In this document: one piece after another, positions 1 through 32,000 of the stretch | Numbering within the stretch: position 1 is the stretch's first letter | How the letters are laid out: every line of letters starts with the position of its first letter | Assembly: GCA_023818895.1 (NCBI GenBank) | Contig: JAMWCX010000002.1 | Coordinates: 330,001-362,000, forward strand | DNA: 32,000 nucleotides | Source of the DNA: Candidatus Omnitrophota bacterium | GTDB lineage: Bacteria > Omnitrophota > Gorgyraeia > 2-01-FULL-45-10 | Direction of reading: 5' to 3' | Translations under genes and position numbers: made by a program | Notes under the pieces: generated by a model | Told to the model about the DNA's origin: nothing | The model's input: the letters and a program-made list of their open reading frames with translations, nothing else | Databases searched by the model: none

Positions 1-3000
1 AAGGAAGTCCGCCTGGAGATCGGCTGACGCCACAAGGGCCTCATGTATATCCGCCATGTGCGAAAGCGCACCGGTAAAATCGCTCACGCCATAACTTCCG
101 CTATTGGCGACTATATAACTTGCCACGCCTGATAAGATAGCGCGGTAATTGTCGCTCTGGACCGAGGCGGTCGTGTCAGGAGTCACGCCATAGACAGTGT
201 TGAAATCGGCCCTCAAACTGGCATCCGCCAGAAGCGCCTGGTGTATGTCCACTATGTATGGCACTCCGTTAAGTATATCAGTGACGGTAATTCCTGGATT
301 AGCGAGAACATAAGCTCCGATGCCGGAAAGAACAGTCCTATAATCTTCACTGGTGACGGTGGCCGTGGTGTCAGCCGTCGTGTTATACGCGATGTTGAAA
401 TCCGCCCTCAGGCCCGGATCGGCCAGAAGCGCGGCATGTATATCCTGCATATAAGGAATGGCACCCAAAATATCATCTATAGTGGTGCCGGCGTTGGCCA
501 GTATGTAACTGGCTATGCCAGAGAGCGCGTAGCGGTAGTTTTCGCCGGTTATATTGGCTGTGGTGTCGGCCGTTACACTATATATAACCTCAAAGTCCAC
601 TCTCAAAGCGGCATCCGCAAGAAGCGCCGCGTGTAGATCGGCCATGATGGGAAGCGCGTCCAGAAGATCGGAGGTCGTAAGGCCATTATCCAGAATATAG
701 GCAGCCATTCCGGCGAGCGCGTAGCGGTAAGATTCTGTTGTAACATTTGCTGTAGTATCAGCGACGACATTATACACAACGGTGAAGTCCGCCTGAAGAT
801 CGGCATCGGCAAGAAGGGCCGCGTGCAGATCCGCCATTACTGGTATCGCATTAAGTATATCGTTAGCAGTCAGCCCCTCGTCGAGAACATAGCTTGCGAT
901 GCCTGAAAGGGCATAGCGATATGCCTCGGTAGTGACGTTTGCGCCTGAGTCGGCTATAGTATTATAGACAGTATTAAAGTCGGCTCTTAAGCCGGCGTCG
1001 GCAACCAGGGCCTGATGGATATCGGCCATGATGGGTATGGCGCTCAGGATATCATTTATTGTCATAGGAGGATTGTCTAAAACATAGCTTGCGATCCCAG
1101 AAAGTGCGTAGCGGTAAGATTCGGTGGTCACGGATGGTGTAGTATCCGCGGTGACGTTATATACGACGTTGAAGTCCGCGCGCAAAGACGCATCCGCAAG
1201 AAGCGCGGCGTGTATATCTGCCATCGGCGTCAGTGCGCCGACAAAGTCGCCTACCGTATAGCCGGCGTTATCGAGGATATAATCAGCGGTGCCGGAAAGC
1301 AGATTCCTATAATTTTCGTTTGTCACAGGATCCTGGTTAGCCGGCGCTATGCCGTAAATAACCTCAAAATCATTCTGTATATCAGCTGACGCGGTGATGG
1401 CGGCGTCGAGGTCTGCCATGATGGGAAGCGCCTGCGTAAACCGCAGGACCGTGTAACCGGGTGTTGTCACGATGTAACGCGCAATACCGGAAAGCGCATT
1501 TGCATAATCAGGGTTATTTACCGGGTCCTGGTCGGCGACCGCTATGCCATATATAGTCTCGAAGTCAGCTTGAAGATCCGGATCCGCTGAAATAGCGGCG
1601 TGCAGATCATCTATAATAGGAAGGCTTGCCAGGAAGTCATTCACGGTCATCGGAGGATTCGCAAGAATGTAATTGGCCACACCCGAAAGTATATTACGAT
1701 AGTCAGCGTTCGTAACCGGGTCCTGGTCGGCGACCGCTATGCCGTAGACAGAGGCAAAATCCTCTCCCACCCCTGTAGGATCTGCGGCAAGCGCCTCGTG
1801 AAGATCGGCCATGAGCTCAAGCGCATCCATGAATATAGCTACGGTATATCCGGCGTTATTCAGGATAAAGCTCGCAATACCAGAAAGGTTAAAGCGGTAG
1901 GCATCATTCGTAATGGGATCCTGGTCGGCCGGCGCAATGCCGTATATTGTCTCGAAATCGGCCTGCAGAAGAGCATCTGCCTGGAGGGCTTCATGAACAT
2001 TTTCCATGACCGGTAACTCAGCGGTAAAATCTGCCACGCTATATGGCGGATTGTCAATAATGTAACTGGCCACACCAGAAAGGATATTGCGGTAGTCAGC
2101 ATTCGTAACCGGGTCTTGGTTGGCAACCTCTATACCGTATATCGTCTCAAAGGCACTCTGAACATTGATATCAGCGGAGATAGCTTCATCGAGATCCGCC
2201 ATTATTGGAAGAGCCGACACAAAATCGGACACCGTATATGTACCAGCGCTTCCCAATATATAACTTGCCACTCCGGAAAGAGCGTTTCTATAATTATCCG
2301 ATGTTACATTTGGCGTGGTATCAGGATCGACGCCGTATATGGCGTTGAAATCCGCTCTCAAAGTAGCGCTGGCGAGAAGCTCGGCATGAATATCCGCGAT
2401 ATAGGGAACGGCGTCAAGGATATCGTTAAAATCGAGCGAATTGGCCAGAGCGTAGCTTGCGATACCTGCCAGGACATTACGGTAACCGGTGCTTGTGACA
2501 TTCGGAGTAGTATCGGCTGTCGTATTATAAACTATATTGAAGTCAGCCCTTAAGGCAGGGTCGGCAAGTAAGGCTGCGTGGATATCCGCCATGATGGGAA
2601 GCGCGTCTAAAAGATCGGTGTATGTCATCGGAGGATTATCCAGCACATAGCTTGCCATTCCGGCTAAAGCGTAGCGATAGGATTCGGTGGTGACGTTAGG
2701 CGTGGTGTCCGCCGTGACGTTATTTATCGTCTCAAAGTCAGCCCTTAAGGCAGGGTCAGCAAGTAAGGCTGCGTGGATATCCGCCATGATGGGAACACTA
2801 TTAAGAAACGCGGCCGCTGTCATAGGCGGATGGCTTGCTATATAACTTGCGATGCCTGAGAGCGTAAAGCGGTAATCGTCGCTTGTCTCAGGGTCAGCTA
2901 CATATGTGACATTGTACATGCTCTCGAAGTCAGCTCTTAAGGCTGCGTTGGACGTCAGGCCTTCATGTAGATCAGCCATCGTGACAAGTTCGACTTTAAA

Positions 3001-3580
3001 GTCCTCTATATCGTATCCTATGGTATTAGACGCGATGTATCCTGCAATACCCTGTATAGTTGAAAGATAGTCAGGGTCGTTCATGTTGGCTTCGAGGACC
3101 TGATCGGCAACAGCTACGCCATAGATTAGCTCAAAATCCGCCCGCAGCGTCGGATACGCAACATCATCAAGCGCGTTGTGAACAGCCATGGCGCCGTTAA
3201 GGCCGGCGATGTATGTTGCAAGATTATAGCCTGTCCCGTTAACTACGCCTGCCAGCCAGCCGCGATATGCGGGGTTATTAACAGGGTTCTGGTTTATAGG
3301 AGCGTAGTTCGAAATAGCCGCGACTATACTTTGAAGCGAATTATCAATTATAGCCTGGTGAAGATCTGCGGATGCACCGAGCTCGTAAATAAAATCATCG
3401 ACAGTATAATAATCGGGCTTCGTATAGTCATCGTGTTCGGATATGTATCCTGCTATTCCGACAAGTATCGACATGTAGTCATTATTACTCAGCACCTGAT
3501 TTGAAACTGCGGTACCGTAAAGAATCTGGAAATCACTCTGAAGGCCATGCGCGATGATCTCTTCGTGTATCTCTATCGCA
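1..3580 (-). repeat. In-frame tandem coding repeat, unit 192-198 nt (64-66 aa), about 18 units in window, continuing past the left edge
   Basis: Recurring unit L(R/Q)ADF..(V/I)Y(N/G)....D..P.VT...YR..LSG(I/V)ASY(V/I)L.N....T..D.L.A.P(I/V)MAD(I/L)HAALLAD. Anchors such as gccatgatggg recur at about 641, 1025, 1417, 2589, 2784. A 60-nt stretch at 2541-2600 recurs at 2736-2795 with one mismatch (offset 195). The 28-nt ccgggtcctggtcggcgaccgctatgcc occurs at 1521-1548 and 1716-1743 (offset 195). Confidence 0.9.
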
Positions 3581-5976
3581 AGGACCGAGCCTGAACCGCC
3601 AGCGAGTATACCGGGCAGCGCAAGATCTCCGGCCGCGGTTATCGTGATATTGGTTATCCTGCCAGAGCCATCTGTAGTGACTGTAATATAGCCGTCCGTA
3701 ACCCATTCATTGCGAAGATTATCGTTGGTAAAAAGCAAGATCGCCGCGTTGACTGCCGCTTCAGCCCCTATTCCGTAACCATTGAACTTACCGACAAGGT
3801 AATCGAGCACGGCAAAGGCGGTCTGACCATAAGTGGTAACGCTGATAGCATCCGCGCCTATAGCGGCATCCCGAAGACCGGTAGCAAACATCTTCTGTAA
3901 ATAGACATAAATTCTGTCCTGGATAGCAAATCCACTTGCCGAATACGTATGGTTATCGATAACGAGGTTCGGCATAAGAGCCTCAAACATGGTACCTTCC
4001 CATGATGGTATATAGTGGAAGGTGTCGCTTCCTATCGTATAGTCGTAAACGCCGTTAGACGGAATCTGGGCCTGCCATGTCCAGTCTTCCGGATAAGCGG
4101 TGACCATCCTGTCCCATAACGCCGCGGGGATGGTGCTGCCTGTCTTACCTATGGCAATAAGAATTGTCGGGCGTATTTCGGTATATATATTTCCATAATA
4201 GGATGTTGTAAGAGTGCTTGTATCCGGATCAGCACCTGTGGCAAGAAGTCCCGCTGTGGTATTATATAAACTGTTAAAATTCATAGCATTGAAAAGCGCG
4301 TCAGCGTTTGTCCTGATAGCGCCTCCATATGCCTGCCGAACGACAAGCAACGCCGAGGCAAGCCAGCCATTATCGACTGTAGATATGAACTTTTCGCTTG
4401 CGGTAGAGGCAGAGGGCGGGTTGGTTGTAAAACTGTAATAATTATGGAAAAGACCGTTCCACTTGTCGAGAGTAGCCAGTGTTGCCAGGCAGTTAGTAAT
4501 ACGAGTTTGGGCGGTAGCACTGTCGATCAGGTTAAGCTCATCCGCCGCTACCACGCTCATTAGATACAGAGCTATGTCTGTTATAGAGGTATAATTGGCA
4601 ACGCTTCCTGCCGCGGTGCGCCTGTCCGGCGGAAGCCAATAGGTGCCCGCGTTAGTCGTGTCAGCGAAATAATTCCATGTGCTCTGCGCGTAACCCAAAA
4701 GCGTCGCTTTTTGAAGATCTGTAAGAGCCGAGGTATCAAGCTGCGCGCCGGTAGGGTCGGTCAGTATACCAGAATAAGCCTTGTTAAGTCTTCCTCTTGA
4801 AATAATAAGTGGGTTACTACCCATGAAATAGTCCTGTATGCATCCATTATTAAGGGCATTTGCAATGGACACGAGGATACATCCCTGCGACAGAGTAAGA
4901 TACACTTGAGCCACGTCATTATTAGTCGCGTTGACGGAATCGAGAAAACCATAAGTGCCGGTCATGCCGGATATGCCGCTTAAGTCGCCAATATTAGCCA
5001 TCGCCTCGGCCGGCGCAACGTCAAGAGCCAGGAAACTCGCATATGGTGTTACAACGCCTGATTCATTCAGGATCCACGCGCCGTGGCTCATACCGAGCGG
5101 CGCGTAATAATCACGATATGTCGAATCATCGGAAGGATCAGTACACGAGGACATTCCCCATACACTCAGGCCCTGCGAAGAGGTATTTATATTGATGACA
5201 CCTTCGGCCACAAGAGCTTCCCTTAGACTCGCATCGCCAAAAAGCTGAAGGGCTATGCGCTCAGCCGCCCACTGATCCAAACTTGCGGCCATCATCGCCT
5301 GTATGAGATTATACATATCGCCGGCTGCGACGTGGCCGTATTCTGTAAGGTTAACGTCCGTTATCACGCTACCGGATAAGGTGGTTGTGATAAAACGGGC
5401 ATCGAGCCATAGCTGGCGAAAAGCGGGATCAGTGAAGATAAAGTCTGCATATGCGTCATCAGTCCCATTATTGGGTATTCCGGCCGCCGCAAGTTCATCG
5501 GCGAATGAGACCATATTCGGTATGGCTATATTGCCGTTTGCGGTTATCGTTATCTGTGTAGGGTCATTTGTGTCATTTGACGGCTGTATAGAGAGGTATC
5601 CGGCGCTCGCCCAGCGTATGCGTTTCGCGTCGTCATAGTATAAGTATTCGCCTATGTAGCTTCCCATTCCTATGGCGCTCAGCTGATTTGCTAGCCTTAC
5701 AAGCATGTCATAGACCGCGACGCGGCCGTATGCGGTAAGGGTCCATGTCAAAGCGCCGTCAGATACTATGAAACCGGCGTTCTGCCAGTTTGTCCTGGCT
5801 CCGGCATCGTTAAAAATCGCCCATGCCCAATAATCGGCAAGATATGTCGGGTCTCCAGCAGGAATACCCGCCGCAATAAGCTCTTGCCTAAAAGACTCTT
5901 GGTCAGCAAGCGCCGCATGGGTTGTAACCATTACAAACAACATCACAAGACACACCAAACCGACTATTTTTTTCAT
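1..5976 (-). CDS. Giant secreted protein, 3' end beyond window (at least 1,992 aa): signal peptide, duplicated small N-terminal modules, (alpha/alpha)6 glycoside-hydrolase-like region, then tandem 64-66-aa repeats
   Basis: Not in the supplied ORF track. Reading plus-strand triplets in register with position 1, none of tta/cta/tca (minus-strand stops) occurs in 1..5976. ATG at 5976-5974, GGAGGG at 5985-5990. N-terminus MKKIVGLVCLVMLFVMVTTHAALADQESF looks like a signal peptide. Motif blocks: PLGMSHGAWILNESGVVTPY (5041-5100); TYGFLDSVN..YLTLSQGCILVSIA (4861-4980); YTSITDIALYLMSVVAADELNLI (4501-4620); TVDNGWLASALLVV (4321-4380); SWEGTMFEALMPNLV (3961-4020). All track ORFs in 241..5638 lie in other frames. 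Confidence 0.85.
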   Translation of the reverse strand, partial: MKKIVGLVCLVMLFVMVTTHAALADQESFRQELIAAGIPAGDPTYLADYWAWAIFNDAGARTNWQNAGFIVSDGALTWTLTAYGRVAVYDMLVRLANQLSAIGMGSYIGEYLYYDDAKRIRWASAGYLSIQPSNDTNDPTQITITANGNIAIPNMVSFADELAAAGIPNNGTDDAYADFIFTDPAFRQLWLDARFITTTLSGSVITDVNLTEYGHVAAGDMYNLIQAMMAASLDQWAAERIALQLFGDASLREALVAEGVININTSSQGLSVWGMSSCTDPSDDSTYRDYYAPLGMSHGAWILNESGVVTPYASFLALDVAPAEAMANIGDLSGISGMTGTYGFLDSVNATNNDVAQVYLTLSQGCILVSIANALNNGCIQDYFMGSNPLIISRGRLNKAYSGILTDPTGAQLDTSALTDLQKATLLGYAQSTWNYFADTTNAGTYWLPPDRRTAAGSVANYTSITDIALYLMSVVAADELNLIDSATAQTRITNCLATLATLDKWNGLFHNYYSFTTNPPSASTASEKFISTVDNGWLASALLVVRQAYGGAIRTNADALFNAMNFNSLYNTTAGLLATGADPDTSTLTTSYYGNIYTEIRPTILIAIGKTGSTIPAALWDRMVTAYPEDWTWQAQIPSNGVYDYTIGSDTFHYIPSWEGTMFEALMPNLVIDNHTYSASGFAIQDRIYVYLQKMFATGLRDAAIGADAISVTTYGQTAFAVLDYLVGKFNGYGIGAEAAVNAAILLFTNDNLRNEWVTDGYITVTTDGSGRITNITITAAGDLALPGILAGGSGSVLAIEIHEEIIAHGLQSDFQILYGTAVSNQVLSNNDYMSILVGIAGYISEHDDYTKPDYYTVDDFIYELGASADLHQAIIDNSLQSIVAAISNYAPINQNPVNNPAYRGWLAGVVNGTGYNLATYIAGLNGAMAVHNALDDVAYPTLRADFELIYGVAVADQVLEANMNDPDYLSTIQGIAGYIASNTIGYDIEDFKVELVTMADLHEGLTSNAALRADFESMYNVTYVADPETSDDYRFTLSGIASYIASHPPMTAAAFLNSVPIMADIHAALLADPALRADFETINNVTADTTPNVTTESYRYALAGMASYVLDNPPMTYTDLLDALPIMADIHAALLADPALRADFNIVYNTTADTTPNVTSTGYRNVLAGIASYALANSLDFNDILDAVPYIADIHAELLASATLRADFNAIYGVDPDTTPNVTSDNYRNALSGVASYILGSAGTYTVSDFVSALPIMADLDEAISADINVQSAFETIYGIEVANQDPVTNADYRNILSGVASYIIDNPPYSVADFTAELPVMENVHEALQADALLQADFETIYGIAPADQDPITNDAYRFNLSGIASFILNNAGYTVAIFMDALELMADLHEALAADPTGVGEDFASVYGIAVADQDPVTNADYRNILSGVANYILANPPMTVNDFLASLPIIDDLHAAISADPDLQADFETIYGIAVADQDPVNNPDYANALSGIARYIVTTPGYTVLRFTQALPIMADLDAAITASADIQNDFEVIYGIAPANQDPVTNENYRNLLSGTADYILDNAGYTVGDFVGALTPMADIHAALLADASLRADFNVVYNVTADTTPSVTTESYRYALSGIASYVLDNPPMTINDILSAIPIMADIHQALVADAGLRADFNTVYNTIADSGANVTTEAYRYALSGIASYVLDEGLTANDILNAIPVMADLHAALLADADLQADFTVVYNVVADTTANVTTESYRYALAGMAAYILDNGLTTSDLLDALPIMADLHAALLADAALRVDFEVIYSVTADTTANITGENYRYALSGIASYILANAGTTIDDILGAIPYMQDIHAALLADPGLRADFNIAYNTTADTTATVTSEDYRTVLSGIGAYVLANPGITVTDILNGVPYIVDIHQALLADASLRADFNTVYGVTPDTTASVQSDNYRAILSGVASYIVANSGSYGVSDFTGALSHMADIHEALVASADLQADFL

Positions 5977-6046
5977 TTTAGCAACCCTCCAAAGTTTATC
6001 CGATTGTTTTGACGCAAGGTAGGAAATTGTTTTCGAAAATATTTTC

Positions 6047-6094
6047 ATAAATTAAAAGCCTGGTCACCTACTTTTCAGCTTCGGTAACCAGGCT
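6047..6094 (-). terminator. Intrinsic terminator-like hairpin inside the leader of the giant gene
   Basis: Minus strand: AGCCTGGTTACC (6094-6083), 14-nt loop, GGTGACCAGGCT (6068-6057). This gives a 12-bp stem with one G-U pair, followed by TTTAATTTAT. It lies about 80 nt upstream of the ATG at 5976 and about 250 nt downstream of the preceding gene's stop. Confidence 0.6.
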
Positions 6095-6164
6095 GTCTAA
6101 AACTATATTAGACCCTTGGCTTTGCCGTGAACCAGAACTCACTTTGCTCGTTAGGTTCACGATC
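6078..6164 (-). promoter_or_regulatory. Candidate c-di-GMP-I (GEMM-I)-like riboswitch aptamer in the 5' leader of the giant gene
   Basis: Minus strand: GAUCGUGAACCUAACGAGCAAAGUGAGUUCUGGUUCACGGCAAAGCCAAGGGUCUAAUAUAGUUUUAGACAGCCUGGUUACCGAAGC. From memory, the Vc2 GEMM-I blocks are GGCAAAC, a 16-nt hairpin, ACGCAAAGCC, a long hairpin, then AGC..GGUUACCGA. Here the blocks are GCAAAG, a 16-nt hairpin GUGAG[UUCUGG]UUCAC, ACGGCAAAGCC (one extra G), a hairpin CCAAGGGUCUAA/UUAGACAGCCUGG, then GGUUACCGAAG. The 3' part (6081-6100) overlaps the terminator 5' arm. No covariance-model search was run. Confidence 0.4.
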
Positions 6165-6251
6165 CTCCATAACCACATCTTTCCATCATTTTAATAGCTA
6201 AGAAGGATGACCCTGCCTCACGACAGGTGTGCCTTTTTCGACCGCATTTTT

Positions 6252-6279
6252 AGTTTACTATAAAAAATTATTTTGTCAA
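6252..6279 (-). promoter_or_regulatory. Sigma70-like promoter for the giant gene leader
   Basis: Minus strand: TTGACA (6279-6274), 16-nt spacer, TAAACT (6257-6252), in an AT-rich intergenic region. Confidence 0.4.
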
Positions 6280-6347
6280 TAACCTAAAACTAAATTTTTT
6301 AATCCTTAACAAGGGCATAATATTGTAATATTTAATATAGTTAACAA

Positions 6348-7463
6348 TTATTTTTCCAGCCAGATCTCAGGATGTTTATGATAGGAAATAACAAATGCTT
6401 CGACGACTTTTGGATCAAACTGAGTCGAGGATGCCTCCCTTATCCTGTCAAAAGCCGCTTCCTTTGAAAGCCCTTTCTGATAAGGCCTGTCTGTGGTAAG
6501 GGCGTCGAATGTATCGGCGACTGCTATTATCCTCCCTTCAAGGGAGATGGCATTTCCTTTGAGATGATGAGGGTAACCATTCCCGTCAAAGCGCTCATGG
6601 TGTTCCAGCACCCCCCTTATTATCTTATGAGAATCGTCTATCGACTCTATTATCCTTGCGCCTATACCTGGATGCATCTTTATCTGCCTGCGCTCATAAC
6701 CCAAGAGCTTTGCCGGTTTCATAAGAATACTTTCCTTAACGCCTATCTTCCCTATATCGTGCAGTATGCTCGCCAACCTCAGATTCTCAAGGGTCTCCTC
6801 ATCAAGATTGAGTTCCTGACCTATGGCAACAGCATATTTCATGACACGCTCAGAATGGCCGCTCGTGTACGCGTCTTTGGCATCTATAGCCCTGGCAAGC
6901 GATGTCACAGTGCTTATAAAGAGGTTCTTAAGGCGATGGTACAACTTAGCGTTGAGGAGCGCTATGGCTATATTATTTGAAAGCGCCTCCAATAGTTCTT
7001 TATCTTCTTCCGTGAAGAGGTGCCCCGGCCTTTTACGGTTGCTCACTATAAGTATTCCTATAATCTTACCTTCCACCTCGAGAGGGACGGCAAGAAAAGA
7101 GTGTATAGGCAGTTCTATATCAGCAAATGGCAGCTTCTTCCCTTTGAAAAGAAAGTTATCACGTATATCATTAACTATAAGCGGCTCTTTGCTTTTTATG
7201 ACATTCTCGTTTATAATCTCCCAGCTTCCCAGGAGATTTATATTGTCGAGCTCATCCGCGCTAAAACCTTTCGCCTTTGTCAGCATCAGCTTCCTGATGG
7301 TTTCATCCATCAGGAATAGCGAGGCATGGTCCGCGCCAAGCGCTTTTGACGACTGGTCGAGGACAATCTCGCTTACCTTTTCGAGATCAAGGGACGAGCT
7401 TATCTCACGACTTACCTGCAGGAGTATTTTCGCGGCTTCGTATTTGCGTGTGTTTTCCGTCAT
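6348..7463 (-). CDS. GAF domain + HD-GYP domain protein (predicted c-di-GMP phosphodiesterase)
   Basis: C-terminal motifs HSERV, ILHDIGKIGV, HHERFDGNGYP and VADTFDALTTDRPY define HD-GYP. The N-terminal ~170 aa is GAF-like. The ATG overlaps the upstream stop (ATGA at 7460-7463). Confidence 0.88.
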   Translation of the reverse strand: MTENTRKYEAAKILLQVSREISSSLDLEKVSEIVLDQSSKALGADHASLFLMDETIRKLMLTKAKGFSADELDNINLLGSWEIINENVIKSKEPLIVNDIRDNFLFKGKKLPFADIELPIHSFLAVPLEVEGKIIGILIVSNRKRPGHLFTEEDKELLEALSNNIAIALLNAKLYHRLKNLFISTVTSLARAIDAKDAYTSGHSERVMKYAVAIGQELNLDEETLENLRLASILHDIGKIGVKESILMKPAKLLGYERRQIKMHPGIGARIIESIDDSHKIIRGVLEHHERFDGNGYPHHLKGNAISLEGRIIAVADTFDALTTDRPYQKGLSKEAAFDRIREASSTQFDPKVVEAFVISYHKHPEIWLEK

Positions 7464-9373
7464 AAAACCTTTACCACTATTATCGTCATGTCATCGTGCT
7501 GTTGGGACTTTGGCTCGAACCGGCGCACATCGCGTTCTATCGTCTCCAGGAGCTTTCTCGCGGAAAGACCTCTGTTCTTAAGAGCAACTGCCTGTAGGCG
7601 CTCTTTACCGTACATATCGGAGTGACGATTCATCGCCTCGGTGATGCCATCTGTATAGTATATGAAGATATCGCCCTTTTCAAAGGCGACGCTGCTCGCG
7701 GAATACTCGCCTTCCATAAGGCCTAGCGGTGATCCTTCCTCGACATCGAGGAAACGGCTGCTTCCATCCCCCGCGATGTAAAGAACAGGAAGGTGTCCTC
7801 CATTACCATATACCATAGTTTTGGCTCTCACGTCAAATATAGAATAGTAGACTGTAACAAACAGGTTCGAAGTTGATTCTCTTATAAGTTTTGAATTGAG
7901 GCTCGACAATACTTCCTGCGGATTTTTCCCGGGAAGCGCAAAAGACCGAAAATCACCGACGACCATTGCCATGAAAAGGGCTGCGGGAACGCCTTTGCCG
8001 GAAACGTCGCCTATCATTATGCCGAATCGATCCTCGCCGAAAGACGTAAAGTCATATAGATCCCCTCCGACCTGGCGGGCCGTAAACATGGCCGCCGCTA
8101 CATCCATTCCCTCAATTGAAGGCATTACCTTAGGCAAGAAACTTTCTTGTATTTTCTTGGCTATCTGAAGCTCGCTCTCCATTAGAAGTCTTTTCTTCCA
8201 CTCCCTCACGTACTTGTATAGGGTAAGCGCTATGTGAAGAATCACCCCTACTACCAGCGGATAGATAAGGTCTATCCATAAGCCTGTCAGATTGAAAAGC
8301 AATATGCCGCTCGTGATAAAAATAGTCATTATGCCAACTAGCATGAAAAAACCTTTAAGAGGTCTTGTCTTAAGGACAAGGACCGACATGAGCGAAGATA
8401 GCACAATGAGTATCATAAGGTTCGTGCCACGTGATGCCCTCGCTATGAAATTTCTTTTTACAATGGAATTGAAGACATCGGCGTGCATGCCCATGGCGGG
8501 ATAAAGTGCGTCAAATGGATTAGGATGCAGATCAACCGTCCCCACAGCGGTCAGGCCGATTATGCAAACCTTGCCCCTTAACTTGCCCAAGTCGATATTT
8601 GGCACCTCCCCTGTCACTTTGGCTAGATAGGATTGCAATACATCCACAAACGAATAGTGGCGGTATGAACGGCCCCATGGAGCGGAGAAATTCACTATTA
8701 TATTGGAGTGTTCGTCAAGCGGAATCTTCACGCCACCAAGATCCACGTAACTTCCTAGCACAAACTTGACATCCTTCTGCGATATGCCCAGATGATCGCA
8801 GGCGAAAAGAAGCGACAGATACGGTTGAAGAAGATACCCCTCGTACTTAATATAAGCCGGCACGCGACGGAATTTTCCGTCTACATCGGGCACGACATTG
8901 ATATGGCCAACCCCCTTAGATACGCTGTTTAAAACCTCAAGGTTTCTGGCGGCTATGCCAGATGCGTAAGGCACCTTGCGTCTGCCGGGCTCGATATCAA
9001 ATACTACCGGGAAATAAACGTTGCCGGCCTTCTTTACGGCATCAACGAACTCCGCGTCGCTCTTCATCGGCTCGCTGAAGAAAATATCGAATACTATCGC
9101 TTTAGCCCCGGCCTCGGATAGCGCTTTTACAAGCAGCGCATGATAGCTCCTGTCAAATGGGAAGCGGCCTATCTTTTCGACGGTATCGTCGCTTACCTCG
9201 ATCATAACAACTTTGTCAGTGGTTGGTATCTGCGGGCGCGCTCTAAATCTGAGATCTAGCGTTTCGAGTTCATAGCTGTCGAGGATGTGGAAGTAGGAGC
9301 CGGCCATGATGGCCAGGCACCCAACCAGACCTGCCAACGCGACAAGTATCTTGTTAAGGGCTTTTATCTTCAT
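7460..9373 (-). CDS. CHASE2 sensor domain + PP2C/SpoIIE-type serine phosphatase (RsbU-like)
   Basis: N-terminal TM segment, then a periplasmic region with the CHASE2 signature IGRFPFDRSYHALLVKALSEAGAKAIVFDIFFSEP, then three TM helices. The cytoplasmic SpoIIE/PP2C part carries IAKKIQESFLP, GGDLYDF, GDVSGKGVPAALFMA and TDGITEA. The start codon directly abuts the upstream gene's stop (TAG-ATG at 9376-9371). Confidence 0.88.
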   Translation of the reverse strand: MKIKALNKILVALAGLVGCLAIMAGSYFHILDSYELETLDLRFRARPQIPTTDKVVMIEVSDDTVEKIGRFPFDRSYHALLVKALSEAGAKAIVFDIFFSEPMKSDAEFVDAVKKAGNVYFPVVFDIEPGRRKVPYASGIAARNLEVLNSVSKGVGHINVVPDVDGKFRRVPAYIKYEGYLLQPYLSLLFACDHLGISQKDVKFVLGSYVDLGGVKIPLDEHSNIIVNFSAPWGRSYRHYSFVDVLQSYLAKVTGEVPNIDLGKLRGKVCIIGLTAVGTVDLHPNPFDALYPAMGMHADVFNSIVKRNFIARASRGTNLMILIVLSSLMSVLVLKTRPLKGFFMLVGIMTIFITSGILLFNLTGLWIDLIYPLVVGVILHIALTLYKYVREWKKRLLMESELQIAKKIQESFLPKVMPSIEGMDVAAAMFTARQVGGDLYDFTSFGEDRFGIMIGDVSGKGVPAALFMAMVVGDFRSFALPGKNPQEVLSSLNSKLIRESTSNLFVTVYYSIFDVRAKTMVYGNGGHLPVLYIAGDGSSRFLDVEEGSPLGLMEGEYSASSVAFEKGDIFIYYTDGITEAMNRHSDMYGKERLQAVALKNRGLSARKLLETIERDVRRFEPKSQQHDDMTIIVVKVL

Positions 9374-10432
9374 CTAAAAAAAGTAGCTGAGGCCGCCGGA
9401 ATACATAGTGTCAACGTACCTTTCTAAAGGTTCGTTGGTATGGTTTTCGGAATGTGAATAATTCACGAAGGCGGAAAGATTATCTGTCATGTCGTATATA
9501 AGCGAACCTGTGACGATATAAAGGTTGTCCCTTTGCAGCGCTTCACTGTCGCTCACCTGGCGCTCATAATAGTTACGGCGCTGATAATAAAAACCGGCGG
9601 TGCCAAAAAGCCTCTTTGAAAGAATCGCGGTCAAGGCGCACCCTGTCCTATTGGCCCAGTAATCGTAGTAATCCATGTATTGGTAGTTCGATTCATTGAC
9701 GTAGTAGTCGTTAAGAACACGCAGCTTGACTTTCTTGCCTATGTATATGCCCAGCTCATACCTGCAGGTATTTCTGAGATCGGCCCTGAGTTCAGAGCTC
9801 AGCGTATAATTACTTAAGCGTACCTTTCTGTCGAAGTAGCTTCGATATTCGAGGCGATACATCGCCCGTTGATATAGCCATTTTGTTACCGTGTGCTTTA
9901 AGGATACGACAAAGGAATTGCCTAAGTAATTTCCTTCCCTGTTATGAGGATACCACATGGACTCGAAAACATAGCCCGCGCTAAAGTCCAAATCCTTGGC
10001 GATGTTATGGTCTAAATACACATCGGCTACGCCGTCAAATATGTTGACGTCTGTTACACGAAAATAGTTAACGTTTAGCGCGTTCACACCAAACCTGACA
10101 TCGGTCTTGCCAAGGCTTTCTGCAACAAGCGGATACTTGAAATGGAGATCGAACATCTCCTGTGTATAATTATCTGCTTTGTGAGTGGAGTCCAGAAGGG
10201 GGTTGGAATCTACTCCTTGGGTAACACTTGTGGTTATCTCCACTTTAAGAAGCTCTTTGGAAGGTTTTTTGGCCGGCGGGGAAACCGGCACTTTGGGAGC
10301 AGCGTATAAGTATTTTTTTATGTCCTGGTCTTCTACGGTCTTGACATCGGCACGAGAATGAATAGCTGTAAAAGTTGTAAAGAAAATCACTAAAAGCGTT
10401 GTACAAAATATCTTGCAGGATCCTTCCTCCAT
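9374..10432 (-). CDS. Predicted outer-membrane beta-barrel protein, family not recognised
   Basis: Hydrophobic N-terminal signal-like segment. Y/N/G-rich alternating pattern throughout. C-terminus ...YSGGLSYFF ends in an aromatic residue, typical of OMP beta-barrels. Confidence 0.6.
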   Translation of the reverse strand: MEEGSCKIFCTTLLVIFFTTFTAIHSRADVKTVEDQDIKKYLYAAPKVPVSPPAKKPSKELLKVEITTSVTQGVDSNPLLDSTHKADNYTQEMFDLHFKYPLVAESLGKTDVRFGVNALNVNYFRVTDVNIFDGVADVYLDHNIAKDLDFSAGYVFESMWYPHNREGNYLGNSFVVSLKHTVTKWLYQRAMYRLEYRSYFDRKVRLSNYTLSSELRADLRNTCRYELGIYIGKKVKLRVLNDYYVNESNYQYMDYYDYWANRTGCALTAILSKRLFGTAGFYYQRRNYYERQVSDSEALQRDNLYIVTGSLIYDMTDNLSAFVNYSHSENHTNEPLERYVDTMYSGGLSYFF

Positions 10433-10479
10433 CCTCTTTTGCCTTTTATACCCTTCTTAAAAACTTTTTCGAGATAAAA

Positions 10480-11514
10480 TCATTCTCCTTTATTAATTGT
10501 ACCGCCTGAAGTATCACCTGAGATGCCGCTTGCGTCTGAAACCGATGTGGTTTTCGATTCTATCGGCTCTCTCGCCTCTTCTTTCGCGGCTATCTGCGAT
10601 ATATCACGGGTCTCCTGTATATCCTGCTTCTTGGCTTCAAGCCTTTCGATCTGCGTCTCTTCTTTCGCTATGCGGTCCAACCTTGAATACGACCTATCTA
10701 TCGTGGATTCCGCTTGTTCTATAATAGATTGTGTCTTCTCGATGGTCCTTCCCGCTCTTTCCTCTATAGCGCCAGCGGTCTTTTCCGCTCTTTCTTCAGC
10801 CGCGCTTTCAGTCGGGGTTTCAATTCTTTTTTCTGTCGCCTTTTCCGGAGTCGAAGTGGCGGCTTCTTTCGCTATTTCCGGCGAGCGGCCTATAACCTCT
10901 TGCCTGAAACCGTTCCATCTGTCGATATCAGCGCGCGAAATCTGTTCGAGTCTCTCCGGCCTTTCGAACTTGTCAACCACAGCGCGGAATCCTTCGCTTA
11001 CTGTAAGCTCTCCTTCCATTACGCTGCCATCCCTATTGATGCCCTTGACATAAATAGCGTTCTCGTAAGAACTAAATATAGCCGTTTCTCCATCAGTCTT
11101 GCTGCCCCACCCTGTACCGCGAGCGCCGCTTATTCCGGCAGGCGTTCTTATCTCGAAGCTCGAGCCTTTAGGGATATTCCTCATCAAGGCAAGCACTTCT
11201 CCGTTCAGAAGTTCAATACTGCATGGCGTCTTCCCATGCACTATAACCACGTCAGAATTCTCCGCTATGCCAATGACGTTAGTCTTATCGGCCAGAAACA
11301 CTATATCAACGGCCTCATTCGCGGCTGTCCTTATCCTGTCCCCGTTCGAAACAGCCATCGCTGGCGCGCAGCTTATCCAGCTGCCTGAATCTCTTTTCAT
11401 TATTTTGGGGCTACCTCTTACGGACATGATTTCAGGCGAGGCGTCTTGCGCGAACGTAAGCGTGTAGGACACGAAGGTCAACACCGCTGTTATAAAAATT
11501 ATCTTAAGTCGCAT
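10480..11514 (-). CDS. Secreted FecR-domain protein with E/K/R/T-rich low-complexity C-terminal tail
   Basis: Signal peptide MRLKIIFITAVLTFVSYTLTFAQD. FecR-like core (..W..C.....VSNGDRIRTAANEAVDIVF...ELLNGEVLAL.....FEIRTPAGISGARGTGW). C-terminal ~140 aa is charged and probably coiled or disordered (EKRIETPTESAAEERAEKTAGAIEERAGRTIEKTQ...). Confidence 0.75.
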   Translation of the reverse strand: MRLKIIFITAVLTFVSYTLTFAQDASPEIMSVRGSPKIMKRDSGSWISCAPAMAVSNGDRIRTAANEAVDIVFLADKTNVIGIAENSDVVIVHGKTPCSIELLNGEVLALMRNIPKGSSFEIRTPAGISGARGTGWGSKTDGETAIFSSYENAIYVKGINRDGSVMEGELTVSEGFRAVVDKFERPERLEQISRADIDRWNGFRQEVIGRSPEIAKEAATSTPEKATEKRIETPTESAAEERAEKTAGAIEERAGRTIEKTQSIIEQAESTIDRSYSRLDRIAKEETQIERLEAKKQDIQETRDISQIAAKEEAREPIESKTTSVSDASGISGDTSGGTINKGE

Positions 11515-11565
11515 AATCTCTCCTTTTTTAGCCTACCTAAAGTGTTCCTAATTTTCCACCATTAC

Positions 11566-12189
11566 TTAATCTTTTCCCTTTATCAAAAGCTTCCAGGGAT
11601 GCGCTTTAAGGTCCTGACTGAAATCCTTGAAATTAATAGCGGTCTGCTCTATATTCATCATTATGCTGTCCAGGCGCGGCCTGTTATCTGTAACCGCTCC
11701 GTTGATATTTTCGGCGAGGTTCTTTATCTGGCCAAGCGTTTTATCCAGGGCATCCGCTATAGCATCGGCCTTCTTCCAGAATTTTCTGACCTCGACTGGG
11801 TCCTCGCTTGCCACCGTACCACCATTTTTAATAAACGGTTTATCCGCAGACCCAGGCGTAAGCCCAACATAAGCGTCGCCTATCATGCCAGAGGTGGCTA
11901 TGAACGCTATCGCGTCCTCATGGACTTTGAAGGCCGGTTTTACAGCAAGCTCCAGCATTATCTTTGTTTCGGGTTCGTACTTGAAACCTATCTTGGTGAC
12001 ACGGCCAACCTCTATGCCGGCTAACTTCACGATGGCATCCTCCTTGATTCCGTCGGCGTGATTGAAATAGGTATATATCTTGTAAGGGGCGCCGGTAGTG
12101 CCGGTGGTCTTAATATAAAAAATCATGGTTGCAAGTATCGCGGCAACGACTACTATGCCGGTCTTGACCTCGTTAGTAAGGATCTTCAT
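11566..12189 (-). CDS. mlaD: MCE/MlaD-family substrate-binding protein of an Mla-like ABC transporter
   Basis: N-terminal TM anchor followed by an MCE domain (YKIYTYFNHADGIKEDAIVKLAGIEVGRVTKI). Sits directly downstream of the mlaF/mlaE homologues. Confidence 0.85.
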   Translation of the reverse strand: MKILTNEVKTGIVVVAAILATMIFYIKTTGTTGAPYKIYTYFNHADGIKEDAIVKLAGIEVGRVTKIGFKYEPETKIMLELAVKPAFKVHEDAIAFIATSGMIGDAYVGLTPGSADKPFIKNGGTVASEDPVEVRKFWKKADAIADALDKTLGQIKNLAENINGAVTDNRPRLDSIMMNIEQTAINFKDFSQDLKAHPWKLLIKGKD

Positions 12190-12236
12190 GCGTTATCTCC
12201 TTTCCCTCACTGAATTATTTTTATCAAAACACAAAT

Positions 12237-13049
12237 TCACGCTACAAGCGTCTCCAGATAATCATCCTTCTGCTGGAAAAATTTTATAGGGCCATCGGGT
12301 GATCCATTTATGAACTGTTGAACCATCTCATTCTTGGAATGCCTTATTTCATCTGGCGTACCAACCTCAAGAACCCTGCCTTCGTAAAGCATAGCCACTC
12401 TGTCAGCTATAGAGAACACGCTTTTCATATCATGCGTTACCACAACGGATGTTATGTTAAGCTTTTTGGAAAGATCGAGTATCAGCTTATCTATGACACC
12501 GGCGACGATAGGGTCGAGACCGGCTGTAGGCTCATCATAGAAGACTATCTCGGGATCCATCGCTATGGCGCGCGCAAGTCCGACTCTTTTTTTCATACCG
12601 CCAGAAAGCTGGCTCGGCATCAGGTCCTCAAATCCTCTTAAACCAACGAGCTCCAGCTTCATTTTAACTACTATGTCCCGCACGCTTTTATCAAGTTTTG
12701 TGTGCTCTTTAAGCCCCAGCGCGACATTCTCGCCGACTGTCATGGAATCGAAAAGGGCGGACGACTGAAAAGACATACCTATTTTGCGCCTTAAGTGGTC
12801 CATCTCATCATCGTTAAGGGTGCTAAGATCCTTGCCCAAAAGATATATCTTTCCGGAATCGGGTTTGAGCGATCCGATGATGTGACGCAGGAAAGTCGAT
12901 TTTCCGCATCCGGAGCCTCCCATAATGACAAAGGTTTCGCCTTTGTAGATCTCAAGGCTGATACCATTCAATACCGTCCTGCCGCCGAATTTCTTAACTA
13001 CGTTGTCTGCTTTTATCACTACCTCTTTTTCGGATTCTTTCGGATTCAT
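12237..13049 (-). CDS. mlaF: ABC transporter ATP-binding protein, MlaF-like
   Basis: Walker A GGSGCGKST, signature LSGGMKKRVGLARAIA, Walker B IVFYDEPTAGLD, H-loop VVVTHD. Confidence 0.9.
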   Translation of the reverse strand: MNPKESEKEVVIKADNVVKKFGGRTVLNGISLEIYKGETFVIMGGSGCGKSTFLRHIIGSLKPDSGKIYLLGKDLSTLNDDEMDHLRRKIGMSFQSSALFDSMTVGENVALGLKEHTKLDKSVRDIVVKMKLELVGLRGFEDLMPSQLSGGMKKRVGLARAIAMDPEIVFYDEPTAGLDPIVAGVIDKLILDLSKKLNITSVVVTHDMKSVFSIADRVAMLYEGRVLEVGTPDEIRHSKNEMVQQFINGSPDGPIKFFQQKDDYLETLVA

Positions 13050-13050
13050 A

Positions 13051-13893
13051 TCATTTCCCTGCGAAATAAAATACGCCTGTTAGTATACAATCAAAAAGTA
13101 TTATAAGTATAAAGCTTGTCACAACCGAAAGCGTTGTGGACTTACCCACTCCCTCCGCGCCGCCTTTTGTGTTCAAGCCCATGTAACAGCCGATCATAGA
13201 TATGATAAGGGCAAAGGTCCCGCTCTTGACTAGCCCTGTCCACACATCTTTCCATGCCATATATTTGAACGAAAAAGTAATGTAGCGGTAGGGATCGAGA
13301 TCGAGACTGAAAACACCTACGAGGAATCCTCCGAATATTCCAACTAAATCCGCCAGTATCGTAAGACAGGGGAGCATTACAAGAAGCGCAAGAAAGCGCG
13401 GTATGACAAGAAATCTGATGGGGTTCAGCGCCATTGTCTCCAGCGCCTCTATCTGCTCGCTTACCTTCATCGTGCCAAGTTCGGCGGCTATGGCGGCGCC
13501 GACGCGGCCTGTGACGACAAGAGCTGTGAGAACGGGCCCCAGCTCTCTGGCCAAGCTTATCGCGACCATAGGGGCAACATATATATTAGCCCCGAATCTC
13601 GAAAGCTGGTATGCCGATTGCATCGCTATGACGATGCCGGTAAAGAAGGCAACAAACATCGCTATGACGAGCGATCCCACGCCGGCAAATACCATCTGAT
13701 GAAATATGCTGTCGCTTTTTACAAATTTATTTTTCAGCGGGCCGAATATCAGCCACCATATAGTGTCAAAAAGAAGACCTAAGACTTCGACGGTTCCCTT
13801 CCATGCGCCCAATACTACGCTTCCTATCTTGGCAAAAAAGTTTACTATCACCGTTACCCCCATCAATGCCTTATGCGAAAGTGGAGATGGCAT
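13051..13893 (-). CDS. mlaE: ABC transporter permease, MlaE-like
   Basis: Multi-TM protein with the MlaE/TtgB-type block GAAIAAELGTMKVSEQIEALETMALNPIRFLVIPRFLA. The alternative ATG at 13863 would remove the 23-nt overlap with the STAS gene. Confidence 0.88.
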   Translation of the reverse strand: MPSPLSHKALMGVTVIVNFFAKIGSVVLGAWKGTVEVLGLLFDTIWWLIFGPLKNKFVKSDSIFHQMVFAGVGSLVIAMFVAFFTGIVIAMQSAYQLSRFGANIYVAPMVAISLARELGPVLTALVVTGRVGAAIAAELGTMKVSEQIEALETMALNPIRFLVIPRFLALLVMLPCLTILADLVGIFGGFLVGVFSLDLDPYRYITFSFKYMAWKDVWTGLVKSGTFALIISMIGCYMGLNTKGGAEGVGKSTTLSVVTSFILIILFDCILTGVFYFAGK

Positions 13894-14206
13894 CCTGCTC
13901 GTCGGCCATTATTTCGAATAGCTTCTCCAACTTGGTTATCTCGAAAAGGCTCTTTATTTTGGAAGACAGGTTCGTGAGCCTAAGGCGGCCGCCGTAAGAA
14001 CGCATATTCTTGAGTATCTCCACGAGCGTCGCAAGCCCTGATGAATCAACATAAGTCACTTTGGAAAGATTAACAACTATCTTAGGCGTCTTGGATGATA
14101 TCAGCTTATCAAACACCTTCTTTATAGACGGGCTCGAATTTATATCGATCTCGCCCTCCACGTAGCATACCGTTAATCCGTTTTTGTTCTCGATCTTCAC
14201 CGCCAT
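13871..14206 (-). CDS. STAS-domain protein (anti-sigma-factor antagonist type, SpoIIAA/RsbV-like)
   Basis: 111 aa. Carries the conserved phospho-acceptor context VTYVDSSGLATLV. AAGGAG RBS upstream of the ATG at 14206. Confidence 0.85.
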   Translation of the reverse strand: MAVKIENKNGLTVCYVEGEIDINSSPSIKKVFDKLISSKTPKIVVNLSKVTYVDSSGLATLVEILKNMRSYGGRLRLTNLSSKIKSLFEITKLEKLFEIMADEQDAISTFA

Positions 14207-14227
14207 AGCTATGTCTCCTTTTCCCCT

Positions 14228-14692
14228 TTATTTAAGATTCTTCACCATCGTTATCCTTCTGCCGCCAGCCGTGTATTCGACCTTGTCCATAAGCTTCTTT
14301 ATAAGATAGACTCCCCTGCCGGAGTTCTTAAATATATGCGCTTCACTTGTGGGGTCCACAAGCTTCGACTGGTCAAACCCTTTACCTTCATCTTCTATCT
14401 CGATGTGGAGGTTGTCATCCTCGACCCAGGAGGCGATCTTTACCAAACGGCGCCTGTCGCAATTATTGCCGTGGACGATCGCATTCCTAACGGCCTCTTC
14501 TATGCACAGCTTTATATCAAAGATTTTGCCTTCATCGAGCACATAATCCACTATTTTTGACAACACAGCATTCGACACCTTTCTTATAAACCGTGTCTCG
14601 CTCGGGATCTTTAGCTCAGTCCTTCTGCTTGCCTCTTTATGGTTCTTTAAAAATCCCAATGGCCCTAATCTTATCATATCGAGCGTCCACAA
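14228..14692 (-). CDS. RsbW/SpoIIAB-like serine protein kinase (HATPase_c anti-sigma-factor type)
   Basis: N-box EEAVRNAIVHGN, G1 EIEDEGKGFD, G2 NSGRGVYLIKKLMD. The track start at 14692 is a TTG inside accA, so the start is uncertain. The in-frame ATG is at 14677. Confidence 0.8.
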   Translation of the reverse strand: MWTLDMIRLGPLGFLKNHKEASRRTELKIPSETRFIRKVSNAVLSKIVDYVLDEGKIFDIKLCIEEAVRNAIVHGNNCDRRRLVKIASWVEDDNLHIEIEDEGKGFDQSKLVDPTSEAHIFKNSGRGVYLIKKLMDKVEYTAGGRRITMVKNLK

Positions 14693-15599
14693 GTTTGTCT
14701 TTGGAGATATTTTTTAGACCTGCGAGATCCTTTTTTATAGTCTTTTTTATATTCTCGGCCGCCTCATGGGGATCCCGGTGGGCTCCACCGAGCGGCTCTT
14801 TGATTATACCATCAATGATCTTCATTTCAAGAAGATCCTTGGCGGTAAGCTTTAGAGCGGCGGCCGCTTCAGGAGATTTAGAACGCTCCTTCCAAAGTAT
14901 CGCGGCGCATCCCTCCGGAGATATTACCGAATAATACGCGTTCTCAAGAACGTACACCCTGTCTCCCACCCCTATACCAAGAGCGCCGCCGGAGCCGCCT
15001 TCACCTATCACAAAAACTATTATCGGCACCCTCAAATGCGCCATCTCTCTAAGATTATAGGCTATCGCCTCAGCCTGTCCGCGCTCCTCCGCGCCGATAC
15101 CTGGATACGCGCCCGGCGTGTCGATGAAGGTAACTATGGGCAGGTCAAACTTCTCGGCCATGTACATTACCCTCATGGCCTTTCTATATCCTTCCGGATT
15201 GGCACAGCCGAAATTCCTCTCCAGGTTCTCCTTGGTATCCTTGCCCTTTTGATGACCTATTACGACTATCTTCTCCCCGTTCAGCTTTGCCAGCCCGCAT
15301 ACCATGGCCTTGTCATCAGAAAAATGCCTGTCGCCGTGTATCTCGATGAAATCGGTCATCATCATCTCGATATAATCCAGCGTGTAAGGCCTTTTGGGAT
15401 GACGAGCTATCTGGACCCTTTGCCAGGGGGTGAGGTTATCGTAGACATCCTTTTTTATCTGGGCCAGCTTCTCTTCGAGATGTCTTATCTCTCCGGAGAT
15501 ATCAATATCCTTGTGGGATGTAAAACCCTTGAGTTCCTCTATCTTACGCTCAAGGTCTATTATAGGCTTTTCGAATTCGAGTCCAGGAATAGCCGCCAT
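14637..15599 (-). CDS. accA: Acetyl-CoA carboxylase carboxyltransferase alpha subunit
   Basis: Full-length AccA-like sequence: LTPWQRVQIARHPKRPYTLDYI, FIDTPGAYPGIGAEERGQAEAIA, GEGGSGGALGIGVGD. Confidence 0.93.
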   Translation of the reverse strand: MAAIPGLEFEKPIIDLERKIEELKGFTSHKDIDISGEIRHLEEKLAQIKKDVYDNLTPWQRVQIARHPKRPYTLDYIEMMMTDFIEIHGDRHFSDDKAMVCGLAKLNGEKIVVIGHQKGKDTKENLERNFGCANPEGYRKAMRVMYMAEKFDLPIVTFIDTPGAYPGIGAEERGQAEAIAYNLREMAHLRVPIIVFVIGEGGSGGALGIGVGDRVYVLENAYYSVISPEGCAAILWKERSKSPEAAAALKLTAKDLLEMKIIDGIIKEPLGGAHRDPHEAAENIKKTIKKDLAGLKNISKDKLVDARYDKIRAIGIFKEP

Positions 15600-15612
15600 C
15601 CAACAGATCCTT

Positions 15613-16533
15613 CTACTCTATGATAACAACCTCTGTGCCCTGAGGCACGATATCGAATATCTCCTCAATGTCTTCGTTCTTAAGCCTTACGCATCCTTCT
15701 GTGGCAAACTTTCCTATCGAATCTGGATCTATCGTTCCATGTATGCCGTAACTTGGCTTGGATAGACCCAGCCAACGCGAACCAAGCTCATTTTTAGGGT
15801 CGCCCGCTGGTATCATCTTGCCGTTAAGTTTATACCAAGGGGGATTCATTATCTTATTAGTTATCTTGAAAGTCCCAACGGGTGTGGGCGATCCTTCTTT
15901 GCCGGTAGCAACACGATACGTCTTGAATGCATTCCCATCCGCCTTGAGCGTCAGTATATTTTGGGACCTATCAATAACTATGCTGAACTTAAGCTTCGTT
16001 AATTTAAGTTTCTGACCTATCCGTATATCAGACCCCTTCAGCCCGTTCGATTTTTTGATCAATTCCACAGTGGTCCCGAATTTATTTGCTATCTTAACAA
16101 GATTATCGCCTTTCTTCACCTGGTACAAAAAAGAATCATCCGTCATTGTAGGGGAAAAAAGGATCTTGACATTTAGATTCTCAATGGCCTGCTGTATCTT
16201 AGGGATATTGGCCGATGCCGGGAATTTCTCCATGGCTTTTCTGTAAAATTCCCTCGCTTTAAGAAAATCATTTCTTGATGAGTAAATCGAGGCTAGTGTT
16301 AAGTAGGCCTCCTCAGCCTTCGGGGAATCCTCCCCCGCCGCTATCACAGATTCGGCCTTCTTTATAGCCGCGTCCTGCTGGAAAATAGTTTCGACTTTCC
16401 TGATAGATATGGCCTTGTTAGCAGTGATGTCCTTTTCTGCGGTCTTAAAAGAGGTGATAACTTTATACGATAAAAAAGCGGCGGCAACGGCCACGACGGC
16501 AACCATCATAGCTATAATGATCTTCTTGTTCAA
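15613..16533 (-). CDS. Membrane-anchored LysM + YkuD (L,D-transpeptidase) domain protein
   Basis: LysM block YQVKKGDNLVKIANKFGTTVELIKKSNGL. YkuD catalytic block YGIHGT....GKFATEGCVRL. TTG start is supported by a strong GGAGGAAGGAG RBS 6 nt upstream. Confidence 0.85.
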   Translation of the reverse strand: MNKKIIIAMMVAVVAVAAAFLSYKVITSFKTAEKDITANKAISIRKVETIFQQDAAIKKAESVIAAGEDSPKAEEAYLTLASIYSSRNDFLKAREFYRKAMEKFPASANIPKIQQAIENLNVKILFSPTMTDDSFLYQVKKGDNLVKIANKFGTTVELIKKSNGLKGSDIRIGQKLKLTKLKFSIVIDRSQNILTLKADGNAFKTYRVATGKEGSPTPVGTFKITNKIMNPPWYKLNGKMIPAGDPKNELGSRWLGLSKPSYGIHGTIDPDSIGKFATEGCVRLKNEDIEEIFDIVPQGTEVVIIE

Positions 16534-16560
16534 AATGACTCCTTCCTCCTTGGGGAAAGA

Positions 16561-17010
16561 TTACTTATAAAGAAGCAACGAAACCACAATGCCCAAAGCG
16601 GCGCCGGCGTAGACCTCGACTGGTGTATGGCCAAGGAACTCTTTTATCTTCTGCTCGTCTAGTTTCTTCTTCCAGTATATATCGTCGAGCATCTTGTTAA
16701 GAAGCGTCGCCTGCTTGCCGGACGAAAGCCTGACCGTGTATGCGTCAAACATCACGATAAGGGTAAAAACTAATGCTATCGCGAATATAGGAGAATCGAA
16801 ACCATAGTTCACCCCTATGGAAGTCGAAAGCGCTGAAGCGCCGGCAGTGTGTGAGCTGGGCATGCCGCCGGTGCTAGCAAACCACTTGAAATTGAACCGT
16901 TTCTCCCTGACCACACCAACAATGACCTTTATAATCTGTGCTGTTATCCAGGCAACGGCTGATGTCCAGAATATATAATTTTTGCTGAACTCGACAAATG
17001 GGTCTATCAT
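16561..17010 (-). CDS. Divergent PAP2 / DUF212-family membrane protein
   Basis: Motifs GGMPSSHTA and FDAYTVR in a 4-TM, 149-aa protein. Confidence 0.75.
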   Translation of the reverse strand: MIDPFVEFSKNYIFWTSAVAWITAQIIKVIVGVVREKRFNFKWFASTGGMPSSHTAGASALSTSIGVNYGFDSPIFAIALVFTLIVMFDAYTVRLSSGKQATLLNKMLDDIYWKKKLDEQKIKEFLGHTPVEVYAGAALGIVVSLLLYK

Positions 17011-17127
17011 ATTTTAGGTTTTTGAATTAGTTATCACGGTTGATATTGATTATGATGGGATAATATTATAATATATAGGTGAGATGTTTTCAACGATATT
17101 ATTACCACGATTTATAGGAGGGAGAGC

Positions 17128-17667
17128 GTGAATAAGTTAGCCTGTCTTTTCGTGTTAGGATTATTGACAATTATTTCTTGCGGTTTTTCAATCATCTGCG
17201 GCGCTGCCGAGCTTGAACAAATGTCCAACAAGCAGCCTATAAAGGTATATCTGGCTTCTTTTTCAAATGAATCTGGCGAGAAAGATCTAAAGGTCGATGA
17301 ATTGAAGCAAGAAGTGGAGAAGGCTTTCGCGAACAGAAAATCTGTCCGTTTCGAAATCGTAAAATCACCTGCCGAAAGCGATGTGCAGGTTTTCGGTATA
17401 ATAAAGAAATTCCAATATCTGACCAAAGATCCGGTCAGGCCTGCCATAAGCGTCGCCCTTATGGCGCTTGATGCCGCAATCACAGAAAATTTCGTGGAAA
17501 TGGATGTTCAATTTACGATAATAAACACGAAGACGGGCGCTTTGATATGGAAGGATAACGTGGTTAGGTTTCTAAAAAGATCGATGACGCGGGCACAGAG
17601 TATTCCTTTGATCTACGATAAAATCGCACGCGCGTTCGTGTCGAAATCGTTCGGCAAGGGAAGGTAG
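17128..17667 (+). CDS. Predicted lipoprotein of unknown function; the only plus-strand gene I accept
   Basis: GTG start with GGAGGG RBS. Signal peptide with lipobox LTIISC. Preferred over the antisense 17112..17483 ORF, which has no signal or RBS. Confidence 0.6.
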   Translation: MNKLACLFVLGLLTIISCGFSIICGAAELEQMSNKQPIKVYLASFSNESGEKDLKVDELKQEVEKAFANRKSVRFEIVKSPAESDVQVFGIIKKFQYLTKDPVRPAISVALMALDAAITENFVEMDVQFTIINTKTGALIWKDNVVRFLKRSMTRAQSIPLIYDKIARAFVSKSFGKGR

Positions 17668-18228
17668 CTATCCTCGAATGAGCGCCAGCGCCTCAGCCCT
17701 TGTCTTCTCATTTTTTCTGAAGACACCACGTACGGCGCTAGTGATGGTAAGCACTCCTGGCTTATTCACACCCCTCATACTCATGCACAAGTGTTCCGCC
17801 TCTATTACTACCAAAACCCCCTTCGGCTTGAGCTTTCTCATAATAACTTCTGCTATGTCTGTGGTAAGGCGCTCCTGGACCTGAAGCCTCTTTGAAAAAG
17901 CGTCAACCACCCGCGCGATCTTGGAAAGGCCGGTAACACGGTCATTGCTAGGTATGTAGGCGACGTGTGCCTTCCCTATGAACGGCAGAAGATGATGCTC
18001 ACATATTGAATAGAGGGGTATGCCTTTTAGAAGGACTATTTCATCGTGCTCCTTCTCAAATACGACTTCAAGCTGCTTTTCGGGATTTACCTTCTTGCCG
18101 CTCAGTATTTCCTCATACATATCAGCAACGCGCTTCGGCGTATCCTTTATGTCAGGTCTTTTGATGTCCTCGCCAACGGCAATCAATATCTCTCTTACGG
18201 CTTTCTCTATGCGCTTTTTATCCATCAT
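17668..18228 (-). CDS. folE: GTP cyclohydrolase I
   Basis: FolE core [20 protein letters not shown] and [12 protein letters not shown]. Confidence 0.93.
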
Positions 18229-18233
18229 ATCTC

Positions 18234-19658
18234 CTATTTACCTATACAGAACTTCTCGAATATCCTATCTAGGATATCATCGGCAACCGATTTGCCTGTA
18301 ATAAGACCCAGATTAAATATCGCCTCCTTAAGGTCTATGGCGACCAACTCCGGGGAGACCTCCTCATCAATGGCCTTTTTCACAGATAGCATATTGGCGA
18401 GGGCCTTGTCAAGCGACTCCTTATGCCGCGCGTTTGAGACAAGCGCGGATTCCCCTTGAGAAAAGCCGTTCTTCCATACCAGTTCGGAGATAGTCTTCTC
18501 AAGAGCTTCGATATTATTCTTTGAGGAGACAGATAGCTCTACCACCTTTTCGCCTTCGAAAAGCCTCCTTACCTTCTTTATGTCTATCTTTCTTGCCAAA
18601 TCGCACTTATTTATGACAACTACTTTCCGCTTATTCTTCACAAGATCTACTATGGAAAGGTCGGCTTTGTCCAGTTCGGTCGAATTGTCCAAAACAAGGA
18701 TAACCATATCGGCGAGGGCAAGATACCTTTTGGATCTGGCGATTCCTTCACGCTCCAAAGAATCTTTCGTCTCCACAATGCCGGCAGTATCAACAAGTCT
18801 TATCGGGATGCCTTTGAGGTTTATCATCTCCTCCACAGCATCTCTGGTTGTGCCAGGAATAGGCGAGACTATCACGCGATCCCTCTTAAGAAGAAGATTC
18901 ATCAGGCTTGATTTACCCACATTAGTCTTGCCGCATATTATGGCAAGGATTCCTTCTCTAAGAATGGCGCCGTGATCGTAGGTGCTTATAAGCGAACGTA
19001 GTTTTTTTATAACATCTGCGGTGGATGCGGCCAGTGTTGCGCGCTGGGCAGTTTCCAATTCTTCCTCAGGAAAATCTATAGAGGCCTCTACGTGTGAGGC
19101 GATATCGATAACCTTGTCGCGTATGGCGTCGACGGTCCGTGAAAGGTCTCCTTCAAGCTGGCTGATCGCGAGCTTGAGCGACCCTTCGGTTTTGGCCCTG
19201 ATTACATCGAGAACGGCTTCTGCCTGAGCCAGGTCTATGCGGCCGTTAAGGAAGGCTCTTTTAGTGAATTCTCCAGGTTCGGCAATCCTGGCGCCGTTTT
19301 TCACCGCAAGCTCTAAGACTTTCTTTACAGCCTGCAGCCCACCGTGGCAGTTTATCTCGACAACATCCTCTTTGGTATAACTCCTCGGGGCGCGCATTAC
19401 GGTCAATATCACCTCGTCGATAATCTTTACCGGAAGCCGGCGGGCGGATTTCGGAAGCTTGCTGGAAATTTCCGCGACATGGCCGTAATGAACCGTGTAG
19501 GTCTTATAGGAGGAAGGCTTTCCGCCATCTTTCGAGACGAATATCCTGTCGGCTATTTGGAGACTCTTAGGCCCGCTCAGGCGCACTATTCCTATCCCGC
19601 CCTCACCGACCGGTGTCGACATAGCAACAATGGTATCGTCTAAGCCTACCTTACGCAT
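18234..19658 (-). CDS. mnmE: tRNA modification GTPase MnmE
   Basis: N-terminal [22 protein letters not shown]-domain [14 protein letters not shown] and DTAG, C-terminal FCIGK. Confidence 0.93.
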
Positions 19659-20968
19659 CCGGCATCACCCATTAAGGCTTCCCTTGCCTCTCCGACGACA
19701 AATAAGGAGCCTGTAACAAGAATGAGATCGTCGCATCCGGCTCTTGAATAGGCCTCTTTAATGGCATCTTTAACTCTGGCGGTCAGCGTGACGTCACGTG
19801 ATGAAGGTTCTATCAAGTCCTTTATCTTTGACGGCTCTAAAGCGCGGCCCACGATTTTAGATTTTGTAAGAATAACTTCGTCCGCTATACCAAGCAGCTC
19901 GCTCAGTATACCCTTTACATCTTTATCTTTTGAAACACCGAGAACCAAAAGCATCTTTCTATATTTGAATATGTTCTTTACGGCTGACGCAAGAGCGCGC
20001 GCGCTTGCCCTGTTCTGGGCACCGTCTACGATCACAAGCGGCGAGCGGCCTACTATCTCCATCCTGCCTGGCCAGCATGTGGACTCGATACCCCTCCTTA
20101 CAGCATCGGCGCTTATAGTGATCCCGCGCAGCCTCAAGGCCTCAATAACCCCTATCGCAACCGCGGCATTCACTACCTGATGGGATCCTATCAGAGGAGA
20201 TATCAGTCTATCATAATCACCCGAGAGTCCCTCGATACTGAAAATCTCGTAATCATTTTTGGACTCAATGCTTTTTGCCCTTATATCCCTTCCGACAAGG
20301 ATAAGTTTGGAGTTTTTTTCGCGGCATATACGTTCGATTACACCAAGAGCCTCGTCCTCCTGAGGAGCGCTGACGCACGGACACCCCTCTTTTATTATTC
20401 CGGCCTTCTCGGCGGCTATGGCGGCAAGCGTCGAACCAAGGATATGCGTATGTTCATAGCTTATCGGAGTTATGGCGCATACCAGCGGCTCTATAATATT
20501 CGTGGCGTCGAGCCTTCCGCCGAGGCCGACCTCGTAAACAGCAAAGTCTACCCTCTTCTCACTGAAATAGAGATAAGCGATGGCTGTGCAGGCTTCGAAA
20601 AAGGTGATCTTATCATCCAGTTTTCGTGAGGCCAATTTCACCTTTTCCGCCAGCCGACCGATATCGTTTTCGCTTATGAGAGACCCGCCTACGCGTATCC
20701 TTTCTCGAAACGACGAAAGATGAGGCGAGGTGTAGAGCCCTGTATTAAACGAGGCGTTTTGCAGGATAGAATGGATCATGGCAGAGGTCGATCCTTTGCC
20801 CTTTGTCCCCGCCACATGTATCGAGTTTATTGAACGATGCGGATCCCCGAGGAGTGCGCAGAGGCGCGCCATCCTCTTTATCTTGAATGAGGTATTGTAG
20901 TTGTAATCGTTCTGCTTCTCGTAATTTATGAGGGAATTAAGATAACTTACTGCCTCAGAATAGGTCAT
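19646..20968 (-). CDS. folC: Folylpolyglutamate synthase / dihydrofolate synthase
   Basis: P-loop HVAGTKGKGST with a Mur-ligase-like body. The track start at 20971 is a TTG. The ATG one codon later at 20968 overlaps the purH stop (TGATG). Confidence 0.9.
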   Translation of the reverse strand: MTYSEAVSYLNSLINYEKQNDYNYNTSFKIKRMARLCALLGDPHRSINSIHVAGTKGKGSTSAMIHSILQNASFNTGLYTSPHLSSFRERIRVGGSLISENDIGRLAEKVKLASRKLDDKITFFEACTAIAYLYFSEKRVDFAVYEVGLGGRLDATNIIEPLVCAITPISYEHTHILGSTLAAIAAEKAGIIKEGCPCVSAPQEDEALGVIERICREKNSKLILVGRDIRAKSIESKNDYEIFSIEGLSGDYDRLISPLIGSHQVVNAAVAIGVIEALRLRGITISADAVRRGIESTCWPGRMEIVGRSPLVIVDGAQNRASARALASAVKNIFKYRKMLLVLGVSKDKDVKGILSELLGIADEVILTKSKIVGRALEPSKIKDLIEPSSRDVTLTARVKDAIKEAYSRAGCDDLILVTGSLFVVGEAREALMGDAGCVR

Positions 20969-22551
20969 CAATGCTTAAAATGCCGGACACCCGTGAAGAC
21001 CATCGCTATGCCCAGCTCATCGGCTTTCTGTATGACTTTCTCATCCGATATGGAACCGCCGGGCTGTATGATAGCCTTAACTCCCGCCGCGGCCGCCTGT
21101 TCAATGCCGTCCTCTTTGGGGAAAAACGCGTCGCTTGCAAGCGTCGAACCTTTAGAACGGTCTCCGGCCTTTTTGGCGGCGATCATCACTGATACCACTC
21201 TTGACATCTGGCCAGCTCCCACGCCCACCGTCTTTGTACCCTGGCAGAGGACTATGGCGTTGGACTTTACGTGCTTCACCACAACCCACCCGAATAGAAG
21301 GGACGCTATCTGCTCTTTGGTGGGCTTAAGCTTTGTCACCACTTTAAGATCGGACTCTGTGATAGTCTTAAGATCCCTGTCCTGCACTAGAATACCTCCG
21401 ACAACTTTCTTGAGATCCAAGCCGGTCGTTGAAGATTTTGCCCCGAAATTCCTGACCTCAAGGAGGCGCAGGTTCTTCTTCGTCTTCAACGCCTCAAGCG
21501 CCTTCGGTTCATAGGATGGTGCGATGATACATTCCACAAAATCCGCCTCTGCCAGTATGGTGTTCGCGACATCAAGGTCCACAGGTCTGTTAAAACCTAC
21601 GATGCCACCGAAGGCACTCAGCCTGTCGCAATCGAGGGCATCGATATACGCCTGCCTCAGCGTAGCGGCCGTAGCTGTGCCACAGGGATTGGTGTGTTTT
21701 ATAATAGTCGCCGCTGGTTCGCTATATTCTTTCACTATCTCGAGAGCCGCGTCCAGGTCTATTATGTTGTTAAAAGAGAGCTCTTTACCATGCAACTGGA
21801 CGGCGCTTGAAATACTTGGTTCATCTACGGCCTCGTCCTTGTAGAAAGCCGCTTTCTGGTGTGGATTCTCGCCATACCTAAGATCTTGAAGCTTCCTATA
21901 GCTCATGTTGAGCACCGCCGGGAATTCCTCAGTCGAGGCGTCTGGCTGGCGGCTATCCGCTTTAACATGAGTTTTTAAATAACGGTATATCGCCGCGTCA
22001 TACGTCGATGTCCTTTCAAAGACCTTTATGCCAAGTTCAACAAGAAGGCTTTCTGATATGCCTCCCGAATTCTTATCGAGATCATCTATGACACGCTTAT
22101 AATCTAAAGGGTCACAAACGACACAAACCGAGCGGTGATTTTTGGCGGCGCTCCTGAGCATCGATGGGCCGCCTATATCTATATTCTCGATAGCCTCTTC
22201 CAGCTTAACACCGGGTTTTGCGACGGTCTTTTCGAACGGATAAAGATTCACCACGACCATGTCTATCAGGCCTATATCGTGCTTTGCCACGGTTTCCATA
22301 TGTTCCTTATTATCCCTCAGCGCAAGCAACCCGCCATGGATCTTGGGATGCAGCGTCTTGACTCTTCCGTCAAGCATCTCGGGAAAACCGGTATGGCTCG
22401 ATACATCCTTTACAGGGATACCTAAAGCCGCTATAGCCTTAGCCGTACCGCCGGTCGACAGTATCTCGACGCCGAATCTGTTCAGCGCTTTTACCAGGTC
22501 TTCCAGGCCCGTCTTGTCCGACACGCTTATCAGAGCTCTTTTTACTTTCAT
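20968..22551 (-). CDS. purH: Bifunctional AICAR transformylase / IMP cyclohydrolase
   Basis: MKVKRALISVSDKTGL..., LHPKIHGG, and C-terminal ASDAFFP...GGSIRD-like block (GGSISDE). I prefer the ATG at 22551 (GGTGGAG RBS) over the track start at 22587. Confidence 0.92.
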   Translation of the reverse strand: MKVKRALISVSDKTGLEDLVKALNRFGVEILSTGGTAKAIAALGIPVKDVSSHTGFPEMLDGRVKTLHPKIHGGLLALRDNKEHMETVAKHDIGLIDMVVVNLYPFEKTVAKPGVKLEEAIENIDIGGPSMLRSAAKNHRSVCVVCDPLDYKRVIDDLDKNSGGISESLLVELGIKVFERTSTYDAAIYRYLKTHVKADSRQPDASTEEFPAVLNMSYRKLQDLRYGENPHQKAAFYKDEAVDEPSISSAVQLHGKELSFNNIIDLDAALEIVKEYSEPAATIIKHTNPCGTATAATLRQAYIDALDCDRLSAFGGIVGFNRPVDLDVANTILAEADFVECIIAPSYEPKALEALKTKKNLRLLEVRNFGAKSSTTGLDLKKVVGGILVQDRDLKTITESDLKVVTKLKPTKEQIASLLFGWVVVKHVKSNAIVLCQGTKTVGVGAGQMSRVVSVMIAAKKAGDRSKGSTLASDAFFPKEDGIEQAAAAGVKAIIQPGGSISDEKVIQKADELGIAMVFTGVRHFKH

Positions 22552-22628
22552 TACTCCACCTTTCTTCGCTTCGTATTCGACTTTCATAGTCTTACTCTTT
22601 TTCTTTTTTTAATTTCACTCTTTACTAA

Positions 22629-23381
22629 TTACTGCCTCTTCGCCTTTCCCTGGTTCGCCACCGCCTCCATCGCCTTCTTGACCTCTTCCGGATCACCGAG
22701 GTAATAACTTTTAAGCGGTTTGAGATCATCATCAAGCTCGTAAACAAGCGGCAGGCCTGTCGGTATGTTAAGCGACACTATTTTCTCATCCGATATATTG
22801 TCCAGATACTTCACGAGCGCTCTTAAACTATTTCCGTGCGCCGCCACGAGCACTCTTTTGCCGGATTTTACAACGGGCGCTATCGTCTGGTGCCAGTACG
22901 GCAGGAATCTCGCCACCGTATCCTTCAGGCACTCCGTTAAAGGCAGGTCCTTCTCCGCAAGATCTTTATACCTGGGGTCGTTACCGGGATACATCTTATC
23001 TGTCTTCTTTAAGGGAGGCGGAGGAACATCATAACTTCTCCTCCATATAAGAACTTGCTCCTCGCCGAACTTCGCGGCCATTTCGGATTTATTCAGCCCC
23101 TGCAAACTCCCGTAATGACGCTCGTTAAGCCTCCAAGAATTATAAACGGGGATCCACATCAGGTCCATCTTGTCGAGGGTTATCCAAAGGGTCCTTATAG
23201 CCCTCTTGAGAACCGATGTGAAGGCTACATCAAAGATATATCCTTCTTTCTTCAGGGTCTCACCGGCCTTGTTGGCCTCCTCGATTCCCTTCTCCGAAAG
23301 ATCGACATCTATCCAGCCGGTAAAACGGTTCTCCTTGTTCCAGATACTTTCGCCGTGTCTCAATAACACCAATTTCTTCAT
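22629..23381 (-). CDS. gpmA: 2,3-bisphosphoglycerate-dependent phosphoglycerate mutase
   Basis: [42 protein letters not shown]. Confidence 0.93.
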
Positions 23382-23653
23382 AAGCCTCTCCTATATTTCC
23401 AATTATTAGAGAAATTATTTTACCACAAAAACTAATCCGGCACAATCGTCACTAAAATATAATATAGGCCGCTGACCCTTCTAAGAGGTAAGCAAAATTT
23501 TACGGCTCAATCCCGTGGCAGGATGACCTCTTACATTACCACTATACAGCCTCTTAACGACACAAAAGCGAAGATAGGCATGTTCTGACGGAGCGATGAG
23601 CAAAGGCGTCGCCAGAAAGTAAACGCCCTGATACCAGCAAAAATTTATTTAAC

Positions 23654-24781
23654 TCACAGTAGCGCGCTCGAAACGGTGTCGCAGAAGAGGAATCCTTTGT
23701 GTCTTAACGCGATGCCGGTGGGGACGTTACCTTCTTTCTTATATTTGATAAGGCCCTTCGCAAGAAGAGCCGAGATGGCCTTCTTCTCCAAATGTGGAAA
23801 ATCATATCCTGTAGCACTTTTAAACCAGCCGAAATCAATGCCTTCCTTTGTCCTTATCTTCAATGCCGCCGTTTCCTTGGCTCGCTTTAAGGGCGAGAGT
23901 TTTTCACTGAATTCCTCAAGAGGCCTTCCCTCCGTATAACGCTTTATGAAATCGTGCACGCTCGAGATGTTCTCTGACCTCACCCCTTCTTCGTAAGACA
24001 CTGCCGACGCCCCCAGCCCCAGATAGGGCAAGTTATCCCAATAGGTCAGATTGTGCCTACACTCGAATCCCTCTTTCGCAAAATTAGATATCTCATACTG
24101 CTTAAAACCTCTAAGCGAAAGCCTTTCTATAGCATATTCGTACATAGCGGCCACCGTCTCGTCCTCGAGCGGCTCCACGCTCTTATTCTGAAGCGCGAAA
24201 AAGAGTGGCGTGTTCTTTTCATAGGTAAGCGAATAGCAAGATAAATGCTTAAGCGGAAGGCTCAACGCTTCATCCAGCTCTTTTTGCCACGAATTAAGGG
24301 TCTCGCTCCACAGCCCGAATATCAGGTCGGCGCTGATATTTTTAAAACCGCGCCGCAAGGCGAGAATCACGGAATCGGCGGCCTTAGCGGCGTCATGTAT
24401 TCTGCCAAGCTTTTTTAGCTTTCTTTCGTCAAGCGACTGAATACCGATACTCAGGCGATTCACACCGCAATCCAGAAGTGTCTTAAGCTTTTCTTCATCG
24501 ATGCTTTCAGGGTTTGCCTCGACTGTAAACTCCGTCTCGTTATCGCATTTTAGTCTGGCCGCTTTCAATAATCGCTCCAGCAAGCGCCTATTAAGAGAGG
24601 TCGGCGTGCCCCCTCCGATATATACGGTAGAGAATTTTTTTTCGATAGACCCAAGCTGACTTACAATGATATCTACATAAGAAACGGCAAGGTTATCGTC
24701 ATAGACGATACTGTAAAAATCGCAGTAGAGGCATTTACGCCGACAGAAAGGGATGTGTATATATAAGGATTTTGCGTGCAT
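23654..24781 (-). CDS. hemW: Radical SAM HemN-family protein (heme chaperone HemW type)
   Basis: LYIHIPFCRRKCLYCDF radical-SAM cluster motif, with a HemN-like body and C-terminal domain. Confidence 0.85.
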   Translation of the reverse strand: MHAKSLYIHIPFCRRKCLYCDFYSIVYDDNLAVSYVDIIVSQLGSIEKKFSTVYIGGGTPTSLNRRLLERLLKAARLKCDNETEFTVEANPESIDEEKLKTLLDCGVNRLSIGIQSLDERKLKKLGRIHDAAKAADSVILALRRGFKNISADLIFGLWSETLNSWQKELDEALSLPLKHLSCYSLTYEKNTPLFFALQNKSVEPLEDETVAAMYEYAIERLSLRGFKQYEISNFAKEGFECRHNLTYWDNLPYLGLGASAVSYEEGVRSENISSVHDFIKRYTEGRPLEEFSEKLSPLKRAKETAALKIRTKEGIDFGWFKSATGYDFPHLEKKAISALLAKGLIKYKKEGNVPTGIALRHKGFLFCDTVSSALL

Positions 24782-24795
24782 GGAAATATTATAAT

Positions 24796-24827
24796 AAAAA
24801 GGAGGCGCTCTTAAAAGCGCCTCCTTT
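24796..24827 (-). terminator. Intrinsic terminator after the TM-helix-repeat gene
   Basis: Minus strand: GGAGGCGC-ttttaaga-GCGCCTCC followed by TTTTTATTAT. Stem at 24801-24808 / 24817-24824. Confidence 0.7.
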
Positions 24828-24847
24828 AATAGCTATCTTTTATAGCG

Positions 24848-25522
24848 TTACTTCTTCATGTTGTTGATCATTTCCTGCATGAATTTGCCGGCGATGTCTT
24901 TGCAGCCAAGACCGAAAGCAAGCGCCAAGCCTAATCCTACAGACACTAGAATGATATTGACCGCAAGTACCAACAGTGTAGTGGCTATCTGGAGCTGCTC
25001 AATAGCCACGACAACGGCAAATATCACTATTAGGGTCTGTGTGAGCTGGGCAAGCATCTTTGCGTTCTTCAGACCGGCATTTGAAGCGGCGGTCCGCACT
25101 ATTGCGGCCACAAAGTTCGCCAGGAACGACCCGAGAATAAGAATAAATATCGCTGCCAGTATGTTAGGCACGTAGCCGACGAGCTTTGAAACGAGCTCTG
25201 AGGCTATTTTGAGGTTCAGCGCGTCAAGTGTCGTGGCTATCACAACAAGGATAATAAGCCAGTAAACTATCGCGCCGATTAGCTCTGAGAGTGTAAGCTT
25301 GATATCTCCTTGAGCCAACACGTTGGTAATACCCGCCTTGTCACTTGCCGCATCGAGGCGCAAAGCCTTCAATACCCTTACCACTATAGCCTCGACAAGC
25401 TTAGCGACCAGCCAACCCACCACCAGGATGACTATCGCGCCTGCTATGGCCGGAACATAACTCCAAATCTTGATGGCCATGGCCTTTACAGGCTCTATTA
25501 CGACAACGTTCATATTCTCCAT
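24848..25522 (-). CDS. Membrane protein with repeated 'conserved TM helix' motifs (MscS-N-terminal-like)
   Basis: 224 aa, about 5-6 TM segments. Repeated pattern (I/V)..I..Y.P.I..A..IL.(V/L)G...A..V. A possible TTGCCA-N16-TACAAT promoter lies upstream in 25523-25639. Confidence 0.65.
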   Translation of the reverse strand: MENMNVVVIEPVKAMAIKIWSYVPAIAGAIVILVVGWLVAKLVEAIVVRVLKALRLDAASDKAGITNVLAQGDIKLTLSELIGAIVYWLIILVVIATTLDALNLKIASELVSKLVGYVPNILAAIFILILGSFLANFVAAIVRTAASNAGLKNAKMLAQLTQTLIVIFAVVVAIEQLQIATTLLVLAVNIILVSVGLGLALAFGLGCKDIAGKFMQEMINNMKK

Positions 25523-25639
25523 ACAACACCTCCCTTTTTCCCGGCCCCATGTTTATTATAATTTATATATATATCAGGACCGAGTATTATCATTATTGTA
25601 TCATAAAAATGGTATTTGGCAAGGGATAAATTAAAAATT

Positions 25640-27961
25640 TCAACCGCACTTTGAATAACCGCAGGAGTTACAAACCATACACCCTTCCACATGCCAGAGA
25701 GCGCTGCCACAATCCGGACATACACCTACTATATTGCCGGTCTTCACGGCTGCTGCTGGTTTAGGAGACGTGCCGACTGAGCCTGTCTGCTGTTCTATGA
25801 CAGTCTTTGTCTGTTCCAGGATTTCCGAAACCATCTCTTTTGACTTAGAAGAACCCTGAAGCCTGCGCTCAAGGACACGCGCTATAGCATCTGAGCATGA
25901 GAATATCCTTCCCCCTTTCTCCCAGCTCGGAGACGGGCACCGGATACCGCGAATCTGCTCAATTATAGAAGTGGCTTCTATCCCGCTGCGGAGCGCTAGT
26001 GACACGAGCCTGCCTATAGCCTCAAGTTGACTCATGGCACAGCCGCCTGCCTTACCCATAGACATAAAGACCTCGAAAGGCAGACCCTTTTCATCCACAT
26101 TTATAGTAACATATAGATTACCGCAACCCGTCGCTATTTTGGTCGTGGTCCCAACCGTGACGTTAGGCCTCGGTCTCGGTATCACTTTTACAGGAGCGCC
26201 CTGCTTTTGGGGCTCTTTCGAGGAAGGTGCGGCCGTTGTCGGTTTCGACAGAACCTGTTCTTGTCTTGAATTATCCCTGTAGATAGTAACTCCTTTACAT
26301 CCACTTTCGTAAGCCAGCATGTAGATGGTGCGAACGTCTTCGACTGTGGCTTCCTGAGGGAGGTTGACGGTCTTTGAGACTGCGTTATGGGTATATTTTT
26401 GGAAGGCTGACTGCATCCTTATATGCCAGATGGCTTCTATGTCATGAGCGGTGACAAAAAGCTTCCGTACGTCTTCCGGCACCTCCGTAATTCCTTGTAT
26501 ACTACCCTTCTGCGCTATCAGATTCATTAGCTCCGCCGAATAAAAACCACGCCTTTCAGCGACTTCCTTGAAATAGGGGTGTACCTCTACCATCTTCACG
26601 TTATCCATTATGTTCCTTATATACGATATCGCGAAGATCGGCTCTATACCACTTGAACAGTTAGCGATAATTGAGAGGGTGCCCGTAGGCGCTATAGTGG
26701 TAAGAGTGGCGTTACGAAGCGGCCGCGCGCCAGGGACATTGTAAATGCTATCTTTAAAATTTGGAAACTCTCCTCGCTCCTCGGCAAGCTTTTCGGAGGC
26801 GACGCGGGCACGTTCCAGAATGAACTTCATCACCTTCTCGGCAAGCTGAATGGCATCTTCCGAATTGTAATTAACTCCGAGCATGAAGAGCATATCAGCA
26901 AATCCCATGACGCCCAGCCCTATCTTGCGGTTCGATTTAGTCATAAGCTCGATCCTCTTTAGAGGATAGACATTCATATCTATAACATTGTCTAGAAAAT
27001 GCACCGCCTTCTCAACGATGTCACCGAGCCTGTTCCAATCAATCGCTCCAGAGTTTACCATCCTGGCCAGATTTATGGAACCCAGATTACAGCTCTCATA
27101 CGGCAATAACGGCTGCTCACCGCAGGGGTTAGTGGATTCTATGTCCCCGCATTTTGGAGTGGGATTATCTCGATTTATCCTGTCAATAAATATGATTCCG
27201 GGTTCGCCGTTTTTCCACGCCATCTTTATGATAAGATCCCACACATCTTTGGCCTTCAATCTTGCCACCGACTTCTTGCTACGCGGGTCTATAAGGTCGT
27301 ACTCCTCGTTCTTGACGGCCTTGGTTATGAAGTCTTCGGTTACCGCTACCGATATATTGAAGTTCGTTATCTCCTTATCGTTTTCCTTGCAGGTTATGAA
27401 CTCTATGATATCCGGATGATCGACCCGTAAGATCCCCATGTTCGCGCCACGACGGGTTCCGCCCTGCTTAACAGCCTGTGTGGCCGCGTTGAAGACCTTC
27501 ATGAAAGATACCGGACCGCTGGATATTCCTCCTGTCGAGCGGACCGGCATGTTCTTGGCGCGCAGGCGGGAGAAGCTGAAGCCTGTGCCACCGCCTGATT
27601 TATGTATTAAAGCGGTGTCTTTTATCGTTTCGAATATAGACTCCATAGAGTCATCTATTGAAAGGACAAAACAGGCGGAGAGCTGCTGCAGCTCCCTGCC
27701 GGCGTTCATAAGAGTAGGTGAATTCGGCAGGAAATCGAGACCGGTCATCATCTCGAAAAACTCCTGCTCTGTCTTCGCGACCTCTTCGGCGGTCTTTCCG
27801 TAATAGGAGTCGGCCGTGGCGATGTTTTTCGCCACTCTCCGAAACATATCTTCCGGCGTCTCTACCGGTATGCCGTTATCATCCTTCTTCAGATACCTTT
27901 TTTCCAGAACTTTTTTGGCGTTTTCGGACAATACCGAATTAACACCGGTGATATTTCCCAT
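25640..27961 (-). CDS. nrdJ: Adenosylcobalamin-dependent (class II) ribonucleotide reductase
   Basis: Motifs LEKRYL, NSPTLMNAG, STNPCGEQPL, TIAPTG and the active-site region. C-terminal Cys-rich zinc-ribbon tail CPDCGSALWHVEGCMVCNSCGYSKCG. Confidence 0.92.
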   Translation of the reverse strand: MGNITGVNSVLSENAKKVLEKRYLKKDDNGIPVETPEDMFRRVAKNIATADSYYGKTAEEVAKTEQEFFEMMTGLDFLPNSPTLMNAGRELQQLSACFVLSIDDSMESIFETIKDTALIHKSGGGTGFSFSRLRAKNMPVRSTGGISSGPVSFMKVFNAATQAVKQGGTRRGANMGILRVDHPDIIEFITCKENDKEITNFNISVAVTEDFITKAVKNEEYDLIDPRSKKSVARLKAKDVWDLIIKMAWKNGEPGIIFIDRINRDNPTPKCGDIESTNPCGEQPLLPYESCNLGSINLARMVNSGAIDWNRLGDIVEKAVHFLDNVIDMNVYPLKRIELMTKSNRKIGLGVMGFADMLFMLGVNYNSEDAIQLAEKVMKFILERARVASEKLAEERGEFPNFKDSIYNVPGARPLRNATLTTIAPTGTLSIIANCSSGIEPIFAISYIRNIMDNVKMVEVHPYFKEVAERRGFYSAELMNLIAQKGSIQGITEVPEDVRKLFVTAHDIEAIWHIRMQSAFQKYTHNAVSKTVNLPQEATVEDVRTIYMLAYESGCKGVTIYRDNSRQEQVLSKPTTAAPSSKEPQKQGAPVKVIPRPRPNVTVGTTTKIATGCGNLYVTINVDEKGLPFEVFMSMGKAGGCAMSQLEAIGRLVSLALRSGIEATSIIEQIRGIRCPSPSWEKGGRIFSCSDAIARVLERRLQGSSKSKEMVSEILEQTKTVIEQQTGSVGTSPKPAAAVKTGNIVGVCPDCGSALWHVEGCMVCNSCGYSKCG

Positions 27962-28052
27962 CTCCTTCCTATCCTCCTCAATTTTGACACAAAAAATTTT
28001 AGATGAATACGTTTATGCTAAATAAAACCTAAGTATCAGCAAAAGCTTTAAA

Positions 28053-28081
28053 AATATATCACATGAACTTTGAGATGTCAA
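28053..28081 (-). promoter_or_regulatory. Sigma70-like promoter of nrdJ
   Basis: Minus strand: TTGACA (28081-28076), 17-nt spacer, TATATT (28058-28053), about 90 nt upstream of the nrdJ ATG. Confidence 0.45.
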
Positions 28082-28087
28082 GGATAA

Positions 28088-28103
28088 ACACTATATATTG
28101 TGT
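28088..28103. promoter_or_regulatory. NrdR box (repressor operator) upstream of nrdJ
   Basis: The 16-bp palindrome ACACTATATATTGTGT matches the known NrdR-box consensus acaCwAtATaTwGtgt. It ends 6 nt upstream of the -35 element. Confidence 0.6.
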
Positions 28104-28149
28104 ATATTGTTAGTGCGGTATACTATTAGTTGAGGTTTTCTCGTCGGAA

Positions 28150-28183
28150 GGATAAAAGCGGCGCGCCAGAAAAACGCGCCGCT
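28150..28183 (-). terminator. Intrinsic terminator after the small membrane protein gene
   Basis: Minus strand: AGCGGCGCG-tttttctgg-CGCGCCGCT followed by TTTATCC. GC-rich 9-bp stem with a short T-tract. Confidence 0.6.
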
Positions 28184-28195
28184 GGATGAAATTTT

Positions 28196-28426
28196 TTACT
28201 TTTTCTCTTCTTTTTTCGCTGCCGCCATTTCGTCTTTTATTTCGCTAATGCCGGCAATCACCGCGATCACGCCGCCAAAAATAAGCATAGCGGGGATAGA
28301 TCCTTTTAGCAGAGTGATAAATGAGCCCCACCAATTTATGATACCCAAAACTCCCAGAAGAACGACAACCGCTCCTATTACAACGCTCATATATTTTCCC
28401 ATAATGTACCCCTTTTTTATTTTCAC
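28196..28426 (-). CDS. Small two-TM membrane protein with a lysine/glutamate-rich tail
   Basis: Two hydrophobic helices (VVIGAVVVLLGVLGII; IPAMLIFGGVIAVIAGI) and the tail AAAKKEEKK. The track start is a GTG at 28426. The ATG at 28402, preceded by AAGGGG, is the more likely start (68 aa). Confidence 0.55.
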   Translation of the reverse strand: MKIKKGYIMGKYMSVVIGAVVVLLGVLGIINWWGSFITLLKGSIPAMLIFGGVIAVIAGISEIKDEMAAAKKEEKK

Positions 28427-28484
28427 GACAGAGATAATATAATATAAAATTTTTCAGGAGTCAACCAAATTTTTGCCAAAATCT

Positions 28485-30014
28485 TTAAGGCTGGCTCCGG
28501 AGATATTTTTCACCTGGCTTGTGGCGCTTCTTCTCGGTTACGTGAAAATGCATGTACCTGCCGAGCATGAGGCGTGTCTGAGCGTCTATGGCGGGAGTCG
28601 ATCCAAGGAAGGCCACAACGATCGGAGCCAGGAGCCACTGCGTATACATGACAAGCCTTTTCTGCGGCTTTACGTCAGCGGGCCGGGCGGGAAGCAGCTT
28701 GATGCTTATAAACATACATATGAACATCGTAAAAAAAGACATATTGAATAACGCGGCAGATACGCTGGGCAGGTTATATCCTATAGCGGTCTGTCTGAAA
28801 ATCCATCCACCGAATATAAGAGGAAGAGGCGCTATGAAAGTTATTATAACCGCCCAGACCGCCCACGTATAATGATTCTCCAGTATATTTAGCAAACGCC
28901 TTATCTTTGTTATAAGGGGTATCTTCTTATTATGCATAAAGCTGACCGCGACATACGGAAAATTTTCCACTCCCCATGCCCAGCGTCTCTTTTGCTTATA
29001 TTGTTTGATAATGGTGGGCAGGATCTTCTTTTCAGTCGCCACATCCATTGAAACTGTCACATATATTGGTATGACCGAGTAATGTCCGTTAAAATGGATG
29101 AAACACTTCCAGTAGATAGCGGAATCGTCAGATATCATGTTTACCGGCCAGTAACCGACCTCGACCAGCGTCTTGAAGCTCATGCTGTGGCTCGAAAAAG
29201 TCACGAATTTCTCCTGCCGCATAGTCTCTATCATCTGCATGAAGCTCGAGCCCAACTCAAGAATCCTGCCTACAGTGCGGGCGTGCCATATGTTATTATT
29301 ATAAACCGGGATGGGTTGGTAGCTTGAACGAGTGCGGTCATGGTTTGTCATATAGTGGTAAGTGAGGCATCCAAAATATTCTTTATCCGCGCACGTATCG
29401 GCATCGAAGCAGGATATTATGACGTGTTCGTAATCTATCTTACTACGGTCCAGAAAGTCCTTGAGGGCCTTCGCGCCCCATGTGGCGTTTGCCCCCTTTA
29501 CCTTGACCTCGCCTGGTAGGCCGTCGGGATGCCGCGTTATTATGAACTGCCAAAAGCTCTTTTCGTACTGTCTCTTAAGACGCTCGGCGTTCTTCCAGGC
29601 CTCATCTCCCGCCCTCTCCTCTACACTCAGGATCACGATCATTCTGTCCTTGGGATAATTCGTGTTCTCAAGAGCTTCAATAGATGGGACAAGCACATCA
29701 GCGCCTTCCTTATATGCCGGGAACAGGACTGCGTGGTATATGTCCTTGAACTCCAAACCATCGGTCTTGGGAAGAGAGCGGCATAATGCAAGCCAGTCCT
29801 TAGTCCGCTCTTTCGAAAGACGCTGGTAGGCAAAAACGAGTAGGATGCTCAAGTATGTCATCCTTATAACCCAGTAGAGATCAAAAGTTATAACGAATAT
29901 TGCAACCCAGAGCGGCTTTATAAATGCCAGAATGAACAGCCCTCCCAGCGTTGTCCATGTCAGAAGGCCGGGGATGATCTCGAAAAGCCGTCTGTAAAAT
30001 CTATCTTTTTTCAT
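28485..30014 (-). CDS. Integral-membrane processive family-2 glycosyltransferase (cellulose/chitin-synthase-like fold)
   Basis: Two N-terminal and about four C-terminal TM helices flank a GT2 core: DxD-type SCFDADT, MISDDS, and the processive-GT2 signature QKRRWAWG (Q-x-x-R-W). Start overlaps the upstream gene by 14 nt. Confidence 0.82.
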   Translation of the reverse strand: MKKDRFYRRLFEIIPGLLTWTTLGGLFILAFIKPLWVAIFVITFDLYWVIRMTYLSILLVFAYQRLSKERTKDWLALCRSLPKTDGLEFKDIYHAVLFPAYKEGADVLVPSIEALENTNYPKDRMIVILSVEERAGDEAWKNAERLKRQYEKSFWQFIITRHPDGLPGEVKVKGANATWGAKALKDFLDRSKIDYEHVIISCFDADTCADKEYFGCLTYHYMTNHDRTRSSYQPIPVYNNNIWHARTVGRILELGSSFMQMIETMRQEKFVTFSSHSMSFKTLVEVGYWPVNMISDDSAIYWKCFIHFNGHYSVIPIYVTVSMDVATEKKILPTIIKQYKQKRRWAWGVENFPYVAVSFMHNKKIPLITKIRRLLNILENHYTWAVWAVIITFIAPLPLIFGGWIFRQTAIGYNLPSVSAALFNMSFFTMFICMFISIKLLPARPADVKPQKRLVMYTQWLLAPIVVAFLGSTPAIDAQTRLMLGRYMHFHVTEKKRHKPGEKYLRSQP

Positions 30015-30987
30015 ACGCCGTATCCGGCTCCTTCTTTAGAAGCCTCTGCAGAATACTATCGAATGTCTTCTGGGCAAGGTCGAGCCTGTAAAGATAATTA
30101 GGTTGGCTGGAATCAGCGCCTATCTTGGTATCGATAAAATAAAGGGAATTATTGCTGTGGTCATAATAGACGTTTCCGGGCTTTGAGTTAAACTTATAAA
30201 GCGTAACCTTGTTATTCATCACGCTGGTTCCTATCTCCACCACTTCTATCTCCTTCTCGGTTATAACAATTATGTAGTTGGAACCAGGATACCAGAACGC
30301 GTTGATTATAGGATCGGATGTCGTAAGAACCTCCTCGATCTTCACCTTCCCTTCTGGGCGGCTGAAGGTCTTCTCGGGGTAAAGATATATGATACAGACC
30401 GTTGAGGAGGTATAATAAAGTATTCTCCTACCGTCAGAAGAAAATTTCCTGCCTATGATTCCTGAAGGCCAATTCGAATATGATGAAAGCCGCTTTAAAC
30501 TGGTCCCGTCCATATTTGACCTAAATAAGCCTGATCTTTTCATATAGTATATATAACCGTTGTCGGAGACGAAGAAATCCGATATCCCATTTTCGTTTAT
30601 CACTCTCATCTCCTGCTTTATCGGGAATAGCACAATTCGATCGGCCCTCGTCACCATGTTGGGCCGTATGACAATTTCTTTCTCCCAAGGATAAAAGCCG
30701 TCTCGCCTAACCTCCACCTTGTATATACCGGGTTTAAGCTCCTCTATCTGGGCGGGAGTCACGTCAGGAAGCCTTCTTCCACTCAAATATATAGTGGCGC
30801 CGGCAGGAACACTCTCCACATATAATATACCCGTTTTATATAACCGCAGGTTCCGGTAGTCTATCTGGTAGCCAAGGGCATAGGAAAGTATTATGGGAAG
30901 CAGTATAAAGAATAATGCAACGCATAGATAAAAAGCTATGGCCCTCATTATCCTGTCGATTTTTCTCATTTCATCACCGCCCGCCAT
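30001..30987 (-). CDS. Membrane-anchored PEGA-domain protein with a beta-propeller-like C-terminal region
   Basis: TM anchor IAFYLCVALFFILLPIILSYAL. PEGA-type block VPAGATIYLSGRRLPDVTPAQIEELKPGIYKVEVRRDGFYPWEKEIVI. TolB/WD40-like strands (SDNGYIYYM, FSSDGRRILYY). The alternative ATG at 30969 has a better RBS. Confidence 0.7.
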   Translation of the reverse strand: MAGGDEMRKIDRIMRAIAFYLCVALFFILLPIILSYALGYQIDYRNLRLYKTGILYVESVPAGATIYLSGRRLPDVTPAQIEELKPGIYKVEVRRDGFYPWEKEIVIRPNMVTRADRIVLFPIKQEMRVINENGISDFFVSDNGYIYYMKRSGLFRSNMDGTSLKRLSSYSNWPSGIIGRKFSSDGRRILYYTSSTVCIIYLYPEKTFSRPEGKVKIEEVLTTSDPIINAFWYPGSNYIIVITEKEIEVVEIGTSVMNNKVTLYKFNSKPGNVYYDHSNNSLYFIDTKIGADSSQPNYLYRLDLAQKTFDSILQRLLKKEPDTAYEKR

Positions 30988-32000
30988 AAATGGATTCCGG
31001 CCGCCTGGCCGTCATTATACCGTAGAAAAGCTCCATATTCGAAACGTGTTTAACCTGCCTTACCTCTTTTATGGTGGAACAGATGGGCAATACCGTAAGC
31101 CGCAGAAGCCCTGAAAGCACAAATAGCGATAATAGTTTCTGGCCGAATATAGGCGGAAGATACCGCGCTATAAAACCGCCTGTGGCGGCGCCAGCGAACA
31201 TAGCTATACTGTTAATTGTATTGTAGTAAGCAATGCATCTGGTCCTCTTCTCAGGGGTCACCGCGTCATAGATGAAGTTAGACGAGCTCATATTAAACCC
31301 CGCCCAAAAAAACCGCCGAATATCTGTATCGCGATGAGATAAACTATATTATGGGAAAATACCCAGAGGACTGGTATAACAGGCAAAAAGTAGGAACTGA
31401 GGCGCAGGACGCGTCGATTTCCAACGTGGTCGGCATGGGCACCCCATACTCTCATCATCGCAAATATCGTCAGAGTTGAGGTCATCGTTACGATAGTGTA
31501 GGTCAGATAGTCGAATCTGAGGTCGCGCAGCATATATACCGCGAAGAATGGTCCTGACATAAAAACCGCAAAGTTGATCAGCGCGACGAATATGACAAAT
31601 CGCCCAAAATTAGAACGGGGTATTCTTCTCAGAAAATCGCGCATCGTAAAACGGTGTTCGTCTTTTATCACAAGACTAGGCTCGTACATCCTCGAAAGAA
31701 AATAACAGCAACCAAATCTTGCGGCACATGCTACGGAAAATATCAGAGTAAAACCCGCAATAGCCTTGGCTGAAAATCTTTTTGATATATGCAGCACCGC
31801 CCCTGCTATAATCATAGTGGCAATATTTGTGATACCGAGGACACGGTTACACCATCCGAAATACTTTCCGCGATCTCTCTCCGGTATGTAGTCCGACATG
31901 AGACTTGACCATGGCGGAAACGAGATGAGGCCCACAGCTATAAGAAAAGTATACAGGACTATAAGAGAAGGAACTCTCATCTGTTCCGCGATTAGATACG
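30974..32000 (-). pseudogene. MFS-type transporter split by a frameshift at an A7/T7 homopolymer; 5' end beyond window
   Basis: ORFs 31288..31980 and 30974..31291 are consecutive parts of one multi-TM protein. Adding one T to the T7 run (plus-strand A7 at 31306-31312) changes ..IFGGFFGRGLI* into ..IFGGFFWAGFNMSSSNFIYDAVTPEKR.., joining them seamlessly. The upstream frame stays open to position 32000. Confidence 0.7.

What the first reader, a model, noticed from the sequence alone, without database searches (positions are those of the whole stretch)
1..5976. The largest gene in the window is invisible in the supplied ORF track
A minus-strand frame in register with position 1 has no stop codon across 5,976 nt; I checked every in-frame triplet. 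It starts at an ATG (5976) with a GGAGGG RBS and a clear signal peptide. It is missing from the track presumably because its stop lies left of the window. The short ORFs the track does report here (6 plus-strand, 4 minus-strand) are shadows in other frames. At 1,992 aa or more, secreted and highly repetitive, it looks like a surface, adhesin or matrix protein. Its full length cannot be known from this window.
Basis: seen in the sequence. Interest (0 to 1): 0.7.

Follow-up and report, generated by a model that had tools for sequence, protein, structure and literature searches.

The report
c-di-GMP-gated giant secreted stalk protein
The "invisible" open frame is the first two-thirds of a real 2,947-residue secreted protein of an uncultured Omnitrophota bacterium: a rearranged sugar-cleaving-type head on a long helical stalk, apparently made only when the biofilm signal c-di-GMP binds an RNA switch just upstream.

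Summary
The minus-strand frame 5976..1 has no stop in 1,992 codons (chance about 1e-40). It starts at an ATG with a GGAGGG ribosome-binding site and a Sec-type signal peptide, and it is missed only because it runs off the window.

The full protein is on record: 2,947 aa, "DUF3131 domain-containing protein", Candidatus Omnitrophica MAG.

Architecture, in order:
- signal peptide
- small "FTD-W" modules
- an (α/α)6 domain of the β-1,2-glucanase clan (GH-S) that is circularly permuted relative to all 119 single-domain relatives tested
- 24 copies of a rare 65-aa three-helix repeat (AlphaFold pLDDT 94, no PDB neighbour, 33 clusters among 1.84 billion)
- RHS/YD-like units
- about 8.5 propeller-like blades
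- a conserved C-terminal tail

Its P3 strand is also the 5′ arm of a −23 kcal/mol terminator (6094..6057). This predicts an ON switch, as in Bacillus thuringiensis Bc2-cap.

The riboswitch, promoter, terminator and an adjacent HD-GYP phosphodiesterase gene are conserved at orthologous loci down to 37% protein identity.

Function (adhesin or matrix glycan-binding or -cutting stalk protein) is inferred, not shown.

The parts
1..5976 (-). Coding sequence for aa 1-1992 of a 2,947-aa protein. The stop codon lies about 2.9 kb left of the window.
   Evidence: No stop in 1,992 codons. 100% identical to the first 1,992 aa of P0001.
5905..5976 (-). Sec-type signal peptide, aa 1-24 (MKK / hydrophobic core / ALA|DQ). 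No lipobox.
   Evidence: Read from the sequence. The same n-h-c/AxA layout occurs in P0002, P0003 and the L003 protein. No SignalP run was available.
5314..5829 (-). Three copies of a ~47-aa 'FTD...W' module (aa 50-91, 108-155, 176-221). No Pfam match.
   Evidence: Iterated HMM on P0001. The same module is amplified about 25 times as the stalk of the L003 ortholog.
4807..5181 (-). Permuted barrel, first piece (aa 266-390). It corresponds to the C-terminal helices of canonical GH-S/PF10091 domains.
   Evidence: Pfam PF10091 profile positions 106-219. BLASTP to P0043 aa 318-438, E=2e-26. PDB 8wy1 chain 452-556 and 5gzh 332-422.
3850..4701 (-). Permuted barrel, second piece (aa 426-709). It corresponds to the N-terminal and middle helices. 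It contains D535 (STVDNGW), E600 (YTEIR) and F664-E665 (GTMFEALMP).
   Evidence: Pfam DUF3131 positions 2-123. BLASTP to P0043 aa 40-326, E=5e-55. 8wy1 chain 19-411. Family-invariant residues are retained.
3613..3747 (-). Fourth FTD-W module (aa 744-788).
1..3573 (-). 65-aa three-helix repeats, aa 802-1992. There are 18 complete copies plus part of a 19th in the window, and 24 copies (to aa 2344) in the full protein.
   Evidence: Iterated HMM. AlphaFold2 model of aa 1065-1389 has pLDDT 94.1 and pTM 0.87. No PDB structural neighbour. Only 33 clusters in 1.84 billion.
5985..5990 (-). Ribosome-binding site GGAGGG.
6047..6094 (-). Intrinsic-terminator-like hairpin: a 12-bp stem (6094-6083 with 6068-6057) followed by UUUAAUUUAU. 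Its 5' arm is the 3' strand of aptamer helix P3.
   Evidence: Free energy -23.4 kcal/mol, z = -6.6. 100% of pairs are kept in 4 leaders with 1 compensatory and 4 one-sided changes. It shares alignment columns 32-40 with P3.
6080..6240 (-). c-di-GMP-I (GEMM-I) aptamer. The 5' half is GGCACA plus a GNRA hairpin (6233-6208). Two inserted hairpins follow (6208-6162 and 6161-6126). The 3' half is GCAAAGCC plus P3 (6125-6080).
   Evidence: Rfam RF01051 scores 40.6 bits (gathering score 35) at 6158..6080. Orthologous leaders match with a 42-60 nt insertion in P2. Leader alignment. The GNRA hairpin covaries: 3 of 6 pairs change on both sides, and 6 of 500 shuffles reach the observed score.
6252..6279 (-). 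Sigma-70-like promoter, TTGACA-16-TAAACT.
   Evidence: The -35 TTGACA is invariant in all five aligned leaders.
6348..7463 (-). GAF + HD-GYP protein (HDIGK ... HHERFDGNGYP), a putative c-di-GMP phosphodiesterase. Conserved neighbour.
   Evidence: Pfam HD_5, E=4e-39. Motifs read from the sequence. The same gene lies upstream in L001, L002 and L003.
7460..9373 (-). CHASE2 sensor + PP2C (SpoIIE) phosphatase. Conserved neighbour.

Best explanation
Shown: window 1-5976 (minus strand) is the 5' two-thirds of a genuine 8.8-kb gene of an uncultured Omnitrophota bacterium. The gene encodes a 2,947-aa Sec-exported modular protein.

Shown: the modules, in order, are a signal peptide, three small FTD-W modules, an (α/α)6 barrel of the β-1,2-glucanase clan (GH-S), a fourth FTD-W module, 24 tandem three-helix repeats, two RHS/YD-like units, about 8.5 propeller-type blades and a conserved 45-aa C-terminal tail. 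The last ~120 residues of the barrel have been moved to the front (circular permutation). The barrel keeps the clan's general-acid Glu (E600, the E-x-R motif), the base-candidate Asp (D535) and the Phe (F664).

Inferred mechanism: the gene has its own promoter and a 5' leader containing a c-di-GMP-I riboswitch. Without ligand, the strand AGCCUGGUUACC pairs downstream to form a strong terminator, and transcription stops before the start codon. With c-di-GMP bound, that strand is held in aptamer helix P3, the terminator cannot form, and the gene is transcribed (an ON switch).

Inferred function: the product is a long surface- or matrix-exposed stalk. It presents a glycan-binding or glycan-cutting head (a β-1,2-glucan-like substrate) and a propeller. 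It serves attachment or matrix remodelling in the high-c-di-GMP (sessile or attached) state.

Inferred regulation: the adjacent GAF-HD-GYP phosphodiesterase would lower c-di-GMP and so shut the gene off.
For: The gene is real and its full length is known.

Orthologs with a conserved head exist at 37-59% identity (P0002, P0003, L001, L002, L003).

GH-S clan membership:
- Pfam PF10091 plus DUF3131.
- PDB sequence hits: 8wy1 at 3e-29, Cgs at 1e-19, EeSGL1 at 8e-11.
- Foldseek top hits are β-1,2-glucanases, using an AlphaFold model with pTM 0.77.

Circular permutation: two BLASTP segments lie in swapped order against P0043. All 119 of 119 single-domain relatives that match both pieces have the canonical order.

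Catalytic residues: E600 aligns with TiCGS E1356, and D535 aligns with the EeSGL1 base-candidate Asp (residue roles from PMC12102758 and PMC10834661). The giant protein retains 87 of 122 family-conserved columns.

Stalk. The same repeat occurs with RHS and FG-GAP modules in other proteins. The C-terminal blades resemble SBBP/HAF extracellular repeats.

Riboswitch:
- Rfam hits above the gathering score in the window, L001, L081 and L003. L002 is below threshold.
- Conserved leader and -35 box.
- The GNRA hairpin covaries.
- P3 and the terminator are each 100% paired in 4 leaders and mutually exclusive.
- The terminator is -23.4 kcal/mol against -11 for P3.

Precedent: the Bc2 class-I ON switch upstream of the adhesin Cap (PMC4933901).

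The HD-GYP neighbour is conserved.
Against: No experiment supports this. Ligand binding, switch direction, localisation and enzymatic activity are all inferred.

Riboswitch and switch direction:
- The Rfam score is only 5.6 bits above the gathering threshold.
- In the window the conserved 5' half deviates from consensus (GGCACA, GUCA).
- Rfam's own best alignment uses a different, non-conserved 5' half.
- Only four distinct leaders exist, so for P3 and the terminator the shuffle controls are not significant (117-124 of 500).
- The U-tract is short (4 U, then AAUUUAU), and the simple terminator scan did not call it.
- Class-I riboswitches in C. difficile are mostly OFF switches (PMC6200980).

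Enzyme-like domain:
- All four giant orthologs share substitutions at positions invariant in the canonical family (R->T/M, G->E/D/N, E->N, N->Q, H->Y/V). Substrate or activity may therefore differ or be lost.
- The AlphaFold model has about 30% low-confidence residues. I could not measure barrel closure because no coordinates were available.

Localisation: no recognised cell-surface anchor or outer-membrane secretion signal was found, so a periplasmic location is not excluded.
Confidence: 0.6

Rival explanations
1. Enzyme first. The protein is mainly an extracellular, stalk-mounted glycanase. It degrades β-1,2-glucans or related glycans for nutrition or to attack a host or prey envelope. Adhesion is secondary.
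For: The general-acid Glu, base-candidate Asp and clan Phe are retained, along with 87 of 122 family-conserved columns. The closest solved relatives are active β-1,2-glucan enzymes. Omnitrophota are proposed to be host-dependent or predatory, with giant proteins implicated in cell-wall degradation (bioRxiv 10.1101/2023.11.21.568195 and PMC10066038).
Against: The giant subfamily shares substitutions at otherwise invariant positions. The GH189 nucleophile position holds Ser. The canonical ~450-aa relatives have not themselves been characterised, to my knowledge (the DUF3131 literature search found nothing relevant). Control by c-di-GMP usually marks attachment or matrix functions.
Confidence: 0.3
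2. The protein stays in the periplasm as a glucan-processing or scaffolding protein (for example acting on osmoregulated or cyclic β-1,2-glucans). It is not a surface adhesin.
For: Only a Sec signal peptide was found. There is no recognisable outer-membrane secretion or anchoring domain. The closest solved relatives by sequence include the cyclization domain of cyclic β-1,2-glucan synthases. From general knowledge, not tested here, their products are periplasmic or secreted glucans.
Against: A rod of 24 repeats plus RHS-like and propeller modules is typical of extracellular proteins. Relatives of the C-terminal region carry SBBP/HAF extracellular repeats. A conserved C-terminal tail suggests a sorting or attachment step.
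Confidence: 0.1
3. The leader RNA is not a functional c-di-GMP ON switch. It may be an OFF switch, may respond to another dinucleotide such as 3'3'-cGAMP, or may be a degenerate relic.
For: The Rfam score is marginal. The window's distal half deviates from consensus. Rfam's proximal alignment puts an A at the G20 position. From my own knowledge, not checked in a paper here, this is the substitution seen in cGAMP-selective GEMM-I variants. Class I riboswitches are mostly OFF in C. difficile.
Against: The aptamer core, GNRA hairpin, P3 and terminator are conserved with compensatory changes across loci whose proteins are only 37% identical. The proximal A20 variant is not conserved in any relative. 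The shared strand makes P3 and the terminator mutually exclusive, which gives ON logic.
Confidence: 0.2
4. The long frame is an artefact: a mis-assembly of collapsed repeats or a pseudogene.
For: Repetitive genes in metagenome-assembled genomes are prone to mis-assembly. The repeat count differs from the orthologs (24 against 9 and 8).
Against: The repeat units are at most 71% identical in DNA and the longest exact repeat is 37 nt. TRF finds nothing. There is no stop in 2,947 codons. Orthologs share the head, repeats, blades and tail.
Confidence: 0.02

Closest known systems
Bc2 c-di-GMP-I riboswitch upstream of cap (collagen adhesion protein), Bacillus thuringiensis (PMC4933901)
   Same: A class-I aptamer in the 5' UTR of a large secreted adhesin-type gene. 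An intrinsic terminator overlaps the aptamer. Ligand binding gives anti-termination, i.e. an ON switch.
   Different: The phylum differs (Omnitrophota, a diderm, against Bacillota). The aptamer here carries a 42-100 nt two-hairpin insertion inside P2. The regulated protein is unrelated: a permuted GH-S head on a helical stalk, not a Cna-type collagen-binding protein. Nothing has been tested experimentally here.
Clan GH-S β-1,2-glucan enzymes: GH144 (CpSGL), GH162, GH189 (Cgs cyclization domain), GH192-194 (PMC12102758, PMC10834661)
   Same: The (α/α)6 barrel. The general-acid Glu in an E-x-R context. An Asp at the base-candidate position (VDNG). A Phe before the conserved E/Q-A-L-M/L-P motif.
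   Different: The topology is circularly permuted, with the last ~120 residues placed first. No permuted member is mentioned in the clan paper. The GH189 nucleophile position holds Ser. The domain is embedded in a 2,947-aa stalk protein. The substrate is untested.
~450-aa 'glucoamylase family / DUF3131' proteins of Bacillota and ~698-aa versions in Omnitrophica (P0040-P0159)
   Same: The closest sequence relatives of the head (33-40% identity, E down to 2e-69) and the same conserved motifs.
   Different: They have the canonical segment order and are single-domain. The giant subfamily carries shared substitutions at family-invariant sites.
Fibrillar or repeat-stalk adhesins under c-di-GMP control (for example LapA-type large adhesins; the V. 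cholerae large-adhesin circuit, PMC6890996, seen only as a title in the hit list and not read)
   Same: A functional head projected on a long tandem-repeat stalk, with production or retention tied to high c-di-GMP.
   Different: From my own knowledge, not checked in a paper here, those adhesins use β-sandwich (Ig-like) repeats, type I secretion and post-translational LapD/LapG control. This protein has an α-helical three-helix repeat with no PDB neighbour, a Sec signal peptide and RNA-level control.
Omnitrophota giant proteins: Archaeovorins and Dockerin-type, at least 30,000 aa (bioRxiv 10.1101/2023.11.21.568195)
   Same: The same phylum. Very large, repeat-rich, predicted extracellular proteins proposed to mediate attachment to, or degradation of, other cells.
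   Different: This protein is ten times smaller. It has a different domain set: no HEAT, dockerin or TSP3 repeats. That paper does not mention glucoamylase/DUF3131 domains or riboswitches.

Membership tests
c-di-GMP-I riboswitch (Rfam RF01051, GEMM-I) | Covariance-model score at or above the curated gathering score | tested here: met
   Window 40.6 bits against 35. L001 and L081 score 40.5 and L003 scores 41.4. L002 scores only 30 bits, and against the GGC variant model.
c-di-GMP-I riboswitch (Rfam RF01051, GEMM-I) | Conserved core nucleotides: GGCAAA (with G at the G20 position), GCAAAGCC, and UUACCGA (the C92 position) | tested here: met
   Leader alignment A2. The 3' half is invariant. The 5' half is GGCAAA in the relatives and GGCACA in the window. 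Nucleotide roles (G20, A47, C92) are from my own knowledge of the Vc2 structures.
c-di-GMP-I riboswitch (Rfam RF01051, GEMM-I) | P2 hairpin capped by a GNRA tetraloop, and a P3 hairpin | tested here: met
   The P2 hairpin has GUGA/GCAA loops. 3 of 6 pairs change on both sides, and 96% of cells are paired. P3 is 100% paired with 1 compensatory change. Atypical feature: two extra hairpins are inserted on the 3' side of P2's internal loop.
c-di-GMP-I riboswitch (Rfam RF01051, GEMM-I) | Selective binding of c-di-GMP | not testable with these tools
   Needs in-line probing, ITC or a termination assay.
Transcriptional ON riboswitch (terminator / anti-terminator) | An intrinsic terminator whose stem shares a strand with a ligand-stabilised aptamer helix | tested here: met
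   The 12-bp stem is -23.4 kcal/mol. It is kept in 4 of 4 leaders. It shares 9 nt with P3. Weakness: the U-tract is only UUUU followed by AAUUUAU, and the simple scan did not call it.
Clan GH-S (SGL clan) glycoside hydrolases | (α/α)6-barrel fold | tested here: met
   Foldseek top hits are 8xuj, 8wy1 and 5gzh, with probability 1.00 and E from 3e-7 to 2e-5. The TM-score is only 0.37-0.44, as expected for a sequential aligner on a permuted chain and a model with mean pLDDT 70.
Clan GH-S (SGL clan) glycoside hydrolases | Conserved general-acid Glu (XcSGL E239 / CpSGL E211 / TiCGS E1356) | tested here: met
   E600 in YTEIR aligns with the TiCGS ...SEAR Glu. It is invariant in 76 aligned family members.
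Clan GH-S (SGL clan) glycoside hydrolases | Conserved Phe near the nucleophilic water (XcSGL F286) | tested here: inconclusive
   F664 (GTMFEALMP) aligns with the F of TiCGS GTMFEYFMP and of EeSGL1 GAYFQALLP. Equivalence to XcSGL F286 is inferred from spacing and was not checked by superposition.
Clan GH-S (SGL clan) glycoside hydrolases | Conserved Tyr stacking at subsite -3 (XcSGL Y367) | tested here: inconclusive
   The candidate is Y342 (TYGFLDSV), in a family-invariant Y-G-x-x-D motif. I had no residue-level alignment to XcSGL.
Clan GH-S (SGL clan) glycoside hydrolases | Canonical N-to-C order of the barrel helices | tested here: not met
   Segments are in swapped order against P0043, against 8wy1 and against 119 of 119 relatives. 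This makes it a circularly permuted variant.
GH189 (cyclic β-1,2-glucan synthase cyclization domain, retaining transglycosylase) | Nucleophile Glu (TiCGS E1442) | tested here: not met
   The Cgs motif PWGISE aligns with VWGMSS, so S277 occupies the position. The assignment of E1442 to that Glu is inferred from residue spacing relative to E1356. The domain is therefore not filed under GH189.
HD-GYP c-di-GMP phosphodiesterase (neighbour gene 6348-7463) | HD...HHExxDGxGYP signature within an HD_5 domain | tested here: met
   HDIGK and HHERFDGNGYP are present. PF13487 matches at E=4e-39. Activity was not tested.
Fibrillar (stalk-type) surface adhesin | Signal peptide, a tandem-repeat stalk, a binding head and a cell-surface anchor | tested here: inconclusive
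   The signal peptide, stalk and head are present. No known anchor was found, only a conserved C-terminal tail of unknown role. Localisation cannot be tested here.

The most novel reading that the evidence does not exclude
This could be a previously undescribed kind of c-di-GMP-gated attack or attachment organelle of ultra-small Omnitrophota.

In this reading, a circularly permuted member of the β-1,2-glucanase clan (in effect a new GH family or topology) sits on a rod built from a new three-helix repeat fold. The cell deploys it to bind and cut β-1,2-glucans (periplasmic or capsular glucans) of a host or prey bacterium.

It would be switched on by a structurally expanded GEMM-I riboswitch whose P2 is a multi-helix junction.
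Probability: 0.12. Interest if true: 0.8.

Novelty: new variant of a known kind. Interest (0 to 1): 0.55.

Why it matters
Four points:

1. Method. Edge-truncated ORFs can hide the most interesting gene in a window. Here it was a 2,947-aa protein.

2. Regulation. The locus gives a clean, conserved example of RNA-level c-di-GMP control of a giant secreted protein in Omnitrophota, an uncultured phylum whose lifestyle (host-dependent or predatory) is debated. It therefore offers a testable link between second-messenger state and cell-cell or surface attachment.

3. Enzymology. The head is, as far as I could find, the first circularly permuted member of the recently defined β-1,2-glucanase clan. 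The permutation point lies next to the position of the GH189 nucleophile. This is useful for understanding how this fold evolves and which residues are essential.

4. Structure. The 65-aa three-helix repeat is confidently predicted, has no solved structural neighbour and is confined to about 33 protein clusters. It is a candidate new stalk module.

If the enzyme proves inactive and the riboswitch proves conventional, the finding reduces to a well-annotated large adhesin gene.

Tried and rejected
- Exact-sequence contig look-up of P0001 found nothing on record. I could not extend the contig leftwards or see the downstream genes. The source genome is also not among the species representatives.
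- Tandem Repeats Finder on the DNA found nothing. The repeats are visible only at the protein level.
- Pfam and NCBIfam on the repeats, blades and tail gave only sub-threshold noise: DUF6642, Phage_TAC_5, AmcB and a tape-measure model. I rejected these.
- Foldseek of the helical-repeat model against the PDB gave no meaningful hit (best E 0.16, with TALE and prenyl-synthase noise).
- A plain MAFFT alignment with full-length relatives (A3) left the permuted piece unaligned. I replaced it with a split-row alignment (A4) for structure prediction.
- An artificial alignment of hairpin B with the loops replaced (A8) mis-aligned, and I discarded it. Covariation of hairpin B is argued only from reading the sequences.
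- The Rfam coordinates 6158..6080 as the whole aptamer were rejected in favour of about 6240..6080, because the proximal 5' half is not conserved and the distal one covaries.
- GH189 membership was rejected because the nucleophile position holds Ser.
- Collapsed-repeat mis-assembly was rejected.
- Literature searches for DUF3131 and for Omnitrophota plus c-di-GMP found nothing relevant to this protein.
Full report
OBSERVATION

Translating window 1-5976 on the minus strand gives 1,992 codons without a stop. The product starts MKKIVGLVCLVMLFVMVTTHAALA|DQ. The ATG is at 5976-5974, and GGAGGG lies at 5990-5985.

Given the local base composition, the chance of no stop in 1,992 codons is about 1e-40. 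The other five frames contain 39-141 stops each.

The ORF lister omits ORFs that run off the source, which explains why the gene was invisible.

The repeats are not an assembly artefact:
- Tandem Repeats Finder finds nothing.
- The longest exact direct repeat is 37 nt.
- The repeat units are at most 71% identical in DNA.

FULL LENGTH AND ORIGIN

A homology search returned P0001. It is 2,947 aa, 100% identical over the whole 1,992 aa, and named by NCBI [quoted passage not shown]. It sits on a 442,820-bp contig. So 955 residues lie left of the window.

An exact-sequence contig look-up failed, and the source genome is not a species representative. I therefore could not read the DNA beyond the window.

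True orthologs are few:
- P0002 (1,733 aa) and P0003 (1,381 aa).
- The loci L001/L081 and L002/L082 from Omnitrophota.
- L003, from a MAG labelled Planctomycetia, with a 2,293-aa ORF and 37% identity.
- The fragments P0202 and P0209.

ARCHITECTURE

- Signal peptide: aa 1-24.
- Three ~47-aa "FTD...W" modules (aa 50-221) and a fourth at aa 744-788.
- An enzyme-like domain: aa 266-709.
- 24 tandem ~65-aa repeats: aa 802-2344. 18 complete copies plus part of a 19th lie in the window. P0002 has 9 and P0003 has 8.
- Two 74-aa RHS/YD-like units: aa 2389-2548.
- About 8.5 copies of a 40-aa unit, "DFGxxGxYKYsnnsWTKLSgwNAdsF": aa 2559-2901.
- A ~45-aa tail (LDVQN..YGxTAEGGFTxTSALAGGP). It recurs at the extreme C-terminus of eight family members.

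Relatives of the C-terminal part carry SBBP β-propeller or HAF extracellular repeats.

In L003 the same head is followed by about 25 copies of the FTD-W module instead of the helical repeat. The head is therefore the constant part and the stalk is interchangeable.

THE HEAD

Pfam places PF10091 (profile positions 106-219) at aa 270-386, and DUF3131 (positions 2-123) at aa 429-551.

Against the PDB the best sequence match is the cyclization domain of Thermoanaerobacter italicus cyclic β-1,2-glucan synthase (8wy1, GH189; E=3e-29). Next come Agrobacterium Cgs, the GH192 β-1,2-glucanase EeSGL1 (8e-11) and GH144 enzymes.

The matched segments are in swapped order. Query 428-676 matches chain 19-411, but query 286-385 matches chain 452-556. 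Two further tests agree:
- BLASTP against a ~450-aa Bacillota relative (P0043) gives giant 426-707 against 40-326 (5e-55), and giant 266-390 against 318-438 (2e-26).
- All 119 of 119 single-domain relatives that match both pieces have the canonical order.

The head is therefore a circular permutant: the last ~120 residues of the barrel now come first.

An AlphaFold2 model was built on an alignment in which each relative was supplied as two rows. It has pTM 0.77 and mean pLDDT 70, with both pieces at high confidence. Foldseek ranks β-1,2-glucanases first: 8xuj, 8wy1 and 5gzh. I had no coordinates, so closure of the barrel is inferred from the pTM and was not measured.

CATALYTIC RESIDUES

The clan paper (PMC12102758) defines clan GH-S by three residues: a general-acid Glu, a Phe and a Tyr. 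It adds an acidic base candidate. GH189 has an additional Glu nucleophile, E1442 (PMC10834661).

In the giant protein:
- E600 (YTEIR) aligns with TiCGS E1356 (SEAR).
- D535 (STVDNGW) aligns with the EeSGL1 base-candidate Asp.
- F664-E665 (GTMFEALMP) aligns with TiCGS F-E1400.
- The Cgs motif PWGISE reads VWGMSS here. A GH189-type nucleophile is therefore absent. The identification of that Glu as E1442 rests on residue spacing.

After re-permuting the giants in silico, P0001 keeps 87 of 122 columns that are at least 90% conserved in the canonical family. All four giants share substitutions at otherwise invariant positions. This looks like a specialised subfamily rather than decay. Activity and substrate remain open.

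The clan paper does not mention permuted members.

THE STALK

An AlphaFold2 model of five repeats has pLDDT 94.1 and pTM 0.87. The alignment was made of 5-repeat windows from P0001-P0003. Each repeat has three helices, and one long helix bridges neighbouring repeats.

Foldseek finds no PDB neighbour: best E 0.16, TM at most 0.2.

An exhaustive HMMER scan of 1.84 billion cluster representatives finds only 33 proteins at E of 1e-3 or better. Some combine the repeat with the same permuted head, with RHS repeats or with FG-GAP propellers.

THE LEADER

Rfam finds one family above threshold in the whole window: c-di-GMP-I at 6158..6080 on the minus strand, at 40.6 bits against a gathering score of 35. 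The same family is found directly upstream of the orthologous genes in L001, L081 and L003. It is below threshold in L002.

Aligning the leaders shows these conserved elements:
- an invariant -35 TTGACA with a -10 box (window 6279..6252)
- a "GGCAAA + stem + GNRA + stem" element (window 6233-6208)
- two further hairpins (6208-6162 and 6161-6126)
- the nearly invariant GCAAAGCCAAGGGUCU...AGACAGCCUGGUUACCGAA
- the 3' arm of a hairpin

In L001 and L003, Rfam itself joins the distal GGCAAA to the 3' half across a 42-60 nt insertion in P2. In the window it picked a nearer, non-conserved GAGCAAA.

The distal GNRA hairpin covaries. 3 of 6 pairs change on both sides, 96% of cells are paired, and 6 of 500 shuffles reach the observed score. 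I therefore place the aptamer at about 6240..6080. It is a GEMM-I whose P2 internal loop carries two extra hairpins.

SWITCH LOGIC

Aptamer helix P3 and a 12-bp downstream hairpin (6094-6083 with 6068-6057, followed by UUUAAUUUAU) share nine nucleotides.

Each helix is 100% paired in the four distinct leaders, and each has one compensatory change. The terminator's free 3' arm varies at five positions without losing a pair. Four sequences are too few for the shuffle control to be significant, but the slid-partner controls fall to 56% or less.

The terminator hairpin is -23.4 kcal/mol (z = -6.6) against -11 for P3. The default state is therefore termination, and ligand-stabilised P3 would allow read-through.

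This is the logic shown experimentally for the class-I riboswitch Bc2 upstream of the adhesin Cap in B. thuringiensis (PMC4933901). Class-I switches in C. difficile are mostly OFF (PMC6200980), so the direction here rests on the platform and not on the class.

NEIGHBOURHOOD

All genes in the window are on the minus strand.

Immediately upstream is a GAF + HD-GYP protein (HDIGK, HHERFDGNGYP), preceded by a CHASE2-PP2C phosphatase. The same pair lies upstream of the riboswitch in L001, L002 and L003. In L003 it is separated by an inserted AbiE toxin-antitoxin pair.

A c-di-GMP phosphodiesterase next to a c-di-GMP-activated gene suggests local negative control. This is an inference.

The rest of the window is housekeeping.

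INTERPRETATION

Shown:
- a real, edge-truncated gene and its full length
- the modular architecture
- clan-level homology and the permutation of the head
- a conserved GEMM-I-type leader with mutually exclusive P3 and terminator helices
- conserved synteny with the HD-GYP gene

Inferred:
- c-di-GMP binding and the ON direction
- export beyond the inner membrane
- a role as an attachment or matrix stalk protein whose head binds or cuts a β-1,2-glucan-like polymer

Rivals are an enzyme-first role in attacking host or prey glycans, a periplasmic role, and a non-canonical or inactive riboswitch. Mis-assembly is effectively excluded.

NOVELTY AND SCORE

The gene itself is deposited and auto-annotated. 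A riboswitch-controlled adhesin is a known kind of system.

Three things appear to be new variants:
- the permuted topology of a GH-S domain
- the rare, confidently folded three-helix stalk repeat with no structural neighbour
- the expanded P2 of the aptamer, in a phylum where c-di-GMP riboswitch control has not been described in the papers I could search

I rate it a new variant of a known kind, with interest 0.55.

Noticed in passing
window 7460-14692 (minus strand): A partner-switching-like gene set: CHASE2-PP2C phosphatase (7460-9373), a STAS anti-anti-sigma-like protein (13871-14206) and an RsbW-like HATPase_c_2 kinase (14228-14692). These are interleaved with an MlaE/ABC/MlaD-type transporter (11566-13893) and a FecR-domain protein (10480-11514). 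The 352-aa ORF at 9374-10432 has no Pfam match. A 351-aa ORF in the corresponding position of L002 (5391-6446) also has no Pfam match; I did not compare the two sequences.
   Followed up: partly
window 6126-6158 (minus strand): Rfam's own alignment in the window uses a proximal 'GAGCAAA' as the 5' half of the aptamer. This puts an A at the G20 position. From my own knowledge, that is the substitution seen in cGAMP-selective GEMM-I variants. The proximal half lies in the loop of hairpin B and is not conserved in any relative. It could be an alternative or competing fold.
   Followed up: partly
L002 9720-9890: The orthologous leader in L002 carries an extra insertion of about 95 nt with a second 'GGGCGAA' element. 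Its best Rfam match is the c-di-GMP-I-GGC variant, at a sub-threshold 30 bits.
   Followed up: no
L003 7093-9422: AbiEii/AbiEi-type toxin-antitoxin genes and a nucleotidyltransferase gene are inserted between the conserved HD-GYP gene and the riboswitch-controlled giant gene.
   Followed up: no
L003 9998-16810: The 37%-identical ortholog keeps the permuted head. Its stalk is built from about 25 copies of the FTD-W module, with only one helical repeat. It ends in FG-GAP-like units interrupted by an assembly gap (a run of X). Stalk modules are evidently swapped within this family.
   Followed up: partly
L017 18038-18310: A Planctomycetales MAG contig encoding a distant relative of the head also carries a c-di-GMP-I-GGC riboswitch (64.8 bits). 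It is followed about 70 nt later by a second GEMM-like sequence (GGTCGCAAAGTCACGG...). This may be a tandem arrangement. The downstream gene is cut by the contig end.
   Followed up: no
P0001 aa 2902-2947 (outside the window); also P0002, P0003, P0160-P0162, P0164, P0195: A conserved extreme C-terminal tail, (E/P)xSQRLDVQNx(5)YGxTAEGGFTxTSALAGGP, follows either propeller blades or helical repeats. It has no hydrophobic segment and no known sorting motif. It may be a secretion, processing or attachment tag.
   Followed up: partly
P0186 (2,287 aa, from the representative library): The rare helical repeat also occurs at the C-terminus of a protein with HEAT repeats and a SecA DEAD-like domain. 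This is an odd combination and may be a gene fusion or a mis-call.
   Followed up: no

Follow-up and report, generated by a model that had tools for sequence, protein, structure and literature searches.

Some giant surface proteins form rods from three-helix units repeated in tandem, examples being spectrin repeats and the 126-residue FIVAR-GA super-repeat of Ebh from Staphylococcus aureus. Long surface proteins are also thought to underlie the host-dependent or predatory lifestyle of the Omnitrophota, a group of abundant, mostly uncultured and very small bacteria, and much of this protein inventory is unannotated. A class of tandem-repeat scaffolds has been described from the Omnitrophota, consisting of long secreted proteins dominated by one repeated domain, in which the tandem signal has dissolved at the nucleotide level and the repeats persist at the protein level; the corresponding survey sorts the repeats by Pfam and terms the remainder the dark-matter fraction (bioRxiv 10.64898/2026.06.07.730766).

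The repeat array analyzed here is encoded in part in a 32,000-nucleotide stretch of DNA from a Candidatus Omnitrophota bacterium (the window). It resembles the scaffold class in that its tandem signal has been lost in the DNA and its repeats have been kept in the protein, and its unit, for which there is no Pfam model, falls into the dark-matter fraction of the survey; the protein that carries it (P0001), with 2947 amino acids, is much shorter than the surveyed giants. With spectrin and Ebh the array shares tandem three-helix units in which each final helix continues into the first helix of the unit that follows, the occurrence in very long secreted proteins and a variable copy number, and with Ebh in particular the two unit types that mostly alternate in related proteins to give a super-repeat of about 125 residues. 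Unlike these systems, it matches none of their Pfam families at E ≤ 10 and has no Foldseek similarity to PDB chains, its unit possesses a conserved loop of 12 residues that includes a near-invariant Gln, and the family appears confined to the Omnitrophota. We conclude that the array is a previously uncatalogued α-helical tandem-repeat domain.

The repeat array and the protein that carries it

The part of the repeat gene lying within the window (Table 1) is 100% identical to residues 1-1992 of P0001, a secreted multidomain protein deposited under the name 'MAG: DUF3131 domain-containing protein [Candidatus Omnitrophica bacterium]'; a precomputed annotation of the protein collection lists DUF6642 for it. 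Units u1 to u19 begin at residues 812, 878, 944, 1013, 1077, 1142, 1206, 1272, 1337, 1403, 1468, 1533, 1598, 1663, 1727, 1791, 1856, 1921 and 1987. In full-length P0001, hmmsearch finds 24 tandem stretches (residues 812-2343), which make the protein a member of a new Omnitrophota three-helix repeat family; save for the first codons of u19, units u19 to u24 lie beyond the window.

Table 1. Features of the repeat gene and its upstream region (positions in the window)
Feature	Position	Strand	Basis and details
Repeat gene, window part	1..5976	-	Single open frame of 1992 aa with ATG at 5976; continues past base 1, beyond the window
Signal peptide, Sec-type, MKKIVGLVCLVMLFVMVTTHAALA followed by DQE	5905..5976	-	Read directly from the sequence
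Catalytic-type domain, Glycoamylase/GH144 family + DUF3131	3742..5169 (approximate)	-	Pfam and PDB sequence matches
Second uncatalogued module, one copy, 'LLFTNDNLRNEWVTDGYITVT...ITITAAGDLALPG'	3577..3714	-	Sequence reading; further copies at about 5197-5898
Cap helix 'LAIEIHEEIIAHG' / 'VLAIEIHEEIIAHG', before u1	about 3544..3588	-	Sequence reading; resembles unit helix 3
In-window array, u1-u18	19..3543	-	18 complete units of 64-69 aa; unit table and alignment, hmmsearch, AlphaFold
u1-u3, ancestral X-Y-X unit types, as in orthologues	2941..3543	-	NJ tree, AlphaFold model; u1-u2 at 3148-3543, u3 at 2941-3147
u4-u6, derived X units, subtype A, loop 'YN(V/T)TADTTPNVT'	2362..2940	-	Alignment, tree
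u7, intermediate type	2164..2361	-	Gly10 and Phe46 as in subtype B, 'DTT' loop as in subtype A
u8-u12, subtype B, ancestral loop of the family 'YGIAVADQDPVTN' kept	1186..2163	-	Alignment
u13-u17, subtype A	217..1185	-	A clade with bootstrap 93%; AlphaFold model of u13-u16
u18, intermediate type, sister of u7	19..216	-	62% identity to u7, bootstrap 66%
u19 start, first six codons LQADFL	1..18	-	Translation
Candidate terminator/expression platform, hairpin + U-rich tract	6052..6100	-	Fold energy -25.7 kcal/mol, z = -6.6
c-di-GMP-I riboswitch aptamer, RF01051	6080..6158	-	40.6 bits vs gathering 35; 104 nt upstream of ATG
Promoter-like site TTGACA-16-TAAACT	6252..6279	-	10/12 positions match; consensus scan only
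Upstream gene, GAF sensor + HD-GYP-type domain	6348..7463	-	PF13487 HD_5 134 bits + GAF; HDIGK and GNGYP motifs

A first-pass annotation of the same DNA had counted about 18 tandem, helical-looking and cysteine-free repeats in positions 1-3580. The 18 complete units bear out this count, the array contains no Cys, the outer limit of 3580 matches the cap helix, and the boundaries drawn between the blocks of units proved to be right to within a few bases. Two of its assignments require revision: unit u18, which had been counted as subtype A, groups with the hybrid unit u7, and the first units, described as degenerate, represent the usual X-Y-X types of the family with a confidently predicted fold. 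In the NJ tree, u1 and u3 join the X units of P0002, P0003 and P0039, and u2 joins the Y units of these proteins. Among the subtype A units u4-u6, u4 is divergent. Caps equivalent to that preceding u1 can be read in the sequences ahead of the arrays in P0002, P0003, P0039, P0041, P0049 and P0051. Three plus-strand ORFs (241-636, 1600-2016 and 2116-2553) lie antisense inside the long open frame, and we read them as shadows of the minus-strand frame.

Modeling of two to four units had been suggested as a check on the helical character of the repeats. AlphaFold models of u1-u4 (pLDDT 93.8, pTM 0.85) and u13-u16 (pLDDT 95.9, pTM 0.88), which cover both X and Y units, display a three-helix pattern in every unit, with the proviso that the input alignments were paralogous repeat blocks and that confidence may be inflated for idealised helical repeats. 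In the models, a unit of about 65 residues starts with a short helix, which the conserved 12-residue loop connects to a second helix of 16 residues; a third helix of 20 residues follows, and a single non-helical residue separates it from helix 1 of the succeeding unit. Hydrophobic residues form stripes spaced i/i+3/i+4 (F5, I8, Y9; Y24, L28, I31, A32, I35; F46, L50, M53, H57, L60), and the remaining helix positions are nearly free to vary. This conservation pattern is that of a structural scaffold.

P0001 consists, in this order, of a β-1,2-glucanase-like domain, the 24-unit array, YD-like and FG-GAP-like repeats and a conserved C-terminal tail. The N-terminal domain exceeds the gathering thresholds of both PF10091 (68.2 bits vs 27) and PF11329 (33.3 bits vs 20.3), and its PDB relatives are 8wy1 (E 1.1e-27), 8rf9 and, as a weak match, 5gzh, the closest solved relative being the cyclisation domain of cyclic β-1,2-glucan synthase. 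From these matches, we take the domain to be related to β-1,2-glucan-active enzymes. Relative to 8wy1, the order of segments looks permuted: residues 286-385 of the query align with 452-556 of the chain, and residues 428-679 with 19-411. The likeness to GH144/GH189-type enzymes (PF10091; 5gzh, 8wy1) concerns this neighboring domain and not the repeats, and homologues of the enzyme domain outside the Omnitrophota lack the helical repeats.

A comparison of copy number between related genomes, another check suggested at the outset, gives 24 units for P0001 and 8-9 in its orthologues P0003 (8 units) and P0002 (9 units); the L003 orthologue has at least 9. P0003 is a positional orthologue, as both loci share the gene order purH-folC-mnmE-folE-DUF212-YkuD-accA. 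A more distant homologue in L004 carries a single helical unit together with at least 14 copies (by motif pattern) of the second uncatalogued module, and this module array sits between the corresponding enzyme domain and FG-GAP-like repeats; in this homologue, length seems to matter more than the identity of the module. The partner domains of the repeat vary across the family and include RHS/YD repeats, FG-GAP repeats and the Glycoamylase/DUF3131 domain. In most complete members the N-terminus resembles a signal peptide; P0042, with an IS200-like domain, and P0046, a giant membrane protein, are not obviously secreted.

A c-di-GMP riboswitch ahead of the gene

The leader of the gene harbors a c-di-GMP-I riboswitch aptamer (Table 1). 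RF01051 also precedes the orthologues in L001, L002 and L082, orthologous leaders scoring 39.3-40.5 bits, and the leader in L003 gives a sub-gathering match of the Rfam clan to which RF01051 belongs. A riboswitch likewise lies ahead of the repeat-poor homologue in L004, and none was found before the non-orthologous family members P0039 and P0051. Consequently, the riboswitch is linked to the group of orthologues that carry the enzyme domain, L004 among them, and not to the repeat itself.

A hairpin is predicted whose 5' arm reaches into the 3' strand of the aptamer and which, with its U-rich tract, represents a candidate terminator and expression platform; a terminator scan restricted to loops of 3-8 nt reported no site at 6052-6100. 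As aptamer and candidate terminator would compete for this strand, the riboswitch is probably an ON switch. The product of the adjacent upstream gene is likely a c-di-GMP phosphodiesterase, judging from its HD-GYP-type domain. Surface and adhesion genes controlled by c-di-GMP-I (GEMM-I) riboswitches are the closest regulatory parallel, and here, too, a leader aptamer, a competing predicted hairpin and a neighboring HD-GYP gene occur together. A literature search found no paper tying the c-di-GMP-I riboswitch to surface proteins of Omnitrophota, and nothing relevant on DUF6642 or DUF3131.

Possible functions of the array

Our best reading, to which we give about an even chance of being correct, is that the array provides a surface enzyme under c-di-GMP control with an evolvable rod or spacer. 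Because the last helix of each unit leads with hardly a break into helix 1 of its successor, the units would concatenate into one continuous, rigid and elongated array. It would act mainly as a stalk that sets the distance from the enzyme head to the C-terminal part, presumably the cell-proximal portion of the molecule, and its length would be tuned in evolution through the gain and loss of units. Through the leader riboswitch, c-di-GMP would switch the whole gene, and this would fit a protein of the surface or attachment phase if the proposed ON polarity is correct. Two observations speak against a pure spacer, namely the almost complete replacement of the 12-residue loop between subtypes A and B and the 98% conservation of Gln16 in the family outside P0001. 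The replacement of the loop is not obviously needed by a pure spacer and may indicate that the units expose a surface that is functional in itself.

Alternatively, the units may act as multivalent modules that bind a glycan, a cell envelope or the surface of prey. In that case the array would not be a passive spacer but would serve as an adhesin or would target the enzyme, with the loop as its recognition surface and subtypes A and B as two specificities. We regard this as possible but rather unlikely. The difference between the subtypes is almost confined to the loop, whose motif G-I-x-V-A-D-Q-D-x-x-T-N is strongly conserved in the family: loop identity is 80% within B, where it is the best-conserved segment, 67% within A, comparable to the helices, and 12.6% between A and B, whose helices are 45-52% identical. 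However, the conserved residues could just as well serve to pin the loop to the helices, and the co-variation of Gly10 with an aromatic residue at position 46, where an aliphatic residue never occurs together with Gly10 (0/99 units), points to packing contacts. Gln16, moreover, is replaced in nine units without a sign of decay. Control by c-di-GMP is common for adhesins and the repeat occurs with a glycoside-hydrolase-type domain, but neither Pfam, PDB sequence nor Foldseek comparisons revealed similarity to a known carbohydrate- or wall-binding module, and in the L004 homologue the corresponding position is taken by another module. N-glycosylation sequons in the subtype A loops are weakly enriched (6 vs 2.7 ± 1.4; 5 vs 3.5 ± 1.7), and we dropped them as functional evidence.

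The composition of the array brings a third function to mind, that of a self-associating scaffold, matrix or surface layer in which acidic, Lys-free helical rods bundle or bind cations and so build up a structure outside the cell. The array is highly acidic (pI of about 4) and has no Lys in 1331 residues (1013-2343), as opposed to 7.7% Lys in neighboring proteins; matrix components, furthermore, are often c-di-GMP-controlled. The composition is less extreme elsewhere in the repeat family (0.9-4.9% Lys), and the enzyme head together with the C-terminal repeat region gives P0001 the look of a single tethered molecule. We therefore consider such a scaffold very unlikely.

Family membership and age of the repeat

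A profile of the unit matches 39 of 1.84 billion proteins, every named one of which is from the Omnitrophota, and the repeat family appears restricted to this group. Because the profile matches 20 units in the independent protein P0039 (E = 1.8e-183), the repeats are far beyond chance. The consensus derived from 137 family units is L-R-x-x-F-x-x-I-Y-G-I-x-V-A-D-Q-x(4)-N-x-x-Y-R-x-x-L-x-G-I-A-x-Y-I ... Y-x(4)-F-x(3)-L-x(5)-L-H-x-A-L. A homologous-protein search with the unit alignment had no match, and scanning genomes and metagenomes with the repeat region yielded neither relatives nor an independent assembly of the exact gene.

The units could in principle be divergent members of DUF6642 or of SLH, FIVAR, GA, DUF1542 or spectrin-type repeats, and the three-helix unit and the X+Y super-repeat of about 125 residues indeed recall the FIVAR-GA rod of Ebh. 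By eye, the first-pass annotation had placed the repeats in no recognized family, and this assessment stood: the unit is not covered by any sequence match in Pfam, NCBIfam or PDB. In hmmscan searches against Pfam with one unit and with three-unit blocks of either subtype, SLH, DUF4214, dockerin, RTX, RHS/YD, FIVAR, GA, DUF1542 and spectrin gave no match even at E ≤ 10; NCBIfam had no match for the unit, nor did the unit profile match PDB sequences. The one formal match, and the sole Pfam repeat candidate even at E ≤ 10, is DUF6642 (PF20347). It reaches 29.3 bits on the window protein, above the cut-off of 27, but this score sums weak partial matches, with no single stretch passing alone, and falls to 26.5 bits on full-length P0001 and to 22.8 on three units. 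The match covers positions 45-92 of the profile (48 of 182), over helices 2 and 3 of the unit. In seven other members (P0039, P0041, P0042, P0043, P0048, P0049 and P0051), no Pfam model lies over the repeats and DUF6642 is absent at E ≤ 0.01. Being sub-threshold at full length, partial and missing from these members, DUF6642 membership was rejected. Foldseek comparison of the two confident models with 350,542 PDB chains yielded best E-values of 0.21 and 0.83 with TM ≤ 0.26, and that with the viral BFVD a best E-value of 0.94; no solved helical-repeat fold, such as ARM/HEAT, TPR, TAL, spectrin or Ebh, thus aligned significantly with the models. That the units are divergent members of one of these described families is highly improbable.

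At the DNA level, the units are 45-70% identical to each other. Identity between units is 65% at the first two codon positions and only 35% at the third, and on this basis we regard the units as old and under purifying selection. Tandem Repeats Finder, applied to positions 1-6000, reported two short arrays with periods of 16 and 9 and no array with the unit period of about 195 bp, since the units are too diverged in their DNA. That the repeats arose as an artefact of assembly, or are tandem DNA without coding function, deserves practically no credence: assembly problems do occur in this gene family, as the orthologue of another MAG, GCA_018823705.1, is broken at near-identical units (P0050 and P0040, contigs JAHJHP010000050 and JAHJHP010000051), but the divergence of the units and the missing unit-period array, 5976 bases of uninterrupted open frame, the excess divergence at position 3 and the existence of independent homologues refute this reading.

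The block layout had been taken to suggest stepwise amplification of two cassette types. Subtype A is indeed a robust clade (bootstrap 93%), but a B clade is unsupported (bootstrap 11%), subtype B simply keeping the ancestral loop of the family, and u7 and u18 form a third type intermediate between A and B; the low identity at third codon positions marks the amplification as ancient. In related proteins, X and Y units mostly alternate, whereas P0001 has 16 consecutive X units, and judged by unit type this run is its peculiarity. Since monophyly of the whole u4-u19 run has a bootstrap of 18%, the run of X units rests on unit type and not on the tree.

Collectively, one dark repeat family is now defined by a consensus, about 30-39 member clusters and a three-helix model without a solved analogue, and its domain could be registered in Pfam. 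The value of this is moderate, as the function is deduced and new helical repeats are common in metagenomic proteins. Array length differs between positional orthologues, and the gene is tied to a c-di-GMP riboswitch. A more far-reaching view, which we deem quite unlikely, takes the array for more than a spacer: on an ultrasmall Omnitrophota cell that depends on a host, it would form a modular surface for recognition, switched by c-di-GMP, and would represent a novel adhesin fold whose specificity changes in the manner of cassettes. If so, the ancestral 'ADQDPVTN' and the lineage-specific, Thr-rich 'ADTTxNVT' loops, the latter placed in an array wholly free of Lys, would differ in the envelope ligands that they bind or in the modifications that they carry, and the array would keep the cell attached to a partner or prey while the β-1,2-glucanase-like head attacks periplasmic or capsular glucans.

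Organization of the repeat protein and predicted fold of its units

The minus strand of the window carries, at positions 1-5976, a single unbroken reading frame that starts with an ATG at position 5976 and exits the window at its left end. It is a 100% match to residues 1-1992 of P0001, a 2947-aa protein encoded on a 442-kb contig and recorded as 'MAG: DUF3131 domain-containing protein [Candidatus Omnitrophica bacterium]'. By reading of its sequence, the protein begins with a typical signal peptide (MKKIVGLVCLVMLFVMVTTHAALA, followed by DQE). Unit boundaries were set by anchoring at the motif L(R/Q)xDF, which places the unit starts at aa 812, 878, 944, 1013 ... 1921, 1987 (Table); six codons of a 19th unit lie inside the window. 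A profile built from the 18 window units matched 24 stretches of full-length P0001 (aa 812-2343), referred to here as u1-u24. The tandem repeats proposed in the first-pass annotation are thereby confirmed, and it was correct on the number and length of the units, on their consensus and on the coordinates of the blocks.

Table. Features of the repeat locus and of a related locus
Feature	Position	Strand	Details
Repeat array	3543 -> 19	-	18 complete units, 64-69 aa each; motif anchoring
Copies of the second module	about 3577-3714 and 5197-5898	-	Flank the enzyme domain, directly before the helical array
Terminator-like hairpin, then U-rich tract	6100-6052	-	-25.7 kcal/mol, z = -6.6
c-di-GMP-I riboswitch aptamer (RF01051)	6158-6080	-	40.6 bits, gathering score 35; 104 nt 5' of ATG
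Adjoining upstream gene	6348-7463	-	GAF sensor and HD-GYP domain; HDIGK and GNGYP motifs intact
Genes of the ~8-kb extra segment	about 7460-14692	-	Anti-sigma-type kinase, MlaE, ABC ATPase, MlaD, FecR-domain protein, CHASE2-SpoIIE phosphatase
352-aa protein in the extra segment	9374-10432	-	No Pfam match
ORF of the repeat-poor homologue (L004)	8675-15556		Second module expanded to at least 14 copies

Modeling of four units, a check put forward in the first-pass annotation, was carried out with AlphaFold2 using alignments of paralogous blocks as input (for u13-u16, 16 rows of in-register four-unit blocks). Three helices per unit were predicted both for u13-u16 (pLDDT 95.9, pTM 0.88) and for u1-u4 (pLDDT 93.8, pTM 0.85). 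In the predicted layout, helix 1 spans 8-11 residues, helix 2 has 16 and helix 3 has 20; a loop of 12 residues links helices 1 and 2, and a single non-helical residue precedes helix 1 of the next unit. Judged from these models, the array would adopt the geometry of a rod or a superhelix. Foldseek comparisons of both models with 350,542 PDB chains and with BFVD gave no match with E < 0.2 or TM > 0.26.

Among 137 family units, the residues L1, R2, F5, Y9, G10, I11, Q16, N21, Y24, L28, G30, I31, A32, Y34, Y41, F46, L50, L56, H57, A59 and L60 are strongly conserved. In the helices, the conserved positions line up as i/i+3/i+4 stripes, as is typical for a core, and most remaining helix positions vary almost freely. 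An aliphatic residue 46 is present in 11 units, all of which lack Gly10, and in none of the 99 units having Gly10; this co-occurrence pattern, a count confounded by shared ancestry, suggests that the end of helix 1 touches the start of helix 3.

Genetic context, copy number and a proposed c-di-GMP-responsive stalk

N-terminally, the array is preceded by a domain that clears the thresholds of both Pfam Glycoamylase (68.2 bits) and DUF3131. The closest solved relatives of this domain are cyclisation domains of cyclic beta-1,2-glucan synthase, 8wy1 (E 1.1e-27) and 8rf9, and it weakly matches GH144 endo-beta-1,2-glucanase. Relative to 8wy1, its segment order looks circularly permuted (window about 3940-5120, minus strand; aa 286-679), as residues 286-385 align with chain positions 452-556 and residues 428-679 with 19-411. 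Beyond the window, YD-like segments follow the array, as do roughly ten copies of a 'DFGxxGLYKYSNNxWTKLS' repeat; in P0051, another protein with the helical unit, repeats related to these match Pfam FG-GAP_3. P0001 ends, outside the window, in a conserved tail, 'LDVQN...AEGGYTLTSSLAGGP' (aa about 2905-2947), with the pattern '(L/M)DVQ(N/D)...GYG..AEGG(F/Y)(T/S)(F/L)TS(A/S)LA' and without a hydrophobic anchor. This tail matched no NCBIfam model and is common to P0001, P0002, P0003, P0040 and P0051 despite their differing upstream domains; a role of the tail as a signal for sorting or secretion is possible.

The gene order purH, folC-like, mnmE, folE, DUF212, LysM-YkuD, accA and repeat gene is common to the window and to L001, the contig encoding the positional orthologue P0003, with an extra segment of ~8 kb between accA and the repeat gene in the window (Table). 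Copy-number variation between relatives, which the first-pass annotation had suggested looking for, is evident: P0001 possesses 24 units and its positional orthologue P0003 only 8, while P0002 has 9 and the orthologue at locus L003 at least 9 before the contig ends. In the MAG GCA_018823705.1, the orthologue is apparently split across two contigs at near-identical units, u2-u3 of P0050 at the end of JAHJHP010000050.1 (L002) and u1-u2 of P0040 at the start of JAHJHP010000051.1 (L096), which suggests a recent unit duplication in this lineage plus an assembly break.

A more distant homologue, encoded at L004, carries at least 14 copies of another module, 'VLFTDxDARxxW...ITV...GIVNLTN', between an enzyme domain and FG-GAP-like repeats that are the same as those flanking the P0001 array, and just one helical unit (13.4 bits) in that stretch. 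The expansion of two unrelated modules at one position is as expected for a length-setting linker. This second module (~60-70 aa, 'LFTDxxxRxxWxxxGxITV...ITxT..G..A.P'; no Pfam match) is also found in the window (Table) and at the start of P0039.

The RF01051 aptamer of the window recurs in the orthologue leaders at L001, L002 and L082 (39.3-40.5 bits), and the L003 leader contains a match from the same Rfam clan below its own gathering score (30.1 bits versus 59). The c-di-GMP-I riboswitch family also precedes the repeat-poor L004 homologue; none was found before the non-orthologous repeat proteins P0039 and P0051. As the terminator-like hairpin shares, and thus competes for, the 3' strand of the aptamer, ligand binding should block the hairpin and permit read-through, and the riboswitch would consequently be an ON switch. 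The adjoining upstream gene likely encodes, next to this riboswitch, a c-di-GMP phosphodiesterase. In a Planctomycetales MAG (L018), a c-di-GMP-I-GGC variant riboswitch (RF03167, 64.8 bits; 18054-18127, plus strand) lies ~7 kb downstream of an enzyme-domain homologue.

The reading with the best support, to which we give roughly even confidence, is that the units would together make up one uninterrupted helical stalk. The number of units would set the length of this stalk, which would lie within a secreted, c-di-GMP-induced surface protein that bears an enzyme domain.

Unit types and subtype-specific loops

In P0002, P0003 and P0039, X units (~62-66 aa, 'MYxVxxxDQ...GIAxYI') and Y units (~58 aa, 'SGIxVxDQ...YRGYLAGVVNG') mostly alternate; in the latter, helices 2 and 3 are predicted to comprise 11 and 17 residues, respectively. 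P0001 starts with X-Y-X (u1-u3), continues with 16 X units in a row (u4-u19), and alternates again in u20-u24. Subtype A (u5, u6, u13-u17) is a robust clade (bootstrap 93%) and u7 pairs with u18 (66%); a clade of the B units (u8-u12) is unsupported (11%), and monophyly of the entire u4-u19 run is weak (18%). Between A and B, the helices are 45-52% identical and loop positions 10-21 only 12.6%; loop identity is 67% within A and 80% within B. By this sequence comparison, the A/B difference sits almost entirely in the loop. B retains the family loop including Gln16, 98% conserved outside P0001, and A carries 'ADTTxNVT' as a substitute. The proposal of two cassette types arranged in blocks is a fair description, but at least three character states exist, since u7 and u18 are intermediate (B-like Gly10 and Phe46, A-like 'DTT'), and the events are ancient; the first-pass interpretation is thus partly supported.

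These loop data genuinely favor some loop-specific function. The main rival to a stalk, that the conserved subtype-specific loops provide a multivalent binding surface, appears to us rather unlikely, and both roles could coexist. Self-assembly of the array into a matrix is, in our estimation, improbable.

Family membership, age and composition

A single unit had no Pfam match at E <= 10, three-unit blocks gave only noise at the same threshold, and neither NCBIfam nor the PDB sequences, the latter searched with the unit profile, yielded a match; the initial view of an unrecognised family hence holds. A confident HMM match to a described repeat family, which would have spoken against this view, was looked for, and only a weak DUF6642 (PF20347) score arose as the sole formal match: 29.3 bits summed on the window protein and 26.5 on full-length P0001, with a cut-off of 27. 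No individual stretch exceeded the threshold, the match is confined to profile positions 45-92 of 182, and seven other members of the repeat family are unmatched. We rejected DUF6642 membership, as the score accumulates weak similarity from sub-threshold partial matches over many repeats; that the units belong to any described family is very improbable. The precomputed Pfam list of the protein collection assigns PF20347 to P0001, probably a false family assignment that would propagate via automated annotation.

A full HMMER pass over 1.84 billion representative proteins returned 39 proteins at E <= 0.001, some of the weakest being partial and doubtful, and 24 at E <= 1e-10; all organism-named members stem from Candidatus Omnitrophica/Omnitrophota. 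Among 80 genome loci with the neighboring enzyme domain, repeats occur only in both Omnitrophota loci (L002, L003), and also in L001; the remaining loci are from other bacteria, among them Bacillota, Ktedonobacter and Planctomycetes. With this unit, we define a new and apparently phylum-restricted repeat family; its general kind, tandem repeats of helical units within long proteins that are secreted, is familiar. The repeat is also present in two unusual settings: in P0042 (759 aa) it lies between a Pro-rich linker, itself preceded by an IS200-like Y1 transposase domain, and a transmembrane helix, and in P0046 (2287 aa), a giant protein that crosses the membrane several times and whose annotation is HEAT-repeat-containing, it is C-terminal. 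Given these contexts, the repeat may not be exclusively extracellular.

Units share 30-77% protein identity, and the 15 well-formed units u4-u18 44-70% DNA identity (65% at codon positions 1+2, 35% at position 3); Tandem Repeats Finder reported no array at the period of the unit. As read from these identities, the units are old duplications under purifying selection. Their divergence is too high for mis-assembly and separate proteins bear the same unit (e.g., P0039 with 20 units, E = 1.8e-183), so that the chance of an artefact is negligible.

Lysine is absent from 1331 consecutive residues (u4-u24; window 1-2940, minus strand, on to P0001 aa 2343), and so are Trp and, as first noted for the unit, Cys. 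Neighboring proteins average 7.7% Lys, repeat regions of other family members contain 0.9-4.9%, and the array has a pI of ~4. The conservation of the riboswitch, the replacement of the loop and the lysine-free composition heighten the interest of this repeat family.

Follow-up and report, generated by a model that had tools for sequence, protein, structure and literature searches.

In the leader of the giant secreted-protein gene there is very probably a riboswitch of c-di-GMP class I (GEMM-I), predicted to be a transcriptional ON switch. When the window (the whole 32-kb stretch of DNA analysed) was searched with the Rfam covariance models, RF01051 (c-di-GMP-I) matched positions 6158..6080 of the minus strand with 40.6 bits (E 8.3e-5), 5.6 bits higher than its gathering score of 35, and this was the sole Rfam match in the 32 kb to reach a gathering score. 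The family was the one that an earlier note on this DNA had named; the c-di-GMP-II model (RF01786), which the note had also listed for the covariance-model check, gave no match at gathering score in the window and none in 5900-6400 even with E values as high as 10 admitted. The local RF01051 alignment misplaced the aptamer's 5' half, as did the block assignment in the earlier note. Comparison with orthologous leaders from Omnitrophota-type contigs placed the true aptamer at about 6246..6076 (-), approximately 170 nt, with RF01051 covering its 3' part. A covariance model built from five orthologous leaders with the window left out (R1) matched the window over its full length (model positions 1-128 of 128), without non-standard pairs, at 87.6 bits (E 2.7e-25), part of this score being plain sequence similarity since R1 was built from close relatives. 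Lineage-specific inserts were trimmed by hand for this model; MAFFT had misaligned two of the untrimmed extended leaders (L008 and L016). Two extra hairpins aside, the aptamer is an unexceptional representative of a known family, and the peripheral elaboration is possibly undescribed.

The genes on both sides are also encoded on the minus strand. The regulated giant gene (1..5976) runs off the window and encodes at least 1992 amino acids, among which are a signal peptide, a Glycoamylase/DUF3131 region, and a tandem array of no fewer than 17 repeats, each about 65 residues long; its orthologues lie behind the same riboswitch in L001, L003, L015, and L018. Immediately upstream, as the earlier note had recognized, is a GAF and HD-GYP phosphodiesterase gene (7463..6348; Pfam HD_5 4.4e-39, GAF) with intact motifs (HD 235, HHE 288, GYP 296), for whose product an exact look-up returned no record. 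The order CHASE2-PP2C, GAF-HD-GYP, leader, and giant gene was conserved in related contigs. Of the three contigs with the most similar HD-GYP proteins, L014 (92% identical) ends inside the HD-GYP gene and L027 and L028 (82%) end at most 49 nt past it, and their leaders are absent from the comparison. The promoter-like elements described earlier, a -35 hexamer TTGACA (6279..6274) and a -10 hexamer TAAACT (6257..6252) with a 16-nt spacer, were found by a consensus scan, and TTGACA or TTGACT occurs at a similarly short distance 5' of the aptamer in L001, L003, L004, L008, L010, L013, L018, and L026. Judged from the spacing, transcription would start at about 6246-6244, promoter and start site being consensus predictions only, and the leader preceding the ATG at 5976 would be about 270 nt long.

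From 5' to 3' the aptamer comprises P1, the GGCACA core, a GNRA-capped hairpin, GUC, two further hairpins (hp2 and hp3), GCAAAGCC, P3, and ACCGAA. The 5' core proper, made up of GGUCGAAAAAGGCACA and then CCUGUC-GUGA-GGCAGG (6242-6212), lies about 85 nt upstream of the 5' blocks chosen in the earlier note. The 5' strand of P1, CGGUCG (6244..6239), pairs with 6083-6082 and 6079-6076 in standard pairs throughout, in the same register as in L013, L003, and the R1 alignment. The following junction AAAAA and core GGCACA (6238..6228) align with the orthologues' GGCAAA, the window having one extra A in J1/2; the core residues are G20 at 6233, G21 at 6232, C22 at 6231, and A23/C24/A25 at 6230-6228. Orthologue alignments identified CCUGUC-GUGA-GGCAGG (hp1, 6227..6212), with its GNRA tetraloop, as the canonical P2 (P1b); it was 97.9% paired across relatives, with five of its six pairs altered on both sides. 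The junction GUC (6211..6209) corresponds to G42, A43 (U in the window), and C44 in the R1 and orthologue alignments. The C at C44 (6209) is invariant among extended relatives, and with the bulged G6093, the equivalent of G83, it could form the C44-G83 tertiary pair, whose role, like that of A25-G42, has been described (PMC11705072).

The additional hairpins follow directly. RNAalifold, R1, and the minimum free energy fold agreed on hp2 (6208..6162), a stem AUCCUUC/GGAGGAU with an inner stem; its outer strands stand 33 nt apart, 100% of its cells were paired, and two of its five pairs were altered on both sides. In the orthologue alignment and R1, hp3 (6161..6126) consists of the 8-bp stem CGUGAACC/GGUUCACG capped by a loop of 20 nt that includes GAGCAAAG, and six of seven pairs were altered on both sides across orthologues. 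The segment GCAAAGCC provides G45 (6125), C46 (6124), A47 (6123), A48, and A49 (6125..6121; Rfam and R1 alignments) and leads into P3, named P2 in some papers, which was recovered by Rfam, R1, RNAalifold, and the fold as AGCC-A-AGGGUCUAA / UUAGAC-AG-CCU-GGUU (6121..6086), with A6094 and G6093 bulged and 96.2% of cells paired in 18 distinct sequences. The 3' end (6085..6076; Rfam, R1, and fold) consists of A91 (6085), C92 (6084), and the 3' strand of P1, made up of C6083, G6082, an AA bulge, and G6079-G6076.

The strings listed in the earlier note as aptamer blocks (GCAAAG, GUGAG-UUCUGG-UUCAC, CGGCAAAGCC, CCAAGGGUCUAA/UUAGACAGCCUGG, and GGUUACCGAAG) are all present, but those of the 5' half were assigned wrongly: GCAAAG (6146-6142) and the 16-nt hairpin belong to hp3, falling within its loop and 3' strand. 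A compact aptamer starting from AGCAAAG (6147-6142) and a 5-bp GUGAG/UUCAC helix would carry A20 and a junction 2 nt shorter, would be GEMM-Ib-like and selective for 3'3'-cGAMP or bispecific, and would turn CGUGAACC/GGUUCACG into an anti-aptamer element. The optimal RF01051 alignment does take this proximal 5' half, and A20 is the cGAMP or bispecific signature of the Vc2 G20A mutant and of natural GEMM-Ib (PMC6140456). We nevertheless consider such an aptamer highly improbable, since it must break hp3, which is conserved and covaries in orthologues and exceeds the short P2 in stability by 8.5 kcal/mol (-11.9 vs -3.4 kcal/mol); of the two overall folds, the long form is better by 9 kcal/mol. 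HD-GYP enzymes can degrade cGAMP as well, which would speak for such a sensor. The distal GGCACA and its GNRA hairpin, in contrast, lie just 3' of the promoter and align residue for residue with the canonical 5' halves of all relatives, and it is with this distal half that the orthologue-derived R1 reaches its score. The short P2 can be formed in none of the relatives (L026 has GAGCAAA in its hp3 loop, with no hairpin after it). RF01051 itself takes the distal GGCAAA in L003, across a 60-nt insertion (41.4 bits), and its match in L026 spans the entire 122-nt extended aptamer (40.0 bits).

With the extended aptamer as the preferred structure, several details of the earlier note change meaning. 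The element UCGUGAACC, which it had taken for a switch with two partners, is the 5' strand of hp3, and what it forms with GGUUCACG is an aptamer helix that is constitutive and covaries; the P1-like alternative, UCGUGAACC/GGUUACCGA, is interrupted by two internal mismatches, would tie up C92, and is not seen in L003. The extra G in ACGGCAAAGCC, which according to the note could make ligand specificity differ, is G6126, the last base of hp3. The A20 and the 2-nt junction deletion behind the cGAMP reading were discarded as alignment artefacts once the orthologous leaders revealed the true 5' half: the apparent A20 (6148) sits in the hp3 loop and occurs only in the local RF01051 alignment.

In the orthologue-guided alignment the ligand pocket is canonical, with G20 (6233), A47 (6123), and C92 (6084), the ligand-contacting nucleotides of the class (PMC6140456), of which A47 intercalates in the ligand (PMC6140456, PMC11705072) and C92 pairs with its G-beta (PMC6140456). 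The flanking pairs G21-C46 (6232-6124) and C22-G45 (6231-6125) are present as well, the first being G-C in 17 of 17 scorable sequences and the second C-G in 15 of 17. Given this pocket, c-di-GMP rather than cGAMP is the expected ligand. Neither a GGDEF nor a CD-NTase domain, as expected of a Hypr-GGDEF or DncV-like cGAMP synthase, was found among the ORFs of the window. The window has no diguanylate cyclase gene, which counts against the c-di-GMP reading.

The core itself departs from the family, with GGCACA in place of the strongly conserved GGCAAA (A24C), and this change, the extra A in J1/2, or the long loop insertion in hp2 could weaken binding. Carried further, these features would describe a decayed riboswitch that no longer binds ligand and leaves a constitutive or protein-controlled attenuator, in keeping with the window scoring lowest among the extended relatives under R1 (87.6 vs 101-144 bits) and exceeding the RF01051 gathering score by so little. 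Decay is nonetheless unlikely: all ligand-contacting and tertiary-contact nucleotides are intact, every helix pair is standard, and the overlap between terminator and aptamer is perfectly kept. The reported contact of A24 is made through its phosphate, to G42 (PMC11705072), and GCAC is shared by two further GEMM-I aptamers, both in L005. A constitutive terminator of -22 kcal/mol would moreover silence an otherwise intact gene of more than 6 kb.

What sets this aptamer apart is the insertion of hp2 and hp3, 83 nt in the window, between C44 and G45. RNAalifold on the window and four orthologues predicted hp1, hp2, hp3, and P3, with 12 pairs kept through two-sided changes. Among 18 distinct sequences, 94% of cells were paired, versus 84% in shuffles and 21-42% in slid controls, and 18 pairs were altered on both sides, a number reached by 0 of 500 shuffles, the base of this covariation being about six independent extended lineages; the compensatory changes that the earlier note had sought in homologous leaders were found. 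Sequence is conserved in the stem of hp2, and in the hp3 loop the motif GAGCA(A/G)A is semi-conserved. The length of the hp2 loop is free to vary, from 4 to 33 nt, and the window has a long loop insertion there. A visual search for base pairing of the hp3 loop with that of P3 found short complements in L003, L001, and L015 and none in the window, L026, or L008, and the idea was dropped. A 10-codon ORF in hp2 (AUGAUGGAA...UGA) has no ribosome-binding site and was judged to be due to chance, and when viral contigs were scanned for the hp3/core junction pattern, the single match was a chance one within coding DNA and the model matched nothing.

The literature searched for four-way-junction or insertion-bearing GEMM-I aptamers and for riboswitches in Omnitrophota contained nothing relevant. 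It is conceivable, although we put this forward tentatively and as the less probable case, that the hp2-hp3 module marks a subclass of GEMM-I with a multi-helix junction that has not been described before, seen only in Omnitrophota-type leaders of giant secreted-protein genes. Its effect might be on folding kinetics or on affinity. A larger role, in which the module changes what is sensed by admitting another ligand or an additional input, could be read from its conservation in about six lineages, from the conserved hp2 stem and hp3 loop motif, and from its position beside the binding-site pairs G45-C22 and C46-G21; we regard this as very doubtful, the pocket nucleotides being unchanged and the hp2 loop free to vary in length. 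In four relatives (L018, L010, L013, and L029), moreover, the orthologous genes are preceded by an aptamer of the compact canonical form and by the same terminator, so that the module looks dispensable for the regulatory logic. In these four, which lack hp2 and hp3, GAC is directly followed by GCAAAG, and the promoter spacing, upstream HD-GYP gene, 5' GUCGAAAAGGCA, GNRA hairpin, P3 sequence, and 12-bp terminator are those of the window; the gene downstream in L018 is orthologous to the window's giant gene. Compact relatives score far higher with RF01051 than the window does (L018, 69.4 bits).

The intrinsic terminator reported in the earlier note (6094..6057) forms 12 of 12 pairs between a 5' arm, AGCCUGGUUACC (6094-6083), and a 3' arm, GGUGACCAGGCU (6068-6057), around a loop at 6082-6069, and is followed by the U-rich tract UUUAAUUUAU (6056..6047). 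A first consensus scan had missed it because its loop is longer than 8 nt. The fixed stem came to -21.8 kcal/mol, and the terminator-containing fold to -55.1 versus -41.5 for the aptamer fold. The 5' arm overlaps the 3' strand of P3, A91, C92, and C93, and this overlap is kept in 10 related loci; in nine of the 10 the stem forms all 12 pairs, and the changes at its positions 8 and 10 are compensatory. Conservation of the overlap together with these changes supports the ON switch that had been predicted from the design.

In the proposed mechanism, c-di-GMP would be held by G6233 (G20), A6123 (A47), and C6084 (C92) and would lock the lower part of P3 and P1, making 6094-6083 unavailable as the terminator's 5' arm, so that RNA polymerase would read through into the giant gene. 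In the absence of c-di-GMP, the weak pairing of lower P3/P1 (about -2.5 kcal/mol) would be displaced by the terminator with its 12 bp (about -22 kcal/mol), ending transcription at the U-tract 6056-6047. High c-di-GMP is thus expected to turn the giant gene on, and the adjoining GAF-HD-GYP enzyme, by lowering c-di-GMP, would turn it off.

Compared with the Vc2 aptamer of Vibrio cholerae (PDB 3IRW/3MXH), the window shares the core G20, G21-C46, C22-G45, A47, and C92, and with Vc2 and RF01051 it has in common C44 and the bulged G83, a GNRA-capped P2 (P1b), and the AG bulge in P3. It differs from both in its core GGCACA and in the hp2/hp3 insertion between C44 and G45, through which the P2 internal loop becomes a multi-helix junction. 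Unlike in Vc2, P3 lacks the 11-nt tetraloop receptor, its UCUAA/UUAGA being fully Watson-Crick paired; the window therefore has the GUGA loop (6221-6218) of the GEMM-I 'type 1' subtype and no receptor. The combination of GNRA loop and 11-nt receptor is a feature of that subtype and does not define the family. Vc2 is reported as an OFF switch (bioRxiv 10.1101/617340), whereas the window is predicted to be a terminator-based ON switch. The GEMM-Ib 3'3'-cGAMP riboswitches of Geobacter (Gs1761 and Gm0970) belong to the same overall fold family but have A at position 20 (PMC6140456), where the window has G (6233); many of them are reported to be terminator-based ON switches of extracellular functions (PMC8835794). 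The variant families c-di-GMP-I-GGC (RF03167) and c-di-GMP-I-UAU (RF03168) share clan CL00126 with RF01051, and their pockets are G/G/C and U/A/U, versus G/A/C in the window. RF01051 was the best clan member for the window, the two variants scoring lower and being removed by clan competition. For some orthologous leaders a variant model was best (L001, 39.7 bits with RF03168; L010, 55.6 bits with RF03167), below gathering scores of 65.9 for RF03167 and 59 for RF03168 that none of these leaders reached.

The riboswitch offers a testable regulatory handle on a giant secreted-protein gene of an uncultured Omnitrophota-like bacterium. Neither riboswitches nor c-di-GMP are mentioned in bioRxiv 10.1101/2023.11.21.568195 or 10.64898/2026.06.07.730766, which concern Omnitrophota giant genes. 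If the module does define a subclass, this riboswitch would be the first cis-regulator identified that ties c-di-GMP to the expression of a very long Omnitrophota gene. The analysis also carries a caution for annotation: in the presence of a long lineage-specific insertion, a covariance-model match above threshold can still put half of the aptamer in the wrong place. In this case the misplacement by RF01051 gave rise to the false specificity call from A20 to cGAMP. Extended forms scored 30-41 bits with RF01051, and since several of them fall under the Rfam gathering score, annotation of the subgroup is probably incomplete.

Between terminator and start codon, a helix sequestering the Shine-Dalgarno sequence was considered and rejected, as its consensus pairing amounts to only -3 kcal/mol and shows no covariation. 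The leader block concerned (6027..5977), which contains the Shine-Dalgarno sequence GGAGGG at 5990-5985 and a weak anti-SD-like ACCUU, is conserved in L003 and L015.

Every gene of the window is encoded on the minus strand, to which the window coordinates below refer. The leader separates a GAF-HD-GYP gene (7463..6348; Pfam HD_5, 4.4e-39, plus GAF, with the HD, HHE and GYP motifs intact) from a giant ORF with its ATG at 5976, still open at the window edge after at least 1992 codons. The leader features listed in the earlier note, namely a promoter-like site (TTGACA-16-TAAACT, 6279..6252), sequence blocks and a 12-bp stem, were all present in this gap, and the HD-GYP gene lies immediately upstream as described, an order that recurs in related contigs. 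The Rfam search returned RF01051 (c-di-GMP-I) at 6158..6080 (40.6 bits, E 8.3e-5; gathering score 35), the only match in the whole 32 kb to reach its gathering score; c-di-GMP-II gave no match in the window. The c-di-GMP-I membership tests were positive; class II and the GGC and UAU variants tested negative. A GEMM-I element is thus truly present, beyond chance, and the main call of the note holds.

In the RF01051 alignment, the core GGCAAA appeared as AGCAAA, and GACGCAAAG carried a 2-nt deletion. An A at position 20 (numbering of the Vibrio cholerae Vc2 aptamer) marks cGAMP-selective or bispecific GEMM-Ib aptamers (PMC6140456; PMC8835794), and therefore a cGAMP-type variant seemed likely at first; it also fitted the earlier suspicion that an "extra G" alters ligand specificity. 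This variant was rejected on the leaders of relatives, and the GEMM-Ib test was negative for the window, where position 20 is G. The GCAAAG block and 16-nt hairpin, taken as the 5' half of the aptamer by both Rfam and the first reading, fall within the loop and 3' strand of an additional hairpin (hp3), while the true core lies at 6242-6228. The apparent A20, the 2-nt deletion and the "extra G" (G6126, the final hp3 base) are local-alignment artefacts, as judged from RNAalifold, a covariance model, pair counts, energetics and Rfam searches of orthologues.

Candidatus Omnitrophica/Omnitrophota MAGs encode a homologue 58% identical to the N-terminal 600 residues of the giant protein, and the HD-GYP protein has hundreds of homologues (55-92% identical), the named ones from Omnitrophota. 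Contigs bearing these homologues repeat the order CHASE2-PP2C gene, GAF-HD-GYP gene, leader and very long gene; scanning metagenomes with the conserved P3 pattern added 10 loci. Their leaders share a TTGACA promoter, a short spacer, GUCGAAAAGGCAAA, a GNRA-capped hairpin, GAC, GCAAAGCC, P3, GGUURCCGAA and the 12-bp terminator. Four related loci (L018, L010, L013 and L029) have this compact layout, and L018, upstream of a giant-gene orthologue, scored 69.4 bits on RF01051. A second layout, found in L001/2/7, L003, L026, L015-17, L008/12 and the window, carries two extra hairpins between GAC and GCAAAGCC.

In the window, the extended aptamer comprises the 5' end and core GGUCGAAAAAGGCACA (6242-6228), hp1 (CCUGUC-GUGA-GGCAGG, 6227-6212), the junction GUC (6211-6209), hp2 (AUCCUUC...GGAGGAU, 6208-6162), hp3 (CGUGAACC...GGUUCACG, 6161-6126) and the 3' part of the core, GCAAAGCC (6125-6118), closed by P1, in which CGGUCG (6244-6239) pairs with 6083-6082 and 6079-6076. 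Unguided RNAalifold on the window and four orthologous leaders, an alignment of the kind proposed in the note, predicted hp1, hp2, hp3 and P3, with 12 of 35 pairs preserved through changes on both sides. A covariance model (R1) combining the literature GEMM-I pairs with hp2 and hp3 was built on five extended orthologues, with the window left out; it matched the window at full length (6246..6076, 87.6 bits, E 2.7e-25, no non-standard pairs) and also recovered every compact relative, with deletions in place of hp2 and hp3. Among the 18 distinct matches, 94.4% of cells were paired, compared with 84.0% in shuffles and 21-42% in slid controls, and 18 pairs changed on both sides (reached by 0/500 shuffles), including six of seven in hp3 and two of five in hp2; these counts lean towards structure because the alignment was fitted to the model, and the RNAalifold result, which is independent of that alignment, agrees with them. 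Energetically, hp3 reached -11.9 kcal/mol versus -3.4 for the short P2, and the long-form fold was favoured over the short-form fold by 9 kcal/mol. RF01051 itself aligned the distal GGCAAA of L003 across a 60-nt insertion and covered the entire 122-nt extended aptamer of L026.

The hp3 loop of extended relatives contains a semi-conserved GAGCA(A/G)A motif (window 6153-6134, CGAGCAAAG; L026:3778-3790, UGAGCAAAU; L015, GGAGCAGAA; L003:5831-5843, GAAGCAGAC); Rfam misread the window copy as the GGCAAA core. Some relatives have additional lineage-specific insertions within the aptamer. In L015:3719-3954, L016:3719-3921 and L017:2842-3077, GGCAAA and hp1 are separated by a further hairpin, with a 33-nt indel polymorphism between samples; in L008:4573-4793 and L012:2124-2344, a ~100-nt insert follows hp3 and includes a palindromic GTCATTCTGAGCGAGCCCTCGAAGGGCGAAGTGAAGAATCTC-type element, like one upstream of the L003 promoter.

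Under the corrected alignment, the predicted pocket is canonical: G20 corresponds to G6233, G21-C46 to G6232-C6124, C22-G45 to C6231-G6125, A47 to A6123, C92 to C6084, and C44/G83 to C6209 and bulged G6093 (roles in Vc2 from PMC6140456, PMC11705072). C44 and G45 directly flank the hp2-hp3 module. Compared with the GEMM-I norm, the window has A24C (GGCACA), one additional A in J1/2, A43U and a P3 without the 11-nt tetraloop receptor; the contact reported for A24, to G42, runs through the A24 phosphate (PMC11705072). With a canonical pocket, c-di-GMP would be the expected ligand. A metagenomic contig, L005, carries two GEMM-I aptamers ~1 kb apart (L005:160-243 and L005:1137-1220), both with GCAC for GCAAA, as in the window; position 20 is G in one and A in the other (UAGCACC), and the second may be a naturally occurring cGAMP or bispecific aptamer.

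The terminator stem (6094-6083/6068-6057, 12 bp) is followed by UUUAAUUUAU, and its 5' arm consists of the bulged AG, the 3' strand of lower P3, A91, C92 and C93. The terminator hairpin was calculated at -21.8 kcal/mol, versus only -2.5 for lower P3 plus P1; the terminator-containing fold was better than the aptamer fold by ~14 kcal/mol, and the unconstrained MFE included the terminator. Ten related loci preserve this overlap, nine of them with 12/12 pairs, and compensatory changes occur at stem positions 8 (U-A to C-G) and 10 (A-U to G-C). The modeled design is classic ligand-stabilised anti-termination, the ON switch anticipated in the note. The proposed second switching element, CGUGAACC/GGUUCACG, is instead a constitutive aptamer helix, and its P1-like alternative pairing includes two mismatches and would bury C92, and L003 offers no counterpart of it. 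High c-di-GMP would permit transcription of the giant secreted protein gene, and the adjoining phosphodiesterase would oppose it.

The element is a c-di-GMP-I family member whose one unusual feature is the hp2-hp3 insertion, kept in about six lineages. The module looks more like an elaboration at the periphery than a change of function, since compact orthologues share the terminator. RF01051 captures extended relatives poorly (L015/17, 34.1 bits, below the gathering score; L008/12, ~30 bits), and the best match of L001 was a sub-threshold RF03168. We found no description of an insertion-bearing GEMM-I form in the literature, and it may still sit in Rfam alignments; two papers on Omnitrophota giant genes (bioRxiv 10.1101/2023.11.21.568195; 10.64898/2026.06.07.730766) are silent on both riboswitches and c-di-GMP.

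Upstream of the HD-GYP gene (7460-14692) lie, in order, genes for an RsbW-like kinase (HATPase_c_2), a STAS protein, MlaE, an ABC ATPase, MlaD, a FecR-like protein, a 352-aa protein without Pfam match and a CHASE2-SpoIIE (PP2C) protein, most of this order being kept in related contigs. The RsbW-like kinase, STAS, MlaEFD, FecR-like and CHASE2-PP2C genes suggest partner-switching input; no GGDEF gene was found within the window. The giant protein combines a signal peptide with a Glycoamylase/DUF3131 region and an array of 17 or more ~65-aa tandem repeats (1-3160, residues ~940-1992; the array leaves the window) with the consensus ..ADFE.IYG.....D..N.DYR..LSG.A.YI........DF...LP.MADLH.AL.AD.., for which Pfam gave no confident match, the sole one being a 46-residue DUF6642 stretch (whole-protein E 6.5e-08). 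Between terminator and start codon, a ~50-nt block (5977-6027), AUUUCCyrCCUUkC..CAAAA.AAUCGG..AAACU..GGAGGGUU, is conserved with L003 and L015; covariation was absent and only weak ACCUU/GGAGG pairing (-3 kcal/mol) was seen. A second, translational control layer is possible but unsupported.

Elsewhere, tmRNA-like and tRNA genes follow the HD-GYP orthologue in place of the riboswitch and giant gene (L023:3732-3891; L025, after 3643), and in L019-L022 a long gene follows it directly, without GEMM-I. L003 (CAYGRZ010000025.1) is a MAG contig labelled "uncultured Planctomycetia", and its HD-GYP protein is 78% identical to that of the window; its leader, signal peptide and synteny agree with Omnitrophota-type loci, and the label may stem from erroneous binning or taxonomy.

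Follow-up and report, generated by a model that had tools for sequence, protein, structure and literature searches.

A partner-switching gene set conserved with Mla lipid transporter genes in Omnitrophota and Nitrospirota, and its probable role as a phospho-switch of the transporter

Which process is controlled by a set of partner-switching genes that lies beside the genes of a lipid transporter? The question is raised by a cluster in an Omnitrophota genome, at positions 6348-14692 of the 32 kb stretch of DNA analysed here (the window), where nine minus-strand genes encode, from 5' to 3', an RsbW-like kinase, a STAS protein, MlaE, MlaF, MlaD, a FecR-domain protein, an outer-membrane (OM) barrel, a CHASE2-PP2C phosphatase and a GAF-HD-GYP protein. 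All nine genes are present at the coordinates of Table 1, and all but the barrel ORF have a Pfam match. Their spacing, in gene order from the kinase to HD-GYP, is 21, -23, 1, 47, 51, 47, 0 and -4 nt, and this range of -23 to +51 nt agrees with the tiny gaps and overlaps described in an earlier, sequence-only reading of this DNA. The same reading noted that the window has no sigma factor, which is borne out by the Pfam search: there is no sigma factor gene among the ORFs of the 32 kb window, nor among the Pfam-annotated neighbours of the related loci.

Table 1. Features of the cluster and its surroundings, in the direction of transcription (window positions)
Feature	Coordinates	Strand	Evidence and remarks
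accA (acetyl-CoA carboxylase carboxyltransferase alpha)	14637..15599	-	Pfam ACCA 7e-153; upstream context
Promoter-like site TTGAAA-16-TATAAT with TG extension	14803..14830	-	Inside accA; consensus scan, 11/12 matches
RsbW/SpoIIAB-like GHKL serine kinase	14228..14692	-	HATPase_c_2 7e-26
Single-domain STAS, SpoIIAA/RsbV type	13871..14206	-	STAS 3e-21
MlaE permease	13051..13893	-	PF02405 6e-81; TIGR00056 250 bits, over cut-off
MlaF ABC ATPase	12237..13049	-	ABC_tran; LSGGM signature; C-terminal 'handshake' extension
MlaD, short form	11566..12189	-	MCE domain PF02470 2e-16; one N-terminal TM helix 8-26
Secreted FecR-domain protein	10480..11514	-	PF04773 9e-9; signal-like segment 3-21; long charged C-terminal tail
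OM beta-barrel, 14 strands	9374..10432	-	AF2 model; no Pfam match
Membrane phosphatase CHASE2+SpoIIE/PP2C	7460..9373	-	CHASE2 2e-48; SpoIIE 7e-50
GAF-HD-GYP c-di-GMP phosphodiesterase	6348..7463	-	GAF; HD_5 4e-39; HD at 235, HHERFDGNGYP 288-298
Promoter-like site TTGACA-16-TAAACT	6252..6279	-	Upstream of riboswitch; consensus scan and direct reading
c-di-GMP-I riboswitch aptamer	6080..6158	-	RF01051 40.6 bits, gathering score 35; leader of giant gene
Giant secreted protein, >1992 aa	1..5976	-	Start 5976; extends past window edge

The arrangement by itself says little about function. The 3' end of accA overlaps the kinase ORF, as it also does in relatives (by 20-44 nt in L086, L087 and the P0020 contig). 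The start of the kinase is uncertain (TTG 14692, ATG 14677 or TTG 14659, upstream of residue 26 in any case, because the first strand must be kept), and since all three codons are inside the accA 3' end, the cluster is not a free-standing unit. The promoter-like site inside accA, identified by pattern match alone, might serve the kinase-STAS-Mla genes as an internal promoter. The cluster is the continuation of a long run of co-directional minus-strand genes, and co-direction and small gaps are therefore unremarkable in themselves; what makes the cluster more than a chance arrangement is that it is conserved elsewhere.

All Omnitrophota loci that are long enough to show it have the order kinase-STAS-MlaEFD-(FecR-OMP)-CHASE2-PP2C, among them L002-L006, L018, L086, L087, L168 and L169, with phosphatase identities down to about 38-44%. 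In a scan of the STAS clade over 80 metagenomic loci, counting those with enough flanking sequence, MlaE is the next gene after STAS in 58 of 60 loci, the kinase directly precedes STAS in 65 of 67, and a PP2C gene is present in 21 of 29. The association recurs in Nitrospirota (L068, L082, L084 and L085) in the order GAF-PP2C, kinase, STAS, MlaE, MlaF and MlaD, where the phosphatase is a cytoplasmic GAF-PP2C protein, with a sensor domain that differs from the CHASE2 domain of Omnitrophota, and where the neighbours are also different (M48 peptidase and hisS, with accA absent). A third order, STAS-MlaEFD-GAF-PP2C-kinase, is seen in L158. Among 13 control loci (other PP2C loci from diverse phyla with a STAS gene within 10 kb) MlaE is found in one, the Nitrospirota one. 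Conservation of the association between the kinase, STAS and phosphatase genes and MlaFED thus extends over at least two phyla and three different gene orders, and these comparative sequence data support the interpretation of the cluster as a functional unit.

It is very improbable that the gene order has merely been inherited, without functional coupling, as part of a housekeeping super-operon that is conserved in a phylum of compact genomes. Such inheritance would fit the co-direction of the entire region and the flanking DUF212, L,D-transpeptidase, accA, folE and mnmE genes, which are likewise syntenic across Omnitrophota. However, kinase-STAS-MlaEFD is kept in some Omnitrophota loci that have no accA upstream, such as L155 (whose STAS cluster bears an Omnitrophota name), and the module occurs in other contexts and orders in Nitrospirota and in unlabelled lineages.

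The kinase, the STAS protein and the phosphatase had been proposed to form a complete partner-switching set, and their families are confirmed, with intact catalytic motifs. The kinase matches the NCBIfam models of RsbW (5e-17) and SpoIIAB (2e-16), both under the equivalog cut-offs, and its N box (65-75), G1 box (101-106) and G2 box (125-130) are intact. The STAS protein has an intact D54-S55-S56-G57 motif, in which Ser55 is, as judged from the sequence, the phosphorylatable residue, and the surrounding motif Y-x-DSSG-x-AT-x-V-E is invariant in two phyla. The phosphatase consists of a TM helix, a periplasmic CHASE2 domain, three TM helices (TM segments 9-27 and 316-385) and a cytoplasmic PP2C domain of the SpoIIE family, whose metal-binding residues Asp438, Asp456, Asp575 and Asp627/628 are invariant in 15 homologues. 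The DSSG phospho-serine, the GHKL kinase and the PP2C/SpoIIE phosphatase are shared with the SpoIIE-SpoIIAA-SpoIIAB and RsbU-RsbV-RsbW modules of Bacillus. Unlike in those modules, the conserved partners here are the subunits of an ABC lipid transporter, with no sigma factor gene in the window, and the phosphatase is a CHASE2 membrane sensor (in Nitrospirota, a GAF protein).

The STAS protein scores 87 bits with the anti-sigma-antagonist model TIGR00377 (cut-off 53) and 33.5 bits with the MlaB model (cut-off 90). Its AF2 model (pLDDT 87) superimposes on SpoIIAA with a TM score of 0.88, against 0.61 for E. coli MlaB, and has a fifth strand and a last helix, both of which MlaB lacks. The score below the MlaB cut-off and the closer superposition on SpoIIAA rule out that this protein is an MlaB orthologue, and since it is of the canonical anti-sigma-antagonist type, homology alone gives no ground to assume binding to MlaF. 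It could then be supposed that the cluster encodes an ordinary anti-sigma system that acts on a sigma factor encoded outside it, or on the primary sigma factor as has been proposed for RsbW of Chlamydia; the Mla genes would then be only neighbours or members of the regulon. The best families of the kinase, RsbW and SpoIIAB, and the TIGR00377 match would agree with such a system, as would L165, in which kinase-STAS-CHASE2-PP2C occurs without Mla genes, and the Rsb module of the Chlamydiae (which share a superphylum with Omnitrophota), a module without an adjacent sigma factor (PMC4552016). We nevertheless consider this explanation unlikely: the genes stay next to MlaEFD through three gene orders, in two phyla and with differing flanks, the near-constant MlaE neighbour of this STAS clade is missing from other STAS/PP2C loci, and the annotated neighbourhoods hold no sigma factor.

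MlaF aligns end to end with its A. baumannii, P. aeruginosa and E. coli counterparts, and its residues Y264, L268 and V269 correspond in the alignment to Y261, L265 and L266 of the E. coli protein, whose role is described in PMC7367683; in E. coli the MlaF extension ends in a helix that fits into a groove to which the STAS subunit contributes (PMC7367683). With the MlaFEDB systems of these three species the cluster shares MlaE, MlaF and MlaD homologues, the LSGGM signature, handshake extension and Tyr/Leu/Leu(Val) residues of MlaF, and, within the operon, a gene for a single-domain STAS protein that has Ser/Thr where MlaB has Thr52. It differs in that its STAS protein is a full-length SpoIIAA/RsbV type encoded upstream of mlaE, in that mlaC and mlaA are absent from the cluster, and in that it includes genes for a cognate kinase and a PP2C, neither of which is known for MlaB.

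The best reading of these sequence data is a partner-switching-type phospho-switch whose output would be the Mla transporter; the product of the cluster is probably a lipid ABC transporter of the MlaFED type, with a cytoplasmic STAS subunit under reversible serine phosphorylation, the STAS protein being the proposed MlaB-like regulatory subunit. Like MlaB, unphosphorylated STAS would bind MlaF at its helical subdomain, stabilising the MlaF dimer on MlaE and permitting ATPase activity and transport. Phosphorylation by the kinase of Ser55, predicted to be at the centre of the STAS-MlaF interface, would release STAS and switch the transporter off, and CHASE2-PP2C would dephosphorylate STAS once its periplasmic domain detects an envelope cue. 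The envelope state would in this way set lipid-transport activity post-translationally.

The same genes could also form a true partner switch, in which the kinase holds MlaF, or another Mla component, as an anti-sigma factor holds its sigma factor, and in which MlaF is set free when dephosphorylated STAS binds the kinase in its place, STAS itself never joining the transporter. Synteny supports such sequestration equally well, the STAS protein and the kinase are canonical SpoIIAA/SpoIIAB-like proteins, and the fusion of the two into one ORF in L161 and L146 fits a tight pair better than a STAS protein that leaves for MlaF. However, the conserved MlaF extension and its three hydrophobic residues correspond to the part that docks with the STAS subunit in E. 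coli, and the binding of a GHKL kinase to an ABC ATPase has no known precedent. Sequestration is therefore considered improbable, if somewhat less so than the ordinary anti-sigma system, and regulation through a phosphorylatable STAS subunit of the transporter is preferred.

On the periplasmic side of this proposed phospho-switch, the FecR-domain protein is a probable partner of the CHASE2 sensor. A secreted FecR-domain gene adjoins a CHASE2 sensor gene also in the COG4254/COG4252 pair (in the Burkholderia 'BiofilmReg' operon, and in the related PBP-HK pair of P. aeruginosa PAO1), and the FecR-CHASE2 pairing is already known. In the present cluster the output is a PP2C and not a histidine kinase, a barrel gene is inserted between the FecR and CHASE2 genes, and the FecR protein lacks the LysM domain of periplasmic FecR(-LysM) proteins. 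The OM beta-barrel call of the sequence-only reading holds when the protein is modelled by AF2 (26-sequence alignment, pLDDT 79.6), giving a signal helix and 14 strands, for which the best PDB folds in Foldseek are the 14-stranded OmpG and CymA, with FadL matched too. The barrel family is found in Omnitrophota only, and some homologues match PF10082. The C-terminal residue of the barrel protein is F. The FecR and barrel genes co-vary, both being present in 21 loci, neither in 9 and one alone in none, and the two proteins may assist the phosphatase in most lineages.

The start of the HD-GYP gene overlaps the phosphatase stop by 4 nt, and in the sub-lineage of the window this phosphodiesterase, translationally coupled to the phosphatase, would probably add a c-di-GMP output, which here could act on the giant surface protein next to it through the riboswitch. 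Other STAS proteins control second-messenger enzymes, and by analogy it can be proposed that c-di-GMP is the main output, with STAS or the phosphatase controlling the adjacent HD-GYP (or EAL) protein and Mla as co-expressed envelope machinery. Besides the overlap, such an output would accord with the HD-GYP gene that follows in seven related loci (L002, L003, L018, L086, L087, L168 and L169), with the non-homologous phosphodiesterase type, a GGDEF-EAL protein, at the same position in three loci of another sub-lineage (L006, L148 and L151), with the HD-GYP gene two genes upstream of PP2C in Nitrospirota, and with the riboswitch behind HD-GYP. These seven loci belong to one sub-lineage only, however; when related loci with a full-length CHASE2-PP2C and at least 1.2 kb downstream are counted, HD-GYP is directly 3' of the phosphatase in 6 of 24 (and also in the window and L018). 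In most related loci this position holds no c-di-GMP gene; it is taken by phosphoglycerate mutase, a housekeeping gene, in six and by unrelated genes in others, whereas MlaEFD is nearly always present. A main output through c-di-GMP is therefore doubtful, and HD-GYP, and with it the c-di-GMP arm, is a facultative member of the cluster.

The c-di-GMP-riboswitch-like leader of the sequence-only reading is real, with a score above the Rfam gathering score, and the promoter-like site upstream of it indicates that the giant gene may be a separate transcription unit. The giant protein has an N-terminal Glycoamylase/DUF3131 region (PF10091, PF11329) followed by many divergent repeats of ~70 aa. A riboswitch and giant gene behind HD-GYP are limited to the window and one related lineage: giant-type genes follow HD-GYP in L168 and L169, L168 has a related, sub-threshold aptamer at the same place, and the riboswitch is absent in the other relatives examined. 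The riboswitch is thus a neighbour of the module, outside its conserved part. Neither it nor HD-GYP, which has the canonical HD and HHExxDGxGYP motifs, is unusual in itself; only their position beside the phospho-switch is notable, and it is lineage-specific. Of the circuit suggested earlier, the core from envelope signal through STAS to Mla is strengthened by the conserved gene order, whereas the extension from c-di-GMP to the surface protein is found to be lineage-specific only.

A STAS protein, and not a dedicated alternative sigma factor, also seems to be the output in SypE-SypA of V. fischeri, in BtrU-BtrV-BtrW of Bordetella, in the HenR module of Anabaena, which acts on a glycosyltransferase, and in Chlamydia Rsb (PMC8256260, PMC13555669, PMC4552016). 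Those systems have no Mla or MCE link; here, unlike there, the candidate target is indicated by the conserved neighbourhood and the MlaF-MlaB precedent. In one published data table an Omnitrophica STAS protein is already listed as 'MlaB in cluster', and our literature search found no paper on a kinase or phosphatase for any Mla STAS subunit. The phosphomimetic variant T52E of E. coli MlaB binds MlaF more weakly, and the authors of that work left phospho-regulation of MlaB as an open question, with no kinase known. The switching of envelope lipid transport by STAS phosphorylation, an idea raised for E. coli MlaB, would now have a candidate kinase.

All nine minus-strand genes that the sequence-only reading assigned to this cluster are present at the coordinates listed in the table, each with a Pfam match except for the open reading frame (ORF) at 9374-10432. 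The spacings between the nine genes, taken in order from the kinase gene, are 21, -23, 1, 47, 51, 47, 0 and -4 nt, and a locus identical to that of the window is found in contig JAMWDH010000006.1 of assembly GCA_023818765.1. The claim that these genes form one set holds for the genes, the coordinates and the small gaps, but the cluster is not free-standing, as the start of the kinase gene falls within accA. The co-directional genes extend from 6348 to past 24000, and therefore the small gaps alone carry little weight; the case rests on conservation.

Coordinates and supporting matches of the features of the window
Feature	Position	Strand	Match or evidence
Kinase	14228-14692	-	HATPase_c_2, 7e-26
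STAS protein	13871-14206	-	Pfam STAS
MlaE	13051-13893	-	PF02405, 6e-81
MlaF	12237-13049	-	ABC_tran, 4e-35
MlaD	11566-12189	-	PF02470, 2e-16
FecR-domain protein	10480-11514	-	Pfam FecR, 9e-9
ORF without Pfam match (predicted barrel)	9374-10432	-	AlphaFold2 and fold search
Phosphatase	7460-9373	-	CHASE2, 2e-48; SpoIIE/PP2C, 7e-50
HD-GYP protein	6348-7463	-	GAF; HD_5, 4e-39
c-di-GMP-I riboswitch	6080-6158	-	RF01051, 40.6 bits (gathering threshold 35), full model length
Giant gene including leader	1-6279	-	Glycoamylase/DUF3131
ORF of 179 aa	17128-17667	+	no Pfam match; annotated as a gene in the NCBI entry for the same locus
ORF of 123 aa	17112-17483	-	no Pfam match
Family-2 glycosyltransferase	28485-30014		
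PEGA-domain protein	30001-30987		
Adjacent ORFs of 105 and 230 aa	30974-31980	-	MFS_1 (both)

The first strand of the kinase (ELKIPSE) is kept only if translation starts upstream of residue 26, and all start codons upstream of this residue lie within the 3' end of accA. The overlap between the accA 3' end and the kinase ORF is 20-56 nt in several lineages (14637-14692 in the window, and also in the related loci L086, L087 and L168); the overlaps predicted by gene callers in relatives measure 20-44 nt. A candidate promoter, a pattern match only, lies within accA at 14803-14830. In most Omnitrophota the module is preceded by a block of genes for DUF212, a LysM-YkuD L,D-transpeptidase and accA, and it may be that this block and the module form an envelope-biogenesis super-operon, in which accA and the kinase gene are translationally coupled. 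The sole interruption of the co-directional run is at 17112-17667, where the plus-strand ORF overlaps the minus-strand ORF of 123 aa. Near the end of the window, the two ORFs matching MFS_1 share 4 nt and may be pieces of one transporter gene that is split or carries a frameshift; the PEGA-domain protein and the family-2 glycosyltransferase are encoded beside them.

Judged by its sequence, the STAS protein is a canonical anti-sigma-factor antagonist, scoring 87 bits against TIGR00377 (cut-off 53); among proteins of solved structure, it is best matched by TM1442, SpoIIAA and RsbV. The motif D54-S55-S56-G57 is intact, and Ser55, at the start of helix 2, aligns with the serine of the DSSG motif of SpoIIAA and does not vary among 11 sequences drawn from two phyla. 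The N, G1 and G2 boxes of the adjacent GHKL kinase are intact, its scores against the RsbW and SpoIIAB equivalog models being below both cut-offs, and the metal-binding aspartates of the PP2C domain (D438, D456, D575 and D627/628) are invariant. This is in agreement with the complete partner-switching set proposed earlier. The absence of a sigma factor from the window is also confirmed by the annotation of the whole window, and none is found in the annotated neighbourhoods of the related loci. The window switch shares all catalytic features of the known partner-switching modules, without the sigma factor that defines them.

The comparison of gene neighbourhoods, which had been suggested as a check, shows that the order is kept across Omnitrophota and that parts of the module occur also in Nitrospirota. 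When genomes were scanned with the phosphatase as anchor, six Omnitrophota loci were recovered (some carry the label Planctomycetia in their records), with the gene order DUF212, L,D-transpeptidase, accA, kinase, STAS, MlaE, MlaF, MlaD, (FecR, barrel), CHASE2-PP2C. Phosphatase identity goes down to 39% among these six, and the same order is seen on four more contigs. A metagenome scan with the STAS alignment gave 80 loci, at 41-88% identity to the window STAS. When considering the loci with enough sequence, MlaE is the next gene downstream of STAS in 58 of 60, the kinase gene precedes STAS in 65 of 67, and PP2C is present in 21 of 29. Some loci keep the module without the upstream accA, and their named STAS clusters carry Omnitrophota names.

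The decisive part of the case is the conservation outside Omnitrophota. The Nitrospirae contig L068, found among about 70 unrelated PP2C loci that the phosphatase-anchored scan also retrieved, has consecutive genes for GAF-PP2C, kinase, STAS and MlaE. Of the several hundred relatives of its STAS protein, the best 120 are at 69-100% identity, and the source names of these relatives, when given, are Nitrospiraceae, Nitrospirota or Nitrospirae. Two long Nitrospirota contigs carry HD-GYP, M48 peptidase, GAF-PP2C, kinase, STAS, MlaE, MlaF, MlaD and hisS; this module differs from that of Omnitrophota in its sensor domain, in its neighbours and in the absence of accA. Further arrangements are present in metagenomic loci, being STAS-MlaEFD-GAF-PP2C-kinase, a third order, in L158 and PP2C-kinase-STAS-MlaE in L160 and L166. 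In a crude control with 13 other PP2C loci of diverse phyla having a STAS gene at a distance of at most 10 kb, MlaE is found only in the Nitrospirota one. That the linkage merely reflects inherited gene order is very improbable, when the same four functions occur together in Nitrospirota with a different sensor, different neighbours and no accA, when other metagenomic loci show yet other arrangements, and when MlaE accompanies only one of the 13 control loci.

In the Nitrospirota loci L082 (3483-5935) and L084 (2430-5860), the genes before GAF-PP2C encode the HD-GYP protein, the N-terminal half of which is uncharacterised, and an M48 (HtpX-like) membrane peptidase. A small FGE-sulfatase-like ORF lies between MlaE and MlaF in L084 and in L085, also of Nitrospirota. 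The Calditrichaceae locus L074, in which MlaD is at first sight beside PP2C, was considered as a second out-group case and was dropped because the Pfam matches identify an orphan MCE gene, REC-PP2C and PTS genes, and no STAS, kinase or MlaE.

The MlaFED core of the window is complete, with the MlaE permease, the MlaF ABC ATPase and the MCE-domain protein MlaD encoded together; MlaE scores above the cut-off of TIGR00056, and this core belongs to the Mla/MCE family. The window MlaF can be aligned over its full length with three MlaF proteins of solved structure (A. baumannii, P. aeruginosa and E. coli), each of which works with MlaB, and its C-terminal extension, some 25 residues long, is covered by the alignment. 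The signature LSGGM, with Met, is at 148-152. Tyr264, Leu268 and Val269 align with the hydrophobic docking residues Y261, L265 and L266 of E. coli MlaF, and these positions are Tyr, Leu and Leu in the Nitrospirota MlaF. In E. coli, the association of MlaF with MlaE requires MlaB, Thr52 of MlaB is at the centre of the interface with MlaF, and the phosphomimetic T52E variant binds MlaF more weakly; whether and how MlaB is phosphorylated was left open by the authors, no kinase being known (PMC7367683). The position of Thr52 is equivalent to that of Ser55 of the window STAS. These correspondences, together with the analogy to the E. coli complex, point to MlaF as the likely partner of the window STAS.

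The STAS protein is nevertheless not an MlaB orthologue. This assignment is rejected because the protein scores 33.5 bits against the MlaB equivalog NF033618, below the cut-off of 90, and because the truncation typical of the MlaB fold is absent. E. coli MlaB has a truncated STAS fold without the fifth strand and the C-terminal helix (PMC7367683); in the AlphaFold2 model of the window STAS (pLDDT 87) a strand at 98-100 and a helix at 103-110 are present, and the superposition gives TM values of 0.88 with SpoIIAA and 0.61 with E. coli MlaB. The STAS protein fills the genomic role of MlaB, its gene being syntenic with mlaE, mlaF and mlaD (58/60 loci), as is asked of MlaB. In Dataset 1 of a published survey of Mla components, KJJ84113 of Ca. 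Omnitrophus magneticus, encoded next to MlaE, MlaF and MlaD, is entered as 'MlaB_Cluster'; the paper makes no mention of a kinase or phosphatase. On the proposed reading, the system would be an Mla transporter the SpoIIAA-type STAS subunit of which is regulated by phosphorylation or, just as well, a partner-switching module that acts on a transporter. Some genomes have a second STAS paralogue beside the module (L005, 11949-12461, minus strand; L141, 8-157). In L005, a locus on a 1.14 Mb chromosome, this paralogue is on the opposite strand, just past the phosphatase gene, and is reminiscent of the pair of RsbV proteins in Chlamydia.

It is proposed that unphosphorylated STAS would bind MlaF, permitting assembly and ATPase activity, that phosphorylation of Ser55 by the kinase would release STAS, and that the CHASE2-PP2C protein would remove the phosphate upon a periplasmic cue, with the secreted FecR-domain protein and the barrel as possible accessory sensing parts. 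The parts and motifs of the module, and the conservation of their linkage, are directly observed. A functional tie between the switch and MlaFED is quite probable, and it is this linkage that upholds the core, from sensor through STAS to Mla, of the circuit suggested by the sequence-only reading. The odds are slightly in favour of the specific STAS-MlaF mechanism. They are about even for post-translational gating of Mla-type lipid transport, in which a kinase and a phosphatase dedicated to this task would act on a STAS subunit and the phosphatase would read an envelope signal (CHASE2) or, in Nitrospirota, a cytoplasmic one (GAF).

Two other readings of the switch are conceivable. In two independent metagenomic contigs, the kinase and STAS form one continuous ORF directly upstream of MlaE (L161, 2666-3415, 249 aa; L146, 88-846, 252 aa). 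These ORFs would be natural kinase-STAS fusions, and such fusions fit the tight kinase-STAS pair of a true partner switch, in which the kinase holds MlaF and STAS frees it; this variant is considered unlikely. In the related locus L165 (337-3038), kinase, STAS and CHASE2-PP2C follow each other in a row, with the Mla genes absent between them, which shows that the switch can exist without a transporter beside it. The classical alternative, a sigma factor encoded elsewhere in the genome, retains some weight because of this locus and because the search for sigma factors was confined to the window and the annotated neighbourhoods, but it is judged quite unlikely.

In the CHASE2 protein, one transmembrane helix, a periplasmic domain, three transmembrane helices and a cytoplasmic PP2C domain (about residues 400-637) follow each other, which is the usual topology (transmembrane segments at 9-27 and 316-385). 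The FecR-domain protein has a signal-like N-terminus, and its gene is near that of the CHASE2 sensor. A pair of FecR and CHASE2 genes is already known in Burkholderia and Pseudomonas, where the output is a histidine kinase (PMC5192318), whereas it is PP2C in the window. The FecR protein and the barrel are both present in 21 loci and both absent in 9, with no locus having one alone; they behave as a single accessory unit. Only the fold search identified the barrel, as the sequence search of the PDB gave no match even at E = 10. The AlphaFold2 model, calculated from a 26-sequence alignment (pLDDT 79.6), has a signal helix and 14 strands, its best fold matches in the PDB being the 14-stranded OmpG and CymA. 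According to this model, the ORF encodes an outer-membrane barrel; its homologues are seen in Omnitrophota only, and a few of them match PF10082.

The HD-GYP protein has the motifs HDIGK (235-239) and HHERFDGNGYP (288-298) and is a predicted c-di-GMP phosphodiesterase. The gene after the phosphatase was counted in 24 related loci with a full-length CHASE2-PP2C and at least 1.2 kb of downstream sequence. It encodes HD-GYP in six loci (as it does in the window and in L018, which are outside the 24), GGDEF-EAL in three and phosphoglycerate mutase in six, and the remaining loci have another gene, an unidentified gene or none. The GGDEF-EAL genes in the HD-GYP slot (L006, 11869-13623; L148, 14509-16230; L151, 7730-9469) belong to a divergent Omnitrophota sub-lineage, in which this non-homologous type of c-di-GMP phosphodiesterase has replaced HD-GYP. 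In Nitrospirota, the HD-GYP gene is two genes upstream of PP2C. The sharing of one slot by unrelated phosphodiesterase types and the upstream HD-GYP gene of Nitrospirota suggest that the link of c-di-GMP to the module is real but optional.

The riboswitch-like leader and the giant secreted protein described beside the cluster are both found, the RF01051 match being over threshold and about 100 nt upstream of the ATG of the giant gene at 5976. Together, they follow HD-GYP only in the window and in one related lineage (L168, L169); in L168, a permissive search of 471 nt detects a c-di-GMP-I-clan aptamer below threshold (30.1 bits, E = 3e-5) in the 342-nt spacer ahead of the giant gene. At the gathering threshold, twelve related loci yielded tRNAs only and no riboswitch, and in the other relatives the module is followed by tRNA or housekeeping genes. 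A promoter-like site at 6252-6279, found by pattern matching, precedes the riboswitch, so that the giant gene seems to be transcribed separately. The proposed extension of the circuit to c-di-GMP and a surface protein is thus only partly retained: HD-GYP or GGDEF-EAL is there in some loci, but the riboswitch and the giant gene are limited to two lineages. The giant gene extends past the window edge and encodes more than 1992 aa, with the Glycoamylase/DUF3131 region at the N-terminus and then about 20 divergent repeats of about 70 aa (ADxxLRADFxxxY...YRxxLSGIASYxL); these exist at the protein level only, Tandem Repeats Finder detecting no repeats in the DNA of the gene.

Partner-switching-type systems that act on something other than a dedicated alternative sigma factor are already known, namely those of SypA and BtrV, the Anabaena glycosyltransferase module (PMC8256260, PMC13555669) and the Chlamydia Rsb network (PMC4552016). 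An ABC transporter is the candidate output of the window module and the output of none of these systems. Full-text searches of open-access papers and bioRxiv preprints gave no paper in which Mla is connected with a kinase or phosphatase of the Rsb type; the combination appears to be undescribed, an absence from this literature not being proof.

We know of no account of how bacteria adjust the lipid-trafficking activity of Mla. If true, the proposal would describe the first partner-switching system with an ABC transporter as output, extending the partner-switching idea from transcription to the direct control of a membrane transporter, and a CHASE2 sensor with a FecR-type partner would for the first time have a candidate output. 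The phospho-regulation of MlaB through Thr52, proposed but undemonstrated in E. coli, would find its natural counterpart here. The cluster encodes in cis what the MlaB hypothesis misses, a kinase and a signal-sensing phosphatase. With a phospho-serine STAS protein, kinase and phosphatase locked to mlaEFD in two phyla, this stated open question of the Mla field can be put to a direct test with a set of five or six small recombinant proteins. For Omnitrophota, the module suggests a possible coupling of the state of the envelope to lipid homeostasis.

Follow-up and report, generated by a model that had tools for sequence, protein, structure and literature searches.

Across the Omnitrophota, the genes for an RsbW-type kinase and a SpoIIAA/RsbV-type STAS protein stand directly before those for the MlaEFD lipid ABC transporter, and the kinase-STAS-mlaE-mlaF-mlaD arrangement is far beyond chance. 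We propose that this phylum-wide operon wires a partner-switching set to the transporter, and not to a sigma factor, and that the module would gate the transporter via the STAS protein; we give this reading a probability of roughly 0.45. The gene content, the intact phosphorylation motif, the compactness of the operon, its conservation through rearrangements and the lack of a neighboring sigma factor gene are direct observations.

The locus was analyzed in a stretch of 32,000 nucleotides from a Candidatus Omnitrophota genome (contig JAMWCX010000002.1, positions 330,001 to 362,000), referred to here as the window. The features discussed are as follows.

14803–14830, minus strand: promoter-like site, TTGAAA, 16-nt spacer, TG, TATAAT (11/12 consensus positions; a pattern match only)
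14228–14692, minus strand: RsbW/SpoIIAB-like serine kinase, HATPase_c_2 (PF13581, E 7e-26)
13871–14206, minus strand: single-domain STAS protein of SpoIIAA/RsbV type, 111 aa (TIGR00377, PF01740)
14036–14047, minus strand: predicted phosphorylation site, codons D54-S55-S56-G57 (read from the sequence)
13051–13893, minus strand: MlaE permease (PF02405, E 6e-81; TIGR00056)
12237–13049, minus strand: MlaF-type ABC ATPase with LSGGM signature and C-terminal extension (PRK11831, PDB matches)
12240–12311, minus strand: MlaF C-terminal extension, approximately residues 247–270, with Y264, L268 and V269 (ungapped alignment to E. coli MlaF)
11566–12189, minus strand: MlaD, MCE domain, short form, 207 aa (PF02470, E 2e-16)
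10480–11514, minus strand: FecR-domain envelope protein, a variable accessory (PF04773, E 9e-9)
9374–10432, minus strand: outer-membrane β-barrel of 14 strands, a variable accessory (AF2 model, Foldseek)
7460–9373, minus strand: membrane sensor phosphatase, CHASE2 plus SpoIIE/PP2C (PF05226, PF07228)

Read along the minus strand, the order is kinase, STAS, mlaE, mlaF and mlaD. A preliminary description of this DNA had recognized an RsbV/SpoIIAA-type STAS gene behind an RsbW-type kinase gene, overlapping or abutting mlaE, with an intact DSSGL motif and a CHASE2-PP2C phosphatase encoded about 4 kb downstream, and all of this is borne out. The STAS stop codon overlaps the first mlaE ATG by 23 nt. 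An alternative ATG at 13863, which leaves a 7-nt gap after the STAS stop, is the likely start, as judged by its better match to the 262–268 aa MlaE proteins of relatives. From the STAS stop it is 4.5 kb downstream to the phosphatase gene. The kinase open reading frame encodes 154 aa if read from TTG 14692; translation probably begins at ATG 14677 or TTG 14659 instead, and all three candidates overlap the 3′ end of accA. The promoter-like site is also located within the 3′ end of accA, approximately 110 nt upstream of the kinase gene.

Searches of the window's large open reading frames revealed neither a sigma factor gene nor genes of the MlaB, MlaC or MlaA type. The absence of a separate MlaB and MlaC, noted in the preliminary description, thus stands as an observation, but not as a gap to be filled, since their absence is the rule outside Proteobacteria (PMC10665443). 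The ancestral form, which is also the commonest, consists of MlaEFD only, and most phyla have no STAS subunit (PMC10665443). For this reason, we rejected the argument that something must replace the two proteins.

The transporter core was assigned from profile and structure matches. MlaE scores 250 bits against TIGR00056 (cutoff 212). The top NCBIfam match of MlaF is PRK11831 MlaF, at 249 bits (below the equivalog cutoff of 441), and its best PDB matches, the MlaF proteins of A. baumannii, P. aeruginosa and E. coli, align over the full length. MlaD, which has a single N-terminal transmembrane segment (residues 6–31), scores 85 bits against TIGR04430, below the cutoff. All three proteins fall below the proteobacterial equivalog cutoffs (NF033619, PRK11831 and TIGR04430); such scores, and the absence of MlaC and MlaA, are expected for a non-proteobacterial MlaEFD. 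MlaF's C-terminal extension is kept across the Omnitrophota loci. In an ungapped alignment with E. coli MlaF (210–263), its residues Y264, L268 and V269 fall on E. coli Tyr261, Leu265 and Leu266, which insert at the MlaF–MlaB interface (PMC7367683). Veillonella, which lacks MlaB, still carries a shortened form of the extension, so its presence is weak evidence and not diagnostic.

The closest solved structures to the kinase in a PDB search are RsbW (6m36_A) and SpoIIAB (E ∼1e-10). Its ATP-binding boxes (N box EEAVRNAIVHGN, G1 DEGKGF and G2 GRGVYL) are kept across the loci. Scores of 51–62 bits place it below the equivalog cutoffs of 135–155 (NF003144, TIGR01925 and TIGR01924), and no gene for a cognate sigma factor was found beside it in the window or in the related loci. 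Of the cluster's proteins, the kinase has diverged most, with a mean distance of 0.89 versus 0.28 for MlaF. The STAS protein has evolved more slowly than the kinase (mean distance 0.50), which fits a hub with more partners.

The STAS protein matches PF01740 (E 3e-21) and the anti-sigma-factor antagonist family TIGR00377 (87.4 bits, cutoff 53.45); its homologs in loci L038 and L041 score 83–90 bits on the latter. The motif V53-D54-S55-S56-G57-L58 is encoded at 14050–14033, and D54-S55-S56-G57-L58-A59-T60 is invariant in 57 diverse homologs and in the surveyed loci. From this D-S-x-G motif, which opens helix 2, Ser55 is the predicted phosphate acceptor; it aligns with Thr52 of MlaB and with chain position 58 of SpoIIAA (1th8_B). 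The AF2 model (pLDDT 88.7) has the topology β1-β2-α1-β3-α2-β4-α3-β5-α4, and its best Foldseek matches are SpoIIAA (1th8_B, TM 0.89) and RsbV.

The suggestion that this protein is MlaB-like did not survive comparison. MlaB (6xgy_B) is only the 38th match to the model, with a TM score of 0.61. MlaB is a minimal STAS domain of four strands and three helices with a short C terminus (PMC7367683), whereas the Omnitrophota model has a fifth strand (β5, residues 98–100) and a fourth helix (α4, residues 103–109). Against the MlaB model NF033618 the protein scores 33.5 bits (cutoff 90), a match that we do not accept as a sign of affinity with MlaB: genuine SpoIIAA (27.0 bits) and TM1442 (29.1 bits), scored as controls, reach about the same value, so the match reflects generic STAS similarity. 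Judged by its profile matches and predicted fold, the protein is a full-length SpoIIAA/RsbV-type antagonist and not a member of the MlaB family.

The cluster usually ends with a gene for a PP2C phosphatase of the RsbU/SpoIIE family, although none is found in the neighborhood of loci L041 and L043. In the window, the encoded protein combines CHASE2 (PF05226, E 2e-48) and PP2C (PF07228, E 7e-50) domains, arranged as a transmembrane segment, a periplasmic CHASE2 domain, a cluster of transmembrane segments and a cytoplasmic PP2C domain of the SpoIIE/RsbU family (approximately residues 400–637). The metal-binding Asp motifs of PP2C are present in the translation (GGDLYD, DVSGKG, TDGITE and DDMT).

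Only some lineages have a FecR-domain gene between mlaD and the phosphatase gene, and the β-barrel gene is always paired with it. The FecR-domain protein has an N-terminal signal or anchor (hydrophobic residues 3–23) and no cytoplasmic anti-sigma domain. The AF2 model of the barrel (pLDDT 82) has 14 strands and a C-terminal YFF; its Foldseek matches are CymA, OmpG and FadL (TM ∼0.5), and PF10082 (BBP2_2) is found in some of its homologs. Genes related to c-di-GMP also recur beside the cluster, namely an HD-GYP gene and a riboswitch in the window and a PilZ-PilZ-MshEN gene in L041 and L043.

Recurrence of the kinase–STAS pair in mla operons, which had been put forward as a check, was surveyed in some 120 loci related to this one, drawn from genomes and metagenomes of Omnitrophota (35 species loci, 7 context loci and 80 metagenome loci, with metagenome matches kept at ≥55% identity). 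In the species and context loci, the kinase gene is directly upstream of the STAS gene and mlaE-mlaF-mlaD directly downstream, wherever the contig leaves room. The metagenome loci have the kinase in 66/66 cases with room and mlaE in 59/60. The sole exception, L102, is a short contig with a truncated STAS gene and neither kinase nor mlaE. Median intergenic gaps within the cluster are 17, 15, 12 and 29 nt.

The main clade retains synteny over the entire region (folE-DUF212-ykuD-accA-...-HD-GYP), so conservation there alone proves little. More telling are at least five lineages in which all flanks differ while the five genes remain contiguous and tightly spaced. Upstream of the cluster, the accA gene of the main clade gives way to DeoC (L038), CBS-CBS (L042), rubrerythrin/glutaredoxin (L040, in the complete genome CP070807.1) or ftsA/radical-SAM (L041 and L043). 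L043 has acquired foreign genes around mlaD, but none between kinase, STAS, mlaE and mlaF. Six different contexts were searched for a sigma factor gene and none was found within 6–10 kb. The upstream neighbor accA, itself lipid-related, was considered as a functional partner and rejected, since the divergent lineages do not have it next to the cluster.

Apart from an unrelated Nostoc STAS protein at 30% identity, all loci from the genome scan were of Omnitrophota type, and a protein search from the most divergent member found Omnitrophota only. A published synteny screen labeled the equivalent gene "MlaB" in 2/5 Omnitrophica genomes (PMC10665443, Supplementary Dataset 1). Candidatus Omnitrophus magneticus carries STAS-linked as well as STAS-less MlaEFD paralogs. 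Rate covariation was assessed by a mirror-tree analysis of 41 non-redundant loci, controlled with accA. Pairs among MlaE, MlaF and MlaD gave values of 0.48–0.70; for the STAS protein the approach is not discriminating here, as the values were 0.25 with MlaF, only 0.16 for the expected pairing with the kinase and 0.52 with accA, a second control.

MlaF requires MlaB, bound to its helical subdomain, for association with MlaE. The Omnitrophota cluster resembles the MlaFEDB systems of E. coli, A. baumannii and P. aeruginosa in having a small STAS gene in the mla operon and an MlaF with LSGGM and a C-terminal extension, with a Tyr/Leu/hydrophobic triad at the same positions. A hydroxyl residue also occupies the equivalent spot in the two STAS proteins, Thr52 in MlaB and Ser55 here. 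Thr52 sits centrally in the interface between MlaF and MlaB, and the T52E substitution weakens binding (PMC7367683). The systems differ in that the Omnitrophota protein comprises the complete SpoIIAA-type domain and has an invariant DSSG, whereas MlaB is a minimal STAS domain; the Omnitrophota gene is upstream of mlaE, whereas mlaB is at the end of the operon; and the Omnitrophota protein comes with a kinase of its own and, in most cases, a phosphatase, whereas MlaB has no known kinase. Neither mlaC nor mlaA accompanies the Omnitrophota cluster. The retained MlaF triad and the alignment of Ser55 with Thr52 leave binding of the STAS protein to MlaF plausible.

With the RsbV-RsbW-RsbU and SpoIIAA-SpoIIAB-SpoIIE modules of Bacillus, the cluster shares three protein families and the phospho-serine motif, and the predicted fold of its STAS protein matches closely. 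The Omnitrophota kinase gene, however, has no adjoining sigma factor gene and precedes that of the antagonist, the operon runs on into ABC transporter genes, and the phosphatase sits in the membrane, with CHASE2 as its periplasmic sensor. A periplasmic sensor domain is also found in chlamydial RsbU. Partner switches with outputs other than sigma factors include Bordetella BtrU/BtrW/BtrV, Pseudomonas HsbR/HsbA and Chlamydia RsbU/RsbW/RsbV, and in some systems of this kind the STAS protein is itself the output. To our knowledge, none of the Bordetella Btr, Vibrio Syp, Pseudomonas Hsb and Chlamydia Rsb systems is embedded in an Mla or MCE operon. Vibrio SypE/SypA is another partner-switching system with a non-sigma output (for SypA, PMC10120452). 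Full-text literature searches returned no paper that joins partner switching with MlaF or MlaE. The STAS domains of SulP/SLC26 transporters offer a looser parallel, in that their role, like the putative one here, is to regulate a membrane transporter from the cytoplasm; they are fused to a secondary transporter, and their likeness to the Omnitrophota protein is at the level of the fold only. We know of no SulP/SLC26 STAS domain that is switched by an RsbW-type kinase.

These observations suggest the following mechanism. The kinase would phosphorylate Ser55 of the STAS protein, and the membrane phosphatase would remove the phosphate once an envelope signal reaches its periplasmic CHASE2 domain; that both enzymes act on this STAS protein is inferred from the known functions of their families. 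Unphosphorylated STAS would occupy the docking place of E. coli MlaB, the helical subdomain of MlaF, and stabilize or activate the MlaFE complex. Phosphorylation at the center of the STAS–MlaF interface would then release the STAS protein and turn transport down. Contact of MlaF with the STAS protein rather than with the kinase is speculative, as is the sign of the regulation. The complete chain, in which an envelope signal received through CHASE2 sets the phosphorylation of a STAS protein that docks on or leaves MlaF, with a relay from barrel to FecR-domain protein in some lineages, is advanced only tentatively.

The output of the switch may instead lie elsewhere. The pair might control a distant sigma factor or other target, with mlaEFD merely co-transcribed in an envelope-stress unit, or the status of Mla or its lipids might feed into the CHASE2 phosphatase. 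By sequence and fold, the two proteins are ordinary members of the anti-sigma-antagonist and anti-sigma-kinase families, genes for partner switches frequently lie apart from those of their targets (as in Chlamydia and for Pseudomonas HsbA), and the recurring c-di-GMP neighbors (HD-GYP, the riboswitch and PilZ-PilZ-MshEN) hint at another possible output. We nevertheless regard this arrangement as rather unlikely: sigma factor genes were absent within 6–10 kb of the cluster in all six contexts, the scores of the kinase fall well short of the RsbW and SpoIIAB equivalog cutoffs, and co-transcription alone leaves an unbroken five-gene order amid reshuffled flanks unexplained. The same unbroken order bears on the possibility, raised in the preliminary description, that the genes are adjacent by chance. 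Inertia of synteny could account for the main clade, where the flanking region is retained throughout, and kinase and STAS would then be functionally unrelated to the transporter. The contiguity of the five genes in the lineages with different flanks speaks against this, and the STAS clade is found away from mlaE once only, on the short contig L102. Chance adjacency is strongly disfavored and very improbable.

A classical switch poses a different alternative, in which the kinase is itself the inhibitor, bound to MlaF or MlaE, and dephosphorylated STAS captures the kinase and never touches MlaF. This matches the canonical logic of RsbW and SpoIIAB, where the kinase and not the antagonist holds the output. 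The two proteins find their best matches in RsbW/SpoIIAB and RsbV/SpoIIAA, among them structures determined for the complexes, and linkage in an operon suits such a switch as well as it does a STAS output. The divergence of the kinase is, however, odd for the holder of an ATPase as highly conserved as MlaF, and we know of no precedent for an RsbW-type kinase that binds an ABC ATPase, whereas binding of a STAS protein to MlaF is structurally documented (PMC7367683). We consider a kinase-held transporter decidedly unlikely, and retain gating through the STAS protein as the preferred reading.

We know of no mechanism by which Mla or other MCE lipid transporters are regulated post-translationally. 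Phosphoregulation of MlaB was suggested in 2020 as an open possibility, since E. coli has no known kinase for the protein (PMC7367683). In the Omnitrophota, a kinase, a phospho-site and usually a phosphatase are encoded in the transporter's own operon across the phylum. The five or six small proteins form a defined set, and expressing them together would allow a direct test. If our reading is false, the operon would still be a clear example of partner switching linked to the envelope in a little-known phylum. If it is true, an ABC transporter would be a new class of output for partner switching, and a CHASE2 sensor would be tied to envelope lipid homeostasis. It would also offer a possible evolutionary origin for MlaB: the proteobacterial protein, in which Thr52 is unexplained, may be a reduced descendant or analog of such a switch, the kinase having been lost.

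The minus-strand genes of the window are closely packed and, in transcription order, run from LysM-YkuD through accA, the kinase, STAS and mlaE-mlaF-mlaD onward:

16533–15613, minus strand: LysM-YkuD transpeptidase, first in transcription order
15599–14637, minus strand: accA
14692–14228, minus strand: ORF of an RsbW/SpoIIAB-like HATPase_c_2 kinase, overlapping the end of accA
14206–13871, minus strand: STAS protein, 111 aa
13893–13051, minus strand: mlaE (likelier start, the ATG at 13863)
13049–12237, minus strand: mlaF
12189–11566, minus strand: mlaD
11514–10480, minus strand: FecR-domain protein
10432–9374, minus strand: 352-aa protein without a Pfam match
9373–7460, minus strand: CHASE2-PP2C membrane phosphatase
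7463–6348, minus strand: GAF-HD-GYP protein (HD at residue 235, HHE at 288, GYP at 296)

The gene set, order, DSSGL motif and lack of MlaB and MlaC reported in the preliminary description were correct throughout, and all of its elements were found in the window. The large ORFs include no sigma factor gene and none for an MlaB-type protein, MlaC or MlaA. A promoter-like pattern match (TTGAAA, 16-nt spacer, TG, TATAAT; 11 of 12 positions) lies at 14803–14830 on the minus strand, within the 3′ end of accA and ~110 nt ahead of the kinase gene, and could be an internal promoter of the kinase-STAS-mla unit. On the opposite strand, a 179-aa ORF (17128–17667, plus), for which Pfam gives no match, carries a lipoprotein-like signal (…LLTIISC); its position is conserved in the related loci L001 and L002.

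By all tests run, on sequence and on modeled structure, the STAS protein is a canonical anti-sigma-factor antagonist. It scores 87 bits against TIGR00377 (cutoff 53), and a sequence comparison with solved structures puts TM1442, SpoIIAA and RsbV first (E 1e-13 to 1e-11) and gives MlaB chains E 0.002–0.05 at best. The AlphaFold2 model (57 homologues, pLDDT 88.7) has the full SpoIIAA-type topology, b1 b2 a1 b3 a2 b4 a3 b5 a4, and Foldseek placed SpoIIAA (TM 0.89) and RsbV on top, with E. coli MlaB 38th (TM 0.61). MlaB is a minimal STAS domain, without the fifth strand and last helix (Kolich et al., 2020; PMC7367683). A 33.5-bit match to the MlaB model was discarded as generic, since the controls SpoIIAA and TM1442 reach 27–29 bits. 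Because of the extra strand and helix, this generic score and the SpoIIAA/RsbV best matches, we do not count the protein as a member of the MlaB family, and the preliminary description needs correction on this point. Residues V53-D54-S55-S56-G57-L58 are encoded at 14050–14033 (minus strand), and the phospho-site motif D-S-S-G-L-A-T shows no variation in 57 diverse homologues. Residues 44–92 align without gaps to MlaB 41–89, which pairs Ser55, the predicted phospho-acceptor, with MlaB Thr52; Ser55 also pairs with position 58 of the SpoIIAA chain.

The N, G1 and G2 boxes are conserved in the kinase, which is similar to RsbW and SpoIIAB (E about 1e-10) but has scores far under their equivalog cutoffs. 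In the phosphatase, a transmembrane segment at the N terminus is followed by a periplasmic CHASE2 domain, a transmembrane cluster and a cytoplasmic SpoIIE-family PP2C domain with the usual Asp motifs. Members of these families are known as mutual partners: the STAS serine is the substrate of the kinase, and the PP2C takes the phosphate off. The window kinase would thus phosphorylate Ser55, and the PP2C would dephosphorylate it.

The arrangement was surveyed in 35 species-level loci from GTDB genomes (STAS identity 49–89%), seven context loci around STAS homologues, some closer and some more divergent, and 80 metagenome loci. The kinase lies directly 5′ of STAS, and mlaE-mlaF-mlaD directly 3′, in all genome and context loci with sufficient sequence; among the metagenome loci, the kinase is present in 66/66 with room for it and mlaE in 59/60. 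The genes are separated by median gaps of 17 nt (kinase-STAS), 15 nt (STAS-mlaE), 12 nt (mlaE-mlaF) and 29 nt (mlaF-mlaD). Throughout the main clade the entire region is syntenic, which by itself would prove little about a functional tie. In the related loci L025, L038, L040, L041/L043 and L042, the flanks are wholly different, yet the five genes are kept together; the upstream gene is a DeoC aldolase (L038), rubrerythrin/glutaredoxin (L040), ftsA/radical-SAM (L041 and L043) or CBS-CBS (L042). Foreign insertions surround mlaD in L043 (10154–12060), where a gene for a 23S rRNA intervening-sequence protein separates mlaF from mlaD and toxin-antitoxin-like genes (nucleotidyltransferase, MazE-like) lie 3′ of mlaD; none interrupts its kinase-STAS-mlaE-mlaF block. 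The phosphatase gene is directly 3′ of mlaD in many loci, elsewhere follows the FecR and barrel genes, and was not found in the neighborhood of L041 or L043. What stays constant is thus kinase-STAS-mlaE-mlaF-mlaD; the phosphatase frequently joins it as a sixth member. The sole exception is L102, a metagenome contig of 1,088 nt (1–1088) in which a STAS gene truncated at its N-terminal end comes straight after the accA end and precedes a zinc-ribbon-like ORF, with neither kinase nor mlaE; the contig may represent a deletion variant, or else a chimeric assembly. Homologue names assign the source organism to Candidatus Omnitrophota. Ten loci (L004, L008, L016, L019, L021, L027, L029, L032, L035 and L038) have GenBank TPA titles of "uncultured Planctomycetia/Planctomycetales bacterium"; their synteny is of the Omnitrophota type and their proteins are 49–89% identical to those of the window, and the labels are probably imprecise.

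The 352-aa protein is modeled as a 14-stranded outer-membrane barrel. It is paired with the FecR-domain protein in the window (9374–11514, minus), L038 (18097–20168) and L042 (14237–16333); some lineages place the pair between mlaD and the phosphatase, others have it a few kb downstream, and still others lack it. It resembles a FecA/FecR-like surface-signaling pair, but has no ECF sigma factor, and the FecR-domain envelope protein has a signal or anchor only, without a cytoplasmic anti-sigma domain. Directly 3′ of the phosphatase gene, in an order shared by many related loci, the GAF-HD-GYP gene (6348–7463) encodes a likely c-di-GMP phosphodiesterase and precedes a c-di-GMP-I riboswitch (RF01051, 40.6 bits; 6080–6158, minus). 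About 30 nt beyond the riboswitch, a giant ORF (1–6048, minus) opens near 6048 and continues past the first base of the window (>2,016 aa); its signal-peptide-like N terminus and position suggest a c-di-GMP-controlled giant surface protein. A PilZ-PilZ protein and an MshEN-domain T2SS-E ATPase are encoded 3′ of mlaD in L041 (10504–12927) and L043 (12152–14580), and a REC-EAL protein 7 kb upstream of the cassette in L042 (80–1249). Such c-di-GMP-related genes beside the cassette in divergent lineages may be coincidental, or the switch may be connected to c-di-GMP signaling.

Comparative genomics supports well a functional coupling of the phospho-switch module to the Mla transporter (probability roughly 0.8), and this part of the earlier interpretation stands; adjacency by pure chance is highly improbable. 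How the switch acts is less certain. A reasonable inference by analogy, to which we give slightly less than even odds, is that the STAS protein docks on MlaF in the manner of MlaB and that Ser55 phosphorylation would break the contact. The only partner that structures show on an Mla ATPase is a STAS domain, and Thr52 of MlaB is central in the MlaF-MlaB interface, where T52E weakens binding (PMC7367683). Window MlaF is alignable end to end with the A. baumannii, P. aeruginosa and E. coli proteins; its last 58 residues match E. coli MlaF 210–263 without gaps, so that Y264, L268 and V269 correspond to Tyr261, Leu265 and Leu266, which insert in the MlaF-MlaB groove (PMC7367683); the docking triad is kept. 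STAS also evolves more slowly than the kinase (0.50 versus 0.89), as expected of a hub with an extra partner. Against docking, the protein is not MlaB-like, a STAS subunit is dispensable in the majority of MlaEFD systems, and Veillonella MlaF retains a shortened C-terminal extension without MlaB (Grasekamp et al., 2023; PMC10665443).

The same paper gives MlaEFD alone as the ancestral form; the missing MlaB and MlaC are therefore no anomaly and leave no gap to be filled. It also describes short MlaD as nearly restricted to Proteobacteria; MlaD is short here (207 aa; 178–240 aa across loci), with no MlaC or MlaA nearby. An output elsewhere, on a sigma factor or other target, with the mla genes co-transcribed or serving as signal source, is rather unlikely but carries some weight. 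It is quite improbable that the transporter is bound by the kinase in the way sigma-B is by RsbW, with STAS merely titrating the kinase. The remaining share falls to other outputs.

Grasekamp et al. (2023; PMC10665443) searched 1,083 genomes for mla-syntenic STAS genes, and their supplementary table lists "MlaB" by synteny in 2/5 Omnitrophica genomes. The accession order there (KJJ84113–84116 and KPK42235–42238) is STAS-MlaE-MlaF-MlaD, as in the window; the paper's text passages make no mention of the kinase, the phosphatase or the SpoIIAA-type nature of this "MlaB". Kolich et al. (2020; PMC7367683) suggested that MlaB might be phosphoregulated, while noting that there was no evidence for this. 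A full-text literature search returned no paper tying partner switching to MlaF or MlaE. Partner-switching modules with non-sigma outputs include Bordetella Btr, Vibrio Syp, Pseudomonas Hsb and Chlamydia Rsb; none of these is known to be embedded in an Mla operon. The parts of the Omnitrophota module are commonplace; their wiring is conserved across the phylum, is unreported in the literature searched, and makes the question of MlaB phosphoregulation testable with a few expressible proteins.
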